Part shown: piece by piece, positions 1-64,000 of the stretch
Layout: every line of letters begins with the position of its first letter
Numbering within the stretch: position 1 is the stretch's first letter
Made by a program: the position numbers and the translations under genes
Source: a virus
Virus record (IMG/VR): IMGVR_UViG_3300028043_000001
Location: 52,437 to 116,436 of that record
Length of the DNA stretch: 64,000 nucleotides
Reading direction: 5' to 3' (one strand)
Notes under the pieces: model-generated
Seen by the model: only the letters and a program-made list of their open reading frames with translations
The model's database searches: none
What the model was told of the DNA's origin: nothing

Positions 1-2
1 TC

Positions 3-494
3 TGGCTCGACGGTTTTGGTCCTCGGGGTGTGATGTCGTTTGCTCTTGAACACGTCGTTGCAATTCTAACCAAGAAGTCGGAAGAGTGGTTAAAGAAGTT
101 GTGGGCTGAGGGAGCTGCTGCGACGTTTGGTTTAGCAGGCGATGACTCTTCAAAAATTGAAGCAAAGTTGTTTTTAAATCAACACGAGGTTAACCTCCTC
201 TCCCTAAGTTCTGGAGAAACCCGTAGAGTGTGTCTTGCGATTTGTTTTAGTCTTCGAGAGACTTTACAAGCTTTAACGGGGTGGAGTTCAAATTTGCTGA
301 TATTAGACGAAATTAATGCTGGTTTAGATCCTTCTGGAAGTGAGCAAGTTATAAAACACTTAAAATCGGCGTATGGGACCAACTCTAGCATTTTTGTGAT
401 TTCCCACCTCCCAACTCCCAGCCGCCTTTTTGACGAGCATTTACTCGTGCATTACCGGGGAAATTCTTCAACGCTTGAGTGGCACACAAAGTAA
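3..494 (+). CDS. SbcC/Rad50/gp46-like ABC-ATPase recombination nuclease subunit, C-terminal part (5' truncated)
   Basis: Frame is open from the window start (WLDGFGPRG...). ABC signature LSSGETRR, Walker B LILDE, H-loop VISH. Confidence 0.85.
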   Translation, partial: WLDGFGPRGVMSFALEHVVAILTKKSEEWLKKLWAEGAAATFGLAGDDSSKIEAKLFLNQHEVNLLSLSSGETRRVCLAICFSLRETLQALTGWSSNLLILDEINAGLDPSGSEQVIKHLKSAYGTNSSIFVISHLPTPSRLFDEHLLVHYRGNSSTLEWHTK

Positions 495-523
495 GAGGGA
501 ATTTCAACTTGAGGAGCAGATAT

Positions 524-1855
524 ATGGACAGAAGGAATTTTACTTTGCAGATCTTGATCGGTAGTTTAATTTCTTCCCCGGAATTTCTGGTCCGCAGAGA
601 AGAGAACTACCTTTATGTGGAAGACATTTTACAGCCCCACATAGAGTATCAAATGTGGAAAGTACGCCATTGGAAGCAGTACGGCGAAATTACCAATGAC
701 GCTATGTGGGATGCAGGTATTATTGCCTTCGTTATTCCAGAAGCCGTTGCTGAGTTTATCGATTGTGAACGAATTTCGACAGGACAGACTGGGCATCTAC
801 TTTCCCTCCTCAACGATCTTGGACTAGCAGTTTGGTTTATGGAAACAAGTTCGTGGCAGGATGATCAACTTGAACTTCCCTTACCTATTGACTGGTTTCA
901 GTTTGCTCAATCCGCGGAGCGCCTCTTCAACCCCTTCGATGTTGTGTTACCCTCCAAGCCTGAAATTTATGTTACCTTCGACGACGACAGTGCTATGAAG
1001 TTAAAAGAGGCCATCTTTCCGTTCGTTGTGCCATCTAAAAGAACCAAGTTTGGGAAGTATCTCTTAGAACTGCACGACATCTCAAAGTCAGTTTCGAAAA
1101 CCCAAATGCAAATTCAAAAGGTTGGCATCCGCCAAGTTCCTATACCATTAACTATTCATCTCAGATCTGAGCCCTTCCAAACCATTGCAACCGCGTCGGT
1201 GTATACTAATCTGCAGCCCGAGGTGATGGGCTCCCACCTCAGCCGCCTTGTTGAAGTTTTAAACTCGGTTTCCTCTCAACCTTTAGCCACCGACTTGCAA
1301 ACTATGCAGTCTTTATTGAGCGTCCTTCAAGAGCGCTTAAAAGCAACGAACGCTTACCTCAAACTTAGGTTCCCAATCTTGATTGCACAAGAAGCACCTG
1401 TCTCGAAAATTAAAGGAATGGTGCACTACGACTGCACTCTCTCCGGCGAGATAGTTGATGGGGACTTGAAAGTTTTAAAGACGATACGAGTGCCCTACGT
1501 TTCTTCTTGTATTTGCTCAAAAACGATCAGCTTATTTAACGCTCACAATCAGAGGAGTTTTGCTGATGTAACCCTGATGTTGAGAGAGTGCGACTATGCT
1601 TTTGAGGATATCATCGAGATCGTAGAGGGCTGCTGCTCGGCACCGATTCGGGCGCTCCTGAAAAGAGAGGATGAAAAATTCATCACCGAGGCTTGTTTTG
1701 ATTATGCTGGCTTTGTTGAGTCCATCTGTCGCCAGATTGCAGATAACGTTGCTGCTCTAGATGTGAGGGGCTGGCTGGTTGTTTGTGAACATCTGGAGAG
1801 TATCCACCAACACAACGCGGTTGCGTTGATTCGAGGTGGTGAGTATATCCCCTAA
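524..1855 (+). CDS. folE2: GTP cyclohydrolase IB (FolE2) with an N-terminal degenerate LAGLIDADG-like domain
   Basis: C-terminal motifs QKVGI, GSHLSR, CICSK, AHNQRS, LLKREDEK, ESIHQHNA. N-terminal QILIGSLI and LGLAVWFME resemble LAGLIDADG_2 helices. GAGGAG precedes ATG 524. Confidence 0.85.
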   Translation: MDRRNFTLQILIGSLISSPEFLVRREENYLYVEDILQPHIEYQMWKVRHWKQYGEITNDAMWDAGIIAFVIPEAVAEFIDCERISTGQTGHLLSLLNDLGLAVWFMETSSWQDDQLELPLPIDWFQFAQSAERLFNPFDVVLPSKPEIYVTFDDDSAMKLKEAIFPFVVPSKRTKFGKYLLELHDISKSVSKTQMQIQKVGIRQVPIPLTIHLRSEPFQTIATASVYTNLQPEVMGSHLSRLVEVLNSVSSQPLATDLQTMQSLLSVLQERLKATNAYLKLRFPILIAQEAPVSKIKGMVHYDCTLSGEIVDGDLKVLKTIRVPYVSSCICSKTISLFNAHNQRSFADVTLMLRECDYAFEDIIEIVEGCCSAPIRALLKREDEKFITEACFDYAGFVESICRQIADNVAALDVRGWLVVCEHLESIHQHNAVALIRGGEYIP

Positions 1856-1881
1856 AAAAATTAAGGTCATAAATTTTCGCC

Positions 1882-1911
1882 TTGAAAAAAGCCAAATTAA
1901 GCAATTAAAAT
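1882..1911 (+). promoter_or_regulatory. Putative sigma70-type promoter
   Basis: TTGAAA-18 bp-TAAAAT in an AT-rich intergenic gap. Confidence 0.4.
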
Positions 1912-1943
1912 TACTTAATAAGTAGAATACTTTAGGAGCGAGA

Positions 1944-2165
1944 ATGGAGTGGTTGTATTTTTTGGGAGTAGTGCTTCTATTTGGAAGTCTGTTCTCAATA
2001 GGTTGGGTTGTAAGAAGGAGGCACTCCAAGAACGCAAGAGAGTTAGTCCACCCCCACAAACTTGGGGACAGTTTTGACATCGAAGGAATGCGCAACCAGT
2101 TAGCGCGGCTAGACAATGAGCTTAAAAGGCTGCATGAAGTGCTTGGGGGAGATGAAAAGAAATGA
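1944..2165 (+). CDS. Small membrane-anchored hypothetical protein
   Basis: AGGAG RBS, N-terminal hydrophobic helix, short coiled coil. Confidence 0.65.
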   Translation: MEWLYFLGVVLLFGSLFSIGWVVRRRHSKNARELVHPHKLGDSFDIEGMRNQLARLDNELKRLHEVLGGDEKK

Positions 2166-2341
2166 GAGAGACATGTATTGCATGTGGTGAAAAATTTACG
2201 AAGTTTGGCTACGAAGCATCAACTGACCCACTATGCTTCAAATGCAGGGAGAAGTTGGAAGAGGAACAACAGGATAGCCGCACCCAAAGAAGAGGATGGA
2301 CACATCCTCTTTCATTTTTGTTTGGTGATGACATGTGGTAG
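2162..2341 (+). CDS. Small Zn-finger protein (59 aa, not in ORF track)
   Basis: Manual translation MRETCIACGEKF...PLCFKCREK with two CxxC pairs. ATGA overlap with the upstream gene. Confidence 0.6.
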   Translation: MRETCIACGEKFTKFGYEASTDPLCFKCREKLEEEQQDSRTQRRGWTHPLSFLFGDDMW

Positions 2342-2355
2342 GAGGAAAAAAAGTC

Positions 2356-2568
2356 GTGTCTTTTGAAGATAAAACTTTTTCCATGCAAGAATTTCTAAAG
2401 AACCTTGCGAAGCAACTATTTGGACGCGAGATTGATGGTATACATTGCGTTGTTTGCGGGTCGGCAGTTGAGGGACCCCACAATTTTCGCGACGAGCTTT
2501 CTTGGAAGGAGTGGCAAATTTCCTTTCTGTGCCAAGCATGTCAAGATGAAACTTTCGGAAAGCAATGA
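2356..2568 (+). CDS. Small phage Zn-finger protein
   Basis: GGAGG then GTG. CVVC...FRDELSWKEWQISFLCQACQD pattern. Confidence 0.7.
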   Translation: MSFEDKTFSMQEFLKNLAKQLFGREIDGIHCVVCGSAVEGPHNFRDELSWKEWQISFLCQACQDETFGKQ

Positions 2569-2586
2569 GAACAAATTTTCAAAGAG

Positions 2587-2979
2587 ATGCGCAATCAAGA
2601 ACTTAGAGTTACAATGTTCGCGATAGATGACGGCACCTTCCAGGAAATGACATTGGCTGCTCCCAAACTCTGCGCCTTAACACAAGTTGCAGAATTAGCC
2701 GTCCAAAGAGTAGACCAACCGCCCCCCGAAAGTAAATCTTTACGCCCCAACCTCTACATCCAAGTTGAAGTAGCTCTAGGTGATAAATGTGTGCGTTGTT
2801 GGTACTCCTCTCCAAGTGTTGGTAGTGATTTACACCATCCTCAACTTTGTGGTCGTTGTCTCCAAATTGTGGCCCCTCAAGGAGGGTTAATTAGTGATTG
2901 GCAAAAGAGTAAAAATAGCGAACCGATTTGCCTCAAGGATCTGGGAAAAATATCACCGGAATCATTTAATTGGATTTGA
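2587..2979 (+). CDS. Protein resembling the isolated C-terminal Zn-finger region of isoleucyl-tRNA synthetase
   Basis: VEVALGDKCVRCW...VG....HPQLCGRC..V matches the zf-FPG/IleRS pattern. Confidence 0.6.
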   Translation: MRNQELRVTMFAIDDGTFQEMTLAAPKLCALTQVAELAVQRVDQPPPESKSLRPNLYIQVEVALGDKCVRCWYSSPSVGSDLHHPQLCGRCLQIVAPQGGLISDWQKSKNSEPICLKDLGKISPESFNWI

Positions 2980-3175
2980 AACTCTTGAAGAGATTGAGGA
3001 AAACTTACCTCCAGTGGGAGCGTATAGAAAAACCAAAGTGTTTTGCTCTTGTCCCTACTGTTGCGGGAACCCTCGTCGTGGCAAAGGAAGCTTAAAGGAT
3101 AGACTAACCAAACAGGAGTTACAAGCTCTCGAGGACGAGGTTATTCAGTTCCAGGAAGGAATAGGAGTCTTTTAA
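2894..3175 (+). CDS. Hypothetical phage protein with CSCxxCCGNPR motif
   Basis: Cys cluster. Start codon uncertain. Confidence 0.55.
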   Translation: MIGKRVKIANRFASRIWEKYHRNHLIGFETLEEIEENLPPVGAYRKTKVFCSCPYCCGNPRRGKGSLKDRLTKQELQALEDEVIQFQEGIGVF

Positions 3176-3182
3176 AGGGTAA

Positions 3183-3440
3183 GTGACATTGAAAGATGAG
3201 TGGTGGAAACTTATTCTTTCGATAGCTGGTGCGGCAATTTTATTCCTACTCCATCAGAATCAACAGTTTCTTGAGAAGGAGTTGGATCGAAATAAAGTCC
3301 AAAACTCAGCTCAATGGCGGACCTCCGCTGAAGTAGAGAGAAGTCTGGTTCGGGAAATTGCAGCTTTAAAGGAAAAAGTTGCCTTTATTGATGGCTACCA
3401 CGCAGGCCTTCGAGAGAGTAAAGTAACAACAAAGAAGTAG
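3183..3440 (+). CDS. Membrane-anchored coiled-coil hypothetical protein
   Basis: N-terminal TM helix followed by a helical region. Confidence 0.55.
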   Translation: MTLKDEWWKLILSIAGAAILFLLHQNQQFLEKELDRNKVQNSAQWRTSAEVERSLVREIAALKEKVAFIDGYHAGLRESKVTTKK

Positions 3441-3444
3441 ATTT

Positions 3445-3636
3445 ATGACACCTATAACTGAGCTTCCCTTCAAGCCGCATGGCTGGTGGCGACGAGTTTG
3501 GCAAACGCTGCTAGTCTTTTTCGGATTGGCGAGCCTTGCAACTGGAGGCCTCCTAAAATATCGTAGGCGCCCGTTGCTGATTTTCACTGCAGCTGTCGTC
3601 GCAGGTGCAGTTTTAGTTTGGTGGGTATGGGAATAA
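3445..3636 (+). CDS. Small two-TM membrane protein
   Basis: Two hydrophobic segments separated by KYRRRP. Confidence 0.5.
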   Translation: MTPITELPFKPHGWWRRVWQTLLVFFGLASLATGGLLKYRRRPLLIFTAAVVAGAVLVWWVWE

Positions 3637-4013
3637 TTGAGTATCTTATATTGTTGTGGGAAAGACGTAGACTCAGAAAGATAGTCGAGCAGTTGCATCG
3701 GAGGCGAGATTATGAAAAAAGGGAGGCATCGACGGTGACCACGGTAAAAACCAAAAATGAGAGAGCTGAGGCTATGGCGTTTTTACTATCAGCGCGTGGC
3801 AACTTCATTGTCTCACAAGCGCTGGTGCTAGCAATAAGGACAATCAAGTCCCGACCAAAAACTTTTCAAGAACCCTCAAACGTGGCAGATATGGAATATC
3901 TGCTAGACACCCTATTCCCGATCTATAAAGCTGTTGAAGCTTCACAACATGTGGCTAACAAGCATCACCCCCTTACCGACGAAACGCTCGCTAAAATTTA
4001 CAATGAAGAGTAG
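3627..4013 (+). CDS. Hypothetical protein
   Basis: ORF packed in the operon. No motif recognised. Confidence 0.5.
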   Translation: MGIIEYLILLWERRRLRKIVEQLHRRRDYEKREASTVTTVKTKNERAEAMAFLLSARGNFIVSQALVLAIRTIKSRPKTFQEPSNVADMEYLLDTLFPIYKAVEASQHVANKHHPLTDETLAKIYNEE

Positions 4014-4069
4014 GGCCTTTTTTCCAACTCTTCCAAATCGAACAAGGTATTCAACGAAGGGTAGATAAA

Positions 4070-4384
4070 ATGGGTTTTTGGGATTGGCTTTTTGGCTCAT
4101 CGGAAACCCTGGACCGAATCGAGGACAGGGTTACCCATATTCAACAACAAATTCAACTTTTGGAGGAAAGGCAGATGTTGGAGTTCGAAGCACTAAAAGC
4201 GGCAGTGGCGGAGCAGACCACGGTAATCAACAGCGCAATCGTCCTTTTGAACGAGCTCGAGGATCGTCTCGAGGCAATGAAGGACGCCCCAACCCCGCAG
4301 GATGTCCAAAATCTCTTGGATACGGTGATAGCCGACAAAGAGGCTCTTGCGGCAGCTGTCGCAGAGAACACCCCTGGCGCCTAA
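4070..4384 (+). CDS. Helical/coiled-coil phage hypothetical protein
   Basis: Amphipathic acidic helices, followed by a hairpin. Confidence 0.6.
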   Translation: MGFWDWLFGSSETLDRIEDRVTHIQQQIQLLEERQMLEFEALKAAVAEQTTVINSAIVLLNELEDRLEAMKDAPTPQDVQNLLDTVIADKEALAAAVAENTPGA

Positions 4385-4392
4385 TCTTAAAT

Positions 4393-4423
4393 AAGGGAGG
4401 ATCTCCGGATCCTCCCTTCATTT
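4393..4423 (+). terminator. Stem-loop, likely intrinsic terminator
   Basis: AAGGGAGGATC-TCCG-GATCCTCCCTT, an 11-bp stem with only a weak U tract. Confidence 0.55.
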
Positions 4424-4439
4424 AAAGGGTTAAGCTAAG

Positions 4440-5108
4440 TTGGAAGAATTTGGCATCGTTGTACTCACCTTTAACCGCCTTGAGCGTCTACAGTCGTGTT
4501 TAGACCACATCTTCTCACGCACAAAAGCCTCCTTTAAACTTTACGTAGTCGATAATTACTCAACTGATGGCACACAAGAGTATCTCGAGGGTTTCAGTGC
4601 CAACCAAAAGCTCGTCTATATTAGGATGGATTCGAATGTTGGGGTCTTAGCTCGAAACGTAGCGTTTCGTCAAATTACTGCACCCTTTATTGCCCAGATC
4701 GATGATGACGTTACTGTTGACCCTGATTGGGACTCAAAATGCTTGCAGTTAATGAACAGCGATTCCCAAATCGGTTTGATTTGTCATCAAGGAGCCCGTA
4801 TCAAGGAGTGGCCCCATTTTGAGGTCCAGCATGAAGATTGCTTTGTTGATTGCGCTACCGGGTTTTTTATGTGCTTCAGAAACGTTGGCCTGTTGTTTGA
4901 TGAGAACATTGAAAGATTTTGGTGTGAGGATCTAGACTTATCACTACAATTTAAAGAAAAGGGTTACCGCATTTTTTGCACACCAACGTTGTGTAGCCAT
5001 GCAAGTGCCCGTGATATCCCTATCGACCTGGATCTTTATAATAGGAACCATGATTACGTTTTTAAAAAGTGGGCTTCAAGATTAGCAAGCCTGGGGCTCG
5101 AGGCTTAG
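4440..5108 (+). CDS. Glycosyltransferase family 2
   Basis: IVVLTFNR, VVDNYSTDGT, QIDDD (DxD), EDLD motifs. Confidence 0.9.
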   Translation: MEEFGIVVLTFNRLERLQSCLDHIFSRTKASFKLYVVDNYSTDGTQEYLEGFSANQKLVYIRMDSNVGVLARNVAFRQITAPFIAQIDDDVTVDPDWDSKCLQLMNSDSQIGLICHQGARIKEWPHFEVQHEDCFVDCATGFFMCFRNVGLLFDENIERFWCEDLDLSLQFKEKGYRIFCTPTLCSHASARDIPIDLDLYNRNHDYVFKKWASRLASLGLEA

Positions 5109-5110
5109 AC

Positions 5111-5386
5111 GTGTTTAACTTTTTTGTGCTTGTAAACCAGCAGTCCGAGGCTCTCAAAACCATCGTAGACTCCCTGCTAACGTTTGGGGTGAGGTGCTCT
5201 GAGCTTCCTCGGGTGTGGGTATGGGACTTATTGCACTCAACTCCCCACACACGAATTCTAACCTTCGGTGCAAGACGCACGAAGCTTCCCGAACGTACTC
5301 CCCTTGAGTTCGTCGATGACGAAGGAAGAAGGTGGAAAGTGGGGCCCGTAATTTCACAAAAAAGACATGGAATACAGCAATCTTAA
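5111..5386 (+). CDS. Hypothetical protein
   Basis: Fills the gap between the GT and the MTase. GTG start assumed. Confidence 0.4.
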   Translation: MFNFFVLVNQQSEALKTIVDSLLTFGVRCSELPRVWVWDLLHSTPHTRILTFGARRTKLPERTPLEFVDDEGRRWKVGPVISQKRHGIQQS

Positions 5387-5945
5387 GGCGGTTGAAAATA
5401 TTTTTGGTTGGCTTGAACCTTTAGAGGGTGAGTGTCTTTACCGTTTAGCTCAGGAATGTTCAAAGGGAGTGATTGTTGAGGTAGGTTCCTTTAAAGGGAG
5501 GTCAACTGCATGTCTTGGTTTAGGCTCCCTTGCCGGGTTTAAAGTTAAAATTTATGCGGTAGATCATTTCCAGCCCTACTTCGACGTGATCTTGCAAACT
5601 GTTTTTGACTACACTCTTGAAGAATTTTGTACTAACATGCACAGCTTGGGTCTTGGAGAAATTGTTATTCCAATTGTAGCTTCGTCAAAAGAAGCTTTTA
5701 AAACCTTCGAGCACGACATCGGGGTTCTGTTTATAGACGCGTGCCACAACTTTGACGAAGTTACACATGATATAGTCTCCTGGTCGACAAAGTTACTTCC
5801 AGGCGGAATTATTGCTGTACATGACTGCGCGCCTGGAGGGAATTGGGTTGAGCCTCAACGTGCTTTTAATCAACTTGTAAAAGAGTCCCCGCAGTTCCAG
5901 TTTCTTGGATTTGTGGGTTCAATTGGAGTGGCAAGAAAAAAATGA
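5367..5945 (+). CDS. Class I SAM-dependent methyltransferase (Methyltransf_24-like)
   Basis: VEVGSFKGRST, LFIDACH, LPGGIIAVHD. Confidence 0.9.
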   Translation: MEYSNLKAVENIFGWLEPLEGECLYRLAQECSKGVIVEVGSFKGRSTACLGLGSLAGFKVKIYAVDHFQPYFDVILQTVFDYTLEEFCTNMHSLGLGEIVIPIVASSKEAFKTFEHDIGVLFIDACHNFDEVTHDIVSWSTKLLPGGIIAVHDCAPGGNWVEPQRAFNQLVKESPQFQFLGFVGSIGVARKK

Positions 5946-6628
5946 ATCCAGCTTTTAAAGAGGAGTTTGAGTATTGGGAGGAATGGCTCAAAACGCGGGG
6001 AAAATGTCAGGATTTGTTTCCTCACGAGTATGAGGAGCGCCTCGATCCTTACCTTCCCCTCCAATTTGAGATTGAAAAGCTTCTCCCGAGGGAATCACGA
6101 GTTGCACGCATTCTCGACGTAGGATCTGGTCCGCTAACACACGTTGGTAAATTTCATCCAAATATTACTCTTGAGGTGGTTGCACTTGATGCACTTGCAG
6201 ATGAGTACAATCAGCTCCTAGAGACTTGCGGTGTTATTCCTCCGATAATGGTGGTTAAAGGAGATGCCGAAAAACTGCTCTCCTATTTTAACCCCGACTT
6301 TTTCGATGTTGTGTGTTTTCGTAATAGTTTTGATCACTGCCCTCGACCTTTGCCTTCCTTCGTTGCAGCCCTTTCAGTAGCTAAAACGGGGGGCTATGTG
6401 TTCTTACAGCATGAGGAGTTTGAAGGACAAAAAGCTGAGTATACCGGCTTGCACCAGTGGGATTTATACTCACGCGACGGCAGTTTTTTTGTTAGTGATA
6501 AAGTGGGTAACACTTTTAATTTCTCATTACTATTTCAGGGCGTGGCTCAGCTCGAGTGCTCGTATGATGTTTTTGGGTGGTTGGTAGTAACGGCAAAGAA
6601 AATCGTTACGGGAGTTGTTAATGTATAG
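5942..6628 (+). CDS. Class I SAM-dependent methyltransferase
   Basis: ILDVGSGP, FDVV..RNSFDH, KTGG. Confidence 0.85.
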   Translation: MNPAFKEEFEYWEEWLKTRGKCQDLFPHEYEERLDPYLPLQFEIEKLLPRESRVARILDVGSGPLTHVGKFHPNITLEVVALDALADEYNQLLETCGVIPPIMVVKGDAEKLLSYFNPDFFDVVCFRNSFDHCPRPLPSFVAALSVAKTGGYVFLQHEEFEGQKAEYTGLHQWDLYSRDGSFFVSDKVGNTFNFSLLFQGVAQLECSYDVFGWLVVTAKKIVTGVVNV

Positions 6629-7820
6629 ACATCCAATTGGTAAACTTAGTAAAGGGGCAGTTCTTGATATAGGTTTGAAGTGTCCCCACAGTTGTGCCTT
6701 CTGTTACTATTCATATTTGAATGGTGAAGATGAGCAGTTTTACGGCATCCGTCACTCATCTTTTCGCACTCCCCAAGAATGCACCGCAATTTTAGACCTC
6801 CTCAAGCAATCAAAGTTTCTTAACTTTGATATCACTGGTGGCGAACCAGTAGTCCATCCAGGTATTGTTGAGATTGTTCAACATTCGACCGAGCTCAGCC
6901 TAGCATCTCGCCTGATTACTCTAGGCCAGTTTTTGTTTGTTGATAATTTAATTGATAGGTTATTAGACGCAGGATTAACAAATTTCCTTTTCTCTGTCCA
7001 CTCTCCCAATAACAAGACTGCTCAAAGTTTGACGGGCGCAAAGCTAACCAAAATTTTAGAGGCTTTTGACTTCCTGGACGCCCTTGATTTTTCTTACTGC
7101 ACAAACACCGTTATTACTGATTTCAATTTTAAAGACTTGCCTGCCCTCGCTTCCTTATTTACCCAGCACAACGTTTACCACTCCAGCTTCATTTACATGA
7201 ATCCCCACTACGGCTGGCAAGATCTGTCAAGAACGGATACCCTCTTTAAGTTGCTCGCGAGACACTCCGATATTCAACCATTTATAGTTGAGGCGGTGCA
7301 GATCTTGGAAGCCAGCAAGATCGCGGTCAACTTAAGATATGCTCCAATGTGTACTGTGAAAGGTGTAGAGAAGAATATGGTCGGCGTTGTAGGAGTACGC
7401 TACGACCCCTACGAGTGGATGAATCAAGGTGGACATCTTGGTGGAGACCCAACCTCTTGCGCAACCCCTAACAGGATCGTAGAAGGTGATGTGGAGCCTA
7501 ATTTCCGCCTGGAGCGGTTTTCTGCCCCTATTCAATTCCTTGACTTTGCAGTTATTGGTAGACGCAGTGATTTAAGGTATTTTCCTTTACAATGTGGTGA
7601 ATGTGGTATGATCGAAGTATGTGATGGCGTCCATGGTCGTTATTTGCAAAAGTTTGGTGCAGCAGAATTTTCCCCCTTTCCCGAGAGGGAATTAGGCTTT
7701 CCCATTCATGCAGCGAGGGCACAATATTTACCTCCCTTCATTGTTAAAACCGAGCAATTTGAGAACATGAAGGCACTTCTGACCGCGGAGTTCGACGAGT
7801 GTACCCTAGAGTCTCCGTAA
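6621..7820 (+). CDS. Radical SAM protein with C-terminal Cys cluster
   Basis: CPHSCAFC (CxxxCxxC), TGGEP, C-terminal CGECGMIEVCDG. Confidence 0.9.
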   Translation: MYRHPIGKLSKGAVLDIGLKCPHSCAFCYYSYLNGEDEQFYGIRHSSFRTPQECTAILDLLKQSKFLNFDITGGEPVVHPGIVEIVQHSTELSLASRLITLGQFLFVDNLIDRLLDAGLTNFLFSVHSPNNKTAQSLTGAKLTKILEAFDFLDALDFSYCTNTVITDFNFKDLPALASLFTQHNVYHSSFIYMNPHYGWQDLSRTDTLFKLLARHSDIQPFIVEAVQILEASKIAVNLRYAPMCTVKGVEKNMVGVVGVRYDPYEWMNQGGHLGGDPTSCATPNRIVEGDVEPNFRLERFSAPIQFLDFAVIGRRSDLRYFPLQCGECGMIEVCDGVHGRYLQKFGAAEFSPFPERELGFPIHAARAQYLPPFIVKTEQFENMKALLTAEFDECTLESP

Positions 7821-9283
7821 TTATTCCATGCTTTAACTACGGATTGTTTCTCACTAACGCAATTCAGAGTGCCCTGTTGCAAACTTTGCCAAACTTTGAG
7901 GTCATTGTGGTTAACGATGGCAGCACTGACAACTCCTTAGAAGTAGCTCAGGGTTTTGAGTCAGACGCTCGTGTCAAGGTAGTGGACCAACCAAATAGTG
8001 GCACGCCTGCTATTTCCCGAAACAGGGGCGCTCTTCATGCACAAGGTGATTATTTCGTTTTCCTCGATGCGGACGATATCCTTGAACCCGATGCTCTGAG
8101 AGAGTGGTCTACTTTCCTCAATCAACACCCCGAAATTTCTTTGGTCTACTCTGATCGCTTTGACTTGCACAGCGATGGCTCAAAACACTACATCCATTTT
8201 CTGGATTGGAATACTGAGCGACTCAAAATTCCCCTCAACTTGTTTTCATATTGTAACATGATGCGTCGCAGTTTGTGGGAGGCGATCGGGGGTTTCCGTA
8301 CAAACGTTCATGGGGTTGAGGATTGGGATGCCTGGGTAGCAATGGTCTCTCGAGGGCTTGTCGGATATAGAATTCCGAAGCCGTTATTTACTTATCGAGT
8401 AAAAGAGGTAGGGGTTTTTCAGGATGTTGTACGTAATGAAGAGTTAAAAAAAGCACTCGTTATTGTGAATAACGCCGAGTTGTTTTCGGAAGAGGGCATC
8501 AAAGCTGCCAAAAACGTAATACCGAGAAACGTTGTGCAGCCCCTTGTTTCAATAATTATTACGACCTTCAATAGACCTGAGCTAGTAAAAAGAGCAATTT
8601 GTAGTGCTCTCACTCAGACATACCGGAACATCGAAGTTATCGTTGTAAATGATGCGGGGTGTGACATTAGCCCCCTAATTGAGTCTATCAATCGGAGTAA
8701 TTTAAAATATATTACTCACGAGACTAACATTGGAATATTATCGGTTACGCGTAATAGTGGAATTGCCCAGGCCAAAGGTAAGTACATTGGGTTTCTCGAC
8801 GACGATGACTTCCTGTATCCCCACCACGTAGAGTTTTTAGTGGAAGCTTTAGAAGCAGACTCCTCTCTTGGAGCTGCTTATTCGGACGGTATTTTTAGTG
8901 AGGTTGATTTTGTGAACAACATTCCCGTTATTAGAAACCAGTTTCGCACCCAGCATATCGATTGGCGGTCGAATATCTTTTTCGAAAATAATATAAGCCC
9001 CGTGACTGCATTTTTAGTTAGGAGAGAAGTTCTCGACGAAGTGGGCCTTTTTGATCCTCGACTAGGCATCAACGAGGATTGGGAACTTTGGATCCGTATC
9101 GAAAAGAACTTTCCCTTCAAGAGAGTCCCCAGAACTACCTTTGAAGTGGTTATTCCTGTTGAAAGTTGGAATTCCCCTACACGTAAACTTGTCCGCGAAA
9201 AGTTTTTACTGGGGGCAGCTCAAATCTTTAGGGAGGAGCATGGTAAGGATTTGGAGTATGTTTTAAAAATGTATGGTATGTAG
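7799..9283 (+). CDS. Tandem double GT2 glycosyltransferase
   Basis: Two GT-A domains: VSVIIPCFN..DDGSTD-like..FLDADD..EDWD and VSIIITTFNR..FLDDDD..EDWE. Confidence 0.9.
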   Translation: MYPRVSVIIPCFNYGLFLTNAIQSALLQTLPNFEVIVVNDGSTDNSLEVAQGFESDARVKVVDQPNSGTPAISRNRGALHAQGDYFVFLDADDILEPDALREWSTFLNQHPEISLVYSDRFDLHSDGSKHYIHFLDWNTERLKIPLNLFSYCNMMRRSLWEAIGGFRTNVHGVEDWDAWVAMVSRGLVGYRIPKPLFTYRVKEVGVFQDVVRNEELKKALVIVNNAELFSEEGIKAAKNVIPRNVVQPLVSIIITTFNRPELVKRAICSALTQTYRNIEVIVVNDAGCDISPLIESINRSNLKYITHETNIGILSVTRNSGIAQAKGKYIGFLDDDDFLYPHHVEFLVEALEADSSLGAAYSDGIFSEVDFVNNIPVIRNQFRTQHIDWRSNIFFENNISPVTAFLVRREVLDEVGLFDPRLGINEDWELWIRIEKNFPFKRVPRTTFEVVIPVESWNSPTRKLVREKFLLGAAQIFREEHGKDLEYVLKMYGM

Positions 9284-9294
9284 GTAGAAGTTTA

Positions 9295-9843
9295 ATGACT
9301 CCTCAAGAGGTATGGCAAGTATACTGTGGTAAGCAGCCCGTGATTGATATTGGGTGTGGATGGCACATAGTATTTAGTTTCGATTATGTCAGATTCGACA
9401 AAGCAAGTCAGATATTGAGTCAAAAAACATGTGTTAATCACTACGGCGATTTTCATGACATGTCCAACTTCGCAGACAACACGTTTGCTTTTGTCAACGC
9501 AACGCATGTTATTGAACACGCCGAATTTCCTGAAAGGGCCTTGAGCGAGTGGCTACGTATCTTACAAGCCGGCGGCGTGATCAATTTGACGTGGCCCGAC
9601 TTAGATGTAGGGGATCGAGGCAAGATTGAGGAGTTAAAGAAAGCAGTGGATAGAGGAGACTTAGAGACATACCGAGCATTGGGAGGCGACTTAGCTTGGG
9701 TTTCTTTAGATAAAGATGGCAAGAAAATGTTAGATGTCCACTACAACAGAATTACTTTAAATGACATGAAAAAATATTTAGGTGAAAAGGTTGTGGTACT
9801 CGCTGAGGGTATTGAATTTCTAATTGCAAGGAAGGTTTATTAA
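9295..9843 (+). CDS. Class I SAM-dependent methyltransferase (Methyltransf_11-like)
   Basis: IDIGCG, HVIEH, EWLRILQAGG. Confidence 0.85.
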   Translation: MTPQEVWQVYCGKQPVIDIGCGWHIVFSFDYVRFDKASQILSQKTCVNHYGDFHDMSNFADNTFAFVNATHVIEHAEFPERALSEWLRILQAGGVINLTWPDLDVGDRGKIEELKKAVDRGDLETYRALGGDLAWVSLDKDGKKMLDVHYNRITLNDMKKYLGEKVVVLAEGIEFLIARKVY

Positions 9844-9870
9844 CTTTATGTCTTTAGGAGTGAACAAAAT

Positions 9871-10821
9871 ATAAGACCGCTTAAAATTTTTGGTGTTGCA
9901 GCAAACCACCGAAAGTATGGTGGTAAGGGGGGTGTTGAAAAATTCCACCACCACTTAAAAGAGGCTATAAATGCCGAGCCTCTTTTACCGCAAGAAGTTG
10001 TTGGTGCTCTCGAAAGATTTTCGGCCGAGAGTTTGCTTTTCGTAGTTGACGGTGGGCACGGCATTGACATTCCTCACTACATTCCTTTAATTTCTGTTTG
10101 TCATGGAACTTGGGTTGCTTTGTGGGCAAGGGCAGACTGGCAGCCTGAACATCTTGGTTTTGACGAAGAATGTTATGAACCTTCTCAACTACAAATGTAC
10201 GGCAGGCGCGGTCAACCTGGAAGGCCAAACATGCTCCCCGTCGCAGTTTCCGCCGGCGCAAAGAGGGAGCTCGTTATGTATCATAATCGCCACGACGCGG
10301 TTACGATTTGCAATGGCGTTAGCACTCGAGAATTCTGCCCACTTCCTAAGCATACCGACAGGGCCCGGCCGATCATAATTCACGCCGCGGCAGATTGGCG
10401 GAAAGGGATTTATATTATTCCCAAACTCCAGGAGAGGTTGCCTCATTTTGATTTCCAATATTTGAATGCTGAAATTGGAGAAGAACCCGCAAAGTTTGCA
10501 CGAGGTGACATGTTTGTGCACATCTCGTGCTCTGAAGGTAACGCTTATGCATGTCTCGAGGCGATGAGCTGCAATTTGCCAATGGTGGTGACAAATGTCG
10601 GTCTATTTGAAAGTGACGTTGATAGTTCTATTGTTGGTCGTGTTATACCGTATGTATCAACAGTTGAGGAAATCTGTCAAGCAATTGAGGAAGTGTGGGA
10701 AACCAGAGAAAAATTCAATCCCCGAGAATGGATTTTAAGCAATGCCACATTCGAGCATTTTAGAGATAATTGGCATAGTTTAATTGAAAATCTCGAACAA
10801 CTTGGATTAAAAAGGAATTAG
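9871..10821 (+). CDS. Glycosyltransferase family 4 (GT-B), probable non-canonical ATA start
   Basis: EGNAYACLEAMSCNLP motif. The frame extends upstream of the listed TTG (10033) into a typical GT4 N-terminus (LKIFGV...GGVEKF). AGGAG at 9856-9860. Confidence 0.8.
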   Translation: MRPLKIFGVAANHRKYGGKGGVEKFHHHLKEAINAEPLLPQEVVGALERFSAESLLFVVDGGHGIDIPHYIPLISVCHGTWVALWARADWQPEHLGFDEECYEPSQLQMYGRRGQPGRPNMLPVAVSAGAKRELVMYHNRHDAVTICNGVSTREFCPLPKHTDRARPIIIHAAADWRKGIYIIPKLQERLPHFDFQYLNAEIGEEPAKFARGDMFVHISCSEGNAYACLEAMSCNLPMVVTNVGLFESDVDSSIVGRVIPYVSTVEEICQAIEEVWETREKFNPREWILSNATFEHFRDNWHSLIENLEQLGLKRN

Positions 10822-10825
10822 GAAA

Positions 10826-11488
10826 ATGGTATTTGTAGCAGATGGATTGGCGGCTAAAAGTATTCGTGCTATTTTTCATGGCTACCGTCCTTTTAAAATT
10901 GTTGAAACTGGTACTTTTCTTGGTCTTGGATCTACCCGAATTATAGCTGAGGCTATAAGAGATTACAGCATCAACGCGCAATTTTACTCAATAGAGTGTA
11001 ATCCCTCTTTCTTTAACGGAGCCACTAACAACTTGAAATCTTTGGGGTTAAGCATTTTTGTTGAACTAATTAATGGGTTATCAGTTCCCCATTCTAGGTT
11101 ACTCCCGCGCGAGGAAATCGTTGAGTGGCTCTCAAAACAACCCGCTGACTTATTTGACGACCTGCAAAGAGAAAGAAAGGCAGTTAACTACGTTGAAGAG
11201 ACTTCATTTAATGTTCCTGACGACCAGCTCCGAGTTGTCCTAGAGAAGTTTAATTTTCGCCCCGACTTCGTTTTACTAGACAGTGCAGGCTATTTAGGAA
11301 ACGTTGAGTTTAACTACCTTCTAAGTTTATTAAAAGGTCCCACCTTTATAGTTTTAGATGATGCTATGCACCACGTAAAACATTTTGAAAATTGGCAGTT
11401 CATGTTGAATAATCCCAAACAGTTTAAACAAATGTTTACCGTTGACGAACGCTATGGTGTCGTTGGCTTCCACTACAATCCTGACTAA
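10826..11488 (+). CDS. Methyltransferase-like protein
   Basis: IVETGTFLGLGST, SIE, VLLDS, VLDD, HVKH. Confidence 0.7.
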   Translation: MVFVADGLAAKSIRAIFHGYRPFKIVETGTFLGLGSTRIIAEAIRDYSINAQFYSIECNPSFFNGATNNLKSLGLSIFVELINGLSVPHSRLLPREEIVEWLSKQPADLFDDLQRERKAVNYVEETSFNVPDDQLRVVLEKFNFRPDFVLLDSAGYLGNVEFNYLLSLLKGPTFIVLDDAMHHVKHFENWQFMLNNPKQFKQMFTVDERYGVVGFHYNPD

Positions 11489-11549
11489 AAAAATTTTCTT
11501 CCCTCAAGGACCTGGAATTGAGATTTTTTGGGGTTAACAAAATTTGGAG

Positions 11550-11578
11550 TTGAAAAATTTTTGATTATGTAGTATAAT
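11550..11578 (+). promoter_or_regulatory. Sigma70-type promoter
   Basis: TTGAAA-17 bp-TATAAT upstream of dUTPase. Confidence 0.75.
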
Positions 11579-11620
11579 AGGTTCAAAAGAAAAAAGAACA
11601 CCTATTTGTGGAGAGTGTCG

Positions 11621-12046
11621 ATGTCGAAAATCCTGGTTAAATTGCACTACCCAAATGCATGCCCCCCCTCAAAGCCTAGACCCGAAGATGCTGGATGGGA
11701 TTTGTATTCATACAGAGATCTGAGTCTCCAGCCAGGCACAACCGCAAAACTTGATTGTGGCGTGGCTATTTGGGTTCCCAACAATTTTGTTGGTCTTATC
11801 TTCCCACGCAGTTCGTGGCGAGCACGCGGACTGGTTTGTCACAGCGTCTACGATCATGGCTATACTGGGCTGTGCCAACCCTTTGTTACTAACGCTTCGC
11901 GGCTTACCCTTCAAATCACAGAAGGCGAGCGCGTCCTTCAGTTCCTCTTTTTACCTGCACAGCTGGGGGATCAAATTCAGGTTGTTGAGGAGTTACCAAG
12001 CTCAAGCCGTGGAACGCTTGGTGCAGGATCTTCAGGTCGCTTTTAG
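11621..12046 (+). CDS. dut: Trimeric dUTPase
   Basis: AGWDL, PRSS, DHGYTG, GERVLQ, RGTLGAGSSG motifs. Confidence 0.9.
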   Translation: MSKILVKLHYPNACPPSKPRPEDAGWDLYSYRDLSLQPGTTAKLDCGVAIWVPNNFVGLIFPRSSWRARGLVCHSVYDHGYTGLCQPFVTNASRLTLQITEGERVLQFLFLPAQLGDQIQVVEELPSSSRGTLGAGSSGRF

Positions 12047-12321
12047 TGCAACTTTTAAAAGGCATAAGGAGAAACCGTAAAATGGGGGATGTTATAGGCT
12101 TCCCGAAATCATGTCTTGCAGCACGCACAAACCAAATTTGCGCGTTCAATGATGACCACCTTCAAAGCTTCTTAACGGAAATCACAAAAGAGTTTCACGA
12201 TTCCTTCGGTATTCATCTCCGTTTCATCCGAACAATTCCGCATGCAAGCCATGATCCAGACTTTTGTCGGCTCGAAGCTTGGGTGGAGATCAGTATTCCG
12301 AAACTATTAGGGAAGAGTTAA
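12046..12321 (+). CDS. Hypothetical protein
   Basis: Operon packing. Start uncertain (alternative ATG at 12082). Confidence 0.45.
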   Translation: MQLLKGIRRNRKMGDVIGFPKSCLAARTNQICAFNDDHLQSFLTEITKEFHDSFGIHLRFIRTIPHASHDPDFCRLEAWVEISIPKLLGKS

Positions 12322-12333
12322 AGAGGTCTACAA

Positions 12334-13077
12334 ATGAGCGTTGACTATCGCGGGACAAGTTTTTCGGCGGTCTACATTGAGGCGACCACCTTAGGGGATG
12401 CGTGGTTTCAGTTGCTATTCAATGCCTACCACAAAGGCCGCCGTTACCTAATCACAAAGGGTTCATATGAGGGAGGTCACCGCGTTGAGTTCGATTTTGC
12501 TGCAGGTTTTATAAAGTATCCCCATGACCGCCCCCTAGCCCCCATCATGCCCGAAGGAATCAACATCAGTTCACCTACTGATGACGAAAAAATCTGGGAG
12601 TATTTTGAGAATTATTTGATGGACCCGACGTTAAGTGATCATGAGGAATATAAATATGCTACATGGATCAATGGGCCTATCCCTGGCTCCGACCTCACCC
12701 AGATCGACTGGGTCATCAAGCACTTCAAGGAATCGGGCTACGGAACAAATCATTGCTTCGTTCAAATTGGAGACCGTGATTCATTTATGGCCTACGAACG
12801 CCCATATACGTCAGAGCTGGAACGAGGTACAAGCCCTTGCCTGCGGGGCATTGATTTTAAGATAGTTGACAAAATTCTTACCACCACCGTTTACTTCCGA
12901 TCGTGGGACCTCATAGGAGGCTTTCCTATAAACCTTGGAGGCATTGTCCACTTGAGCGAGTATGTCGCATATGCTCTGGATGATGTAGAACCGGGGCCTC
13001 TTGCTTTTTGTAGTAAGGGTCTCCATGTCTACGATTTTTATTTAGAGCTGCTCAAGTGCTTATTACGAACCGACTAA
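12334..13077 (+). CDS. thyA: Thymidylate synthase family protein (archaeal-like ThyA)
   Basis: Catalytic PC, FRSWD, GFPIN (Asn implies dUMP specificity), LHVY. Confidence 0.8.
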   Translation: MSVDYRGTSFSAVYIEATTLGDAWFQLLFNAYHKGRRYLITKGSYEGGHRVEFDFAAGFIKYPHDRPLAPIMPEGINISSPTDDEKIWEYFENYLMDPTLSDHEEYKYATWINGPIPGSDLTQIDWVIKHFKESGYGTNHCFVQIGDRDSFMAYERPYTSELERGTSPCLRGIDFKIVDKILTTTVYFRSWDLIGGFPINLGGIVHLSEYVAYALDDVEPGPLAFCSKGLHVYDFYLELLKCLLRTD

Positions 13078-13091
13078 AGAAGGAGAAACTT

Positions 13092-13331
13092 ATGTTAAGG
13101 TGGCCGATTGGGTTTGCGCTTTGCTTCTTGCTCTCAGGTAGTGCGGGAGCCCATCATGATTTCCGCGTCCCCGACCACAAAATTCACGAAACAAAAACTT
13201 TTAAAATTTACGTCTTACCGGATGGCCGCTTCTTGGTTGAACCTTTAAAGGAAAAACCTCGCTATGAGGATTTAAAGAACGAAAATCCCCGCATTGGGGT
13301 AGAATTGGAGGATGACGATGTCGACGAGTAA
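13092..13331 (+). CDS. Small hypothetical protein with signal-peptide-like N-terminus
   Basis: AAGGAG RBS, hydrophobic leader ending AGA. Confidence 0.5.
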   Translation: MLRWPIGFALCFLLSGSAGAHHDFRVPDHKIHETKTFKIYVLPDGRFLVEPLKEKPRYEDLKNENPRIGVELEDDDVDE

Positions 13332-14031
13332 TGGGTGCGTTGTTTTACTTTCGGGGGGTATGGATTCTACAGTGCTAGCTTCTCTGGCAACTCAGAACTT
13401 CGACCGCGTAGTTGCGTTGTCGGTTAACTACGCCCAACGCCATAAGCGTGAATTGGAAGCAGCATCTAAAGTGGCAAAACACCTGAATATCCCCCACACA
13501 GTCTTGGATATTTCAAACATTAACAATCTACTCCAAGGATCGGCTTTGACCTCAAAAGAGGTCGAAGTACCTCACGGCCACTATGCTGCAGACAACATGA
13601 AAATCACTGTTGTCCCAGGAAGGAACACCATCCTTCTTAGCATCGCTTACGGCTTCTGCGTGAGTCTCGGCTTCACGAGCGTATCGTATGCGGCGCACAG
13701 GGGTGATTTTTACCAGTACCCTGACACACGATTTGAGTATGTACAGGCAGTTCAGAAGGTTTTTGAGTTAGGCCATTTCTGGCCCGTCACGTTGTGGACA
13801 CCTTTTCTGGAAACCGATAAAGCAGGAATTTGCAAAATCGGTCTTGAAATTGGTTCCCCCTTCGAGCTCAGCCACACTTGTTATGAGGGAGAAGAGGTCG
13901 CGTGTGCCAAATGCGGCTCATGCGTGGAGCGTATTGAATCCTTTTATCTTAATGAAGCAATCGATCCTATAAGTTACAAAGGGGGTTGGGATCACGCGTT
14001 GCAAAATATCTTCGCAGTGCTCGCTAAATAA
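13318..14031 (+). CDS. queC: 7-cyano-7-deazaguanine synthase
   Basis: LSGGMDS, YAQRH..E, VPGRN, YPDTR, TCY...CAKCGSCVER. Confidence 0.95.
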   Translation: MSTSNGCVVLLSGGMDSTVLASLATQNFDRVVALSVNYAQRHKRELEAASKVAKHLNIPHTVLDISNINNLLQGSALTSKEVEVPHGHYAADNMKITVVPGRNTILLSIAYGFCVSLGFTSVSYAAHRGDFYQYPDTRFEYVQAVQKVFELGHFWPVTLWTPFLETDKAGICKIGLEIGSPFELSHTCYEGEEVACAKCGSCVERIESFYLNEAIDPISYKGGWDHALQNIFAVLAK

Positions 14032-14069
14032 GGCGTTGCTCACATTAGCTTAAAGACACCAAATTAAAG

Positions 14070-14549
14070 TTGAAAGACAAGCATTTTATGATACACGACT
14101 TTCTGTCAAAGCTATTGGAATTGCTTGATAGTGGACCTAAGTTTGACGAATTTGTTAGTGACTTGCAAAAAGATTTAGACCGCTATGCCAAGATTTCTGA
14201 GACCGATGCCGACCTTAATGCTTTACCTGCCGGTATTCAATACTGGATGGCAAAGAAAGCGGATCTTGAGTTTTGCAAACGCTCTCTCGAAAAAGAGATG
14301 CGGCAGACATCGATTCCGCGGTTGATGGAGTTGGTTAAAAAGGGAAATTATATTTCATCTAAACTGTTAGATGCCGCCCTAGAGTCCGTACCCGAATACT
14401 CGCGGCTCGCTGAACGTTGTTCTAAAGTTCAGTATGTAATCGACCTAATCCAGACCGGAGTTACCGGAATGTGGTTCAAGAGGGATGCCTTGATTAACTT
14501 GAGTGCGTCGCGGCGGCGCATGTTAGACTCCGAGAAATTTGATTACTAA
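14070..14549 (+). CDS. UvsY-like recombination mediator (helical)
   Basis: Helical, about 150 aa, C-terminal KRDALINLSA..R. Adjacent to SSB and RecA. Confidence 0.5.
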   Translation: MKDKHFMIHDFLSKLLELLDSGPKFDEFVSDLQKDLDRYAKISETDADLNALPAGIQYWMAKKADLEFCKRSLEKEMRQTSIPRLMELVKKGNYISSKLLDAALESVPEYSRLAERCSKVQYVIDLIQTGVTGMWFKRDALINLSASRRRMLDSEKFDY

Positions 14550-14586
14550 ACCAAATTTAACTTTTTAACTTTGGAGGATTACCCCA

Positions 14587-15438
14587 ATGCAAACTGATGT
14601 TTTGACCATGTTAAAGGAACAGTTGGACCCCGAAGAGTTTCGTAGGCTCACTGAAACTCGGCAAAGCCTCGAGAGGCGCTTCATGAAGTTGCAATCTGAA
14701 ACCAACTACTTGCGCATCTTGCCTGGCGAGCCCGGAAAACTATGGTTTCGAGAAGTGCACAACCATTTTAAAGTTGGAGGTCCTGATAAGCGCGGAGTTT
14801 GTGTGTGCCTCGCCGCAGAGAGGTTAACTCAGTCGAGGTGTTTCATTGAAGATGTGATTTCGTTTTATCAGAAATCATCCCACGCTGCCGACCAGGAATA
14901 CGCGAAGGCCTTAAGAGCCTCACGGATCTATTGGGTAAATGCTTATGATGCCAAGTCGGATGAACCTGTTGTGAGGATTGTACCCTTGAGTTACACCACC
15001 TTCCAACAGCTTTTCTCTATGTATCTTGCAGGTGAGCACTCCTTTCTTGATGTTGAAAAAGGAGTAAACACTATAATCACCAAACAGGCAGGCAACAAAT
15101 ACTTCGTTCGGTTAGGAACTCAAAAAGATCCCATTGCATCCCCAGATTTGCTTGATCAGCGGTTCGACCTCGATGAGATTGTGCAGCAGCAAATTCGGTC
15201 TTACGAAGAGCAAATGTCAATGTTCCCGGTCGAGCTCGTTGCGAAGATGAAATCGTTTGGTCTCGTTAAAGACAGCGTGATGCCTGCTGACTCCCCCCAC
15301 TCCGACTTTTCCTTTACTGCCCCTATCACAGGTATTAGTGAGGAGAGGCAGGGCATGGGGGAAGACGAGATAAATGAGCAAATGGAAGCCTTAATGAAGG
15401 TAGCCAAACGGTCGAAAGCCAACTTAGAGGATATTTGA
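14587..15438 (+). CDS. gp32-like single-stranded DNA-binding protein
   Basis: LRILP, HNH..C.C...C metal site, YWVN, acidic C-terminal tail. Confidence 0.7.
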   Translation: MQTDVLTMLKEQLDPEEFRRLTETRQSLERRFMKLQSETNYLRILPGEPGKLWFREVHNHFKVGGPDKRGVCVCLAAERLTQSRCFIEDVISFYQKSSHAADQEYAKALRASRIYWVNAYDAKSDEPVVRIVPLSYTTFQQLFSMYLAGEHSFLDVEKGVNTIITKQAGNKYFVRLGTQKDPIASPDLLDQRFDLDEIVQQQIRSYEEQMSMFPVELVAKMKSFGLVKDSVMPADSPHSDFSFTAPITGISEERQGMGEDEINEQMEALMKVAKRSKANLEDI

Positions 15439-15482
15439 ATCCTCCACCCGAACAAGTTAATGAGTGAGGAGAGGATGAAGAG

Positions 15483-15728
15483 GTGAAGACAAAGAAAAAA
15501 GAAGACATAAAAGTTACTTATGTCCCCGAGTTTTGCTGCAAGGATGCCGAGGAGGCAAAAAATGAAGGTTTTGTGACTTTCATTTTGGGCCCTCTTACCA
15601 ACAGTGCGGGTTTTTTCATCGTCAACAAGGCAGGCAAAGTCCGTATGATCAAGTTCTGTCCATTTTGTGGGGCCCGCGTTGAGAACGTAGAGGGTAAGCA
15701 GCAATTTGTCGATGACGTTGAAATATAA
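15483..15728 (+). CDS. Small Cys-containing phage protein
   Basis: FCC...IKFCPFCG. Confidence 0.6.
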   Translation: MKTKKKEDIKVTYVPEFCCKDAEEAKNEGFVTFILGPLTNSAGFFIVNKAGKVRMIKFCPFCGARVENVEGKQQFVDDVEI

Positions 15729-15748
15729 GAGGGTGGAAAGCCCGGGCT

Positions 15749-15808
15749 AGCTTGGGGTGGGAACTTAGGTTACCTGTAAGAAGGACGTTTCTCGCCCCGA
15801 GCTTTTTT
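15749..15808 (+). terminator. Long G-U-containing stem-loop plus U tract upstream of recA
   Basis: AGCTTGGGGTGGGAAC pairs with GTTTCTCGCCCCGAGCT, followed by a T run. Confidence 0.55.
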
Positions 15809-15827
15809 AAACTTAGGGACTTTCTAT

Positions 15828-16853
15828 ATGTCAAAAGACGACAAGAAAACGAAATGGACCATTAAGCCAACTGACCTGGATTCTCCTGAGTGCCACTCAA
15901 ATATTACTTCGTATGTCAGCACTGGGGTACCGACTTTAGACTTAGCGATAGGCAAGCCAGGATGGCCTGTAGGACGCTGCAGTTCTCTTGTTGGTAATCC
16001 AGGTGTTGGTAAGTCCTCATTAATTTACTCCACTTTAACAGGTGTGCAAAAAAGTGGTGGGATTAGTGTGCTCGTGGATTCTGAATTTTCTTTGGAAAAG
16101 ACCCGCGCTCAAGCTGTAGGAGTCGACATTTCAAAGCTAATCCTGTTCCAAGGTATTCAACTTGAAGATTTTGTTCCTTTACTAGAGGAGATGATTGCAA
16201 AACGCAACTCTGTTGATCCTAGCACCTTACTCGTTGTGGCTTACGACACGGTCTCCGCTTTGCCCAGCGAGAGCGATCTTACTGTTAGTCCAGGCTCAAT
16301 GCCGCAACCTGGCTTTCATGCTCGCTACTTCAGTTTTGCGTTTAGGCGACTAATGGAGCGGATTGCTAGTGAGAGGGTGGCCTTAATAATGGTTCATCAG
16401 CCAAGGACAAAAATCGCTACTATGGGATATGGTAGCACCCTGACTTGGCTAGCAAAGACTCCGACGACGTTCTATTCATCACTAATCATTCAGCTTACAA
16501 AGTTCCGCGACCTTAAAAGTTCTCAACAAACAGTGGGTATTGAGGTGATAGCAAAGATAATCAGAAGCAAAATCGCCCCGCCATTGGGCCAAACGCGATT
16601 CAATGTTTTGTTCAAGAGCGGTGTAGACGGTATTACTCCAATCCTTGACATTCTCCTCCAGGAGGGGTTTGTTGAGAAGAAAGGGGGCTGGTATACCGTT
16701 ATTGAAACTGGAGAAAAATTTCAAGCCAAAGACTTCCTGGACTACTATGAAGCACACCAACAAAGGCTTGACGAAATTGTCTCCTCCGCGTACGCTTCAG
16801 CGGAATCTTCCCTGGAAAGAGACCTTGAAGATTTGAGCTTTTCTAATTCCTAA
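15828..16853 (+). CDS. recA: RecA/UvsX recombinase
   Basis: STG...LDLAIG.GWP.GR, GNPGVGKS, DSE, SKIAPP, KKGGWY. Confidence 0.9.
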   Translation: MSKDDKKTKWTIKPTDLDSPECHSNITSYVSTGVPTLDLAIGKPGWPVGRCSSLVGNPGVGKSSLIYSTLTGVQKSGGISVLVDSEFSLEKTRAQAVGVDISKLILFQGIQLEDFVPLLEEMIAKRNSVDPSTLLVVAYDTVSALPSESDLTVSPGSMPQPGFHARYFSFAFRRLMERIASERVALIMVHQPRTKIATMGYGSTLTWLAKTPTTFYSSLIIQLTKFRDLKSSQQTVGIEVIAKIIRSKIAPPLGQTRFNVLFKSGVDGITPILDILLQEGFVEKKGGWYTVIETGEKFQAKDFLDYYEAHQQRLDEIVSSAYASAESSLERDLEDLSFSNS

Positions 16854-16868
16854 AAGGAGGGCTGAAAT

Positions 16869-17063
16869 ATGCCACTCGAAGTTTTGCGTCCCGGAATTTT
16901 TCGACTTCACCACAACGAAATGCCCTTTTGCCCTGAGTGCGGTTCTAAGGACTTCGAATTTGAGAAGCTAAATTCACCCAAGCTTAAATTGCCCGCAGAG
17001 TCGGTCGTCATGATGTGCGAGGTGTGCGGCTGCGTTTTTAAGCTTTCCAACCTTGAGGGATAG
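16869..17063 (+). CDS. Zn-ribbon protein
   Basis: CPECGS...CEVCG. AGGAGG RBS. Confidence 0.65.
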   Translation: MPLEVLRPGIFRLHHNEMPFCPECGSKDFEFEKLNSPKLKLPAESVVMMCEVCGCVFKLSNLEG

Positions 17064-17066
17064 TAA

Positions 17067-17621
17067 TTGGCAAAAAAGAAAGAAGTCGAGTTACACCGCC
17101 AAGCATTTGAATTGTACGTTCAAGGCTTAACCTTGATCGAAATTGCTTCGGCATTAGGTGTAAGTCCTAACACTTTAAAATACTGGAAGTCCAAGAACTG
17201 TCAATGCGTGTGTGCTTTCCATGACTGGGTTGACTTTAAGAAGAAAGTCCAGGCTCAGGTACCACAAACAGTAATTGATGCTACCAGCTCTGCGCTTATC
17301 CCAAAAATGTCTGCTCAAATGATGATTAAGCAACTCGAGCAGATTTGTGCGGAAGAACTCGGGAAAACCGATGGTTTACGTCCCAAGACTTGGAAAGAAC
17401 TTATTGAAACTTTCAAGCTTTTGGTTGATTTAAGGAAAGTCTATGGAGTGACTGAAGAAGAAGACGTTACTTTGACTCGCACTGAAACGAGAACCGTCGA
17501 AGAGAAAATCCAAATCCACACCGCAGTTGATGACTTTGTTAAGCAGCTTCACGAAAGACAAACTCAACCCAAAGAGAACGTTGTTGACCTTCTCGTCGAT
17601 CAGTCCCGAAGCGCCCTTTAA
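17067..17621 (+). CDS. Putative terminase small subunit (N-terminal HTH)
   Basis: AFELY..G.TL.EIA..LGVS.NTL..WK HTH, located upstream of TerL. Confidence 0.7.
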   Translation: MAKKKEVELHRQAFELYVQGLTLIEIASALGVSPNTLKYWKSKNCQCVCAFHDWVDFKKKVQAQVPQTVIDATSSALIPKMSAQMMIKQLEQICAEELGKTDGLRPKTWKELIETFKLLVDLRKVYGVTEEEDVTLTRTETRTVEEKIQIHTAVDDFVKQLHERQTQPKENVVDLLVDQSRSAL

Positions 17622-17663
17622 TTTACAACTTACTAGGTAAAGTCTTGGGGGGGTTCTAGGTTA

Positions 17664-18530
17664 ATGAAAAGCTTAAGTCATAACAACACTACAAAAAGTA
17701 TTTTGTGGATGCATGAAAAGTTTTTGTATCCCGTTGTTAGGGTTTTTGGTCAAAGGGCGGCTGGATCTGGTACTGTGATTCATAGCCGTGAAGGAGTTTC
17801 TCGAGAAGGCGAGTTTGAAACTTTTGTGCTAACTAACCACCATGTAATCGAAGATTGTATAAGCCACAAAAAAGATTGGGATTCTATTCTAAAGCGCAAT
17901 GTTGAGAAGGAGTTTCTCGAGAAGGCGCACGTCGAAACTTTCAGCTATGTAAACATGTCAACTGTTGACTCATCTAATCGATATAAAGCTGATATCGTTG
18001 CCTATGACAAATCCCATGATCTTGCCCTACTGAAAGTTGATAGCCCCCTCGAGTTTAAATACGTTGCTAAAATTATCCCCCGAAAGGAAATCGATGATAT
18101 CAAACTTTTTATGGAGGTTGTTGCTTGTGGCTGTTCTTTAGGGCACGAGCCTTTATGCAACCATGGACATGTCACTTTCCTCAAAGAAATTATCGATAAG
18201 AAAAAGTATATTATTTCTTCGGCTGGGGTGTACTTTGGAAATAGTGGTGGAGCGTTGTACCTCGCAGAGACCGGTGATTTAATTGGCGTCCCAAGTCGCG
18301 TTGCAGCCGTCCAATTAGGGTTTGGAGTTGATGTTATATCGTGGGTAGCATTCTCAGCTCATCCTGAAAGAATTTATGAATTCCTGGATGAGCAGGAGAT
18401 GAAGTTCATTTATGAGCGTGGCGACACGTTTGCAAAGGCTTTGACGCGGCGACAGCAAAAAGAGAAGGACGCAATTCTGGCTTTAAAAGCTGAAATTGCC
18501 CGGCAAAGCGAAGAAGAGTCCGATTTCTAA
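17664..18530 (+). CDS. Trypsin-like serine protease
   Basis: Catalytic triad motifs LTNHHV, DLALLK, GNSGG. Confidence 0.9.
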   Translation: MKSLSHNNTTKSILWMHEKFLYPVVRVFGQRAAGSGTVIHSREGVSREGEFETFVLTNHHVIEDCISHKKDWDSILKRNVEKEFLEKAHVETFSYVNMSTVDSSNRYKADIVAYDKSHDLALLKVDSPLEFKYVAKIIPRKEIDDIKLFMEVVACGCSLGHEPLCNHGHVTFLKEIIDKKKYIISSAGVYFGNSGGALYLAETGDLIGVPSRVAAVQLGFGVDVISWVAFSAHPERIYEFLDEQEMKFIYERGDTFAKALTRRQQKEKDAILALKAEIARQSEEESDF

Positions 18531-18541
18531 GGAGCTCCATA

Positions 18542-19141
18542 ATGAAACCTTCCACAACGTGGAACCGTGGAATAGCTATAATTGGTGCTGAGGGAAGCGG
18601 AAAGACCACCCTAATTAATGCACTGGAGAAGAGGATTGAAGTACCTGTTATGAAGGAGTATGTGCGGGAAGTTATGAGAGAGCTTGGACACTCTTCTCCA
18701 GTGCAGTGTGATGACCTTGGACAAATGAAAGCTTTTCAAGACGCCCTTGCGCGGAAAAGGCGTGGGTTAGAGCTTTCCTTTCAAGGAGCCTTCTTATCAG
18801 ACCGCTCACCTGTCGACAGCTTTCTATATGCCCTAAGTGGCGTGGCAAGAGACCTTGAATCCCAAAGTTGGCTAAAGCAATACCACAGTGAGAGCTTGCG
18901 CCATACTATCGAGTCATATCAATTGCTAATTCTTGTACCGCACGGCAGGATTGGCGGAGAGATTGCATTTGATGGCGTTCGCAGCACTTTGTGGTTTAAT
19001 GCACTTATGATGCACTACCTATTTATTGGTGCCTTGCCAGAGTTTGGAGTTGACCACTACACTGTAAGATACACTGCTCTTGAAGATCGAGTCGAAGAGG
19101 TAATTTACGTTTTATATCAGCGTGGGCTCCTCCAACTGTGA
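18542..19141 (+). CDS. P-loop nucleotide kinase (AAA_28/NadR-like)
   Basis: GAEGSGKTT, EYVRE, SDRSPVD, DGVR. Confidence 0.8.
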   Translation: MKPSTTWNRGIAIIGAEGSGKTTLINALEKRIEVPVMKEYVREVMRELGHSSPVQCDDLGQMKAFQDALARKRRGLELSFQGAFLSDRSPVDSFLYALSGVARDLESQSWLKQYHSESLRHTIESYQLLILVPHGRIGGEIAFDGVRSTLWFNALMMHYLFIGALPEFGVDHYTVRYTALEDRVEEVIYVLYQRGLLQL

Positions 19142-21639
19142 GAGACCTCCTTTCAAAACCATTCAGTAAATTAAAGCGCGATGAGGTCCTTATACTTCGT
19201 CGTACTGCAGAGGAGAGGTTTGATTTTTTCAATGCGTATTTCCTTGACACTGCCTTACAACCTTTTCACCAAAAATGGGTTGAGTTCCAATTAGGCAACT
19301 CCCGAACTTTAATTCTTGGACCTCGCGCTTGTTGGAAGTGTGCTAGCGCAAACTCTTTAATTCCTACCACTGAAGGCTTGGCCTACTTCAAGGATTTTCT
19401 CCCAGTTCCCACGAAACTTCCTTTTGTTGAATCTGTGGACAATGTTGTGGGATCATGTTTAGGTCTCACAAAAGCAACCCGTTTATTCTGCAACGGCATC
19501 AGCGACGTCTTGGAGATTGTAACCGAAGATGGCTTCACTCTCCAAGTTACCCCCGAACATCGCCTTCTTGTATGGGATGGTGGACGTTTGGCCTTTAATA
19601 GTGCAGGAGCTCTTTCAGTTCACGACCAAATTCTTTTCCGTTGTGACTGGCGTTCATTTGCGGCAGCTGATATTAACCCCTTCAACGTACCTTCAGAACT
19701 TTGGTTTTCTGCTCTTGCTTACTTCTATGTGGCCTATCCCAACTGGCAGCAGATTTGGCAACAAAAACATCTCCGTAAGACAATCGCACGACCGCTATGG
19801 AAGCATTTCAAACATGCTCGTAAGGAGGTTTTACCCAAAGCTTTAGAGGACTTTCTTGATTCCTTCGGGTTTGGCTCCCATTTAATTCCCAAACCTTTGC
19901 GGTGGTGCACTGCAGAATCCGCGCGAGTTATAGCAGAAATGTTTTGGTGGCTCAACCAGTTCATCAAGTTTTCCGACGCCCAGGCTTGTGAAGTGCAAAA
20001 TTGGTTTCTTAACTTGGGACTACCTTTACGTCGAGTAGGGCCTACTCTAACTCATATGAATGCTAGCCTACGAAACCACTTCCACCAGTTCCTCAGGGGA
20101 ACTTACGAGTTCAAGTACTCTGAAGAACAGATAATCGAACTTGCCGGGTTAACGTTTTTGGAGGTAACGTGTTCTTCATTTGTTCCCCCCTTACTAAAAT
20201 TTAAAGCTTTGCAAATGGGCAGAAAGGGATTCACCAACAAACCTACTCTGGCAACACAATTTGTTGGAGAGTTTCTGCAGCACGCTCCTAAGTTACGGCG
20301 CTTTGCTTTCATGTTTCGATTCCCCTTCTTTCTGCAAAGGGTTGCACACGTAGGTGAGTTTGAAACACTCACCCTCGATTTTACAACGACTGAGGGCAAC
20401 TACCTAATCAACGGCGCAGTAGGTCATAATTCAACAGTATGCGGCAAGAATTATGGAATTTGGCGTGCTTTAAAAAACCCCAATATTCGAATCGGTATAA
20501 TTTCTAAATCCTCTTTACTGTCGTCAATGTTTGTAAGTCAGATTAAGCATATTCTTGAGACTAACAGTAGAATCAATTACGTATGGAGTGATCTAATTCA
20601 GCCTAAAAAGGCCCAGAAGTGGAATAATAGTGAGGTGACCCTAATACGTCCAATGTCCCTAGCAAACGCGACATTCACTGCTATGGGAGTTGGTACTTCC
20701 TTAGCGGGGCATCATTTTGACATCCTTATCTTTGATGATGTGGTCGACACTGACCATCAGATGTCTCCCTCCTTACGCAAACGGCTATGGGATTGGTTTC
20801 GTTTCGTCGCGATGCAGACTCTGAGCGTGGCCGAAGAAACCCAGGCCCACATTATTGGCACGTTATATCATCCCGATGATCTCTATCACCATATTATTAG
20901 GTTTGAGCGTGAAGGTCGAGGCAGTTGGAGCAGCTTAGTGCAGCCCGCGATAAACGAAGATGGTACCTCGTTTTGGGAGGAGATGTTTCCTTTAAGTGCT
21001 CTACAAGAAATTGAGGCAACATACGGCCACGACGTTTTCCAGCTTCAGTACCAAAACGACCCCGACTTTGGCTCAAGTGGTATTACTTGGGATATGTTTG
21101 AGGCCAATTACTACGAGCCCGAAAACATCAACCCCGACCTTTTGGAGGTTGTCATCGGAGTTGATCTCGCAGCCCCCGAAGCTGAACGGCGCCACAAGCA
21201 AAGTTCTTTTGCAATTGTAGTGGCAGGTTTAGAGAGACAAACCAACAAGATTTTTGTGCTTGATATTTTAAAACGAACGAGTGTTCGGATGGCTGATCAG
21301 CGGGCGTTTATTGAAAATTTCTATTCGCGTTATCGACACACGTCAACCATTCAAATTGAAGCCTATGCCGTGCAAAGTTACTTTCATGAATATTTGGGAG
21401 AATCTGAAATCGTGTTACCCTATGCGAAGGTGCAAACTGGAGGCTCAAAGGAGGCTCGGTTTGATCATGTCCTTAACCTTTTAGCCTCGAATCGCCTCTA
21501 TTTTCGTGCACACCTACACAACGAGCTCCTAGAGGAGATAATCAACTTTCCTAATACAAGCGCCGATTTAATCGACTCTTTATACCTAGCTATCAAGGGT
21601 TTTCATCGAGAACCTAAATTAAGGTTTTTGAATTGGTAG
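19138..21639 (+). CDS. terL: Terminase large subunit containing an intein
   Basis: Walker A split by the intein, G.HFDILIFDD, IIGT.YH.DD, QYQN.P, GVDLA nuclease motif, IE....Q, D..D. Confidence 0.92.
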   Translation: MRDLLSKPFSKLKRDEVLILRRTAEERFDFFNAYFLDTALQPFHQKWVEFQLGNSRTLILGPRACWKCASANSLIPTTEGLAYFKDFLPVPTKLPFVESVDNVVGSCLGLTKATRLFCNGISDVLEIVTEDGFTLQVTPEHRLLVWDGGRLAFNSAGALSVHDQILFRCDWRSFAAADINPFNVPSELWFSALAYFYVAYPNWQQIWQQKHLRKTIARPLWKHFKHARKEVLPKALEDFLDSFGFGSHLIPKPLRWCTAESARVIAEMFWWLNQFIKFSDAQACEVQNWFLNLGLPLRRVGPTLTHMNASLRNHFHQFLRGTYEFKYSEEQIIELAGLTFLEVTCSSFVPPLLKFKALQMGRKGFTNKPTLATQFVGEFLQHAPKLRRFAFMFRFPFFLQRVAHVGEFETLTLDFTTTEGNYLINGAVGHNSTVCGKNYGIWRALKNPNIRIGIISKSSLLSSMFVSQIKHILETNSRINYVWSDLIQPKKAQKWNNSEVTLIRPMSLANATFTAMGVGTSLAGHHFDILIFDDVVDTDHQMSPSLRKRLWDWFRFVAMQTLSVAEETQAHIIGTLYHPDDLYHHIIRFEREGRGSWSSLVQPAINEDGTSFWEEMFPLSALQEIEATYGHDVFQLQYQNDPDFGSSGITWDMFEANYYEPENINPDLLEVVIGVDLAAPEAERRHKQSSFAIVVAGLERQTNKIFVLDILKRTSVRMADQRAFIENFYSRYRHTSTIQIEAYAVQSYFHEYLGESEIVLPYAKVQTGGSKEARFDHVLNLLASNRLYFRAHLHNELLEEIINFPNTSADLIDSLYLAIKGFHREPKLRFLNW
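19339..20430 (+). mobile_element. Intein (364 aa) in the TerL Walker A, with a degenerate endonuclease region
   Basis: Starts with C (CASANSLI), block B VTPEHRL, ends NYLINGAVGHN followed by Ser+1. Confidence 0.9.
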
Positions 21640-21641
21640 GC

Positions 21642-22061
21642 CTACGAAAGGGTTAGTATTTCAGAAGCAGCTTGAAAAATGAAGTCACTAACGTAGCTTG
21701 ATTTCTGGGCATTGAAGTCAAAGTAGTTAACCAACCACGCCTGGGTTGGATCGGAGCTAACTTTGTAAATCACCGCGCCTGACGCTGTAATGGTGCTATT
21801 AATCCAAGTCGCCTCGTTGGACCATAACCTCGCCTCATTGTTTACCAGATCTATCATCACTGTCACCCCAGTTAGTAATTGCCCGCCCGCTGAATAGCCT
21901 AAACCGGTCACTTCATTACTTATATTAACATAAGAGTGGTGGCTATCTTTGTCTGGAGTGTACAGACTTGACACCAACATTACCTTGAACGAGTCCGTAG
22001 CAAAATTTATTGCCCCGGTCATCACCTTTTCTTTGAAGATGTTATAGATTGTGTGAGCCAT
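21642..22061 (-). CDS. Probable virion structural protein, the only convincing minus-strand gene
   Basis: TDSFKVMLVSS.YTPD...NEVTG.GYSAGG...ITASGAVIY pattern, typical of small phage virion proteins. Confidence 0.7.
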   Translation of the reverse strand: MAHTIYNIFKEKVMTGAINFATDSFKVMLVSSLYTPDKDSHHSYVNISNEVTGLGYSAGGQLLTGVTVMIDLVNNEARLWSNEATWINSTITASGAVIYKVSSDPTQAWLVNYFDFNAQKSSYVSDFIFQAASEILTLS

Positions 22062-22145
22062 CTCTATCTTATTTTGACCTCTAAGTTACTGGTTATCTCT
22101 CGAATCGTTTTAAACAAATTTGTTACAGGGGTCTGTTGGAAGGCA

Positions 22146-23459
22146 ATGGGGAAACTCCTCACTCTAGTTAAACACTTACAACCAGCTCAAAAGAAGATCG
22201 AAGTTCCGCTTTCTGTGGATACTACTCCCAAGGATTCAGAAAGCCGTTCGATGTATTGGCAGTTTTATCAACCACCTAGGAACTTCCAAACCATGCTTCA
22301 AGCCTACATGGTAAACCCTTGGGTTTATTCTGCAATCTACTTGATCGCCAATACTGCTTCAACCGTCCCCTTCAACATTTACACGAAACAAACGCAGCGA
22401 CTCGCTGACAAGGATCACTACCTTTGGAAGATTTTTGAGCAGCCCAATCCTCACATGACCTTCACAGATCTGCTCGAAGCTACCTTTATTTACATGGAGC
22501 TCATAGGCAATGCTTTTTGGGAGATTGTCATGAATGCGGATGGGTTTGTAAAAAATCTTTACCTTCTCGATCCCTGCAAAATGAGGATCGTTCCTCACCC
22601 CGACTACTATGTTATGGCTTATGAGTATCTCGTGGGGGACAAAAAGATTGTCTACAAGCCGTGGGAGATCGTTCACTTCAAATATTTCAATCCCTCCAAT
22701 GAATATTGGGGAACTGGGAGCTTGCAACCAGTTTGGGATCAAATAATCTTGGACGGTAAATCCACTGACTATAATGCTCGATTTTTCGAGAACGATGCAA
22801 CGCCTGGAGGCGTAATAACATCACCTAGACCAATTTCCGATTCAGTGTGGAATCAACTCGTTGGACGCTGGACAGGACGACATGAAGGCGTGAGAAAATC
22901 TCATAAAGTTGCGGTACTCGACGACGGCATGAAATTTGAAACCATTTCATCCACCCCCAAAGAGGCCTCATTTCCTGAGCTTAAGAAAATCGTTCGAGAC
23001 ACCATTTTTGTCGGCCTTGGCGTGCCTCCGACTTTAGCTGGAGTACCAGACGTAGCAAATTACTCAACGGCGCGAGTTGCCCAGAGTATTTTTTATGATA
23101 GTACAATTGCACCCAAGTTGCGCAAGGTCGCTGACTTAATCGACCAAAAAGTCATTGAGCCCCAGGATCCTACGTTGATGGGGGCCTTTGACACATCAAT
23201 TGCCCCCATCAACATTGTCAAGCTGTCGGCGAACTCTCGTATTATTTCTCGTCTGGTGCAAGCAAAACTTATCACCTCTGATGAAGCAAGAGCCCTTTTG
23301 GGTTTGCCTCCTTTAAAAGAGGAGGAGAAACCTCCCAAAGAGAAGCCCAGATTTTCACCTAACACTCCAGATGCGATGGGTGAATCTGAATCTACGGGTG
23401 AAGGAGAGGAAGAAGGTGATAAGGGGGATAAAGGACTTTTCACTAGGTCTGGGAGATGA
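22146..23459 (+). CDS. Portal protein, HK97 family
   Basis: NPWVY.AI, PNP.MT, GNAFW, EIVHFK..NP...YWG, FFEN.ATPGG, GVPP, NYS. Confidence 0.95.
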   Translation: MGKLLTLVKHLQPAQKKIEVPLSVDTTPKDSESRSMYWQFYQPPRNFQTMLQAYMVNPWVYSAIYLIANTASTVPFNIYTKQTQRLADKDHYLWKIFEQPNPHMTFTDLLEATFIYMELIGNAFWEIVMNADGFVKNLYLLDPCKMRIVPHPDYYVMAYEYLVGDKKIVYKPWEIVHFKYFNPSNEYWGTGSLQPVWDQIILDGKSTDYNARFFENDATPGGVITSPRPISDSVWNQLVGRWTGRHEGVRKSHKVAVLDDGMKFETISSTPKEASFPELKKIVRDTIFVGLGVPPTLAGVPDVANYSTARVAQSIFYDSTIAPKLRKVADLIDQKVIEPQDPTLMGAFDTSIAPINIVKLSANSRIISRLVQAKLITSDEARALLGLPPLKEEEKPPKEKPRFSPNTPDAMGESESTGEGEEEGDKGDKGLFTRSGR

Positions 23460-24586
23460 ACTTACAGCAACTAAACCCTAAAACCGTTAGAACTATTAAT
23501 GACCACGAACTGCAAAATTTACACTTCCGGTTACATCAACTGGCTTCACCTTATCTTCGCGAAAACGCTTTTCAGAATCCCAAATTCCAGTCCATCGTTC
23601 TTAGGCACCGCCTCATCGCCTTTGAGATTATCCGCAGGGGTTTGCGGTTTAAAGTACATGATGAGCTTGATCGTAAAGCCCTGCCAGAAATTGAGTCGTT
23701 TGTAGAACGCTTCTCTAAACTCATCCCCGGAAAGTTATCTGATCTGTCCAAACTGGAGCTCATACGTCTGCACAATCAACTACACAGCGTATGGAGTGTC
23801 GTGCACGCTCAGCAAGTAACCACCACTCAGCAAGAGCAATTGTTCAACTGGCACCGGATGTTGCAAAGAGAAATTGAGCGTCGCGACATCGAACATCCGA
23901 CTAATTGGGATTCCCTAGACCGCCCACTAGGTCAAGCGATTAGCAGCCTCTCTAGGACTCAAGCTTCAGGGCAGGAGATGGGCGAGTGGCTTTTCATAGA
24001 AGACCTCCTGCCCCTCATTCCCGAGGTTTTGCCAATTAAAAAAGGCATCGTTCTCATTGACGAAGAAAAAGGAAAGGTTTATTTATCCAATATAGGGGGC
24101 AGGCAACTTATAAAAGTTATGTATTTCCGGATTCTGCGCCAATTCCCTCGTTCGGAGTGGTCGCGCTTTAAACCAGTGAGCTTAGATGAATTGGGTGCGG
24201 TCGATATTTCGTACGATTTAATTATGAAGAAGCTCGACCCTTTATGGACTGTGCAGCTAAGTTTTAATTTTGAGGACTTGTGTCTTGTTAAGCCCTTTCT
24301 CTTTATTGTGGGAGGCATTGCGACCCAAGGAAGTTCGAAAAACGACATCGACATCCTTCTTCGCCAGGGCTTGGAAGAGTCCTTCGAGCAGCAAATTTAC
24401 CTAACGTTTATCAATGCCTTCCCCGAAAAATATCGTCCCCGCTTCACCAGAGTTGAAGATTCGGGGCTTTCACCTTTTACGAGCTACATTGGCGTCTATT
24501 CTTTAGAACTCGTAAAAGGAGATCCCAGTCAAATTGAAGATGATAAAGAGGAGCTAGTAGAGGATAATGAAGAGCAGACAGTCTAA
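23456..24586 (+). CDS. Protein with helical His-rich repeats and a C-terminal Pol-beta-superfamily nucleotidyltransferase domain
   Basis: IVGGIATQG.S.NDIDILL (G-[GS]...DxD). Two repeats EL..LH..LH. Confidence 0.65.
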   Translation: MNLQQLNPKTVRTINDHELQNLHFRLHQLASPYLRENAFQNPKFQSIVLRHRLIAFEIIRRGLRFKVHDELDRKALPEIESFVERFSKLIPGKLSDLSKLELIRLHNQLHSVWSVVHAQQVTTTQQEQLFNWHRMLQREIERRDIEHPTNWDSLDRPLGQAISSLSRTQASGQEMGEWLFIEDLLPLIPEVLPIKKGIVLIDEEKGKVYLSNIGGRQLIKVMYFRILRQFPRSEWSRFKPVSLDELGAVDISYDLIMKKLDPLWTVQLSFNFEDLCLVKPFLFIVGGIATQGSSKNDIDILLRQGLEESFEQQIYLTFINAFPEKYRPRFTRVEDSGLSPFTSYIGVYSLELVKGDPSQIEDDKEELVEDNEEQTV

Positions 24587-27215
24587 CGTTACCGACGCTC
24601 AAAGGCAGGCACGGGCCGACAAGCTGCTTGGGCCCGGCTTTTTCTTTTTTCCTCCGAAAACCTCCCTTTCTATAGTTTCCTACCGTAAAGCTGAAACATT
24701 TTCAGTAGAGCAGACCCTTGAATATCTGCAGCGGTGGTCTACGGCGCAGCCTGATTTAAAGATCAGCGTGCAGCTAAAATATGATGGCATTTCATGTTAC
24801 TTACATCGTACAGCCGACGAGGATTTTTTTGTCTTCACTGATGATGGTACTGATGTGACCGACAGAGTGCCTCATTTAATAGAGAAAGCAAAGGAGCAGC
24901 TACCCAAAACGGACTACATCGTATTGGGCGAGATTGAAAAGTGGATCACCCAAGGTAATAAAAGAGTTCACCAAGGTCGCGAGTATGTTGCCGGGGAAAT
25001 CCATGCCGCGGGACCCCCGAAGGATCGAGCCTATGTTTGGAATGTGTACGATTTACTTTGGTTTAATGGTAAAGATTTACACAACCTTGAATACCAACAA
25101 CGGTTCGAAACCCTACAGAAGGAATTTCATTTCGATCAGTCCCTTCTCACCAGCATGCAGCCTGGATTTAATTTAGCTCCTAATTCAATTTGTGAGACTG
25201 ACGAGGAGATACGCAAGGCCCTGAAAGCCATGGTCGCTTTTGAGTTCTCTGAGGGAGCCATGGTTAAGAAGTGGAATGGCTTTAAATTTGAGCTTGACGG
25301 TCGCACCAATGACGTCCTAAAATTTAAAAAATACGCTGAAGCTCATCTGTGGGTGGTCGACAAACGCACTATCAGTGGTGCCGAGAAAACTTTTCAATAT
25401 AAGGTAGCCATCGAGGTCCTACCCTCGGAGATGGAAGATGTTGATGAATCTGCAGTTATCAGTTTTCGGCGTCGTAAGGCGATGATCGTAGCAAAAACTT
25501 TCAACACTAATGTGGTTGCTAATGTTGGTGATATTTTGACCGTGCAATTCCACAACGTTTTTGCTACACGAACTGAAAGCGGCAAAATAAAACTAACTTT
25601 GTATGAGCCGAAAGTTTATGAAAATCGGACGCTCCGTGGTGTCTCTGAAGACCCTGACACTGTGACTACCTTAATTAAGATTGGCCGCGATGCTCAACTA
25701 TTCCGCTATAAACACCACGACGATGAGTTTCTGCCCTTCGAGTTGGTAAAACAGGTTGGCATCTTCCAACAATACCCAGCTGAAGGTAGAATGTATCCTT
25801 TCATTATTCATAACCACTGGCGTGGCAAGTCGGTGCATGCTGATTTGCGGCTTTCTCATGTTAACCGCCAGTACTTAATTGGCTACACTCTGGACGTTCA
25901 AGTACCCGATATCGTCCGCGACCCCGTACTTAATATGGACAGAGCTCGCGAGATGACCAAAAAGGACGAGCTGTGGAAATTCAATGCCTTTGATGGAACT
26001 TTCAAATCCCGACAAACTCGTGTGGGCATGAAAAAAGCTACCTCCGTTTTGGTGCAACTAAAAGCTCCGGAGCCTAATGAGTGGCTCAGTTTTGAGGGCG
26101 TGTCCGAAAGGGGCTCTGTTGGTTCAACAAGGGACTACCCCGGAGTCTTTTTGATTGTTGCTAAAGGTAACGTCGAGTATGGCTTCAGGTCAGGATATTT
26201 TCACGAATATTGGTTTCATTGTGAGCAGTGGCCGAACGGTGGGATGCGCCTTTTGTTCAGGGAACTTGCCTCAGATATTACTGCAAGCATCCCAGTTAGC
26301 AAGTTTTTGCAGTGGGCCTTTGATGTCGACAACCCTATTACTGATTTCCAATACGGTGATCACTCCATTGTTTGTGATTTAGGCGAGGTGCTGTTGCCTG
26401 AACAGCTGCAGCTCGACTTTGGGGATTCTTTGTCACTCGCCCTAGCACCAGCTGAAAAACCCGAGTTGCGCACTCCGACTATGTGGATGCTTATTAAACC
26501 TAACACCGACGAACCTTACGTCTTATCGCAGCGCGCTGCCACCAAAGGAAGGATGCCCCCATTTGGCATTTCTGCTCTTCCCAAAACTATTAAAGATCAA
26601 ATCCCCGCTGAGTTTGCCTATTGGACAATAAAAGAATCAAAAAAGGCCCTTGAAGTGAGAAACTCATTAATTGCAGCCATTAAGAAGAAGAAGGTGAAAC
26701 TTGATTTTACCGTGTTTAAAAGCTTTAAATCGACAGGGGAAGAGCAAGCAATTGAAACCTCAGTTGAAGTTGAGCGTGAATTTATTTTAAATCGTCGCAC
26801 TTGGCGAGGACCAATTGTAGTCAGACTAGGCTATAGTGGTGAATTATACGACTTGTGGATTGCAACAGGCGAGGGAGCTACGCTGTTCACTTTTAGTGAC
26901 GATCCTCGTGAGGCTACTGAGATAACTGGTACTGCCGAGAAGTTTAGTGATAAGATTTTAATGGCAGCCGTTGGTGAGCTGCTTCCTGGGTCACGACTCA
27001 ACCCCAACAAAAGGATTCCAGTTAAAGTAGTGAGATTAGAAAAAGGAAAACTTTTGCTGTTTGTTGATGACCCCAACCTCAAAAAGTTTCAGGTTAAATC
27101 AAAAAACTGGCAAGGTGTTTACTTACTCGAGCAAGATGAAGACTCGAAAATCTGGACTCTAAGGGTTGCAGAAGCTGCTATACAACCCGTCGATTCTCAA
27201 GGAGTGGGTAGATAG
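24567..27215 (+). CDS. ATP-dependent DNA ligase plus OB domain fused to LigD-type 3'-phosphoesterase-like domain(s)
   Basis: KYDG adenylation motif, LGEI, VYDLL, EGAMVK, KFK. HNHWRGKSVHADLRL and WLSFEG at about 25800-26170. Confidence 0.85.
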   Translation: MKSRQSNVTDAQRQARADKLLGPGFFFFPPKTSLSIVSYRKAETFSVEQTLEYLQRWSTAQPDLKISVQLKYDGISCYLHRTADEDFFVFTDDGTDVTDRVPHLIEKAKEQLPKTDYIVLGEIEKWITQGNKRVHQGREYVAGEIHAAGPPKDRAYVWNVYDLLWFNGKDLHNLEYQQRFETLQKEFHFDQSLLTSMQPGFNLAPNSICETDEEIRKALKAMVAFEFSEGAMVKKWNGFKFELDGRTNDVLKFKKYAEAHLWVVDKRTISGAEKTFQYKVAIEVLPSEMEDVDESAVISFRRRKAMIVAKTFNTNVVANVGDILTVQFHNVFATRTESGKIKLTLYEPKVYENRTLRGVSEDPDTVTTLIKIGRDAQLFRYKHHDDEFLPFELVKQVGIFQQYPAEGRMYPFIIHNHWRGKSVHADLRLSHVNRQYLIGYTLDVQVPDIVRDPVLNMDRAREMTKKDELWKFNAFDGTFKSRQTRVGMKKATSVLVQLKAPEPNEWLSFEGVSERGSVGSTRDYPGVFLIVAKGNVEYGFRSGYFHEYWFHCEQWPNGGMRLLFRELASDITASIPVSKFLQWAFDVDNPITDFQYGDHSIVCDLGEVLLPEQLQLDFGDSLSLALAPAEKPELRTPTMWMLIKPNTDEPYVLSQRAATKGRMPPFGISALPKTIKDQIPAEFAYWTIKESKKALEVRNSLIAAIKKKKVKLDFTVFKSFKSTGEEQAIETSVEVEREFILNRRTWRGPIVVRLGYSGELYDLWIATGEGATLFTFSDDPREATEITGTAEKFSDKILMAAVGELLPGSRLNPNKRIPVKVVRLEKGKLLLFVDDPNLKKFQVKSKNWQGVYLLEQDEDSKIWTLRVAEAAIQPVDSQGVGR

Positions 27216-27218
27216 TAA

Positions 27219-27533
27219 TTGAGTGAAGGCCGCGTCCCCGTTTCGTTTGAGAAACTCACAATCTCTACATCAGCAGTGATGCTCACTTCCAGTTTGCTTC
27301 ATCCCACCCCTGGGCAAAGCGGCGCAGGTAATGCAGCTTGCTTAGCGTTCATGACCGTTGAGGGTGGTAGCATTCGATTTCGCGTTGATGGAGGTTCCCC
27401 AACTACCGCAGATGGACATTTAGTGCTCGACGGCGGCAGCGTTGAAATCGAGACAATTCAGGCACTAGAGAAGTTTAAAGCAATTAGGGCGGCGAACAAA
27501 AATGCCACCCTTTTTGTGACGTACTTCTTTTAA
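27219..27533 (+). CDS. Small beta-rich putative virion protein
   Basis: VEGGSIRFRVDG..PT...GH pattern. Located in the head module. Confidence 0.6.
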   Translation: MSEGRVPVSFEKLTISTSAVMLTSSLLHPTPGQSGAGNAACLAFMTVEGGSIRFRVDGGSPTTADGHLVLDGGSVEIETIQALEKFKAIRAANKNATLFVTYFF

Positions 27534-27541
27534 GAGGGTTT

Positions 27542-27922
27542 ATGGCAATTCGAATCTACAATCCCCCATCGTACGAAGTGGAATTTACACACACTATGTA
27601 CGTACCTCCTGGCACGACGGTGAGCGAAAGCATTCCAGGTCACGTTAATCGGGGCATTGCTTCAGCACTTGATGTTGAAGAAGTTGGAGGTGAAGTTTCG
27701 GGCAATTATGATTTTGACCTTTACCACGCAAACACTTTTGTAGAAGATGATTTAGCCTATAGAGCTTTGAATATCGATCCTGCGGCAGCCTATGTTGATC
27801 GGCTGCCTTTTCAAGTTAAGGACAAAGACGAAGCCTCTGAAGCTCATATTCGTATTCGGAACCTAGATGCAACAAAAGGAGCTACATTCAACATCACAAT
27901 GAGAACGGAGAAGTTTAGATAA
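27542..27922 (+). CDS. Putative virion protein
   Basis: Beta-rich ORF with RBS. Confidence 0.55.
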   Translation: MAIRIYNPPSYEVEFTHTMYVPPGTTVSESIPGHVNRGIASALDVEEVGGEVSGNYDFDLYHANTFVEDDLAYRALNIDPAAAYVDRLPFQVKDKDEASEAHIRIRNLDATKGATFNITMRTEKFR

Positions 27923-28971
27923 TGGCAATATTGCGGGCTCATTCATTTGGTGCTAGCTTCGGATTTGGATACAACCCTCCTGAGCCGGGGATCGACTATT
28001 ATGGTGGTGGCAGCAATTGGCTATCTACAGTAGGCGGTAGGTTGGAGTTTGGGGTGAAAGTCGCAGCGGGAAACTCGCCTTGGGAGAAGTACTGGATACA
28101 ATCCTCTTTCGCCGCAAAAAGTGAAATTTATGTGCAGATATGTGAGAAAACTGGCGTAGGAGTCAGTAATGATTATAGGTGGATTACTTTTCGTGCAGGC
28201 ACTACTGAGTTGGTTGTTGCTAAATTAAAAACCGATGAGTCAATAGATTTTTACCGTGGGGATCCCGATGTGGGAGGTGTCTTGCTAGGTAGTACTAGCA
28301 TTGATACTCTCCGGATTGATGGAGTATTTGCCTATTATGAGTTTCGTGTTAAAATTGATGGCTCTGCTGGAGTTGTTAAAATGAGAAAGGACGGCTTCGA
28401 AGTTTTTAGTTTCACTGGCAACACAAAACCTGGGGCAGAAACAACTATCGACAATATTAGAACGTACAACACCCCCCCAGGTATGATATATAGCGATTTC
28501 ATCATTAACGACACTTTGGGGTCCTACAACAATTCTTGGCCAGGTGGTGCACATGTAGAATTTATAAAGCCGGATGCTGCAGGTGCCGTTACGGAATGGC
28601 TGCCTTCATCAGGCTCTAATTATCAATGCGTTGATGAATTTCTTCCCTCCGCATCCGATTATGTTACCACAGATATTCCTAATGTTGTTGACGTTTATAA
28701 TCTTGCGTCTATTGATGGCAGCGCCATTGTAGTGAGTGCAATCATCCCTATGTACCACATCCACTATGATGGTGATCCTCAAACCAAGTATTATCAGAGA
28801 GTTTTACGTGCAGGTACGACAAACTATACTAGTGCCTCGAGGCTAGCACCTGCCTCGACAATGACATTGGATAGCTGGGAGGTATTAGAAACTAATCCTG
28901 CAACTGGTGCACCTTTCACAGTAAGTGAAATTAACAATTTACAGTTGGGGCTTAAGGCAGTGACGTCTTAA
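27922..28971 (+). CDS. Putative virion protein, paralog 1 (beta-sandwich domains)
   Basis: Shares G..V....DG...F.FTG.T, D.IIN...GSY.NSWPGG and NYQCVDE with the next two genes. Confidence 0.7.
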   Translation: MAILRAHSFGASFGFGYNPPEPGIDYYGGGSNWLSTVGGRLEFGVKVAAGNSPWEKYWIQSSFAAKSEIYVQICEKTGVGVSNDYRWITFRAGTTELVVAKLKTDESIDFYRGDPDVGGVLLGSTSIDTLRIDGVFAYYEFRVKIDGSAGVVKMRKDGFEVFSFTGNTKPGAETTIDNIRTYNTPPGMIYSDFIINDTLGSYNNSWPGGAHVEFIKPDAAGAVTEWLPSSGSNYQCVDEFLPSASDYVTTDIPNVVDVYNLASIDGSAIVVSAIIPMYHIHYDGDPQTKYYQRVLRAGTTNYTSASRLAPASTMTLDSWEVLETNPATGAPFTVSEINNLQLGLKAVTS

Positions 28972-28985
28972 AGGGAGAGTAACAA

Positions 28986-30002
28986 ATGGCATTATTAGTA
29001 TGCGCTGGAGCAGAAAGTTCTGTATATGAGGTGAGTTGGGGTGGTGTCTGCGTACAAAGCTCTACGCGGGCTCGATCTGGGACATACTCATTTCGTTTAA
29101 ACGGCGGATATGCTTCAGGATCTGGTATGAATCCCAACTGGATTGGCTTAAATTTTGTTGCAGGCTCTACTATTTATTTTCAAGTCGCGATTTATGTCAC
29201 GGAAGTTTTTGGAGGTACAACGAATAATAGAGTTTTTATATTTCGGTCAGGTAGCGTTTTTCAAATTGTAATGTCGGTGACCGGCAATTCTACATTTAAA
29301 CTTTGGCGAGGTGACTGTTGGTCTCCTGGTGTGGAAATTGCCTCGGTATCAGCAGGGTTCGCTCTTAATTCTTGGAACCTTTTTGAAGGATACCTCTATG
29401 TTGCGGACAGCAATGGAATTATTCAAATCAAGAAAGATGGGGTAATGCTTTTCGATTTTGTTGGCGATACACAATACGATACCAATACGATTGATTCTTT
29501 TGTTGTAGGGGTGACGTCGTCTGGGGGGACCGATTACTCATGGTACGATGACTTAATCATAAACAACAACCAAGGTAGCTACTTTAACAGTTGGCCAGGA
29601 GGAGTTCGGATTCACGCCTTAAGGCCTTCTGGTGTAGGTAACTACTCTCAATGGACACCCGCGGGCACCTCTCCTAACTGGGATTGTGTCGATGAAACTC
29701 CAGTTAGTAGCGCAGAGTACGTCCATACTGGGGTAGCTGGACAAAAAGATAGTTATCAAATGTCCAATTGTCCAACTGGGTTACATAGAGTCAGAGCAGT
29801 GGTACCTCAATTCTGGGGTGAAGGGGGCCAAGCCATTAAAAGATTATTACGCATAAGTAGCACTGACTACTTGGGGGCCACTGTTAACTTAACATCAAGC
29901 TTTGGTAAGGTTGAAGAAATCCACTATGTTTCACCCGCAACCAGCAGTGCTTGGACGCTTTCTGAGGTTGATGGACTTGAGAGTGGCATGGAGAACGTGT
30001 AG
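28986..30002 (+). CDS. Putative virion protein, paralog 2
   Basis: GNYSQWTP, NWDCVDETP, SPATS...SE...LESG. Confidence 0.7.
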   Translation: MALLVCAGAESSVYEVSWGGVCVQSSTRARSGTYSFRLNGGYASGSGMNPNWIGLNFVAGSTIYFQVAIYVTEVFGGTTNNRVFIFRSGSVFQIVMSVTGNSTFKLWRGDCWSPGVEIASVSAGFALNSWNLFEGYLYVADSNGIIQIKKDGVMLFDFVGDTQYDTNTIDSFVVGVTSSGGTDYSWYDDLIINNNQGSYFNSWPGGVRIHALRPSGVGNYSQWTPAGTSPNWDCVDETPVSSAEYVHTGVAGQKDSYQMSNCPTGLHRVRAVVPQFWGEGGQAIKRLLRISSTDYLGATVNLTSSFGKVEEIHYVSPATSSAWTLSEVDGLESGMENV

Positions 30003-30019
30003 TAGGGGAGGATTAGAGG

Positions 30020-31033
30020 ATGGCATTATTAGCATTCGCTGGAGCAGAGGATGGTCTTTTAGAAGTCTTGATCTCAGGAGATGTGACCCAAAACTCAGGC
30101 CAGGCAAGAACTGGAACATACTGCTTTAGGGTAAAGGGGATGTCTCCTACCGAATCTATCTTATCGAATTCCTTCACCCTTAACTTTCCTGAGCGGAGTG
30201 AGTTTTTTTGGCAGGCTGCAACAAGGGTAAGTAGCACAGCCACATATGGAGGATACAATCCATATCACATAGGGTGGTGTAAAGGCAATACGTTTTTGGG
30301 GTGCCTAATTACTGCAGGAACGTTAGCCTCTATGTTTGTTTGCCGCGGTGACAACTCCGGCACACTACTAGGAAGCATTAATGTTGGTATGCCTACTAAC
30401 AGCTGGTTGCTACTTGAGGGGCATGTAGTAATTCATAACACTACGGGTTTAGTTAAGGTTTGGGCTAATGGCATTCTTGTTTTCAACTATAGTGGCGATA
30501 CTCAACCTGGGTCTGACACAGGAGTAGATAATCTTCTTTTCTCGGGCACACCCACCACCTCAGGTTGGCAGTACTGGGATGATATGATAGTTGGAGATGT
30601 CCAGGGCAGTTACTTTAATAGTCAACTTGGGGGCCTAAAAATTCACCGCCTAGCTCCTACTGGCATAGGTAACTACTCCCAATGGACACCTGCTGGTTCA
30701 ACTCTTAACTGGGCTTGTGTCGATGAAACTCCAGTTAGTAGTGATGACTATGTGAAAGGCGCTGCGTCAGGTAACAAGGATTCCTATGCAATGGCTGATT
30801 GTCCATCGAATGTTTATGACGTGCAAGCAGTAGTCGCGCGCTATTGGGCCCAGGGAGGAGGTGGAATAAAAAGACTGCTGCGGATTGGGAGCACCGACTA
30901 CTTGGGAACTACTATCAATGTTTCTACTTCCCTCACGTACAATGACGATATTATGTATGTTAGCCCCGCCACCTCCAATCCTTTTACCGTAAGTGAGATA
31001 AATAGCCTTGAGAGCGGCATGGAAAGGCAGTAA
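30020..31033 (+). CDS. Putative virion protein, paralog 3
   Basis: C-terminal domain nearly collinear with paralog 2, including a 27-bp identical DNA stretch. Confidence 0.7.
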   Translation: MALLAFAGAEDGLLEVLISGDVTQNSGQARTGTYCFRVKGMSPTESILSNSFTLNFPERSEFFWQAATRVSSTATYGGYNPYHIGWCKGNTFLGCLITAGTLASMFVCRGDNSGTLLGSINVGMPTNSWLLLEGHVVIHNTTGLVKVWANGILVFNYSGDTQPGSDTGVDNLLFSGTPTTSGWQYWDDMIVGDVQGSYFNSQLGGLKIHRLAPTGIGNYSQWTPAGSTLNWACVDETPVSSDDYVKGAASGNKDSYAMADCPSNVYDVQAVVARYWAQGGGGIKRLLRIGSTDYLGTTINVSTSLTYNDDIMYVSPATSNPFTVSEINSLESGMERQ

Positions 31034-32905
31034 ATGGCCACCACTTCTTGGCAAAACCCAACGACGGCCGCTACTATTGATCGTGATGGCAAGGCGTCGT
31101 GGGCTTCAGTCGAACGCGCACTAGTTTCTGATAATCAGCGAACATACTGCGATGTAGCAACTAGCACCTATGGCGATTGGCTCAGACTTACCGGTTTCAA
31201 CCTTCTCAACTTAGTTCCCCACGAAGCCACCATCGATGGCATCGAAGTTGAGATTGAGGGCTACGCAGGGATAGCCAACAAGCTTAAAGACTCGGCTCTC
31301 TACCTACGCACAACTGCGGGCCAAACGAGTAACAACGGTGCCCTTCCAGATTATTATGACACCAGTGAAACTACCTACTTCCGGGGGGGTGCTTCCGATA
31401 CTTGGGGTACTACTTGGGCGAAAGAACATTTTAACAGCGATTTTGGCATCGATATTTCCATTCAAAACGATGATACATTAACACGGCGTTTTAACATTGA
31501 CTGTGTAAGAATAAGAGTTCACTTCACCGCTACAGGTGATACATATGTTGATGGCCACAGTTTACAACTGTTTAATCGCAACGATGGTATTTCAGGTCAC
31601 AGTTTACAACTGTTTAATCGCAACGATGGTATTTCAGGTCACAGTTTAAACCTCTTCTATAAGCCAAGAAGTTCTGGCTTCGAGTTTGACCCCCGAATAA
31701 TTGAGTACTGGCGGTTTGAAAACAACCTCAATGCAGAGAAGAGCGGTAATACTTTAACTGCATCTGCGGGCGGCGTTGGCTATAGCTCTAGCGCTCCCCT
31801 TGAGGGTGCCTTTACCCTCGATTTGGAATTTGATAATGACCAGTTCGCCTACCGAACCGATACTGACCTTAGCACCGGCTTTCCTTTTAAAAGCGGTGAT
31901 ACCAACAAGAAAGCCACTTTTTGTTGTTGGGTAACTCCCGAAAGTAGCGGCGCTTGGCGGTGCATCTGGTCAAAAACTAATTACTTTTGGGGTGGTGGTA
32001 ACAACTGTACTCATGCTAGTGTCGACTACGGTACCTTAAAAATTGGTTGGGGTTCTGCTACTAGTAATACTGACTATAATACGGGCATCACTTTAAATGC
32101 GGGAGTCTCCTACCATGTTGCTGTTGTAATTAATGGAGTTTATCCAGGGTCAATCTATGTAAGAGTTTACCGCGGCGATAATGGTACTATAAGCGAGCAT
32201 AGCGTAGGACTTTTGGACGCCCTTAATATTTGCAGCAGACCATTTAGAGTTGGGGCCTTTGCTGATCGTGATGCTGATAACACCTGGGATGGCAGGATTG
32301 ATGAGTTAGTAGTAGCCAATGCTTTACTTTCTCCCTATGAAATTGACCAGATTCGAGCTGGCACTTACGAGTATCAGCCTGGTGTTCATGGACATGCACT
32401 TCAAACTTTACTTGATGCTCCAGGTGTTCATGGTCATGCACTTCAAGCTCTACTCGATGCTCCTGGTGTCCATGGACATGCACTTCAAATTTTATATGAT
32501 AACTATGGCATTAAACTGGATAGAATCGGGACATCAGTTGTTTATAAGGTCGACAAAGTTTTTCTCTCGCGTATTGGCACTACAGTTGTTTGGTCAGACT
32601 CTATTAATGTAACGGTTGAACTAGCTGAAGCCGTGCAGCTACTAGCCTCACCCAGTTCTCCTAACTTGTTAACTGGGTCTTCAGTTAGTGTTGACGAAGC
32701 TTTACAGTTACTATCTACCCTCAACACGCCCTCACTTTCACTAGGCTCGACAACCGAGGTGGCCGAATTGCAATTGTTATCAGCATTATATAATCCTTCC
32801 TTCGTAGGTACTCCTACTGGAGAACTCCGAGTTTTCCCAGTACCCCTACCCGAAACGGTTTGGCAAAGCCAAGCAGGGAAAAGAATTTTTCCAATGAAAC
32901 CCTAG
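31034..32905 (+). CDS. Virion protein with LamG/concanavalin-like domain and 14-aa repeats
   Basis: YWRFE...T...WV...YHVAVV...WDGRIDEL...ALLS..EI LamG pattern. Confidence 0.75.
   Translation: MATTSWQNPTTAATIDRDGKASWASVERALVSDNQRTYCDVATSTYGDWLRLTGFNLLNLVPHEATIDGIEVEIEGYAGIANKLKDSALYLRTTAGQTSNNGALPDYYDTSETTYFRGGASDTWGTTWAKEHFNSDFGIDISIQNDDTLTRRFNIDCVRIRVHFTATGDTYVDGHSLQLFNRNDGISGHSLQLFNRNDGISGHSLNLFYKPRSSGFEFDPRIIEYWRFENNLNAEKSGNTLTASAGGVGYSSSAPLEGAFTLDLEFDNDQFAYRTDTDLSTGFPFKSGDTNKKATFCCWVTPESSGAWRCIWSKTNYFWGGGNNCTHASVDYGTLKIGWGSATSNTDYNTGITLNAGVSYHVAVVINGVYPGSIYVRVYRGDNGTISEHSVGLLDALNICSRPFRVGAFADRDADNTWDGRIDELVVANALLSPYEIDQIRAGTYEYQPGVHGHALQTLLDAPGVHGHALQALLDAPGVHGHALQILYDNYGIKLDRIGTSVVYKVDKVFLSRIGTTVVWSDSINVTVELAEAVQLLASPSSPNLLTGSSVSVDEALQLLSTLNTPSLSLGSTTEVAELQLLSALYNPSFVGTPTGELRVFPVPLPETVWQSQAGKRIFPMKP
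31556..31648 (+). repeat. Perfect 42-bp tandem repeat (about 2.2 copies), in frame
   Basis: Unit CACAGTTTACAACTGTTTAATCGCAACGATGGTATTTCAGGT. Confidence 0.95.
32378..32503 (+). repeat. Degenerate 42-bp tandem repeat (3 copies), in frame
   Basis: Encodes PGVHGHALQ followed by TLLDA, ALLDA and ILYDN. Confidence 0.9.
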
Positions 32906-32954
32906 AACAGTTTGCTACCGTACCCCGAATTCGTTCCGTTTTGTAACTCCACGA

Positions 32955-32970
32955 ACAATTTACTTTTTGA
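32955..32970 (+). promoter_or_regulatory. Candidate late-promoter/regulatory motif
   Basis: ACAATTTACTTTTTGA, 15/16 identical to 47360-47375. Confidence 0.45.
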
Positions 32971-33000
32971 TGAGATTCCGCGTGGGAGGAGGTCTTTACC

Positions 33001-34140
33001 ATGCCAGAGTTAGCAGTGAAAATACAAGAAGACGGCTTTAGATTCGAGCAGGCCCTTTTTGACATCGAGAAGAAAGCGGAAAAGATCGAGCAAGAGTCTG
33101 GCGAGCTGAAACGAATCGTCACCGGTTTTGCGGCTGTTGCGGATGTCATTGATTCACAGTTTGAGGTAATTACACGCGAGGCTTTAGAAGGAGCGTCAAA
33201 AGACCTTCTTCAATATACCACAGTACTGTATAATCATGACCCCAACCGTCCGATTGGTAAGGTTCTGGAAGCTCAACCTAAGGGTGACGGACTGTTCGTC
33301 AAAGTTCTGATTTCTGCCTCAGAGGATGAAATTTGGAACAAGATCACAGAGGGCATTATTTCCAAATTTAGCTTCCGGGGTTCCGTCACTGACTTCGAAG
33401 AGAAGTATGACAAAGGGCTACAAAAATATATCACTGTCATTAAAGGGTTCCGAATTTTCGAAGTTTCTTTGGTATCAGTACCTGCTAACCCACATGCTAA
33501 GACTCTACACTATTATCTCTCAAAAGCGTTGGAATCTGTTGAGAAACCAACAACCGAAAAGGAAGTTGAGCTTCCTCAACCAAAAGAAACAAAAGGAGGG
33601 CTTTTAAAAGCTATGGATAAGGAAAAGGCCAAAATGATCGCTGACTTAGTCGACAAGCTTATGGCGGCCCTCCAAGACATGCCACACAAAGTGGACGAGC
33701 GCCTTCTCGTGATTTGCCGGAAAATTAAATCCGAAATTTTGAGGGCAGCTGCTGGCGAGGATCAGCCGGCGTATCCCGAACCCTCTGCTGAGGAAAAGAT
33801 AATCGAAGGCTATGATCCTATCGCTGAGGGTTTCAAAAACCGCCTTGCCTCGTTTGAGGAGAAGGTGGCTAGCCTTGAGAAGCGGTTGGACGAGATTAAG
33901 CCGGCAATCGAAGAGATGTTGGTTGAAGGCATCAAAAGTGTAGCCGAGACTTTGGTCACTGACAAAATCGGGGACATTGAAAAAGAACTTGGCTCCCAAG
34001 CCGAAGTGCTGTCTAGCTTCATTGAGTTGCTAGATGCGCTTCGTCCACAACTTGGACTTCCTGTTCAGGAACAGGAGACTAATTTGCCATCAGCAAAGTC
34101 TGAAAAGTCTGAGGAGATTAAAGACGGAGGTGAATCCTAA
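33001..34140 (+). CDS. HK97-family prohead protease with C-terminal scaffold-like coiled coil
   Basis: GFAA....D, LYNHD..RPIG, FSFRG, EVSLVSVPANP. Confidence 0.93.
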   Translation: MPELAVKIQEDGFRFEQALFDIEKKAEKIEQESGELKRIVTGFAAVADVIDSQFEVITREALEGASKDLLQYTTVLYNHDPNRPIGKVLEAQPKGDGLFVKVLISASEDEIWNKITEGIISKFSFRGSVTDFEEKYDKGLQKYITVIKGFRIFEVSLVSVPANPHAKTLHYYLSKALESVEKPTTEKEVELPQPKETKGGLLKAMDKEKAKMIADLVDKLMAALQDMPHKVDERLLVICRKIKSEILRAAAGEDQPAYPEPSAEEKIIEGYDPIAEGFKNRLASFEEKVASLEKRLDEIKPAIEEMLVEGIKSVAETLVTDKIGDIEKELGSQAEVLSSFIELLDALRPQLGLPVQEQETNLPSAKSEKSEEIKDGGES

Positions 34141-35516
34141 TGCCTAACGAGCATATTGAAAAGGCCAAAGAACTTTTGGCTAAAATGAATGCTGACATTA
34201 ACAGGCAGCAGGAAGATAAGGATGTCAAAAAGCTCCTCGGCGATGTCCTAGACGAACTCAAAAAGGCAGGCGATGGCGAGCGTAAAGGCCGTTTTGACAC
34301 ACAAGATGCCCTCGAGGTTATTAAAACCACCCCCAATCCGGGGGCGGGGCTTCAAAAAATGGTGGAGGTTTCAACCTCTGATGGTCTTATCAAAGACTTT
34401 CAGCGGCTTAACGACGACATCTTTCTGTTGTCCCAGATGCTGAAAAAGGATCCCCGTGAGCTCAAAGTTTACCGGCAGCTCATGGAGCACCCCCTTGTTC
34501 AGAAAACCCAAGACTCTTTTGGTGGAGCTGGGCCTACCCTTTCAGGTCCGAGCACTCATTATGGTGCTGACTGGATTCCGATTGGGTTTTCAGCAGATTT
34601 GATCGACATCGTACGCATGCAGCTCAAAGTTGCTGCTTTGCATCGCCGTATTAACATGCCCAATCCGACTTACAAGCTACCTATTGGCGGCACTGATGTG
34701 ACTGCTTACCTAGTAGGTGAAACCATTACGTCGGGCTCTCCCGAAGGGAGACCGACTGCCTCGCTGCCAACCTCTGGTACTGGGGTAACTTTGGACGCCA
34801 AAAAGATCGGTGCGCTGGTATATTTCTCTGAAGAAATTACCGAAGATAGCATCATCCCCGTCCTTCCCTACCTACGGGATAACATGTCGCGCGCTATGGC
34901 TAATGCCCAAGAACATGCGGTAATCAATGGACAGAAAACTGGCACAATTGATACGGGGTACTCTATTGCCTCAACCGACGTTCGGAAAGCTTGGGATGGC
35001 TATAGGTACAATTGTCAGTCAGCGGCCAAAGCCGATTTTGGCACATGGTCCACAACTACTGCCACTGGCCTTCTGCGCGGCTTGCGAGCGAAAATGGGTA
35101 AATACGGCGTTGATCCCAAAAACCTAGTTTGGGTTACCAGTATTGCAGGCTATCATCAGATGCTTGGTAACGCCGATCTTTTAACCCTCGATAAATACGG
35201 CCCCAATGCGACCTTGCTTAGTGGTGAGCTTGGGAAGTTTGACAACATCCCAATTATCGTCAGCGAGTATGTCGCCGAGAATTTGAATGCCCTCGGCGTC
35301 TATGATGGTGTTACCACGACCAAAACCTTGGTTGCGTTGGTTTACACTCCTGCGTGGCTGTTTGGAGATCGTCGGTCTATCACTGTTAAGACTAAGGACA
35401 ATCCTGAGGATGACAACCATCTTCTGGTCTGTCACCAGCGGCTCGATTTCAAACCCCTGTATAATGTGTCAACAGAGTACATTATCGCACTGGGGTACAA
35501 TCTTGCCAAACTCTAA
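34140..35516 (+). CDS. Major capsid protein, HK97 fold
   Basis: Delta-domain-like N-terminus, IP.GFS..LI, V.E, L.AKK......SEE..EDS, INGQ. Follows the protease. Confidence 0.92.
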   Translation: MPNEHIEKAKELLAKMNADINRQQEDKDVKKLLGDVLDELKKAGDGERKGRFDTQDALEVIKTTPNPGAGLQKMVEVSTSDGLIKDFQRLNDDIFLLSQMLKKDPRELKVYRQLMEHPLVQKTQDSFGGAGPTLSGPSTHYGADWIPIGFSADLIDIVRMQLKVAALHRRINMPNPTYKLPIGGTDVTAYLVGETITSGSPEGRPTASLPTSGTGVTLDAKKIGALVYFSEEITEDSIIPVLPYLRDNMSRAMANAQEHAVINGQKTGTIDTGYSIASTDVRKAWDGYRYNCQSAAKADFGTWSTTTATGLLRGLRAKMGKYGVDPKNLVWVTSIAGYHQMLGNADLLTLDKYGPNATLLSGELGKFDNIPIIVSEYVAENLNALGVYDGVTTTKTLVALVYTPAWLFGDRRSITVKTKDNPEDDNHLLVCHQRLDFKPLYNVSTEYIIALGYNLAKL

Positions 35517-35541
35517 TCAGATCTTTTGATCTGGTTGGTTA

Positions 35542-35574
35542 TCTAGGGGAGCAAAGCTCCCCTAGAGTTTTTTT
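35542..35574 (+). terminator. Intrinsic terminator after the capsid gene
   Basis: TCTAGGGGAGC-AAA-GCTCCCCTAGA then GTTTTTTT. Confidence 0.9.
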
Positions 35575-35727
35575 GACCCGTGCTTTTGCAACACGAATAT
35601 TTCAACTTATTGATTGAGGCCGGCGCAATACATGCGCCCTTATGATTAACCTTCAACCTCTGGTGTTTTTTAATAGCCAAAATTCAAACACCAGAGAATA
35701 AACCCTTTTTTGGTTTAGTTCCTCCAC

Positions 35728-35761
35728 CTCCAGGATTTCCGAAATTTCGGAAATCCTGGAG
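35728..35761. repeat. Perfect 34-bp palindrome
   Basis: CTCCAGGATTTCCGAAATTTCGGAAATCCTGGAG equals its own reverse complement. Confidence 0.95.
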
Positions 35762-35786
35762 CCCTTTTAGGGACAAATTAGAAAGC

Positions 35787-35963
35787 ATGATATCGACCCA
35801 ATATCACTTAGAAGTTTACTTACTACCCAATGTTTGTTCCCTCAACGTTTCTTTGGGCAAAGTAGAAGTAGCCCTAAAACCTGCTCCCACGATTGAGATT
35901 AACACATCCCTTACCATTTCAACCAACGTTTTCCTCCGCAGCGAAGTGATCAGTGGGGGGTAG
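35787..35963 (+). CDS. Possible 58-aa protein (not in ORF track)
   Basis: MISTQYHLEVYLLP...VISGG*. Weak RBS. Confidence 0.3.
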   Translation: MISTQYHLEVYLLPNVCSLNVSLGKVEVALKPAPTIEINTSLTISTNVFLRSEVISGG

Positions 35964-36022
35964 CTGCAGGCTTTTTTGTCAAATTTTAAAGAGGAATACT
36001 TTTACTTTGGGGGATTTGGAAA

Positions 36023-37909
36023 ATGGCAATTGGCGACGATTTCAGTGTTGCGGTAAATGGTGATATTCGCCACGTATCCGGAACTGACCGATATACAGTT
36101 CTTGCTTTTCATCGTTGGCTACAAAATTTGGCTGACAATCCATCATCGTCAAACGATGACCTGCTCGACATCACGAGCAGCACTCCGTCTGCACGGGCGA
36201 CTGATAACATCATCACGCTGAATAGCCCTTATAACATTGATGATACCGCGGCTAAGTATCTGTATAATGGCTCAATTGAGCAGGCGGCTGGAGGTACCTT
36301 ATACTCGGGGCTGGTTGTTGTGGGATCAGTGTATGCTGGTACAACCCTACAGGTTGTTCAAAACAACGCTCTATATGACGGTGATACGCCGTTTTGGGGT
36401 CAAGGCATTAACACAGACGCTGCAGCCAATATTTTGAGCCGCATGCTTATCAAAACCCGATCAGGGGGTTCAGATATTGATGGCAAACGAATACGTGTAT
36501 ATGCCCGCGAATGGGGTCAATCGTATGCTGAGTTTGAAGTTACTATGGGCTTAGGCAACTCGGTTGCAGCTATTTTTACCTCCCAAGATTTGAACAACCA
36601 GACAGCTTTTGCTACCGTCGCTGGAATGACAACCATCACGAACGTGGAGGGCTACCAACTTATTGATTTAAACAACGGCAACAGTGATCGACCCTACTAC
36701 GCACAATGGAATCGTACCGCCAACTACACCATTAATCAGCTTTACGAAAGGGCTAAATACCTGTCTGTTAGAGGAACCTCTGAAACTCTTTATGGGTTAG
36801 ACGGTGAGCTTTTTCGGGGAATTACCCACCAGATTTTGTGCGACAACCCTAGCGGCACGCCGTTCAACGCGGTCGAGAATATCACTTGGTCTGGAGGGAC
36901 TGGGAGACTCCTTGCCCGCGTGAAATGTGACAGCGGCAGCACAACAATTGACGTTGTTGCCTCTGCAGGCACCTACACCCGATCGTCCGGCAGCTTCCTA
37001 ACCGATGGCTTCCTCCCAGGGATGCTCGTGCAGTTTACAGGATACTCCAACAGCGGAAATAATGCTCTCAAAACCATCTCTACAGTAACCGCCACAGTAA
37101 TCACCGTAACCAGCACTTCGGGTCTAGTTGATGAGTCCGGCACTGGAGACGAGAGGGCATTAACTGTGTTGCTCTGGATGCAACTTCTAACTGGCGTGCA
37201 ACCCACCGACAACCAACAAATCACTGGCAGCGCTTCAGGAGCGACCGCCGACGTTAACGTTTCGGTTACAGCGCGATCACTCACCGGCGTCTTCCTCGGA
37301 CAGTCTACTGGTTCTGCAATTATTGGTGGCTATGGTGTGGGGTTTAATCCTCTTTATCTAACGAAAGATGATAAGATTTTCGACCTGACTAACACCCAGC
37401 AAACTCCTCCCAATAACGTTGTTTTCTATGTTTATGGCTTAGCATCTGGTGAGGATAGAGTTTTGGTGACCAATGCACAGGGACTAGGTATTGACTTCGA
37501 TCAAATGTCATTAACAACCACCCTCAACGGCGGCTCTGAAACAGCGGTGGTGGTGAACTCAATTCCTGCGGACACTCCTCAAACCGGAAACTTGCGCATT
37601 CAGCTTGATACTGGCATCTATCGCCTCGTACCGTACACAGCCCACAACGGGTCAACTACGTTTACAATCGCATCAACAGATTTTACAGATCCCAATGACG
37701 CGACCAGCGGCAACAACGTTTTTCTGGGCTACATCGACAAGGAGGCTACTGCGGCCACCGAGTCAGTTACTTTAAAGTATAGCGCTGACCGTACCTTATT
37801 CGTGCGAGTTAGAGATGGAGGTGCCTCCCCCATTAAAACTTTTGAAACCACCGCTGCACTGGGTACCGGAGGAGGTTCAGCTACCGCAAACAGGATTACG
37901 GATGCTTAA
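36023..37909 (+). CDS. Large beta-rich virion structural protein
   Basis: T/G/S/N-rich composition and position after the capsid gene. Confidence 0.7.
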   Translation: MAIGDDFSVAVNGDIRHVSGTDRYTVLAFHRWLQNLADNPSSSNDDLLDITSSTPSARATDNIITLNSPYNIDDTAAKYLYNGSIEQAAGGTLYSGLVVVGSVYAGTTLQVVQNNALYDGDTPFWGQGINTDAAANILSRMLIKTRSGGSDIDGKRIRVYAREWGQSYAEFEVTMGLGNSVAAIFTSQDLNNQTAFATVAGMTTITNVEGYQLIDLNNGNSDRPYYAQWNRTANYTINQLYERAKYLSVRGTSETLYGLDGELFRGITHQILCDNPSGTPFNAVENITWSGGTGRLLARVKCDSGSTTIDVVASAGTYTRSSGSFLTDGFLPGMLVQFTGYSNSGNNALKTISTVTATVITVTSTSGLVDESGTGDERALTVLLWMQLLTGVQPTDNQQITGSASGATADVNVSVTARSLTGVFLGQSTGSAIIGGYGVGFNPLYLTKDDKIFDLTNTQQTPPNNVVFYVYGLASGEDRVLVTNAQGLGIDFDQMSLTTTLNGGSETAVVVNSIPADTPQTGNLRIQLDTGIYRLVPYTAHNGSTTFTIASTDFTDPNDATSGNNVFLGYIDKEATAATESVTLKYSADRTLFVRVRDGGASPIKTFETTAALGTGGGSATANRITDA

Positions 37910-37923
37910 GTGGGAGGTTACGA

Positions 37924-38370
37924 GTGCGTGTGTGTGGCGAATGTACCTTATGTTGCAAACTTCCAGCCGTCCCAGAGTTTAATAAACCTACAGGCGAGTG
38001 GTGTAGATACTGCAATCCCAAAAAGGGGTGCCAAATCTACACCACTCGCCCTGAATCTTGCAAGAATTTTCAATGCCTTTGGCTGCTAAACTCCCTACCT
38101 GATTATCTTAGGCCAGATAAGTCTGGTGTTATTTTCGAGAGCCTACCCTCAGGGAAAACTTTTATTGCCCTTCTCAATCCGGGTCGTGAAAACACTTGGA
38201 AGACGTCCAAAGTTAAAGATGTCATTGAATCATTTTTGCAATCAGGCAAAGCTGTTGTAGTAAGTTCTAAGCCCCCCCAATTTTTTGTGCCTTTTGGTCG
38301 CTCGATCGAAGAAGTAAAAGAGGAACTGCTACAAACTGCAGAACAATATGGTTATAGGGTAACCAAGTGA
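37924..38370 (+). CDS. YkgJ-like cysteine-cluster protein
   Basis: CGECTLCC...C..C....GC.IY..RP.SC..FQC.W. Confidence 0.8.
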   Translation: MRVCGECTLCCKLPAVPEFNKPTGEWCRYCNPKKGCQIYTTRPESCKNFQCLWLLNSLPDYLRPDKSGVIFESLPSGKTFIALLNPGRENTWKTSKVKDVIESFLQSGKAVVVSSKPPQFFVPFGRSIEEVKEELLQTAEQYGYRVTK

Positions 38371-38371
38371 A

Positions 38372-40426
38372 ATGGCAGCACCAGCATACACAACGGATCT
38401 AGTTACCATAAACACCGCTGAGTCCATAACAGGCTGGGCTGAACCCACTGCAACTGGATGGACTGGCGGCGGTAACCCTACTCAAGATGTTGACTACCCG
38501 TACATCCAAGGCTCGTATGCGGTTCTTCAAGCTACTACTAAAACAGGTATAGCAGCTTTGATGGTGGACGCCGGAGTTGGAGGTGTGACACTTCCCACCG
38601 ACGGAGCATTTCTAGTTTGGCAAAACATGTATTCTCCTGGTCCTGTAGTCTTAGACACCTATGCTAATGGCGGCTTACGAGTGATGGTTGGTAGTGGCCT
38701 CGCTGACTTTGATTCCTGGGACGTCGGTGGCAACGACACTGGACGGAATCCATATGGTGGCTGGCAATGCTGGGCAGTTAACCCAACTTTGAGCTACGAT
38801 GATCGGCTAGGAAGCCCTACCGGAACTTATCGCTATATTGGTGCAGCAGTTAATTTATTGGCAGGTATTGGGAAGGGTTACCCCCATAACGTTGATGCGG
38901 TTAGATATGGCCGAGGCGAGGCTAGGTTTAGTGGCGGAGAATCAGCTAACTACGCTACTATAGCCGGGTTTGCTACACAGAATGATAGCACTTCCAATAG
39001 ATGGGGCCTGATCCAGGCTATTCCTGGTGGCTATCTCTGGAAAGGGCTGATTAGTTTAGGGGAGAGTAACCAAGCCACCGCTACCAGAGCTAGGAGCTCT
39101 AATGTTGCCACCATCACCTTTTCCTCAGCCCACAAATTTAAGGTGAATGATGTAATTACTGTAGCTGGTCTCGGAGGGTCCGGCTACAATGGCACTTGGA
39201 CTGTTGCTTCAGTTCCGTCAACAACTTCATTAACTTATTCGAACACTGGCTCCAATGAAGGTCAAACATCAGATATTAACGGCACAGTAGGTTGTATTGT
39301 TGATTTTCGGGACACAAACAGACTCGTCTTTGTCGACGATACCCGCAAAATCACAGCCGCTTTCAATAAAATTGAGATAAAGCATGGCTCAAGTAGAGTT
39401 GATTGGACTGGGTATTCTTTTATCTGTACCTCTCCTTCGACTACGGCTAGCAAGGGCCGTATTGAGGTTGTGAATGACTGTGACGTTAACATCGACGCTT
39501 GCTTGTTCCAGGATCTGGACACTACAATTTGGCAAACGACCAGCAGCATCGCGGGAAGCATTTTTCGTCGGTGTGCACAAATCACCCAAAACGGCGCAGT
39601 TTTTAGTGGCTGCACCCTTGATAACGCGACCTCAGCGGCAACGATCTTATCCAGTAATCCCGGGAATATTTCCAGCAGCATTTTCAAGTCTGATGGAAGT
39701 AACCACGCGATTCAGCTAACATCTGCATGTGCTGGGAACTCTTACGATCTTAACAACTTACAGTTTCAGGGGTATGCAGTCGTGGATGGCTCGACTGGAA
39801 ATGAAGTTATTTATAACAATGCAGGAGGCACCGTTACTCTATATATCTATGGGGGCAGCGGTGTTGTGTCAGTGCGAAACGGTACTAACTCGTATACCAC
39901 GGTTGTTTCAGGTAGCGTCAATTTTTCTGTCACTGTGAAAGATACCAGCGTGCCTCCCTCAGCAATTCAAGATGCGCGTGTGCTGATGCTTGCAGGTAGT
40001 GGTGGCCCTTTACCTTACGACGTTACAGTAACAATTTCGCGTACGGACTCAACCGCAACAGTCTCCCACACAGCACACGCGATGATTACTGGGGACAAGG
40101 TGCAAATTTTGGGTGCCAATCAAATGGAATATAATGGGGTTTTTACTATCACCAAAATAAACGACAACAGCTATAGCTACACTGTCAGCGGCACCCCCGA
40201 CACCCCTGCAACAGGTACAATAAAAGCTACCTATGTTGCTCTATCGGGCTTAACTAGCTCAGGTGGTGTTGTTTCAGATAGTCGGGTTTTTTCAGACAAT
40301 CAACCGATCACTGGCAGGGTGCGAAAAAGCTCTACTGCCCCTTATTACAAGACTACCGACTTTACTGGTTCGATTAGCAAAACAACGGGCTTTTCAACCA
40401 CAGTGCAGCTACTCCCAGATCAATGA
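38372..40426 (+). CDS. Virion structural/fibre-like protein with two repeated small beta modules and a beta-helix-like stretch
   Basis: AT.T...AH....D.(I/V)...G....YNG...(V/I) module occurs twice. Confidence 0.7.
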   Translation: MAAPAYTTDLVTINTAESITGWAEPTATGWTGGGNPTQDVDYPYIQGSYAVLQATTKTGIAALMVDAGVGGVTLPTDGAFLVWQNMYSPGPVVLDTYANGGLRVMVGSGLADFDSWDVGGNDTGRNPYGGWQCWAVNPTLSYDDRLGSPTGTYRYIGAAVNLLAGIGKGYPHNVDAVRYGRGEARFSGGESANYATIAGFATQNDSTSNRWGLIQAIPGGYLWKGLISLGESNQATATRARSSNVATITFSSAHKFKVNDVITVAGLGGSGYNGTWTVASVPSTTSLTYSNTGSNEGQTSDINGTVGCIVDFRDTNRLVFVDDTRKITAAFNKIEIKHGSSRVDWTGYSFICTSPSTTASKGRIEVVNDCDVNIDACLFQDLDTTIWQTTSSIAGSIFRRCAQITQNGAVFSGCTLDNATSAATILSSNPGNISSSIFKSDGSNHAIQLTSACAGNSYDLNNLQFQGYAVVDGSTGNEVIYNNAGGTVTLYIYGGSGVVSVRNGTNSYTTVVSGSVNFSVTVKDTSVPPSAIQDARVLMLAGSGGPLPYDVTVTISRTDSTATVSHTAHAMITGDKVQILGANQMEYNGVFTITKINDNSYSYTVSGTPDTPATGTIKATYVALSGLTSSGGVVSDSRVFSDNQPITGRVRKSSTAPYYKTTDFTGSISKTTGFSTTVQLLPDQ

Positions 40427-40436
40427 GGAAAGTATA

Positions 40437-40688
40437 ATGACGGAGAGAAAATTTGAACAACTGTACCAATCAATGATAAGTGTTGTCGAGGGCTTGGAAG
40501 CTGAATTAGCTGAATTGAAACGAATTAACGCGATCCTCGAAGCGGAAAAAATGCAATGGGTTGCAGAAAAGATGGCGCAGCAAGCCATCATACAGCAAGC
40601 CCTCAGTGACGCCAATGCAACTAGCAATCAGTATCTAGAAGAGAATCGTGAATTGAAGGAAGAGATTAAGAGGCTCAAGGAGCTTTAG
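40437..40688 (+). CDS. Coiled-coil protein
   Basis: GAGG RBS, ATG 40437, heptad pattern. Confidence 0.65.
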   Translation: MTERKFEQLYQSMISVVEGLEAELAELKRINAILEAEKMQWVAEKMAQQAIIQQALSDANATSNQYLEENRELKEEIKRLKEL

Positions 40689-40690
40689 GT

Positions 40691-41944
40691 GTGGCAGTAT
40701 CAATCAACTGGGGAACGAAAGTAATTTATGTACCTAGAAACGATCTGACCCTTATTCAAAGCAGTCCAGAAATAAGGGAATTGGATGTAAATTGGTTTCG
40801 CCTGTGCCTCAAGGATCTTGAAGATAATGAAGATGGTATTATCTTTCCGAGAACCCATAATCACAACACCGAAGTCACTCTATCAGGTTTAAACTACGCC
40901 CGAATTGTTGAGATTATCAATGGTTATACTGTTGAATTTGAAAATGCCCAATATACTGTGGCTTGCACAGGAGCTAACCACAACATAGCCGATGTTAAGG
41001 TCCCCAACCAGGTCTCTCTGATTGTTAACAATGCTGCCGGCCTCATCACGAACCCTGCTATTGAGTATGCGTCATATAACAATGGTGTAACCGTCGACTT
41101 AACCTCGAGCTGGTCAGGAACTCTTTTTCCTATTGGTACCCTTCAACGTCCCGTCAATAACCTTACCGACGCCTTGTTGATTGCTCAATATCGCGGCTTT
41201 GCCACGCTTTATATTCTTGGTGATGCGGCTATCGATACGAGCGGGGATTTCTCTGGTATGAATATAATCGGGGAATCCACCACCAAGAGTGAGATAACCG
41301 TGGATTCCGGGGCTAACGTTTTTAGAGCCGAGTTTTATTCCTGTACTTTGGCGGGGGACCTTGATGGTCAAGCATATCTGCGGGATTCGAGAATAAGTGA
41401 CCTCAACTATATTAATGGAGTGGTGGAGAGATGTTTACTAGACGACGGAGTAATAACCCTCGGGGGCAGTCAGGAAGCGATATTCCTGGATTGCTGGTGC
41501 GGCAGCCCAGACGCAGTTCCGGTAATCGACATGGGAGGAAGCGGACAAAGCTTGAGTATGAGAAACTACTCAGGGGACGTAAAGATAAGAAACAAGAGCG
41601 GCCCGGAGCCGATCAGCATCACCCTCCTCGCGGGCCAAGTGACATTAGAGAGCACCGTAACTAATGGTCCTATCTATATTTGTGGGAATGGGGTGGTAAT
41701 TGACAACTCAACTGGTACAGCTGAGGTTAACACCAACGACTTATTAAGCCCAGACATCATCAGTTCCAAGATTAGAAGTGAACTCACTCCTGAATTGCTA
41801 CAGGTTAGCGAAATTTTTGCTATCCACGGTCTTAACCCCGCATACCCCCTATTTGTAGGTTCAGTAGAAAGGACTGCGGGAGGTACTTATATCGTGCAGC
41901 TCGTTGAGACTACTCCGGCAGGTACAACGGTGACAAGAGTATGA
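40691..41944 (+). CDS. Putative virion structural protein
   Basis: Beta-rich, GT..RPVNNL.DA motif. Confidence 0.65.
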   Translation: MAVSINWGTKVIYVPRNDLTLIQSSPEIRELDVNWFRLCLKDLEDNEDGIIFPRTHNHNTEVTLSGLNYARIVEIINGYTVEFENAQYTVACTGANHNIADVKVPNQVSLIVNNAAGLITNPAIEYASYNNGVTVDLTSSWSGTLFPIGTLQRPVNNLTDALLIAQYRGFATLYILGDAAIDTSGDFSGMNIIGESTTKSEITVDSGANVFRAEFYSCTLAGDLDGQAYLRDSRISDLNYINGVVERCLLDDGVITLGGSQEAIFLDCWCGSPDAVPVIDMGGSGQSLSMRNYSGDVKIRNKSGPEPISITLLAGQVTLESTVTNGPIYICGNGVVIDNSTGTAEVNTNDLLSPDIISSKIRSELTPELLQVSEIFAIHGLNPAYPLFVGSVERTAGGTYIVQLVETTPAGTTVTRV

Positions 41945-42246
41945 TTTTAAGCCACCGCGCGATTGCAGTTCAAGGCGTCGGCTACTCGCCTCCTGTAATG
42001 GCTCTACAGGGGTTCTGGACTATTGGTGAGGCTGTTCAAGTAGCCCTAGAAGTGTTGGCCGTAACCGCCTCCCTTTTAAATCCCAACTTTGTGATCTACA
42101 GCCAGATCCTCGCGGACGTACTTGCTCTTCATGCAGAATTGCATGAACCTTTTGCTGGATTAGTACAAATTATTCAGAGAGGAATGCGGTTGAACGTTGA
42201 TACGTTGAAAAGACTAAGCGTTGCCCTCAGATTAAAAGATGAGTGA
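41941..42246 (+). CDS. Hypothetical protein
   Basis: Overlapping start/stop packing. Confidence 0.5.
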   Translation: MILSHRAIAVQGVGYSPPVMALQGFWTIGEAVQVALEVLAVTASLLNPNFVIYSQILADVLALHAELHEPFAGLVQIIQRGMRLNVDTLKRLSVALRLKDE

Positions 42247-42571
42247 TCTGAACAATCTGAAGCAAGGTGAACAGAAATATTTGGTACTCACTGTGAGGGA
42301 TGCCAGTGGTCAACTCGTTGACTTGTCAAGTGTTGATGATTTGTATTTAGGAGTTAAAAAGAAGAAGTCTGATACCACTCTTCACTTCTATAAGGAGTTT
42401 GCTTCCTTTACTACCACCAATGCAGCCCGCGGTGAAATTTCGGTATTGTTGACTACAAGCGATACGGCCGAGGCGGGTAAATTTTTAGGAGAACTTAAAA
42501 TTACCTTTTCTGATGATACAGTTGAGAAAACTGCTGATTTTCACTTGTATATTGAGCAGTCAATTACATAA
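42239..42571 (+). CDS. BppU-N-like Ig-fold virion protein
   Basis: LKQG.....L.V.D..G..VDLS...G.I.V.L...DT..AG...GEL. Confidence 0.65.
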   Translation: MSDLNNLKQGEQKYLVLTVRDASGQLVDLSSVDDLYLGVKKKKSDTTLHFYKEFASFTTTNAARGEISVLLTTSDTAEAGKFLGELKITFSDDTVEKTADFHLYIEQSIT

Positions 42572-42583
42572 GGGGTAAGTGAA

Positions 42584-43189
42584 GTGTTTGCATCGTTAGA
42601 GGAATTAAAAGATTTTTTGGGTCTTGGTAGCGTTGAAAGTGCCGAAAATCAATTGCTGTTGTGCCTGAATGCCGCCGACAGTTTCATCAAGACTTTTACG
42701 AATCGTTTCCTAATTTCAACTCGCTTTAACCATAACATAACTCCACAAAACTCCTACGAAATTTGGGTTCCTGAGTTTCCTTTAACCGCACTTCATGGAA
42801 TGACCGCCTTCCAATTTATGTCTGATACCGCTGGAAGTGCCATCGACCTCAATTATACCAGATTTCTTAGGAGTGGGTTGGTCTATAGTAGCGAAGGGTT
42901 TTTTATTACCTCAGTTCCAGGGAGCGTTCTTGTTGACTATACTGCGGGGTATTCTTCAACCGACCCCGAGTTTGAAACCTTAAAATGGATCACACTCGAA
43001 ACTGCAGGGCAGTTTTTCCGAGGTCGAGGCTTGATGAACATTGTATCGTATCAGGCAGGTGGTGCCCAGGTCCAAAAGTATGACGTCAAGATCACAGATG
43101 TTGGTGCAGCTATTGGTATTCTAGGCCCCGAAATAGCTGCTGCCCTAGGAACCTTTGCAGTACGTGGACCCCGTAGTATTGATAGGTAA
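42584..43189 (+). CDS. Head-tail connector (gp6/gp15-like adaptor)
   Basis: ASLEELKDFLG, AA..FI..FTNR, V.YTAGY. Confidence 0.8.
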   Translation: MFASLEELKDFLGLGSVESAENQLLLCLNAADSFIKTFTNRFLISTRFNHNITPQNSYEIWVPEFPLTALHGMTAFQFMSDTAGSAIDLNYTRFLRSGLVYSSEGFFITSVPGSVLVDYTAGYSSTDPEFETLKWITLETAGQFFRGRGLMNIVSYQAGGAQVQKYDVKITDVGAAIGILGPEIAAALGTFAVRGPRSIDR

Positions 43190-43197
43190 TTGAGTCC

Positions 43198-43776
43198 ATG
43201 TTTTGCTTTAACGACCTTATAACCTTTACACGATACTCAAACAGCGTGGTTTCTAACTGGCAAAGCGGTTTTGCTGAAATAACGACCCCTTATTCGCCCG
43301 CTTTTTTACAGGTTGCGGTAAGTGGTATTACTACAGCAGGTACTCTGTATATTCACGGATCTAATGAAAACAACAACAACATTTTTGAGGTTTTATCTTT
43401 TTCGGCCAGTGCAACGTTACTCACTTCTAACAAGTTTAAAGTAGTTGCGGGATTAACTCCTAGTTGGGGCTCATTTTTAATAAATGTTACTGCAGCTAAT
43501 GAACAAGGTGAGCCAATTCGACATTCTACGTCCTATGGCCCTTATCCTTGTAGTATTACCGAACAAAACACCTTTCAACAAGAGGGTAGAACCGCAAGGC
43601 CTGGCTACGTGCGGGGCTCTTATTGGAGGGTAGAGGTAGTTGATTTTGAACCACAGTCGGGAGATTTTATTACCACAGACAAAGGAGTTAATGGGTTTGT
43701 TGGTGATATTTATCCCGCTTTAATACCCAACTTTCCAACAGGTTGGGTGTTCTTGGTTACCGAAAATCCTGGTTAA
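43198..43776 (+). CDS. Putative head-closure/neck protein
   Basis: Position after the adaptor, beta-rich. Confidence 0.45.
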   Translation: MFCFNDLITFTRYSNSVVSNWQSGFAEITTPYSPAFLQVAVSGITTAGTLYIHGSNENNNNIFEVLSFSASATLLTSNKFKVVAGLTPSWGSFLINVTAANEQGEPIRHSTSYGPYPCSITEQNTFQQEGRTARPGYVRGSYWRVEVVDFEPQSGDFITTDKGVNGFVGDIYPALIPNFPTGWVFLVTENPG

Positions 43777-43797
43777 AAAAAATCTGAAGGAGATTTT

Positions 43798-46215
43798 ATG
43801 AAAACGGCAGCGAAGCCCCTTGTTTCGATCTTGTGCCCTGTTTTTAACAACGTAAAATACACCCTAGATTGCATCGGGTCGGTGAGAGCTTTCACAAAAG
43901 TTCCTTATGAAATAGTCGTTTGCGGCACTGGAACCGACGGCACGATAGGGTCGATGATGGAGATGGAGCGCACGAGCCCCAACTTCAAGTTTATTCATAA
44001 TGACACCGAGAATACCCACTTTGCTGCTAATGTGAATTTAGGGGCTAAACACTGCACCGGTGACTTCATCTGTCTGCTAAATAATGATACTATTGTAACC
44101 CCCCGCTGGATAGAAAAGATGCTCAATGTTTACAATAAATTGGCGATGATGCACGAACGTAATCGCCCTTGTCCTCCCCCTGCGGTAATTGCCCCCGTTA
44201 GTAATTACGTCATGCAGCACCAAATGGTGCGACTGCCTCCCGACTTTAAGCTCGATCAAATTCCCGAGGTGGGTGAAACTGTCGAAAAGGAAAGCCGCGG
44301 CAGGTGGTATTATTCTGCGGTTGTCTCCGGCTTTTGCATGTTGATCAAGCGAGATGTTTTTGAGCAGCTGGAAGGCTTTGATGAAAGTTTTTACAACGGC
44401 AATGAGGATGTTGACTTCTGCTGCCGCGTCAACGACGCCGGCTATTCCTGCATTGTTGATCGTAGTACTTTTATTTTCCATTACGGTTCACAAACCCTCC
44501 AAGCCTTTCCTGATCGTGACACAGACGGAGGAGTTGCAAACCGCGTACAAATGGCTCTTAAGTACGCTGGTGAGACGTCCAAAGAGAGAAAAATTTCTGG
44601 TAATGTGCGCTTGAAGTGTTCTCAAGGCGATCTTGAAAAGTGGTTGCAAAGACATTACGACCTCTTCGACGTGGTTAACATTGTCGACGATAACAGTGGT
44701 TGGGATATGGAGTCATATTTAAAGGAAAACTGGTCGAAGTGCACCTACCTTCTCATGAAGGGAGTGTTAGAGGTTGAGCAGCGCAGGATGCTTTACATGT
44801 TGTCATACGAACAGGAAATGGATTGGATGGTGGTACTCGACCACGATGAGTTTCTTGAAGAGAAAGTTAACCGCGAGTACCTCCAGAGACTAGTAAATAT
44901 GCCTATTCCTGGAACTCAAGCTTTCGTAGCTCGATGGATTCATCTCTGGAATTCTCCTGACACCTACCACATGAAGTATCCTCCCCATTCCGGAGTTTTT
45001 ATGCGGCGAGTGCAACCAAATCTTGCTTATGTTGGCGGCACCCCGGGCTCCTCTCTTCACTGTAGCCGCATTCCCGAAACTCCAATTGTGGGGTCGGCTC
45101 TAGCGAATATACACATTTTACATTACGGATACGTCGATGCCGCACAGAGAAAAAGGAAACGAGCCTACTACGAGGAGAAAGATCCTAACCCGATTCCTCA
45201 GCTGGTGGGCAGCGATAGCTATAGACACCTTACTGACCAGACATCTATCCTTATTTCGGAGTGGCATGGCTCGCGAGCTTATACCTTATCACTATGTGCA
45301 ATGGCCGAACACGAACCTTCGTATCGGGTGCAAATGCTTTTGGAGTCTGTGGGCTCCCTTGTCGATGAAATTGTTTTTCGGGTACCTCCGGGAAGTCCAC
45401 ACATTCCTTTGCTACAACGCTGGGGTGCAACGATTGTCGAGAAGGAGTGGAATGACCACTATTCTCAAATGAGGAATTCGGCTTTGGACAAAGCCACGCA
45501 AAACTACATTCTTATGTTGGACATTGATGAGTCTCTCACAGATCCTCCGGAGATCATTTTCTTGCTTGAGCAACAGCCAACGGCTATTCTGTTCACCATT
45601 AACAACATTCAGCCGGGGAAGAAACCCCCTGCGGTAACGGAAATCATGAGGTTGTTTTTGAATCACCCTCAAATAAAGTTTCGCGGCCGCCTCCATGAGA
45701 CTATCGAAGATGACATCCAGAAGGTCCGCGGTTCTATTATCTTGAGGGCGAACGGGAAAATCAATCACTTTGGTTTCCTCTCCTCCAAACTTCCTGATAA
45801 ATTGAAGAAGTACATTAAACTTAACAAACGTGCCATCCATGAGGATCCTAAAGACCCCAAACCCTATTTTAACCTTGCGCTGCATTTTATTGAAGATGGT
45901 GAGATTGAACAGGCCGAAGAATATTTAAAGAAGGCAATCGAATTACACCCCAAGTTCACTTTAGCAAAGATTGAGCTTGCTAAAATGTATTTGAGGTTTT
46001 CAAATTCCCTCATTGCCAGTTCGTTGTCAGATGCTCCTCCTAAGCATCCGATTCGTGAGCCTTTAGAGCAGATGGATCGTATGATCAAGATGTTGGTACC
46101 TCCAGGAGAGGCTCTCATTTTCCCAGTTCTAGCCAAAATAGAGAAAAAAGAGGAAGGCCAGTTTACACCCGTGCAAACTAGGACGACAACGGAGGAAGGA
46201 TGGGTGGCTTCTTAG
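43798..46215 (+). CDS. Multi-domain glycosyltransferase (three GT2-like domains plus TPR)
   Basis: VSILCPVFN..LLNND..EDVD, VLDHDE..HYGY, LDIDE..FRGRLHE..HFG, then TPR (PYFNLA...A..YLKKAIEL.P). Confidence 0.85.
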   Translation: MKTAAKPLVSILCPVFNNVKYTLDCIGSVRAFTKVPYEIVVCGTGTDGTIGSMMEMERTSPNFKFIHNDTENTHFAANVNLGAKHCTGDFICLLNNDTIVTPRWIEKMLNVYNKLAMMHERNRPCPPPAVIAPVSNYVMQHQMVRLPPDFKLDQIPEVGETVEKESRGRWYYSAVVSGFCMLIKRDVFEQLEGFDESFYNGNEDVDFCCRVNDAGYSCIVDRSTFIFHYGSQTLQAFPDRDTDGGVANRVQMALKYAGETSKERKISGNVRLKCSQGDLEKWLQRHYDLFDVVNIVDDNSGWDMESYLKENWSKCTYLLMKGVLEVEQRRMLYMLSYEQEMDWMVVLDHDEFLEEKVNREYLQRLVNMPIPGTQAFVARWIHLWNSPDTYHMKYPPHSGVFMRRVQPNLAYVGGTPGSSLHCSRIPETPIVGSALANIHILHYGYVDAAQRKRKRAYYEEKDPNPIPQLVGSDSYRHLTDQTSILISEWHGSRAYTLSLCAMAEHEPSYRVQMLLESVGSLVDEIVFRVPPGSPHIPLLQRWGATIVEKEWNDHYSQMRNSALDKATQNYILMLDIDESLTDPPEIIFLLEQQPTAILFTINNIQPGKKPPAVTEIMRLFLNHPQIKFRGRLHETIEDDIQKVRGSIILRANGKINHFGFLSSKLPDKLKKYIKLNKRAIHEDPKDPKPYFNLALHFIEDGEIEQAEEYLKKAIELHPKFTLAKIELAKMYLRFSNSLIASSLSDAPPKHPIREPLEQMDRMIKMLVPPGEALIFPVLAKIEKKEEGQFTPVQTRTTTEEGWVAS

Positions 46216-46550
46216 ACAAGATAAGAGATGATCTAAATGATATTGGGTCTTCACTATACAGCGACATGGAAGCATTTGGTTTTAGCCTCTATTATGAGGC
46301 ACGAAAACTCGCAAGTTCACGTGTAACCAACGAGCTCGAAAGGAGAGTGGGATCACGAGTAGGAACAGTAAGAGATGCTCTAGGCTTGACGTTTCGAAAG
46401 GTTCCTGGGGGAATCGAAGTGGGAGTCAACCTAGATCCTTCTAGGTTGGGCGGCGCAAGGCGTATTATTTTTGGAGGTAGAAATTGGCGACCTAATGACA
46501 TTTTGGGGGCCGCTTTAAGAAGGGCGGGGTTGCCATTTGAAGAGCAGTAA
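46200..46550 (+). CDS. Putative tail-completion/neck protein (HK97 gp10-like)
   Basis: Size and position before the terminator protein. R.G..R motif. Confidence 0.5.
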   Translation: MGGFLDKIRDDLNDIGSSLYSDMEAFGFSLYYEARKLASSRVTNELERRVGSRVGTVRDALGLTFRKVPGGIEVGVNLDPSRLGGARRIIFGGRNWRPNDILGAALRRAGLPFEEQ

Positions 46551-46957
46551 TGTACCTTAATGCAATTGATGAGACTTTTAGGCGCATTCTTGTTGCTAAT
46601 AGCAATTTGAATCCTATTGTAGCCACCCGGGTTTACCCTACGTATCTTGCAAGCCTTCCTAACCCGCAGTTCCCCCTTATATGCTTCAGTCGTCAATCTT
46701 CCCGCCGTGATTATCGTTATAACAAGCGGGTTACTGTTGACTACGATGTTTTTATTTATTCTACCACGGGTTTTAATCAAACCGACACTATTTTCGAGCA
46801 CATGAAGGATGCCCTCGATAATGAGTGGTTTAGTATGATATCTACGGCAGGACGCGCCGGGTTTCGAATAACAGAGTACGGCACTCAAGATCATGATGTA
46901 GAGGAAAAACTTTATTTTAGCACTTTCAGGGTGCTGGCTATTGCCTTCTTTGGATGA
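46550..46957 (+). CDS. Tail terminator protein (DUF3168/gp17-like)
   Basis: L...VATRVYP......P.FP.I pattern. Confidence 0.75.
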   Translation: MYLNAIDETFRRILVANSNLNPIVATRVYPTYLASLPNPQFPLICFSRQSSRRDYRYNKRVTVDYDVFIYSTTGFNQTDTIFEHMKDALDNEWFSMISTAGRAGFRITEYGTQDHDVEEKLYFSTFRVLAIAFFG

Positions 46958-47094
46958 CTACGGATAGGCGCAACCCTCGAGACTCATCTTGGCTTATCTC
47001 TAGCAAGGAAAGTCGCAAAGCAGGAAAGAAGCGAGGCAAGAAAAAGAAAACCTCAAAGAAGAAGACTGTTAAAAGCAGAGGCAAATCTAAATAA
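46954..47094 (+). CDS. Very basic 46-aa protein (not in ORF track)
   Basis: MTTDRRNPRDSSWLISSKESRKAGKKRGKKKKTSKKKTVKSRGKSK. ATGA coupling to the upstream gene. Confidence 0.55.
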   Translation: MTTDRRNPRDSSWLISSKESRKAGKKRGKKKKTSKKKTVKSRGKSK

Positions 47095-47110
47095 CGGTTA
47101 GGAATGGATC

Positions 47111-47323
47111 ATGACTCAACTCGAAAAAACTGAAGTTCGCGACGTGGCTTGGCGATGTGCTGCATGTGATAGTACTCTAGGATACACTGGATCCGACCGT
47201 AAAGTGCTTCGCATGAAGTACAAAGATTTTTATGTCTTTATCCAAGAAGCTCAAACTGTTATGACCTTCTGTCGAAGGTGTGGCAGGGAGTGTATTTTGA
47301 GTAACCTCGATGTCCAAGGGTGA
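47111..47323 (+). CDS. Zn-ribbon protein (Mu Com-like)
   Basis: WRCAACD..LG...CRRCG. Confidence 0.65.
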   Translation: MTQLEKTEVRDVAWRCAACDSTLGYTGSDRKVLRMKYKDFYVFIQEAQTVMTFCRRCGRECILSNLDVQG

Positions 47324-47359
47324 ATCCTCCCAAACAGTGAACCTTTTAAAAATAGTGTG

Positions 47360-47375
47360 ACAAATTACTTTTTGA
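47360..47375 (+). promoter_or_regulatory. Candidate late-promoter/regulatory motif
   Basis: ACAAATTACTTTTTGA upstream of the tail tube gene. Confidence 0.45.
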
Positions 47376-47410
47376 AGCCTCGCAAACTTCACTAAGGGGG
47401 TGAAAACTGT

Positions 47411-47980
47411 ATGCCTTACAATCTTCCGTCTTACGACGTTAATAGGTTGTCGATCGGTCCCTGTATCATCTATCTTGGTGCTGCGGGCACTACGCCCACC
47501 GTTGATGTAGGTGCAGTGGAGTCCGGCGCGACCCTTACGACTACAAGGACGAAAGAGGAAGTCTTTCAGGGTTTCCCGAAGACCTTGATTGCGCAGTTTG
47601 CCACCCAGGAAACCGCTGTTCTTAAAATCAGCGGCATTGAATGGAACGTTAACAACTTGATGTATGCTTTAGGAGCAGGCGTGACCGCTGTCTCTTCCAC
47701 ACAGGAAGTTCTTGACTTTGGCGGACAAATCTCCTTCACCGACTGTGCCCTCAAGTTGGTGCATCAAACGCCTTATGGTTGGACTGTTAACGTCCTGATT
47801 TGGCAGGCTCAAGGTGATGGATCCGTGGAGTTCAATTTCGGTGATACTCATCACAAGATGCCTTATGGCTTCAACGCGATTGTACCGTGGAATAACACCA
47901 CCAGGAACTGCAAAGACTGGGCAGGCAACGTCCTTGCAGAAGGTAAGCAACTGTTTAAGGTGATCGTTGAAAAAGATTAA
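47411..47980 (+). CDS. Major tail (tube) protein
   Basis: IGP..IY.G......DVG....G..L pattern. Position before the chaperones and TMP. Confidence 0.75.
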   Translation: MPYNLPSYDVNRLSIGPCIIYLGAAGTTPTVDVGAVESGATLTTTRTKEEVFQGFPKTLIAQFATQETAVLKISGIEWNVNNLMYALGAGVTAVSSTQEVLDFGGQISFTDCALKLVHQTPYGWTVNVLIWQAQGDGSVEFNFGDTHHKMPYGFNAIVPWNNTTRNCKDWAGNVLAEGKQLFKVIVEKD

Positions 47981-48019
47981 CCTTTAAAAATTAAGAACGG
48001 AGGCCTTGGAGGTCCACTT

Positions 48020-48463
48020 ATGTCTGAACAAGAAACCCTTACTATCCGCAATATTGACGGTGACACTCGCCAAGTTAAGACTCGTCTCCCTTGGGGCAAA
48101 GAGCGGCGTATTCTCAAGATTATTGGCGAGGTTGTTTCCCAAATTCCTGAACGTTTGTCCACATTTGATGAATCCCCCGGCATCGCTCTTCTACAGTACT
48201 TAACCACCGAAGCGCCCGAGAAGGTGACGGAAGTGCTAAGTATTATCTTGAATGTACCGCCGGAGCAAGTGGACGAGAATTTTGATGGGGACGCTGTGGT
48301 TGAGTTTGCCGTTCCTTTTCTTACTCACTATGTAGGGAAGTGGAGTAAGCGCCTAGAAAGTGCCCCCGTCGTCGATCTCCTCGGCTCTACTACATCTCTT
48401 ACAGGAATTTCACCTCCTCCTCCCCAACTAGAAGGTGAGCCTAGTACAGAGCTAGATGGATGA
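48020..48463 (+). CDS. Tail assembly chaperone (G-like)
   Basis: Acidic ~150-aa ORF between tube and TMP. GGAGG RBS. Confidence 0.65.
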   Translation: MSEQETLTIRNIDGDTRQVKTRLPWGKERRILKIIGEVVSQIPERLSTFDESPGIALLQYLTTEAPEKVTEVLSIILNVPPEQVDENFDGDAVVEFAVPFLTHYVGKWSKRLESAPVVDLLGSTTSLTGISPPPPQLEGEPSTELDG

Positions 48464-49067
48464 TTGGCGTGATTTCGTTGTTCAGGTCAGGCGGGTACAA
48501 GATTTAAAAGGCCGAGAACACTCGTTCACAGTTCCTCCGTCGTGGAAAACCGAACTGCAGTTCTGGGAGCTTTTCGAGTCTTTTTCGGCCAGCACTTCTA
48601 CTCTGCAGGATCACCTCTCCAATTTTGACCTTGTCGCGGCTGCCGTTGCTCTGGTTCTAGGCATTTCCCTGGAACGTGTCGACGACTTTTCGAGTGAGCA
48701 AATTGAAGGGGTTTTCAACGAGGTCTTTACTCATATTATCCCTAACCCTACCGACGTCGAAGTGGCTGTTACCCAACAAAAAGGGAAAAAAAAGGGTCAA
48801 GAATTTTCTCTTTCCGACGCTTTGGCGATGTTTGGATCTGAGTGTGGTTGGCTACCCGCTGACATTTTGGAGATGCCGCGCAAGCAAGTGTTCTTGCTTG
48901 CGGAGGCAGTTACTCAGTATGTTGCACAGAAAATGAAGTTTCAAGCAGCTATTCATGGTGCCGACATTGAGGGAGGGGGAGCAGGAACTCCTGGAAAGGC
49001 CCAAATTGATAGTGAAGAGTATTGGATGAACTTACAAAGTCAAGGGTTGCCCGTAGAGGTGAGATAA
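48456..49067 (+). CDS. Tail assembly chaperone (G'T-like, paralog of the upstream gene with a T-like extension)
   Basis: N-terminal half resembles 48020. C-terminal GW.P.DILEMP..Q is typical of T segments. Confidence 0.6.
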   Translation: MDDWRDFVVQVRRVQDLKGREHSFTVPPSWKTELQFWELFESFSASTSTLQDHLSNFDLVAAAVALVLGISLERVDDFSSEQIEGVFNEVFTHIIPNPTDVEVAVTQQKGKKKGQEFSLSDALAMFGSECGWLPADILEMPRKQVFLLAEAVTQYVAQKMKFQAAIHGADIEGGGAGTPGKAQIDSEEYWMNLQSQGLPVEVR

Positions 49068-52000
49068 ATGTCAAGGCTTGAGTATTTCTTAAAGATAGAC
49101 ACTAAAGACCTTGATACTGCTTTAAACAAGCTCACACAAGCTGGCAAAGCGTTTGACTCTCTCTCGAGTAAGGGGCGATCGTTTAGTTTGGGTAGCAGTG
49201 TAGAGGCTACTGTAAAGGGCCTTTCCAATATGCAGTATGCCCTAGAAAGACTCGGACCGGTAGTAGACGCACTTAATTCAAAGTATGAAAAATGGGGAGC
49301 CGCAAAATTTCGTCAAGACCCTAGTATTGATCCTCTACGTTTAACTTTCCTCTCTTTAGTGCACCAAATCGAAACAGCTACCACAAAGTATGAGAGATTT
49401 ATTTCGGTTCTAGCACAAACCCCTGCTGCCACTTCTCGTTTTGGGCTAAAGCTTGGAAAACTATTCACAACCGACCCCGAAATTGAAATCAACAAGCTGA
49501 ACAGGGCTTTAACTAGCCTGGAGCAGCGAAAGAAAGTCGGGAAGATCTTGGAAGGTGACTATGAGAAAGAACTTACCAAGCTCACTACCGCCTTAACCAA
49601 GGCGGAAAAAGATTTAGCTTCAGTTGACCTTTCAGTATCAGTACGTGAGCGCCTCAAGGAGGTTGCGGCACATGTCTCAGGTTTAGAAAAATATACCAGG
49701 CTAGTTGAAAAGACAGAAAAGGAGCTCGCGCGCCTAGAGCACTTGCGAGGTACTAAGAAGGGAGCAAAAATCCCTGCTGACGAATTTAAGCAACGCCACG
49801 AGCTGCTTGAAACTCGGCTACGAGACGCTTACGCGGGGGAGGTTTTAGCAAAGCAACGTTACGATTTACTTTCCAAAATTATCGACGTGGGCCCAGAGGC
49901 GGTCAAAATCTTGAAACAGATTGGCGATGGCTACGGAGAAATTGCTACTAAAGTAGGTCAACGCGCCGCAGGGACTTTACCTTCCACCCTCGAATTAGCC
50001 CCTTTGAAATCTCGTGCTGAGCGTTTAGAAAGAGAGTTGACCTCCATAAAAAGGAGAGAAGCGGCGGAACTGAGCCAACCTGCTCCCCCACGAGTGGACC
50101 TCAAGAAGGTAGCAGACCTTGAAAGGCAACGCAGCAAGATGTTAGAATCGCTTGAGCAATCCCAATCATTTCTTACTTTTCCTCCTCTAAATGTAGGAGA
50201 CCGCCCATTCCGCGAAATTTATAAGGAGGAGGTTAGCGAGTATGTAAAGCTTTTAAAGCAGCTCCGTGCAGCCCGCCAGCACGGAGCTGTTACAAGAGAA
50301 GATGTTCTACCTATAATTAGGGGTGAAGAGTTTAACTTCTCTTCTCTTGCCTACCTTCAATCACACCCCAAGAAGATGGGACTACACGAGACACAGCCTG
50401 CTTATCCCGCCATCCTGCGGGAGTGGAAAGAAAGAATTCCTGACATCATCGAAAACCTCAACAGCTTTGTTGGATTCTTGAAAGAAAAACTTCCTGGCCG
50501 TGAATTTATTGAAGTCGCTGCAGGCTCAGGACGCCTCGCGCGAATTTTGAAAGACAAAGGAATCCAAATTCTTGACGCCTCAGATAAATTCGAAGAAGAT
50601 TATTTCGCCGAGGGAGGTGTTGAGCGAGCCAAACAGTTGGGGGTAAAGCAGCGTGACGCAATACAAGCTATTAAGAAGTTTCCCGAGGCTGGATCTGTGC
50701 TTTTGTCGTGGCCCGAGTTTCGGTCTGACCTTGCCGAACGTGTCGCTAAGGCCTTAAAGCCGGGACAGTATCTCACTTATGTTGGCGAAGGTTTGGGAGG
50801 TGCTACTGGAACCGACGAGTTTTTCGCGGCATTAAAGGAGCAATTTGAACTTATCGCAGAACTGCCGTTAAAGACCATTACTGGCATGCGCGACGAAGTC
50901 CAGATTTGGCGGAAAAAAGGTGATGTGAAGGCTCGCGTTCAACAGCTTGAACGCGAGCTCGCTTCGACTCACAAAGAGATTGCACAACTCCAACCTGCTA
51001 TCAAGCCCACAACAACAACTGGAGCTCCACTCTTACCCAGCCCCGAAGGTCAATCTGCATACTATGCCGAAGAGGGTCGAAGATGGGTAGCGGTCGCTTC
51101 GCGTGCTGCATCAAGCCTCTCAGGAGGTTTGATGGGGGGCCTTGATCGCCTACTTGAAAACGTGGATTATAACGCTATTTTTGAGCGCGCACTTGCTGAG
51201 GTGGGTGATCCCCTGCAAGCCGTACGGCTAGCTTCCACCAGGTCAGGGCGATCGAAAGGAGCTGAAGAGAAACTGCAACAAATCCATGACAAACTTCAAG
51301 ACTGGCTTTTGAGTCCCGAACTACTAGATTTATTCAACAAGATTGCATCTGGGTATGGACCGCTCCTTCCTCAGAGTGTGAAAGACGCCTTTAAAGTAAT
51401 GAGAGATCCCCAAACTGGCAAAGTTATTGTGGGTAAGTACGCGAAGTTTTTGCTGGACTTGGAGAAACAAGCTACCGAAATTGTTGACCAGATTGCAGGT
51501 GAGAGTGGGTTGGGAGTAACAGCGAAACCTAAACCTGGGTATGGTTCAACGTTCACCCTCAACACAGAGAAGGAAGCGAGCCAGATCTTTGACGAGATGA
51601 CGAAATTAACTGCTAGGCAAGTTTTCCTCGAATCAATTTTGAAGCATGGACGTAAGGAAAGTGCAGCTGAACTTGAAAGCATCCTGAAAAAACAAGAGGA
51701 GGTATTGACTTTAAAAGAGCAAGACGTTGAAAGGGCCAAAGAAGCTCATGCAGTGGGCACTAAAGCCCATGCCGAAGAGATGCGAAGCCTATCAGCAAAA
51801 CGTGCAGAACTCGGTCGTATATATGCAGCCAAACCCCAAGATCCCCGCGCCCTTGCGGCTTATCGAATGGAAATGGATACAGTCAACGAAAAAATGCAGG
51901 AGTCTAGAAGCAGACATGCCGCCCTAACTTCAGATTTGCAACGAGCTGAAACTGAGTTCCAGAAAACTGAAAAGATTGTTAAGAACTTGGGATTCGCTTA

Positions 52001-55000
52001 TGAGTCAGCCCAAGCTGCCGAAAAACTTGCAGCAAAAGGCCAAGCAGCCGTTCCTCCTGCTTGGATAACCTTTTCTCAGAGGGAACTCAAGGAGGTTAAG
52101 ACGCGATTACAAGAACTCGGCGTTTTGTGGGATACCCTTCGTACTCGCGAGCATCTTGAAATCCTGCCCCCCGCTGAAAGGGTTGGCAGAGATATTATGA
52201 GATCAAAACGGACCACCGTTGCTATACCCTACGACGCAAGCTGGGAACAATTAGCTGAAGATTACCCCGAAGAGTATTTCCAAGAGCTAGGTAAACGTAT
52301 TAGTGATGACGTGAAGATGTCACGTCCTGACCTTTATGAAAGCTTGGGTTTAAAGGAGGACTTTGAGCAACTGGAAGCTAGTGAGGCTCAATCTCAAGCA
52401 ATTGTTAGACGCAGAATGCAAGATTCGGGCCTTACGCCACTAAATGCCTTCCTTACAGGGATCAAAAACGTTCGTGAGCTGTTCACCAGCATGTTTCGTG
52501 AGCCTGGTCATGACCTTGCCTCTCTAAACCAGCTATTAGGGCAATTTGACCGAACTGTGCGGCGTAGCCCCGAAGCTATTTCAGAATTCGATCAAAGGAC
52601 CCAACAAGTATTGTCACATTTAGAGCCCGCAATCGGCGAAGTCACTGGTTACGTTAAGCGTGACTGGTCTGATGCAACCTTAACTATGAGTGCCAAGTTT
52701 CTGGATTTCCTCGATGTTATGAAAGATGTTGATCCCAAATTTCTTGCGCGCGAAAGAAAACAACTAGACGAGTTTTATGGGGCTCTACAGAGGGTTCCGT
52801 TAGCCAGCATTCTTAGCTCGATGAGTAAGGTCAAAGATCTTGCTCTAGAAGGCTTTTATCGTCCAGGGGCCTTAGATGAGGCCCAAGCAGAGCTTTTCAA
52901 GGTTTCCGAAACTTTGAGCTTGACCGGAAAAGATTTTGAAAAGGTGAAAATAAAGGCTTCGGGCCTCGCACAGTCACTAAACACGCAGGTGCTAGATCAA
53001 GCTTTGACTGTTCTCGAAGACGTGTGGCGTTCGCCTGCAAGAGGTGCCCACGCTTTACAAGAAGCAGAAGCGGCGTTTAAGGCCTTCACACATGAGACCG
53101 TGAAGACGACAGAAGGCGCGAAAACTGTATTTAGAGAAGTACCAATTACGCAAATTGAGCCTATTTATCAAGCATGGCGAAAAGTGTATGACGTAGTTGA
53201 GCGTTACCAAAAAAGGGTTCAAGAGGGGGGTGACCAAAAAGAAGGTAAACAATTTTTGCAACGATTATCTGCATTCCCCTTTCTAACCGAAGAAAAGACT
53301 TCCACCCTGGCGAACGTTTTAAAGCTTGCTCCAGATGAAAGTGCGCGGCGGGTACTACTCGAATACGCTAGATGGCTAGGTGGCGACTACGTTGAAGAAA
53401 TTGAAAAGGCTGCCATAAACTTAGATTTGCGCAAAGTTTTTAAGAAAATTGCTGGATCGGCTCCAAAGGGGATCATCGCAGATTTTGAGCCGCAGTTTGC
53501 TGCAGCCTTTCAAGGATTACAGCATGCGTTTGTACAAGCTAAAGAACCTATTGAGGCTATTAACCTTGTACGCAAGTTGGCCCTTGAGATGGGTTTTCTT
53601 GCTAGCAACATCAAAGAAGTAGGGGTTAATGCTGCTGGCATCACAGGGAGTTTAGGTCACCTCGCAAAACTGACTGGCGAAGCCCGTTTTGGGACTTTAA
53701 CCTCTGAGTCAGTTCCTGAGTGGAATAAAATGATCAAGGGACTTAAGGAGTCCACCCTTATTCTTGGTCACGAACACTTACCCGCACTCAAAGCAATTGA
53801 ACAGGCGTGGAATAATACTGGTGACTCCGAAAGAAAGTATTTTGCCTCCATGTTAAAACATAAACGCCTGGGGCGCGAACTTGCCGACCATATGATTGAA
53901 TTTTTTGGTGCGCGTACCTCAAAAGAGCCGCTTGCCTTTGAGGGGTTTCACTTTGAGGAAGTTGCGGGGCTAAAAAAACCTGGTGAGGCTTTTGAGTGGC
54001 TGTTGCAGCAAACTGACGATGTCGTTGGGTTTGTTGAACAGATGAGAGTAATTGGTAAGCAATGGAAGCCCCTTTCGCAGGACGTCATCTTCCCTGGAAG
54101 CCTGGACGTCATCCGTTCTTCCATCTCAAGCATGGGGAGGATTACTGAAAATTGGCTGCCCTGGATAATTGAAACTCTCGCAAAGGAGGGTCCAGGAGCT
54201 ATCCCGATAGCTGCGTACAAGCCGTCCCTTGTAGAACATCTACCCAAACTTAGGGAGAGGATAGCTAAATCTCGTGAATCCGTGGTAGGAGAGGGTACCC
54301 CAATTGAGTCTACTATGCTCACCTCCTTAGACGTCCAAGCCATTAAAATGCAATTGGTTATAAGTTTGTTTGAGAAGTTAAGAAGTGCAATTAGAACTGG
54401 TAAAGTAGAGACAATTGATTGGGGTAAGGAGACGGCGAATGCCTCACAAAAAGCCTCCTCAGCCATCGAAGGAAGTTACCAACATCTCGTTGGAGGATTG
54501 CAAAAGTTTTTACGTGGTGGAGAGCATGTAACTGGAGCTCTCACTGAAATGATGCGCATGCCGTTGGGGCAGGAAGGTGGATTCGGTCTTAAAGCAGTTT
54601 TGAGTAGGCAGTTTGTGGAGTCACTTTCACCAGTACAGATTAGTAAAATTAGTGTAGGGCTAGGAGAGGTAGCAACTCAGGCACCAGAAATTGCTAATGA
54701 AGCTGTCAGAAACTTGTTTTTAACGCGGCTTAGGGAGGCCTCAAAAATCATCGGAACTTATGTTAGGAGCCACGCTTTTGAGATAGACCCTGAAGAACAT
54801 GCAGAAGCCCTCCTAGAGGCAAAAAGTGCCCTGAAAGTTGCTTCGAGCAATTTCATGAAGTATATTCCGAAGACTGTGAGAGAATTGGCAAAGACACCGA
54901 GTCAACTCGAAGAACTCTTCATGCAGCAGATAATCCAGGCCGAAACTGGTATTGTTCCACCAATGACAGTTACAACGCGGGCAACCCACCAGGCTGGCAC

Positions 55001-58000
55001 AAGTGCTAAAAAAGTTGCTACTAGTGCTGAACAGATGTCGGTTGCTTTGAAAGACGTGGCTGAATTCTTTGGAAAGGGAGTTGCCTTTGCAACCTACTGC
55101 GCAGCGGAGAACCGAAAAGGGTTGGTAAAAAATTTGAGCGAGGCCCCCCTAGCCGAGATGTACGAAGGCCCACGTTCACGGAGTTTCGCTGCTCTAGCTC
55201 GTAGCGGCGTCATTCCCCCCGAACAGTTCTTTATGTTTTCAGGGAAGCATGGCTTCGATTCTATCTGGTCTGTGAAAAAGGCGTACGACAAGTATTTGCA
55301 GCCTCAGGAAGTCCCTGAAATGGTTGAAGTTGTTAAAGAGCAGATCCAGAACATTAACCGCGAACGGGCTGAAGCAATCTCGCGTGCCAAAAAGGCAGGG
55401 GAAGAATGGCAACACCTTCCCCAACCTATCGAAGAGATAGTCTATTATGCCCAGGAGTATGCTTTACAGAAGCGGGGTGGACTAGGAACTACTTACCTGC
55501 AGGCAATTAGAGAAGCTGCTGACCAGCTCGGGATTCGTTTACATGAAGTTGCACCTGTGACCTACGATTTAAGGCGAGCCTCAACGAGATTTGAAGGTAG
55601 CTTGACTGACATGGCCGTCAAAGCTGTAGCTGCAAATCGCGCCATGGAGAGAGGAACTGCGGCTACCGAAGAAGTGAACAGAGAGTTTCAACAATATGGT
55701 CTACGTTTTCAACCCTCCGAACGTTTAGGACGTCGTGCCCTCTCACCTTCAGGTTTCCAGGCGATTTCAAAAGAATATCCGACTTCAGATGTTACTTGGT
55801 TTGCGGGAGACGCAAAGTCTTACCTTATGGCTCCTATTGGCACCGCCATTCACGAGGTTGTTCTAAAGAACGTGCTCGGGGCCCTCGTTAAAAGTGTTTT
55901 GAAAGGCAGCAAAGTTGCGGGGGAGCAGCTGCTTAGCCTCCTAAAAGGAACGAGTGCAGAGCCGCCGATTAGTGAGGGGGAGTTAAAGAGACAACTCGAC
56001 ACACAGTTCCGTGAAGCTGTCTCCCAAAAAGGCATGAACGCAGAGGCCCTGATTAAGTCAGCCGGAACCACCATGGATAAAACTCAAGATACCATGCTTG
56101 CAGCAGCACAGAATATACTGGGAAATATGTTTCGCGCTATCGGTCACATAATTGAGGTTGAAGGGGGTGAAAAGTTTTTAGAGTCGTCTGAGGCTTTAGT
56201 GGCAGCAATGAAGTCCAAAGAAATCCGAATTTCGCCAGAGTTTGCTCCCTTAGGTCCTCAGGGAGCGCCCTTGAAGGTGTTGCAAAAAAAGTTTCCACAG
56301 GCGGCATTCCTTATTGAAGAAATTAATCAGGCGTTGGGCCCTGATATGGCAGCTGCCTTTCTCAAGTCCTTTTCAGGCACAATGGACTTATTGGTTCAGG
56401 TAGGAGATCAGGCGAGAATCTTAGACCTAAAAACGACGACATGGGAAGCGAAGCAAAAACACGCAGTGCAGTTGGTTGGGTACCAACGGTTACTTGGTCT
56501 ATTAAGTGATGCAGTTAAAGTTTCAGGTCTAGGCATCATGCCAGGTTTAGATGTAGCAACTTCACCCGAAAAGTGGATAAAATGGATAGACCGCGCGAAA
56601 TTGGAGCCCGCAGTGCGCGACTTTTTTGACTTTCTTATGCAGCCCTTTGTCGACATTCCGCAAGTTAGGGAATATGTTCAAGCTCACCCCAACCTAGCTC
56701 GCTCGATCAAGAATCTCGTCATGAATTATCAGACAAATATTCAGACAGGATTTAAAGATGCCATCAAAGTAGCTCCCCGAATTTCAGTGGATGCCGTCGC
56801 GGAAACTTTACTTCCTGAGGCCCAAGCTAAACCAGTAGAACAGAAGGTATTACAGGATATAAACTTGATAGAGAGGCTCGGGGCGATGCAAGTCGGAGCT
56901 CTTCGACAACTCCGCAAACAAATGGCCCGTGACCAGGAAAAAATTGCAGACGAGTTGAGGGATCTTGGAGGAGGTGCTGGACAAGAATTCACTCCTACAA
57001 CTTCAGGGCTTTTAAAATCTTGGCAAGCCTACGGCGCATTTATAAAAGCTATTGATGCTGAACTAGCTAAGCCTGATGTCCGAAAAACGGCGAAGCGGCC
57101 CATTGCCGAACTTTCAGAGACCACAAAAGCAGATGTGGCTACTTATCTACAAGACCTTGCTGGACTTGAAAAACAAATTCCTGCTTCGATTCAAGAGCTT
57201 ACCCTCTTAAAACTCATGGCTTTAACCAACCAAAAGGATACAATGTCGAAAGCCCTCAGCGAAACTGCAGACACTGTAAAAGAAGGTGAAGGTAAAATTA
57301 CCAATATAGTAGGCGAACTTTTTAAAGAGGTGGGCAAAACTAAAGAAGAGAAACCCGTCCTGCTGAACATTTTCGACGCCATAAACGCAAAGAAATTTCC
57401 CCTCGCTGAGGTAGGGCATGCTTGGGGCGAATATGGCCATGCGATTAGCAGGCAAGGAAAACCAATCGAATCCTTCACTGCGGCCTTAAGTGCTCTACAA
57501 CAAACCGCCCGCCAGTTTATCGGCGGCTTTGCCCAGTACGGTGGGACGGTACCTTTCCTCGATGATCTTATAAAACGGTACAATGAGACTGCCACTGCTG
57601 AAAAGAGGCTAGTACCATTTGGTGAGAAGTGGCAGCAGGGCCGCGCGATTGCGCAAGAGATTGGTGAAACCCAAGCAAATTTAGCAAAGTTAGATCGAAT
57701 GCTGCTCAAGGATCTGCCTGCCGCTGAAGCGCTCGGTGTGGCAGCTGAAAGAGTAGCCTTAGAATCCAAACTTATTGCGTTGGCTAAAGAGCAGTTAGCA
57801 ATTATTGAATATATGTCGGAAGCCTTAAAGAAGGTAGTAACTCAAGAGGATCTACTCAAGGAGGCTCGTGCTCGTAGCGTCGAGGAAGTCAAGAGTCTTG
57901 CTGTAGCGCTTAAGGTAGGCAAAATCCAAGAAGCAACTGCCCTAAGTGGATCCGAAGCGCGGCTTGCAGGTATGGAACCATTAATAGCTGCCCAAGAGCG

Positions 58001-61000
58001 GTTACGAATTTTACTAACTCAAGCCGCCTTCCAAAACCTAGGTGCTACCGGAGTCGTGCCAGGGTTAGGTGAAACTGCATTCGGCTATGGGATTCCAATA
58101 GCCACTTCGGCCGACATCTTAACAAAATTTTTGGGAGCAAACGAAAAAGACTTGCAAATGAGGCTCGAACGTTTTAGGGCCGCCTTTGGCGGAAATTTAA
58201 GCCAATTGATGAAAGATGTTAATGTGTTCAGCGAACTCTCCGGCGTACCTGTATTTGATACTACAATTCTAGAAAAATTAGAGGCGAAACTTGCGAAGGT
58301 TCAAGTTTTGAGGGCTGGTGCAACTGATGATAGGTTCGTTAAACGTGAGGAAGAACTCACGCGTTTACTGGGGACTGAACAGGTTCGAGCGTTAGAGCAC
58401 GTTACTCTTGTTTGGGAAAAACTTGAAAAAGAAAGGGCAAGATACAAAGAAACGGCTCGAGGGATTGAAAAGGAGAAGGCAATTGAGGTTGGCAGAGAGA
58501 ATCTCTCTAAGTTTAGGGCAGATCTTGCAGATTATAATAAAGAAATCGACAACATGTTGAGGATGGGTCGGACGTCCGAAACTCGGTTTGCCAGGCAACA
58601 TGAGGTTGGGAGAATTGTGCAAGAAATTCACAAAGGGATGGCTGAACTAACCCCTCTTTACGGCGAAACCCATTTTGAGCCCCTAGCTAAGGAATTTAAA
58701 GAAGTTTCTGAAGAAGCGCGAAAGACACAAATATATGCCCGCGGTGGCTTGACTCTTTGGGAAAGGTTGACAAACACTGTTAAATCAGCGAGAAATGAAT
58801 TTGCTGACTTATTCTTATATCAAGTACGTTGGTATACCTCGATGCTCATCTTTTGGGGCATTTTTAACAAAATTACCGAAGGGTTCGGGGCTCTTGTAAA
58901 CGCCCAACGAGACATTGAACGCGCAACTATTAACCTCCGTGAGCAATCGGGTGAAGTAGTTGCAAACTACCACCGCCTCGAGTTAATTTCCCGCACTGCT
59001 ATTTTTGGTGCAATGGTACGCTTGGGACTGGATTCTCGGCAGGCAAGTGAAGCTCTTTATCAACTTGGTTCCGCAGGCCTTACTGCAAGAGAAGCACTAG
59101 CCGCAATGGGTCCGGTCACAGATCTTGTTGTAGGCACCCAAGCGGACATGCGCGAAACTGTCAAGACCGTAGCTGGACTGTACAACGTGCTTTCAGGGTC
59201 TGTATCTCAAACTTCCACCGTTTTAGAGGCTGCGGGTTTGCAAATGCAGTCACATTCGCGATTTACTGAAAGTGCCATTGCACAAGCGACCCGCTTCAGG
59301 CAGATTACTGATGTCCTCGCCATGATTTTCCGTGATCACCAAGTTGAAATGTATGAACTGAACTTGGGCTACCAATACTCAATTGCTTCAGCAGATATGG
59401 CTGGTCTTTCTTTCACGGAATTATCGGCAATCTTAGCAGTTCTAAACGATAATATGTTAAAAGGCTCTAAAGCTGGTCGCGCCGTTAATGATATTTTGGT
59501 GGGGCTGGCAAAGCAACCCTACGACGTTCTTGCGAGTTTTCGCGAAATGGCCTTAATGTTAGCCGAAGGAATGCCAAGCAAGGCCCAGCGCATTCGGGCA
59601 GTTGTAGAAGACTGGAACAAGGCGAAGTTTGAAAATAAGACCATTTTTCAGACCCTGGGTGAATTAGCAAAACTTGTCGAAGCTACGGGCATGGAAGTTG
59701 GTGTTTTAGGTCGCACTTTTGAGAACTTTGGGATAGTCGGTGGCCGCGCATTTGCACCTATTATGAAGTATTGGAAAGAAATCGAAATAGAGCAGTTACG
59801 CTTACACCACAGTGCGGCTGGTGTTAGTGAGGTTATGGCAGAACGAATGTCTAACACCATGGAAAGGAATGCCCAGAAGGTCTCCGCATTTATCCAGAAA
59901 TCATTCTATGAATTATTTCTCATGATTCACAACGTTTCTGCCTTTGGCCTTTCAACACTTGCCAAACTTGGCACCTCCGTTTCAGGCTTTTCGGAAAATG
60001 TGCGTAGGGGGTTTGAGACCGATACAGGGGTTTCTTTTTGGGGAAGAATGTTTGAAACCGCCTTGAACTTTTTACCCTTAATACTGTTAGTTGGAGGTAG
60101 TATTGCCTCCTTTGGGGGGCTCGCAACCAACGTCTTTACAAGAGTTGGGGCACGAGCTATTGGAGTGGTTACTTCACTTACCGCTTTAAGAGCCTCTGGA
60201 ATGGGCTTAGTCGGAGTTTTTACAGGAGTTGCGGGAGTCATTGGGAATTTCATTGCCCTACTTTTCACTGCCCCATTTTGGAAGTTTATTGCGGGAGCCG
60301 TGTTAGTCTCATTAGCAATTGGAGGTTTAACCGCACTATTTAGAAAACTCACTATGACTGTTGACGATTTTGCGGCAGAAGCGGAGAAGTCATTTGCTGA
60401 CTTCTCCGAGGACGTTTCGAAGCGCAACCAAAAGATTCAGGAGTCCATTAGCAAGGTATCCACCACCCTAAAGTTGCGGCGCGAAGCTGAAGAAGCCATG
60501 CAAGAGGTTGCAAACAAGGGAGCTAAAGAACCAGTCACTGACGAGCAAGTCGCAAGAGTGCAACGTTATGGCGTAATGGTCGGAGCGTCAAGGGAAGAGC
60601 TTAGCAAAAAAGTTGAAACTGTGGGCGACTTAACAGCATTGTATAACAAGCTCGATCCTTTATATCAAAAGGTTCTCAACGACATGAAGACTGAGGAGTT
60701 TCAACTCGATTTGACTTCTAAAGGGTGGATCAAATACCGCAAGGCTATTGAGGACGCAATGCGTGCTAAACGTGAAGCTGAGGCTGCCGAAAAAAGGTTG
60801 CGGGAGAAACCGCTACCTATTCCACTTGCACCAGGATTCTTTGGAGGAGGGTATATTGAGCCCACAGACGCAGAGTTGAAATCACGCGAAGCGGAGGCCG
60901 CGATGCGGCGCAGAGATGCTGAGAAACAGGAAAAATCTGCGGCAGACGCGGCGCTACAACAGTTTCTTAGCACTATTGTAGGTGCTATGCAGCACGTAGA

Positions 61001-64000
61001 CATTGAAAAACAGGTCCAAGAGGCGGTCAAATTATCCCAGGGGGGAGAGTCACAAAAAGCCAAGGAGAAATTGAAAAACATTTATGCCGATATGATTAAC
61101 CGCATCACAAAGGACCAAGCAGAATTTGACATCCTCGCAGAAAACCTTTTCAAAAAAACTGGAAAAACTCCCGCAGAAGAAACCCAAGAGGTGTATCGCG
61201 ACAAACTAAAGAAGCTTTTAGAAGGCCCCAAGGCCATGGAAGAATTTTTGCTTTACCTTGAAAGAACTCGGGGAGCTGAATTGGGAGTAGAGGCGTCTCG
61301 GAAATCCGCTGAATCTGTACACCAAGATCGATTAAAAACGTTAGATGAAGAAAAGCGGAAGCTGGACATAGAGATTCAACAAATACTGGCAAACCTTGAC
61401 AAAGTTTCGAAGGAGAGGATATTCAAAGAGAAAGAGGTTGAAGCAGCACTAAAAAGGGTGCATGACTTAGAACGCCAAGCTGCCGATATTGAAGAACAAC
61501 GGTACCAAGAAGAGACACGATTTCAGCGTCAACACCGTTTCAAGGGTACTATAGTTTATGAAGAAGCGGAGAAGAGAATAAAAGCTGAAGGGGCGCGGAG
61601 ACGGGAGGAGCGTCACCTCAAAGAAATTCAAGACGATAAGAGGTTGCTTGATGAAAGGTTCAAAGCATTCGAGTCAATGATCGAACACTGGCTGTATGGA
61701 TTGTACCGCTCGTCTGCTGTGCGCATAGATCTTGAAAAGGCTTTGAGTGTAGAAAAATCCAAACAGGTAACTATTGATTTAAGCAAGTATGTAAAAGTGG
61801 TTGGCGGAGCAGACATTTCCAAGCTGTCTCCAGAGTTTGCGGCCGCCCTTGCGCAGCTTGCCAAAGATTTTTATACAATGTTCGGGAAGCCATTGGTAGT
61901 CACTAGCGGGTTTCGCACCGAGGAGTATCAAAGACAACTTCGCGCAGAATTTGAGGCTGGTACAAGAAAGGGGCCGGTTGCTACTGCTGAGTTAAGCAGA
62001 CACCCTAAAGGGGAGGCTGTAGATGTCGACAAAGAAACCATGGTGTTGTTGAGACAAATGGACTTGGCTAGGTACGGCTTGGAAAATTTAGCTCGCATCA
62101 ACGACGAGATCCATATTCAGCGGCAAAAAATGACTAAGGGCGTTGTCATAACTTCGAAGGAGGTAGCTGAGGGAGCGAAGCAAGGTCTGGAAGAGATAGT
62201 CATTTTTCTAGAAGTTTGGGCACCCAAGCAACCACAGCGAGTTAAACAGCGAATTGAACAGCTGTTGGCTGGCTTTAGAAACGTACCTGGGGAGTTTATA
62301 ACGCGCCGCTTAGAAGTTATGGATCGTCTAATGAAAGTTGCAAAAGTTGTTGGAGTTGACCCCGATCAGATTTTCAACCTTTTTTGGGGTCCTGTTGGCA
62401 ATCTTCTCCAGTCCGGTGCTTTTATTCCTGAAGGCATGATCAGAAGATATTTCGAGGCTTTTGGTGAGCGCGTTGACAAAACTCGCTCTGCCTTTATTTC
62501 CGGCCACCAAAAGCGTGAAGAGGCCCAGAAAATCATTCGTTCCTTCTTTGAGATAGAAGAGTATTGGAAGCCCGAAATGCTTCCAAGAATGTTTCGCACT
62601 GTTTCGGTGGTTGCAGAAGCGGCTGGGCTTAGTGGCCGCCGTGTGTATGATATGATGATACAATTTTTCAACCCGGATGCCCTTCGTAAAATTCTCGAGG
62701 GTAATTTAGAAATATCTGCAGAATTTTTCCTGATGTTTCAAGAACAAGCGAAACAGTGGCTGAGTGGCAATATTCCAGTCCGAATGTATAAGACGTTCGA
62801 GTCAGCTCTCAGAGACATGATGCAGTCAGGGGAGATATTTACTACGCGCGCTTTAGACACGTATGCCAAAGCCCTAAAGTCCTTTCCTACAGTAGATTTG
62901 ACGGCGGCCGCTCAGGATTTTGTTAAATACTACCACATGTTGGCGCAGAGGAAGCCCGACTTTGGAGTGAAAGATTTACAAGCAATGATTTCCTATATGT
63001 CACAGTTTGGCGCTACTTCCGAAGAAAAGTGGAAGGCTATCGGTGATATTGCCGAGTCGCGCATCCAAAAAATTCGTAGTGAGTGGAAGAAAGCGGGGAG
63101 TGACCTCCTTGAAGACACTTCCGATATTAAGCAAGGCTTTGAAGCGATGTGGTGGGCAGCTATTAAAGGCCTATCTGATTTTGCTCAAAAGATGCGCAGC
63201 CCCCTCAAGATGCTTTCCGACACAGTCTCGGGTACTTTGGAGTCTATGAGGAGTTCTTTTGAGGAGTATCTCTACGATTCAATATTGCGCCAAAGGAAAC
63301 CATTCCAGGAGTATGTAAATAAGTTTGCACAAGATTTGGCTCGCATGTCATCTAAAAATATTTCCGAAATGGTTTTCGGTGGCCTCTCGCGTTTTTTACT
63401 CAGCGGCTTGGAAAGCTTGTTTGGGATTGTGCAACCAAAAGGGCCTCAACCTGGAATGACGGCTGCTGAGACTCAAAAGGCTGTTACAGATGTACAGAAA
63501 TGGGCTGAAGGTAGAGGGGAAAAAGTCGCGACCCAGGTCTACCAAAAAACCTCAGTGCAGTTAGACGTGCAAAGAAATTCACTCTTAGAACGAATTCTTA
63601 TGGCCATTTCCACCCTGGGTAGAAAACTAGGCGCAAGTACTCCTGAAACGCCAGAAGAACCTTCCATTCCAGAATCCTCCTCTGAGTATCCCGAAGGCTT
63701 TAACCCCACTGAAGCGGGGTATGGAGGCTGGCCTCTTGAGGGTGCAGCTCCCGAGATAACTTCCATGGGAGCCGCTGGGGCAGAAACTACTGGTCTCTTT
63801 GGTGGCATATTAGGCCAAATCGCGTCGTTTGGTTCTTGGATTTGGAGTCTAATTTCACAACTTTTCACCAGCATCGGCGGCATTTTCATGAAGATTCTCA
63901 GCAGCCTTGGAAGTTTATTCGGGTTTGGGATGCATGAAGGTGGACTTGTGTTCAGGCGCTTCCAACTTGGTGGTTGGGGTGCCGGGGCCGGAGGAGGAGG
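49068..64000 (+). CDS. Giant tape-measure protein (at least 4977 aa, 3' truncated) with embedded enzymatic domains
   Basis: ATG 49068 abuts the chaperone stop. The track lists no ORF in this frame, consistent with no stop before the window end, and spot translations are all open. TP901-type TMP core at about 58800-59900 (ASEALYQLGSAG, LNDNMLKGSKAGRA), hydrophobic segments at about 60060-60350. Confidence 0.9.
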   Translation, partial: MSRLEYFLKIDTKDLDTALNKLTQAGKAFDSLSSKGRSFSLGSSVEATVKGLSNMQYALERLGPVVDALNSKYEKWGAAKFRQDPSIDPLRLTFLSLVHQIETATTKYERFISVLAQTPAATSRFGLKLGKLFTTDPEIEINKLNRALTSLEQRKKVGKILEGDYEKELTKLTTALTKAEKDLASVDLSVSVRERLKEVAAHVSGLEKYTRLVEKTEKELARLEHLRGTKKGAKIPADEFKQRHELLETRLRDAYAGEVLAKQRYDLLSKIIDVGPEAVKILKQIGDGYGEIATKVGQRAAGTLPSTLELAPLKSRAERLERELTSIKRREAAELSQPAPPRVDLKKVADLERQRSKMLESLEQSQSFLTFPPLNVGDRPFREIYKEEVSEYVKLLKQLRAARQHGAVTREDVLPIIRGEEFNFSSLAYLQSHPKKMGLHETQPAYPAILREWKERIPDIIENLNSFVGFLKEKLPGREFIEVAAGSGRLARILKDKGIQILDASDKFEEDYFAEGGVERAKQLGVKQRDAIQAIKKFPEAGSVLLSWPEFRSDLAERVAKALKPGQYLTYVGEGLGGATGTDEFFAALKEQFELIAELPLKTITGMRDEVQIWRKKGDVKARVQQLERELASTHKEIAQLQPAIKPTTTTGAPLLPSPEGQSAYYAEEGRRWVAVASRAASSLSGGLMGGLDRLLENVDYNAIFERALAEVGDPLQAVRLASTRSGRSKGAEEKLQQIHDKLQDWLLSPELLDLFNKIASGYGPLLPQSVKDAFKVMRDPQTGKVIVGKYAKFLLDLEKQATEIVDQIAGESGLGVTAKPKPGYGSTFTLNTEKEASQIFDEMTKLTARQVFLESILKHGRKESAAELESILKKQEEVLTLKEQDVERAKEAHAVGTKAHAEEMRSLSAKRAELGRIYAAKPQDPRALAAYRMEMDTVNEKMQESRSRHAALTSDLQRAETEFQKTEKIVKNLGFAYESAQAAEKLAAKGQAAVPPAWITFSQRELKEVKTRLQELGVLWDTLRTREHLEILPPAERVGRDIMRSKRTTVAIPYDASWEQLAEDYPEEYFQELGKRISDDVKMSRPDLYESLGLKEDFEQLEASEAQSQAIVRRRMQDSGLTPLNAFLTGIKNVRELFTSMFREPGHDLASLNQLLGQFDRTVRRSPEAISEFDQRTQQVLSHLEPAIGEVTGYVKRDWSDATLTMSAKFLDFLDVMKDVDPKFLARERKQLDEFYGALQRVPLASILSSMSKVKDLALEGFYRPGALDEAQAELFKVSETLSLTGKDFEKVKIKASGLAQSLNTQVLDQALTVLEDVWRSPARGAHALQEAEAAFKAFTHETVKTTEGAKTVFREVPITQIEPIYQAWRKVYDVVERYQKRVQEGGDQKEGKQFLQRLSAFPFLTEEKTSTLANVLKLAPDESARRVLLEYARWLGGDYVEEIEKAAINLDLRKVFKKIAGSAPKGIIADFEPQFAAAFQGLQHAFVQAKEPIEAINLVRKLALEMGFLASNIKEVGVNAAGITGSLGHLAKLTGEARFGTLTSESVPEWNKMIKGLKESTLILGHEHLPALKAIEQAWNNTGDSERKYFASMLKHKRLGRELADHMIEFFGARTSKEPLAFEGFHFEEVAGLKKPGEAFEWLLQQTDDVVGFVEQMRVIGKQWKPLSQDVIFPGSLDVIRSSISSMGRITENWLPWIIETLAKEGPGAIPIAAYKPSLVEHLPKLRERIAKSRESVVGEGTPIESTMLTSLDVQAIKMQLVISLFEKLRSAIRTGKVETIDWGKETANASQKASSAIEGSYQHLVGGLQKFLRGGEHVTGALTEMMRMPLGQEGGFGLKAVLSRQFVESLSPVQISKISVGLGEVATQAPEIANEAVRNLFLTRLREASKIIGTYVRSHAFEIDPEEHAEALLEAKSALKVASSNFMKYIPKTVRELAKTPSQLEELFMQQIIQAETGIVPPMTVTTRATHQAGTSAKKVATSAEQMSVALKDVAEFFGKGVAFATYCAAENRKGLVKNLSEAPLAEMYEGPRSRSFAALARSGVIPPEQFFMFSGKHGFDSIWSVKKAYDKYLQPQEVPEMVEVVKEQIQNINRERAEAISRAKKAGEEWQHLPQPIEEIVYYAQEYALQKRGGLGTTYLQAIREAADQLGIRLHEVAPVTYDLRRASTRFEGSLTDMAVKAVAANRAMERGTAATEEVNREFQQYGLRFQPSERLGRRALSPSGFQAISKEYPTSDVTWFAGDAKSYLMAPIGTAIHEVVLKNVLGALVKSVLKGSKVAGEQLLSLLKGTSAEPPISEGELKRQLDTQFREAVSQKGMNAEALIKSAGTTMDKTQDTMLAAAQNILGNMFRAIGHIIEVEGGEKFLESSEALVAAMKSKEIRISPEFAPLGPQGAPLKVLQKKFPQAAFLIEEINQALGPDMAAAFLKSFSGTMDLLVQVGDQARILDLKTTTWEAKQKHAVQLVGYQRLLGLLSDAVKVSGLGIMPGLDVATSPEKWIKWIDRAKLEPAVRDFFDFLMQPFVDIPQVREYVQAHPNLARSIKNLVMNYQTNIQTGFKDAIKVAPRISVDAVAETLLPEAQAKPVEQKVLQDINLIERLGAMQVGALRQLRKQMARDQEKIADELRDLGGGAGQEFTPTTSGLLKSWQAYGAFIKAIDAELAKPDVRKTAKRPIAELSETTKADVATYLQDLAGLEKQIPASIQELTLLKLMALTNQKDTMSKALSETADTVKEGEGKITNIVGELFKEVGKTKEEKPVLLNIFDAINAKKFPLAEVGHAWGEYGHAISRQGKPIESFTAALSALQQTARQFIGGFAQYGGTVPFLDDLIKRYNETATAEKRLVPFGEKWQQGRAIAQEIGETQANLAKLDRMLLKDLPAAEALGVAAERVALESKLIALAKEQLAIIEYMSEALKKVVTQEDLLKEARARSVEEVKSLAVALKVGKIQEATALSGSEARLAGMEPLIAAQERLRILLTQAAFQNLGATGVVPGLGETAFGYGIPIATSADILTKFLGANEKDLQMRLERFRAAFGGNLSQLMKDVNVFSELSGVPVFDTTILEKLEAKLAKVQVLRAGATDDRFVKREEELTRLLGTEQVRALEHVTLVWEKLEKERARYKETARGIEKEKAIEVGRENLSKFRADLADYNKEIDNMLRMGRTSETRFARQHEVGRIVQEIHKGMAELTPLYGETHFEPLAKEFKEVSEEARKTQIYARGGLTLWERLTNTVKSARNEFADLFLYQVRWYTSMLIFWGIFNKITEGFGALVNAQRDIERATINLREQSGEVVANYHRLELISRTAIFGAMVRLGLDSRQASEALYQLGSAGLTAREALAAMGPVTDLVVGTQADMRETVKTVAGLYNVLSGSVSQTSTVLEAAGLQMQSHSRFTESAIAQATRFRQITDVLAMIFRDHQVEMYELNLGYQYSIASADMAGLSFTELSAILAVLNDNMLKGSKAGRAVNDILVGLAKQPYDVLASFREMALMLAEGMPSKAQRIRAVVEDWNKAKFENKTIFQTLGELAKLVEATGMEVGVLGRTFENFGIVGGRAFAPIMKYWKEIEIEQLRLHHSAAGVSEVMAERMSNTMERNAQKVSAFIQKSFYELFLMIHNVSAFGLSTLAKLGTSVSGFSENVRRGFETDTGVSFWGRMFETALNFLPLILLVGGSIASFGGLATNVFTRVGARAIGVVTSLTALRASGMGLVGVFTGVAGVIGNFIALLFTAPFWKFIAGAVLVSLAIGGLTALFRKLTMTVDDFAAEAEKSFADFSEDVSKRNQKIQESISKVSTTLKLRREAEEAMQEVANKGAKEPVTDEQVARVQRYGVMVGASREELSKKVETVGDLTALYNKLDPLYQKVLNDMKTEEFQLDLTSKGWIKYRKAIEDAMRAKREAEAAEKRLREKPLPIPLAPGFFGGGYIEPTDAELKSREAEAAMRRRDAEKQEKSAADAALQQFLSTIVGAMQHVDIEKQVQEAVKLSQGGESQKAKEKLKNIYADMINRITKDQAEFDILAENLFKKTGKTPAEETQEVYRDKLKKLLEGPKAMEEFLLYLERTRGAELGVEASRKSAESVHQDRLKTLDEEKRKLDIEIQQILANLDKVSKERIFKEKEVEAALKRVHDLERQAADIEEQRYQEETRFQRQHRFKGTIVYEEAEKRIKAEGARRREERHLKEIQDDKRLLDERFKAFESMIEHWLYGLYRSSAVRIDLEKALSVEKSKQVTIDLSKYVKVVGGADISKLSPEFAAALAQLAKDFYTMFGKPLVVTSGFRTEEYQRQLRAEFEAGTRKGPVATAELSRHPKGEAVDVDKETMVLLRQMDLARYGLENLARINDEIHIQRQKMTKGVVITSKEVAEGAKQGLEEIVIFLEVWAPKQPQRVKQRIEQLLAGFRNVPGEFITRRLEVMDRLMKVAKVVGVDPDQIFNLFWGPVGNLLQSGAFIPEGMIRRYFEAFGERVDKTRSAFISGHQKREEAQKIIRSFFEIEEYWKPEMLPRMFRTVSVVAEAAGLSGRRVYDMMIQFFNPDALRKILEGNLEISAEFFLMFQEQAKQWLSGNIPVRMYKTFESALRDMMQSGEIFTTRALDTYAKALKSFPTVDLTAAAQDFVKYYHMLAQRKPDFGVKDLQAMISYMSQFGATSEEKWKAIGDIAESRIQKIRSEWKKAGSDLLEDTSDIKQGFEAMWWAAIKGLSDFAQKMRSPLKMLSDTVSGTLESMRSSFEEYLYDSILRQRKPFQEYVNKFAQDLARMSSKNISEMVFGGLSRFLLSGLESLFGIVQPKGPQPGMTAAETQKAVTDVQKWAEGRGEKVATQVYQKTSVQLDVQRNSLLERILMAISTLGRKLGASTPETPEEPSIPESSSEYPEGFNPTEAGYGGWPLEGAAPEITSMGAAGAETTGLFGGILGQIASFGSWIWSLISQLFTSIGGIFMKILSSLGSLFGFGMHEGGLVFRRFQLGGWGAGAGGG

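Follow-up and report, generated by a model that had tools for sequence, protein, structure and literature searches.

The gene at the end of the window, by which we mean the whole 64,000-nucleotide stretch of DNA that was analyzed, encodes a TP901-type tape measure protein (TMP). Sequence comparison points to two in-frame, enzyme-type inserts in the head-proximal half of this TMP, which are found only in this phage. One of them carries a predicted class I SAM-methyltransferase (MTase) fold, and the other a probable RecB/Cas4-like PD-(D/E)XK nuclease. By analogy with known systems, we favor with moderate confidence the reading that the giant TMP is injected together with the DNA and that its MTase-fold and nuclease inserts act before phage expression. 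The preliminary description of this DNA had proposed a TMP with added enzyme-type domains upstream of its core, and this proposal holds.

The giant tape measure gene and its relatives

The TMP gene occupies 49068..63998 on the + strand, on which all of the features given below also lie. It starts with ATG and runs for 4977 codons without a stop, which agrees with the ORF of at least 4977 codons described before. The source IMG/VR record of 116,436 bp ends where the window ends, so that the ORF is cut there and its 3' end is missing. The giant ORF is a single genuine gene and encodes a TP901-type TMP. Its core (aa 3269-3615; 58872..59912) matches TIGR01760 with 32.3 bits, above the curated cut-off of 28.8, and PF10145 (PhageMin_Tail; aa 3320-3494), whose cut-off is 33.2, with 43.2 bits when the full-length sequence is scanned and with 52.1 bits when a tile is scanned. 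The core is 42-65% identical to that of nine giant relatives. The two models start at ~aa 3269-3320, in agreement with the earlier statement that the core follows after about 3200 residues.

The group shares a scaffold that begins, at the N terminus, with a TMP-like start and an N-block, continues with the TP901 core and its hydrophobic segments and with a slot for a wall hydrolase, and ends in a C-block and a Gly-rich tail. The start (aa 3-223; 49074..49736) matches the tape measure family phrog_24 (E = 9.9e-6) over positions 31-247 of the 1151 in the profile. The family-conserved N-block (aa ~1130-1900; 52455..54767) aligns with 5-8 of 11 relatives and has no Pfam match, no PDB profile match, and no DxDxD motif. 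The core is followed by hydrophobic, TM-like segments (aa 3661-3760; 60048..60347; Kyte-Doolittle windows >1.6). The family-conserved C-block (aa ~4400-4800; 62265..63467), which aligns with 7-9 of the 11 relatives and matches the TMP PHROGs 1535 and 16823, is followed by the Gly-rich C-terminal tail, of which the window holds only the beginning (63468..63998; 16.9% Gly in the final 177 aa). In the relatives, the C-terminal tail runs on for 197 to >600 aa; it contains [F/Y]AxGG joints that recur, and its last module is conserved. An end like that of the relatives P0002 and P0010 would give a full TMP of ~5.2 kaa, and an end like those of the other relatives a longer one.

The wall-hydrolase slot is exchangeable and contains here a probable M15 (VanY-like) peptidoglycan peptidase domain (aa 4249-4356; 61812..62135). 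The zinc ligands of M15 peptidases are contributed by H-x-x-G-x-A-x-D and a later H, and the corresponding motifs SRHPKGEAVD and DEIH are present. The Pfam scores are below their cut-offs (VanY, PF02557, 18.3 bits vs. 25, E = 0.0021; Peptidase_M15_3, PF08291, 17.8 bits vs. 23.2, E = 0.0037), but E values of 0.002-0.004 together with matches to the three endolysin PHROGs 13118, 894, and 2649 (E = 4e-5 to 8e-4) still support the M15 homology. The M15 peptidase that had been placed behind the core at ~61790-62121 is thus backed by its motifs and the endolysin PHROGs, but not by Pfam scores above cut-off. P0009 aligns through this region with the matching motifs SMHGYGLAVD and WH, and the same slot is occupied by SLT in P0002 and by M23 in P0007, P0008, and P0010. 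Cassette exchange among homologous TMPs, a comparison suggested earlier, is therefore seen both in this M15/SLT/M23 swap and in the two N-terminal inserts present in one phage only.

The neighboring genes place the TMP in a small phage group. A 189-aa Ig-domain protein (47411..47980; phrog_2175, E = 2.4e-10) is, from its position, probably the major tail tube protein; the ORFs found in its place in the related loci L015, L016, L017, and L020 share 78-84% identity with it. Two overlapping ORFs of 147 and 203 aa (48020..49067), whose position suggests tail assembly chaperones, are kept directly 5' of the giant TMP in the same four loci (34-54% identity) and have no Pfam and no PHROG match. Four related loci thus keep a gene order in which the adaptor and the tube-like Ig protein precede the two small ORFs that overlap, with the TMP last; the comparison comprised those close relatives whose loci were fetched, and all of them share it. 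Among 1248 scored candidates (2737-8710 aa), 11 match the TMP, nine of them at E ≤ 4e-92. Nine of the 11 are close relatives, 4256-5207 aa long, and two are distant. In addition, 13 IMG/VR loci contain giant ORFs, the longest of 6418 aa. Each member of the group has a TMP of 4.3-5.2 kaa behind the same tube and chaperone-position genes, and a TMP of ~5000 aa is exceptional neither in this group nor in comparison with phage P23-45. The family offers a natural series of 4.3-5.2 kaa rulers with which the rule relating TMP length to tail length can be tested. The phage itself is an uncultured freshwater-sediment phage, probably with a non-contractile tail.

The two lineage-specific inserts

According to BLAST maps, insert 1 spans aa 250-641 (49815..50990), where the closest relative, P0002, has only ~65 aa. 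Insert 2 spans aa 1951-2694 (54918..57149), where P0002 has only ~118 aa. P0002 is collinear on either side of each insert, and both inserts are absent from all 11 family proteins and all 20 related loci. Their absence from closely syntenic phages points to a recent, modular gain of cargo. The N-terminal extensions of five other giant TMP ORFs, scanned as six tiles, contain no credible Pfam enzyme domain, so that the group as a whole is not characterized by enzyme cargo. Insert 2 has no paralog in its own genome; tblastn with aa 1951-2600 found no match in 50,697 phage records, and phmmer with aa 1701-2700 against 1.84 billion representatives found P0002 as the sole match, via aa 1713-1937 only.

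Insert 1 contains a domain (aa ~464-616; 50457..50915) that is predicted to adopt the class I SAM-methyltransferase fold, which confirms the suspicion of such a fold at ~50400-50920. The domain matches phrog_19090 (E = 4.3e-12), and its AF2 model, based on an eight-sequence alignment, has a pLDDT of 80.3 and a pTM of 0.76, with alternating strands and helices. In a Foldseek search of the PDB, the model gave at least 500 matches at E ≤ 0.001, and all matches listed were class I MTases with a TM of ~0.5. Class I MTases have a Rossmann-like fold of seven strands and are recognized by GxGxG in motif I and by an acidic residue that follows beta-2. In the domain, EVAAGSGRLA (motif I) and ILDASD (acidic residue after beta-2) fit the invariant G, G, A, and D columns of four jumbo-phage homologs, and the A-x-D motif, the invariant SWP, and the GxGGxTG motif of its family are also retained. 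The homologs are small stand-alone proteins of jumbo phages (E = 1e-10 to 1e-12, 27-34% identity). The tile scan gave no Pfam MTase match to the domain even at E ≤ 5, and the four homologs score 19.6-22.9 bits with Methyltransf_23, all below the cut-off of 27, suggesting that they form a divergent family (phrog_19090).

Insert 2 probably contains a RecB/Cas4-like PD-(D/E)XK nuclease (aa ~2220-2510; 55725..56597) with a motif core at aa 2437-2472 and deduced outer boundaries. The motif set of RecB/Cas4 enzymes of this superfamily is a catalytic D, then (D/E)XK, then QxxxY. GTMD (2437-2440), ILDLK (2451-2455), and QLVGY (2468-2472) follow one another in this order, so that G-x-h-D, h-h-D-h-K, and QxxxY are all present. 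A partial motif arises by chance at four other places in ~50,000 residues of the relatives, and the motifs therefore count only jointly with the HMM matches. Among the PHROGs, the Cas4-like phrog_1706 matches the region at E = 8.8e-5 and phrog_298, an exonuclease, at E = 6.2e-4, and borderline support comes from PF12705, with 24.0 bits in a 500-aa tile, 21.9 in a search of the own record, and 15.5 for the whole protein. The nuclease described earlier at ~55735-56600 is thus sustained by the motif set and the PHROGs, but the PF12705 scores straddle the cut-off of 22. A phmmer search of the PDB sequences gave no nuclease match. Cas4 carries cysteines that bind an Fe-S cluster, and the visible 4977 residues contain a lone Cys, at aa 2010. 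Cas4 proper was therefore rejected, and the region would at most be a cysteine-free RecB-like domain.

We also examined the possibility of a DUF6884-like region in insert 2 (aa 1990-2200; 55035..55667), which derives from the ESM Atlas feature search only. The DUF6884 clusters were nearest (0.87, with 184 of 256 features in common), at a recognition of 2013, below the usual 2300. PF21818 (DUF6884) did not match within the own record, where one candidate was scored, even at E ≤ 10, nor did it appear in the Pfam scan of the tiles (E ≤ 5), and the related PF03883 (YaaA) gave no match. The assignment thus fails the HMM test and is kept as a language-model lead; the DUF6884-like domain claimed at ~55077-55550 was not borne out.

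Comparison with known systems

To our knowledge, TMPs were regarded until 2024 as rulers and channel formers, with wall hydrolases as their only enzymatic add-ons. TMPs with embedded cell-wall hydrolases include T5 pb2 and that of mycobacteriophage TM4, which the present TMP resembles in its M15 peptidase behind the core. It differs from them in two extra domains ahead of the core, which are of the nucleic-acid/SAM-enzyme type and not muralytic. The MTase domain is homologous to Goslar gp111, which is annotated as a class I SAM MTase, and to similar proteins of jumbo phages (phrog_19090), with which it shares the conserved motifs; those are free proteins of ~200-230 aa, whereas the domain is embedded in a TMP here. 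DPPY is a motif of DNA methylases, and the MTase here is not of this type, in contrast to the methylases of polyvalent proteins.

In Thermus phage P23-45, gp96 (also found in P74-26, G20c, and TSP4) is a 5,002-aa TMP whose N terminus is a virion RNA polymerase (PMC10770324, Chaban et al. 2024), and we confirmed the length of 5002 aa. As described there, gp96 is the direct experimental precedent for a TMP that delivers a nucleic-acid enzyme. Both TMPs are ~5000 aa long and have a nucleic-acid enzyme in the N-terminal part, ahead of membrane and metallopeptidase features, and the proposed logic, delivery of the enzyme with the DNA before phage gene expression, is the same. However, the cargo here comprises a predicted MTase fold and a probable PD-(D/E)XK nuclease, whereas that of gp96 is an RNA polymerase, and it is lineage-specific here and not conserved within the group. 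Neither BLAST nor five family-block HMMs found significant similarity between gp96 and the giant TMP family. DxDxD is absent from the N-terminal extensions of all 12 family proteins, the only two occurrences being after the core in P0008 and P0009. With no N-terminal DxDxD and no similarity to gp96 1-1200, a TMP-fused virion RNA polymerase of the P23-45 type was rejected.

Polyvalent proteins of phages and conjugative elements are giant single polypeptides that combine a number of unrelated enzyme domains, methylases and nucleases among them, and their entry into the host together with the DNA has been proposed (PMC5512222, Iyer et al. 2017). The TMP likewise carries multiple unrelated enzyme-type domains. 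The phrase "tape measure" has no occurrence in the main text of that paper, which proposes capsid packaging for its phage examples, whereas the domains here reside in the tail ruler. Of the hub domains of polyvalent proteins, MPTase, SNF2 ATPase, N6A methylase, ArdC-N, and ParB-type domains were all absent from the visible 4977 aa in Pfam searches. Another comparison is offered by Sle1, a case of TMP-related effectors of contractile injection systems (CIS) in Actinobacteria with swappable C-terminal functional domains (PMC13277306, Nagakubo et al. 2026). In both cases, a TMP-derived scaffold would be a reconfigurable carrier of modules ejected from a tail-like tube, but there the modules are cargo of a contractile injection system, whereas here they are N-terminal inserts in the phage's own ruler.

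The P23-45 work showed one lineage with a TMP-fused RNA polymerase (PMC10770324). In an unrelated giant-TMP lineage, other enzymes of the nucleic-acid type, an MTase fold and a probable RecB-like nuclease, appear to be inserted in the same head-proximal half. If delivery is real, TMPs would carry pre-made early effectors, like capsid-packaged polyvalent proteins, which would bear on phage-host arms races, on the evasion of TMP-sensing defense systems, and on engineered phage tails for protein delivery.

Possible delivery of the inserts and competing explanations

In the neck of 80alpha, the TMP N termini lie by the DNA end and the C termini at Tal, and this TMP is probably ejected as a "pilot" protein (preprint 10.1101/2024.12.10.627806). 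In the mechanism that we favor, the giant TMP would lie in the tail lumen as an extended oligomer, with the C terminus at the tip and the N terminus beside the DNA end. During infection, it would be expelled before the DNA, with the M15 domain aiding the crossing of the peptidoglycan and the hydrophobic segments forming a membrane conduit. The methyltransferase and the nuclease sit in the N-terminal half, which would be the last part to exit, immediately before the DNA. This order would let both enzymes work on nucleic acid, be it the ends of the phage DNA, host DNA, or a defense target, before phage gene expression. Here we infer the presence of the N-terminal half in virions, its ejection, its catalysis, and its substrates. 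Against this mechanism, three copies of folded globular domains, each of 15-35 kDa, might not fit into the lumen of the tail tube. The same problem of fit applies equally to the accepted case of P23-45.

It might also be proposed that the inserts are passive passengers, that is, stand-alone phage genes or fragments captured in-frame by an insertion-tolerant ruler, which would now only add length or serve as a spacer, would be of no catalytic relevance, and might not enter the cytoplasm at all. The TMPs of the group evolve fast and tolerate large indels (22-37% identity, compared with 78-84% for the adjoining tube-like protein), each insert occurs in a single genome, so that purifying selection is not demonstrable, and the relatives of the MTase are ordinary stand-alone genes. 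However, the MTase keeps motif I, the acidic residue after beta-2, SWP, and GxGGxTG and folds confidently in AF2, the nuclease retains every residue of the D...(D/E)XK...QxxxY set, and the reading frames of the inserts stay open for 392 and 744 codons, with a GC content like that of the remainder of the gene. We consider this explanation rather unlikely.

A more far-reaching reading, to which we give a small chance, is that the TMP is a general, evolvable injection platform whose head-proximal half gains whole enzymes in-frame, which would enter just before the DNA end. The nuclease and the methyltransferase would then be pre-transcription effectors, and TMP cargo a fast-evolving counter-defense arsenal. 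With QueC present, the genome of this phage is probably 7-deazaguanine-modified, and from the first second of infection, the nuclease would then attack DNA that lacks the modification, whether from the host or from a competitor, or would process the genome end as it enters. The methyltransferase would act before any transcription by modifying a target of the host or of the phage. If this were true, TMP cargo would parallel the capsid-packaged polyvalent proteins.

It is also improbable, in our view, that the N-terminal ~2700-3200 residues stand outside the mature ruler, being processed off or acting in the producing cell (e.g., in assembly or late DNA metabolism), while only the C-terminal ~2000 residues measure the tail and are ejected. 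This would fit the position of the core and all canonical TMP features within the last ~1750 residues, the fragmentation often seen for TMP according to the 80alpha preprint (10.1101/2024.12.10.627806), and an HExxH motif in the C-terminal tails of some relatives. However, the HExxH regions of P0003 and P0006 contain no Pfam peptidase, and in the part of this TMP held by the contig, neither HExxH nor a processing peptidase is visible. In addition, the first 220 aa resemble a TMP N terminus (phrog_24), a long N-terminal extension is retained in all nine close relatives, and the N-terminal enzyme part of the P23-45 TMP is reported in virions (PMC10770324).

That an assembly chimera or a sequencing error has joined separate genes in one frame is extremely improbable. 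In favor of an artifact, the source record is a metagenome assembly, the three runs that contain the sequence may themselves be its source, and the Logan contigs are interrupted at 51581-51610, the point from which a minor branch (depth 4.6) departs. Against it, the sequence from a second assembler is identical, the depth is even on the two sides of this break (47.7 and 48.6), and chance cannot yield an open frame of 4977 codons in DNA of 46-48% GC. The check for in-frame stops and chimerism suggested earlier found no stop, and the Logan contigs of one run, with a depth of ~48, are 100% identical to the window over 49000-63993, with each of the four insert junctions (~49815, 50990, 54918, and 57149) spanned by single contigs. 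Collinear giant ORFs are present on >10 independent contigs.

Identity and integrity of the tape measure gene

The giant tape measure protein (TMP) of the window, P0001, is encoded on the + strand by a single frame that starts at ATG 49068 and stays open for 4977 codons up to the final base (ORF 49068-63998), as an ORF reading in the preliminary description had indicated. The placement of the TP901 core only after about 3200 residues also holds: TIGR01760 (tape_meas_TP901) matches aa 3269-3615 and PF10145 (PhageMin_Tail) matches aa 3320-3494, both exceeding their curated cut-offs. Four tape-measure PHROGs also match P0001, and its first 220 residues resemble the N-terminus of a further TMP PHROG. 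The core is followed by TM-like hydrophobic segments (aa 3661-3760) and, after a highly charged stretch, by a putative VanY/M15-type domain (aa 4249-4356). The M15 peptidase proposed after the core stays below the Pfam cut-offs (E 0.002-0.004), but three endolysin PHROGs match it and the zinc-ligand motifs are present.

Upstream of the TMP gene, the gene order is head-tail adaptor, GT2+TPR glycosyltransferase, a tube-like protein with an Ig domain, and two small ORFs (48020-49067), which occupy, by position only, the place of tail chaperones. The overlap between these two ORFs is 8 nt, and the second, which reads in the +1 frame with respect to the first, begins at an ATG of its own. PF04984 (sheath) had no match in the record, which, for a 75%-complete fragment, weakly supports a non-contractile tail.

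It could be argued that a frame of this size is an assembly chimera. However, Logan contigs from an independent assembly of metagenome run X2 cover 49000-63993 with 100% identity and an even depth of ~48. Both borders of insert 1 (aa 250-641) lie inside a single contig (49000-51610), and both borders of insert 2 (aa 1951-2694) lie inside another (51581-63993). As all four borders are bridged in this way, a chimera is very unlikely. Three metagenome runs from freshwater sediment contain the sequence, and they may be the record's own source. Run X1 matched in only two pieces of 18 bases, too little for a conclusion. At the k-mer overlap where the two contigs join (51581-51610), a minor branch leaves with a depth of 4.6, compared with ~48 for the main path, which suggests that the sample also contains a variant of the TMP gene at low abundance.

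The window is the terminal 64 kb of the 116,436-bp IMG/VR record (completeness ~75% by CheckV) and ends where the record ends, which leaves the gene truncated at the contig end. Its stop codon is out of reach, since the Logan contig goes no further than the record (63993) and a 46-base exact search of the metagenome contig collection for a continuation gave no match. The tails of two giant relatives, P0002 and P0010, exceed the last aligned position by 197 and 231 aa, from which the full length of P0001 is at least about 5.17 kaa; the tail of P0005 exceeds it by 629 aa. All nine close relatives share one conserved terminal module, which is missing from P0001 only through the contig end.

Methyltransferase fold and probable nuclease domain of the two inserts

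The domain in insert 1 matches phrog_19090, whose function is not annotated, with an E value of 4e-12, and a tblastn search with it found 21 phage records, mainly of jumbo phages (best E 1e-12). The jumbo-phage homologs are free proteins of ~200-230 aa, several of them annotated as class I SAM methyltransferases, and their matches to Pfam methyltransferase families are all under the cut-offs. The insert and these homologs have motif I in common, together with the acidic residue that follows beta-2 and the invariant motifs SWP and GxGGxTG. A word search that used only the methyltransferase segment as query and was confined to proteins of 115-368 aa gave no match. The AlphaFold2 model from the single sequence was unusable (pLDDT 38.8); that from an 8-sequence alignment, for which only IMG/VR loci were added to the segment from the window, reached a pLDDT of 80.3 and a pTM of 0.76. 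In Foldseek this model had at least 500 matches in the PDB at E <= 0.001, and among the matches listed all were SAM-dependent methyltransferases (sugar C-, halide, UbiG, tRNA m1A, protein N-terminal, and others). The methyltransferase-like fold had already been proposed from the sequence, and with this predicted structure we regard it as settled that insert 1 holds a class I SAM-methyltransferase fold.

No homolog of insert 2 could be detected. Among 1.84 billion representatives, a phmmer search with aa 1701-2700 picked up P0002 alone, solely via the flanking conserved block, and tblastn with aa 1951-2600 against 50,697 phage records found no match. PF12705 (PDDEXK_1) at aa 2405-2478 scored 24.0 bits in the tile, 21.9 in the record alone, and 15.5 in the whole protein, around a cut-off of 22, and a PDB sequence search with the insert found no nuclease. 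Two PHROGs, one Cas4-like and one of an exonuclease, match at this position, and GTMD, ILDLK, and QLVGY are ordered and spaced as in nucleases of the RecB/Cas4 type. The PD-(D/E)XK nuclease of the preliminary description is supported by motifs and PHROG matches, with Pfam scores on either side of the cut-off, and a real domain of this kind within insert 2 is likely. There is one Cys in the whole of P0001, so the domain is without the Fe-S cluster of Cas4. A match of aa 2322-2435 to a subtilase-type protein (PDB 2iy9_A; E 0.072 with the whole protein and 0.0016 with the segment) was treated as chance because no other tool supports it and it does not include the nuclease motif.

The DUF6884-like domain that had been placed at aa ~2004-2161 was not confirmed, as PF21818 had no match there at E <= 10 in the record. 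A YaaA/DpdC-like reading of the same region was rejected (PF03883, no match at E <= 10). In an ESM Atlas feature search, DUF6884 clusters came top (0.87, 184/256 shared features), with recognition below the usual level, and the DUF6884-like region is kept as a lead only.

The giant-TMP family and its variable sites

A whole-length word search for giant homologs of P0001 gave no match; this was a sampling failure, since a search with the core as query (among proteins of 2737-8710 aa only) then found 11 giants. Nine of them, with lengths of 4256-5207 aa and a core identity of 42-65%, are close; the other two, of 3949 and 3572 aa, are distant. Single-protein queries of IMG/VR with the C-terminal part of P0001, its methyltransferase part, and P0002 gave no close relatives. 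Thirteen related IMG/VR loci were found, one of them on a 155.6-kb contig, with stop-to-stop TMP frames of 6418, 4678 (twice), 4606, 4303, 3493, 3432 (twice), and 2897 aa and four truncated; a few further ones came from collections of metagenomes and genomes. The longest frame (L019:479-19735) has ~3175 aa before the core, which match no Pfam family and are unrelated to the N-terminal part of P0001.

The neighboring genes are syntenic and far better conserved than the TMP: identity across related loci is 78-84% for the tube-like protein, 56-61% for the glycosyltransferase, and 22-37% for the TMP. The glycosyltransferase (805 aa, 43798-46215; GT2 81 bits plus TPR repeats), which belongs to the neck/tail module, may glycosylate virion proteins, as it keeps the same position in related phages at that identity. 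Three loci carry a second copy of the tube-like Ig-protein, 33-39% identical, ~4 kb 3' of the TMP (L015:26139-26693, L016:20871-21422, and L017:23364-23915). The MAG labels of P0002, P0006/L029, and L030 (Methanomethylicaceae archaeon, Brevinema andersonii, and Nanoarchaeota archaeon) conflict and are probably binning errors; a host assignment from them was rejected as mutually inconsistent. The peptidoglycan hydrolase domains point to a bacterial host.

In BLAST maps, P0001 has blocks in common with the majority of its relatives at aa ~1130-1900, ~2700-3900, and ~4400-4800. The first of these had no Pfam match, and its best E in a PDB profile search was 0.35. The two inserts align with none of the 11 family proteins or 20 related loci and have no paralog in their own record. 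In the collinear P0002, ~65 aa lie opposite aa 250-641 and ~118 aa opposite aa 1951-2694. The GC content of the inserts (0.487 and 0.482) is near that of the remaining TMP gene (0.465-0.469). The relatives also differ at the wall-hydrolase position, the third variable site, with M15 in P0001 and apparently P0009, SLT in P0002-P0006, and M23 in P0007, P0008, and P0010.

That the inserts are cassettes bounded by repeated joints was considered and rejected, because [F/Y]AxGG motifs flank neither of them and instead cluster in the C-terminal tails of relatives; an intein reading is not supported by the Pfam scans, which found no Hint or intein family. The [F/Y]AxGG repeats occupy the C-terminal ~600-1000 aa of P0004, P0007, P0008, and P0009 (4 to 10 each; 10 in P0007 and 7 in P0008), in Gly-rich tails that differ greatly in length. 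P0001 ends as this region starts, with its first loose motif at aa 4965. Between such joints, P0003 (aa 4183), P0006 (aa 4584), and P0008 (aa 4960) carry an HExxH module of ~150 aa, for which Pfam finds no family in P0003 and P0006; it could be a zincin-type processing peptidase. The P0001 counterpart of this region falls past the contig end.

Possible delivery of the inserted enzymes

It had been suggested that P0001 doubles as an injected, enzyme-carrying protein. The observation behind this proposal was largely right, and the interpretation is plausible by analogy, with a published precedent in Thermus phage P23-45. The N-terminal ~1200 residues of the P23-45 TMP are described (PMC10770324) as a virion RNA polymerase responsible for transcribing the pre-early genes, and we confirmed the length of 5,002 aa in NC_009803. 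Therefore, neither the size nor a nucleic-acid enzyme at the N-terminus of a TMP is new. However, P23-45 gp96 and the P0001 family are unrelated in sequence, the N-terminal extensions of the family lack DxDxD, and an RNA polymerase of this type in the N-terminal region of P0001 was rejected on these grounds. The cargo is also of another kind, a methyltransferase fold and a nuclease-type domain in place of an RNA polymerase. The concept of polyvalent proteins applies the same delivery logic to giants packaged in the capsid, and the main text of that study (PMC5512222) makes no mention of tape measures. A search of the non-subscription literature, mostly at the level of listings and abstracts, turned up no TMP described as carrying a methyltransferase or PD-(D/E)XK domain. 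Six tiles from the N-terminal extensions of five further giant TMP ORFs of related loci gave no credible Pfam domain, so that cargo is the exception in the group. P0001 belongs to a second giant-TMP lineage, unrelated to P23-45, one member of which gained methyltransferase-fold and nuclease-type inserts.

A preprint on phage 80alpha (10.1101/2024.12.10.627806) describes a trimeric TMP with its C-termini at the tip and its N-termini at the neck, where they adjoin the tail completion protein and the end of the DNA; the protein probably exits with the DNA as a pilot protein. By analogy, the inserts of P0001, which lie in its N-terminal half, would be last to pass out of the tail, immediately before the DNA. 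There the nuclease might act on host DNA, or on the incoming end of the genome by resection or processing, and the methyltransferase might modify an early target. We consider the anatomy described here highly likely, and the full explanation, including delivery, which is argued by analogy, somewhat favored.

A QueC gene lies at 13336-13947 (PF06508, 207 bits) and fits a 7-deazaguanine pathway. The canonical TGT/DpdA family (PF01702) had no match in the record at E <= 0.01, a search by which a divergent phage DpdA could be missed. As a speculation, such a pathway might allow self and non-self DNA to be discriminated and so be linked to the putatively injected enzymes.
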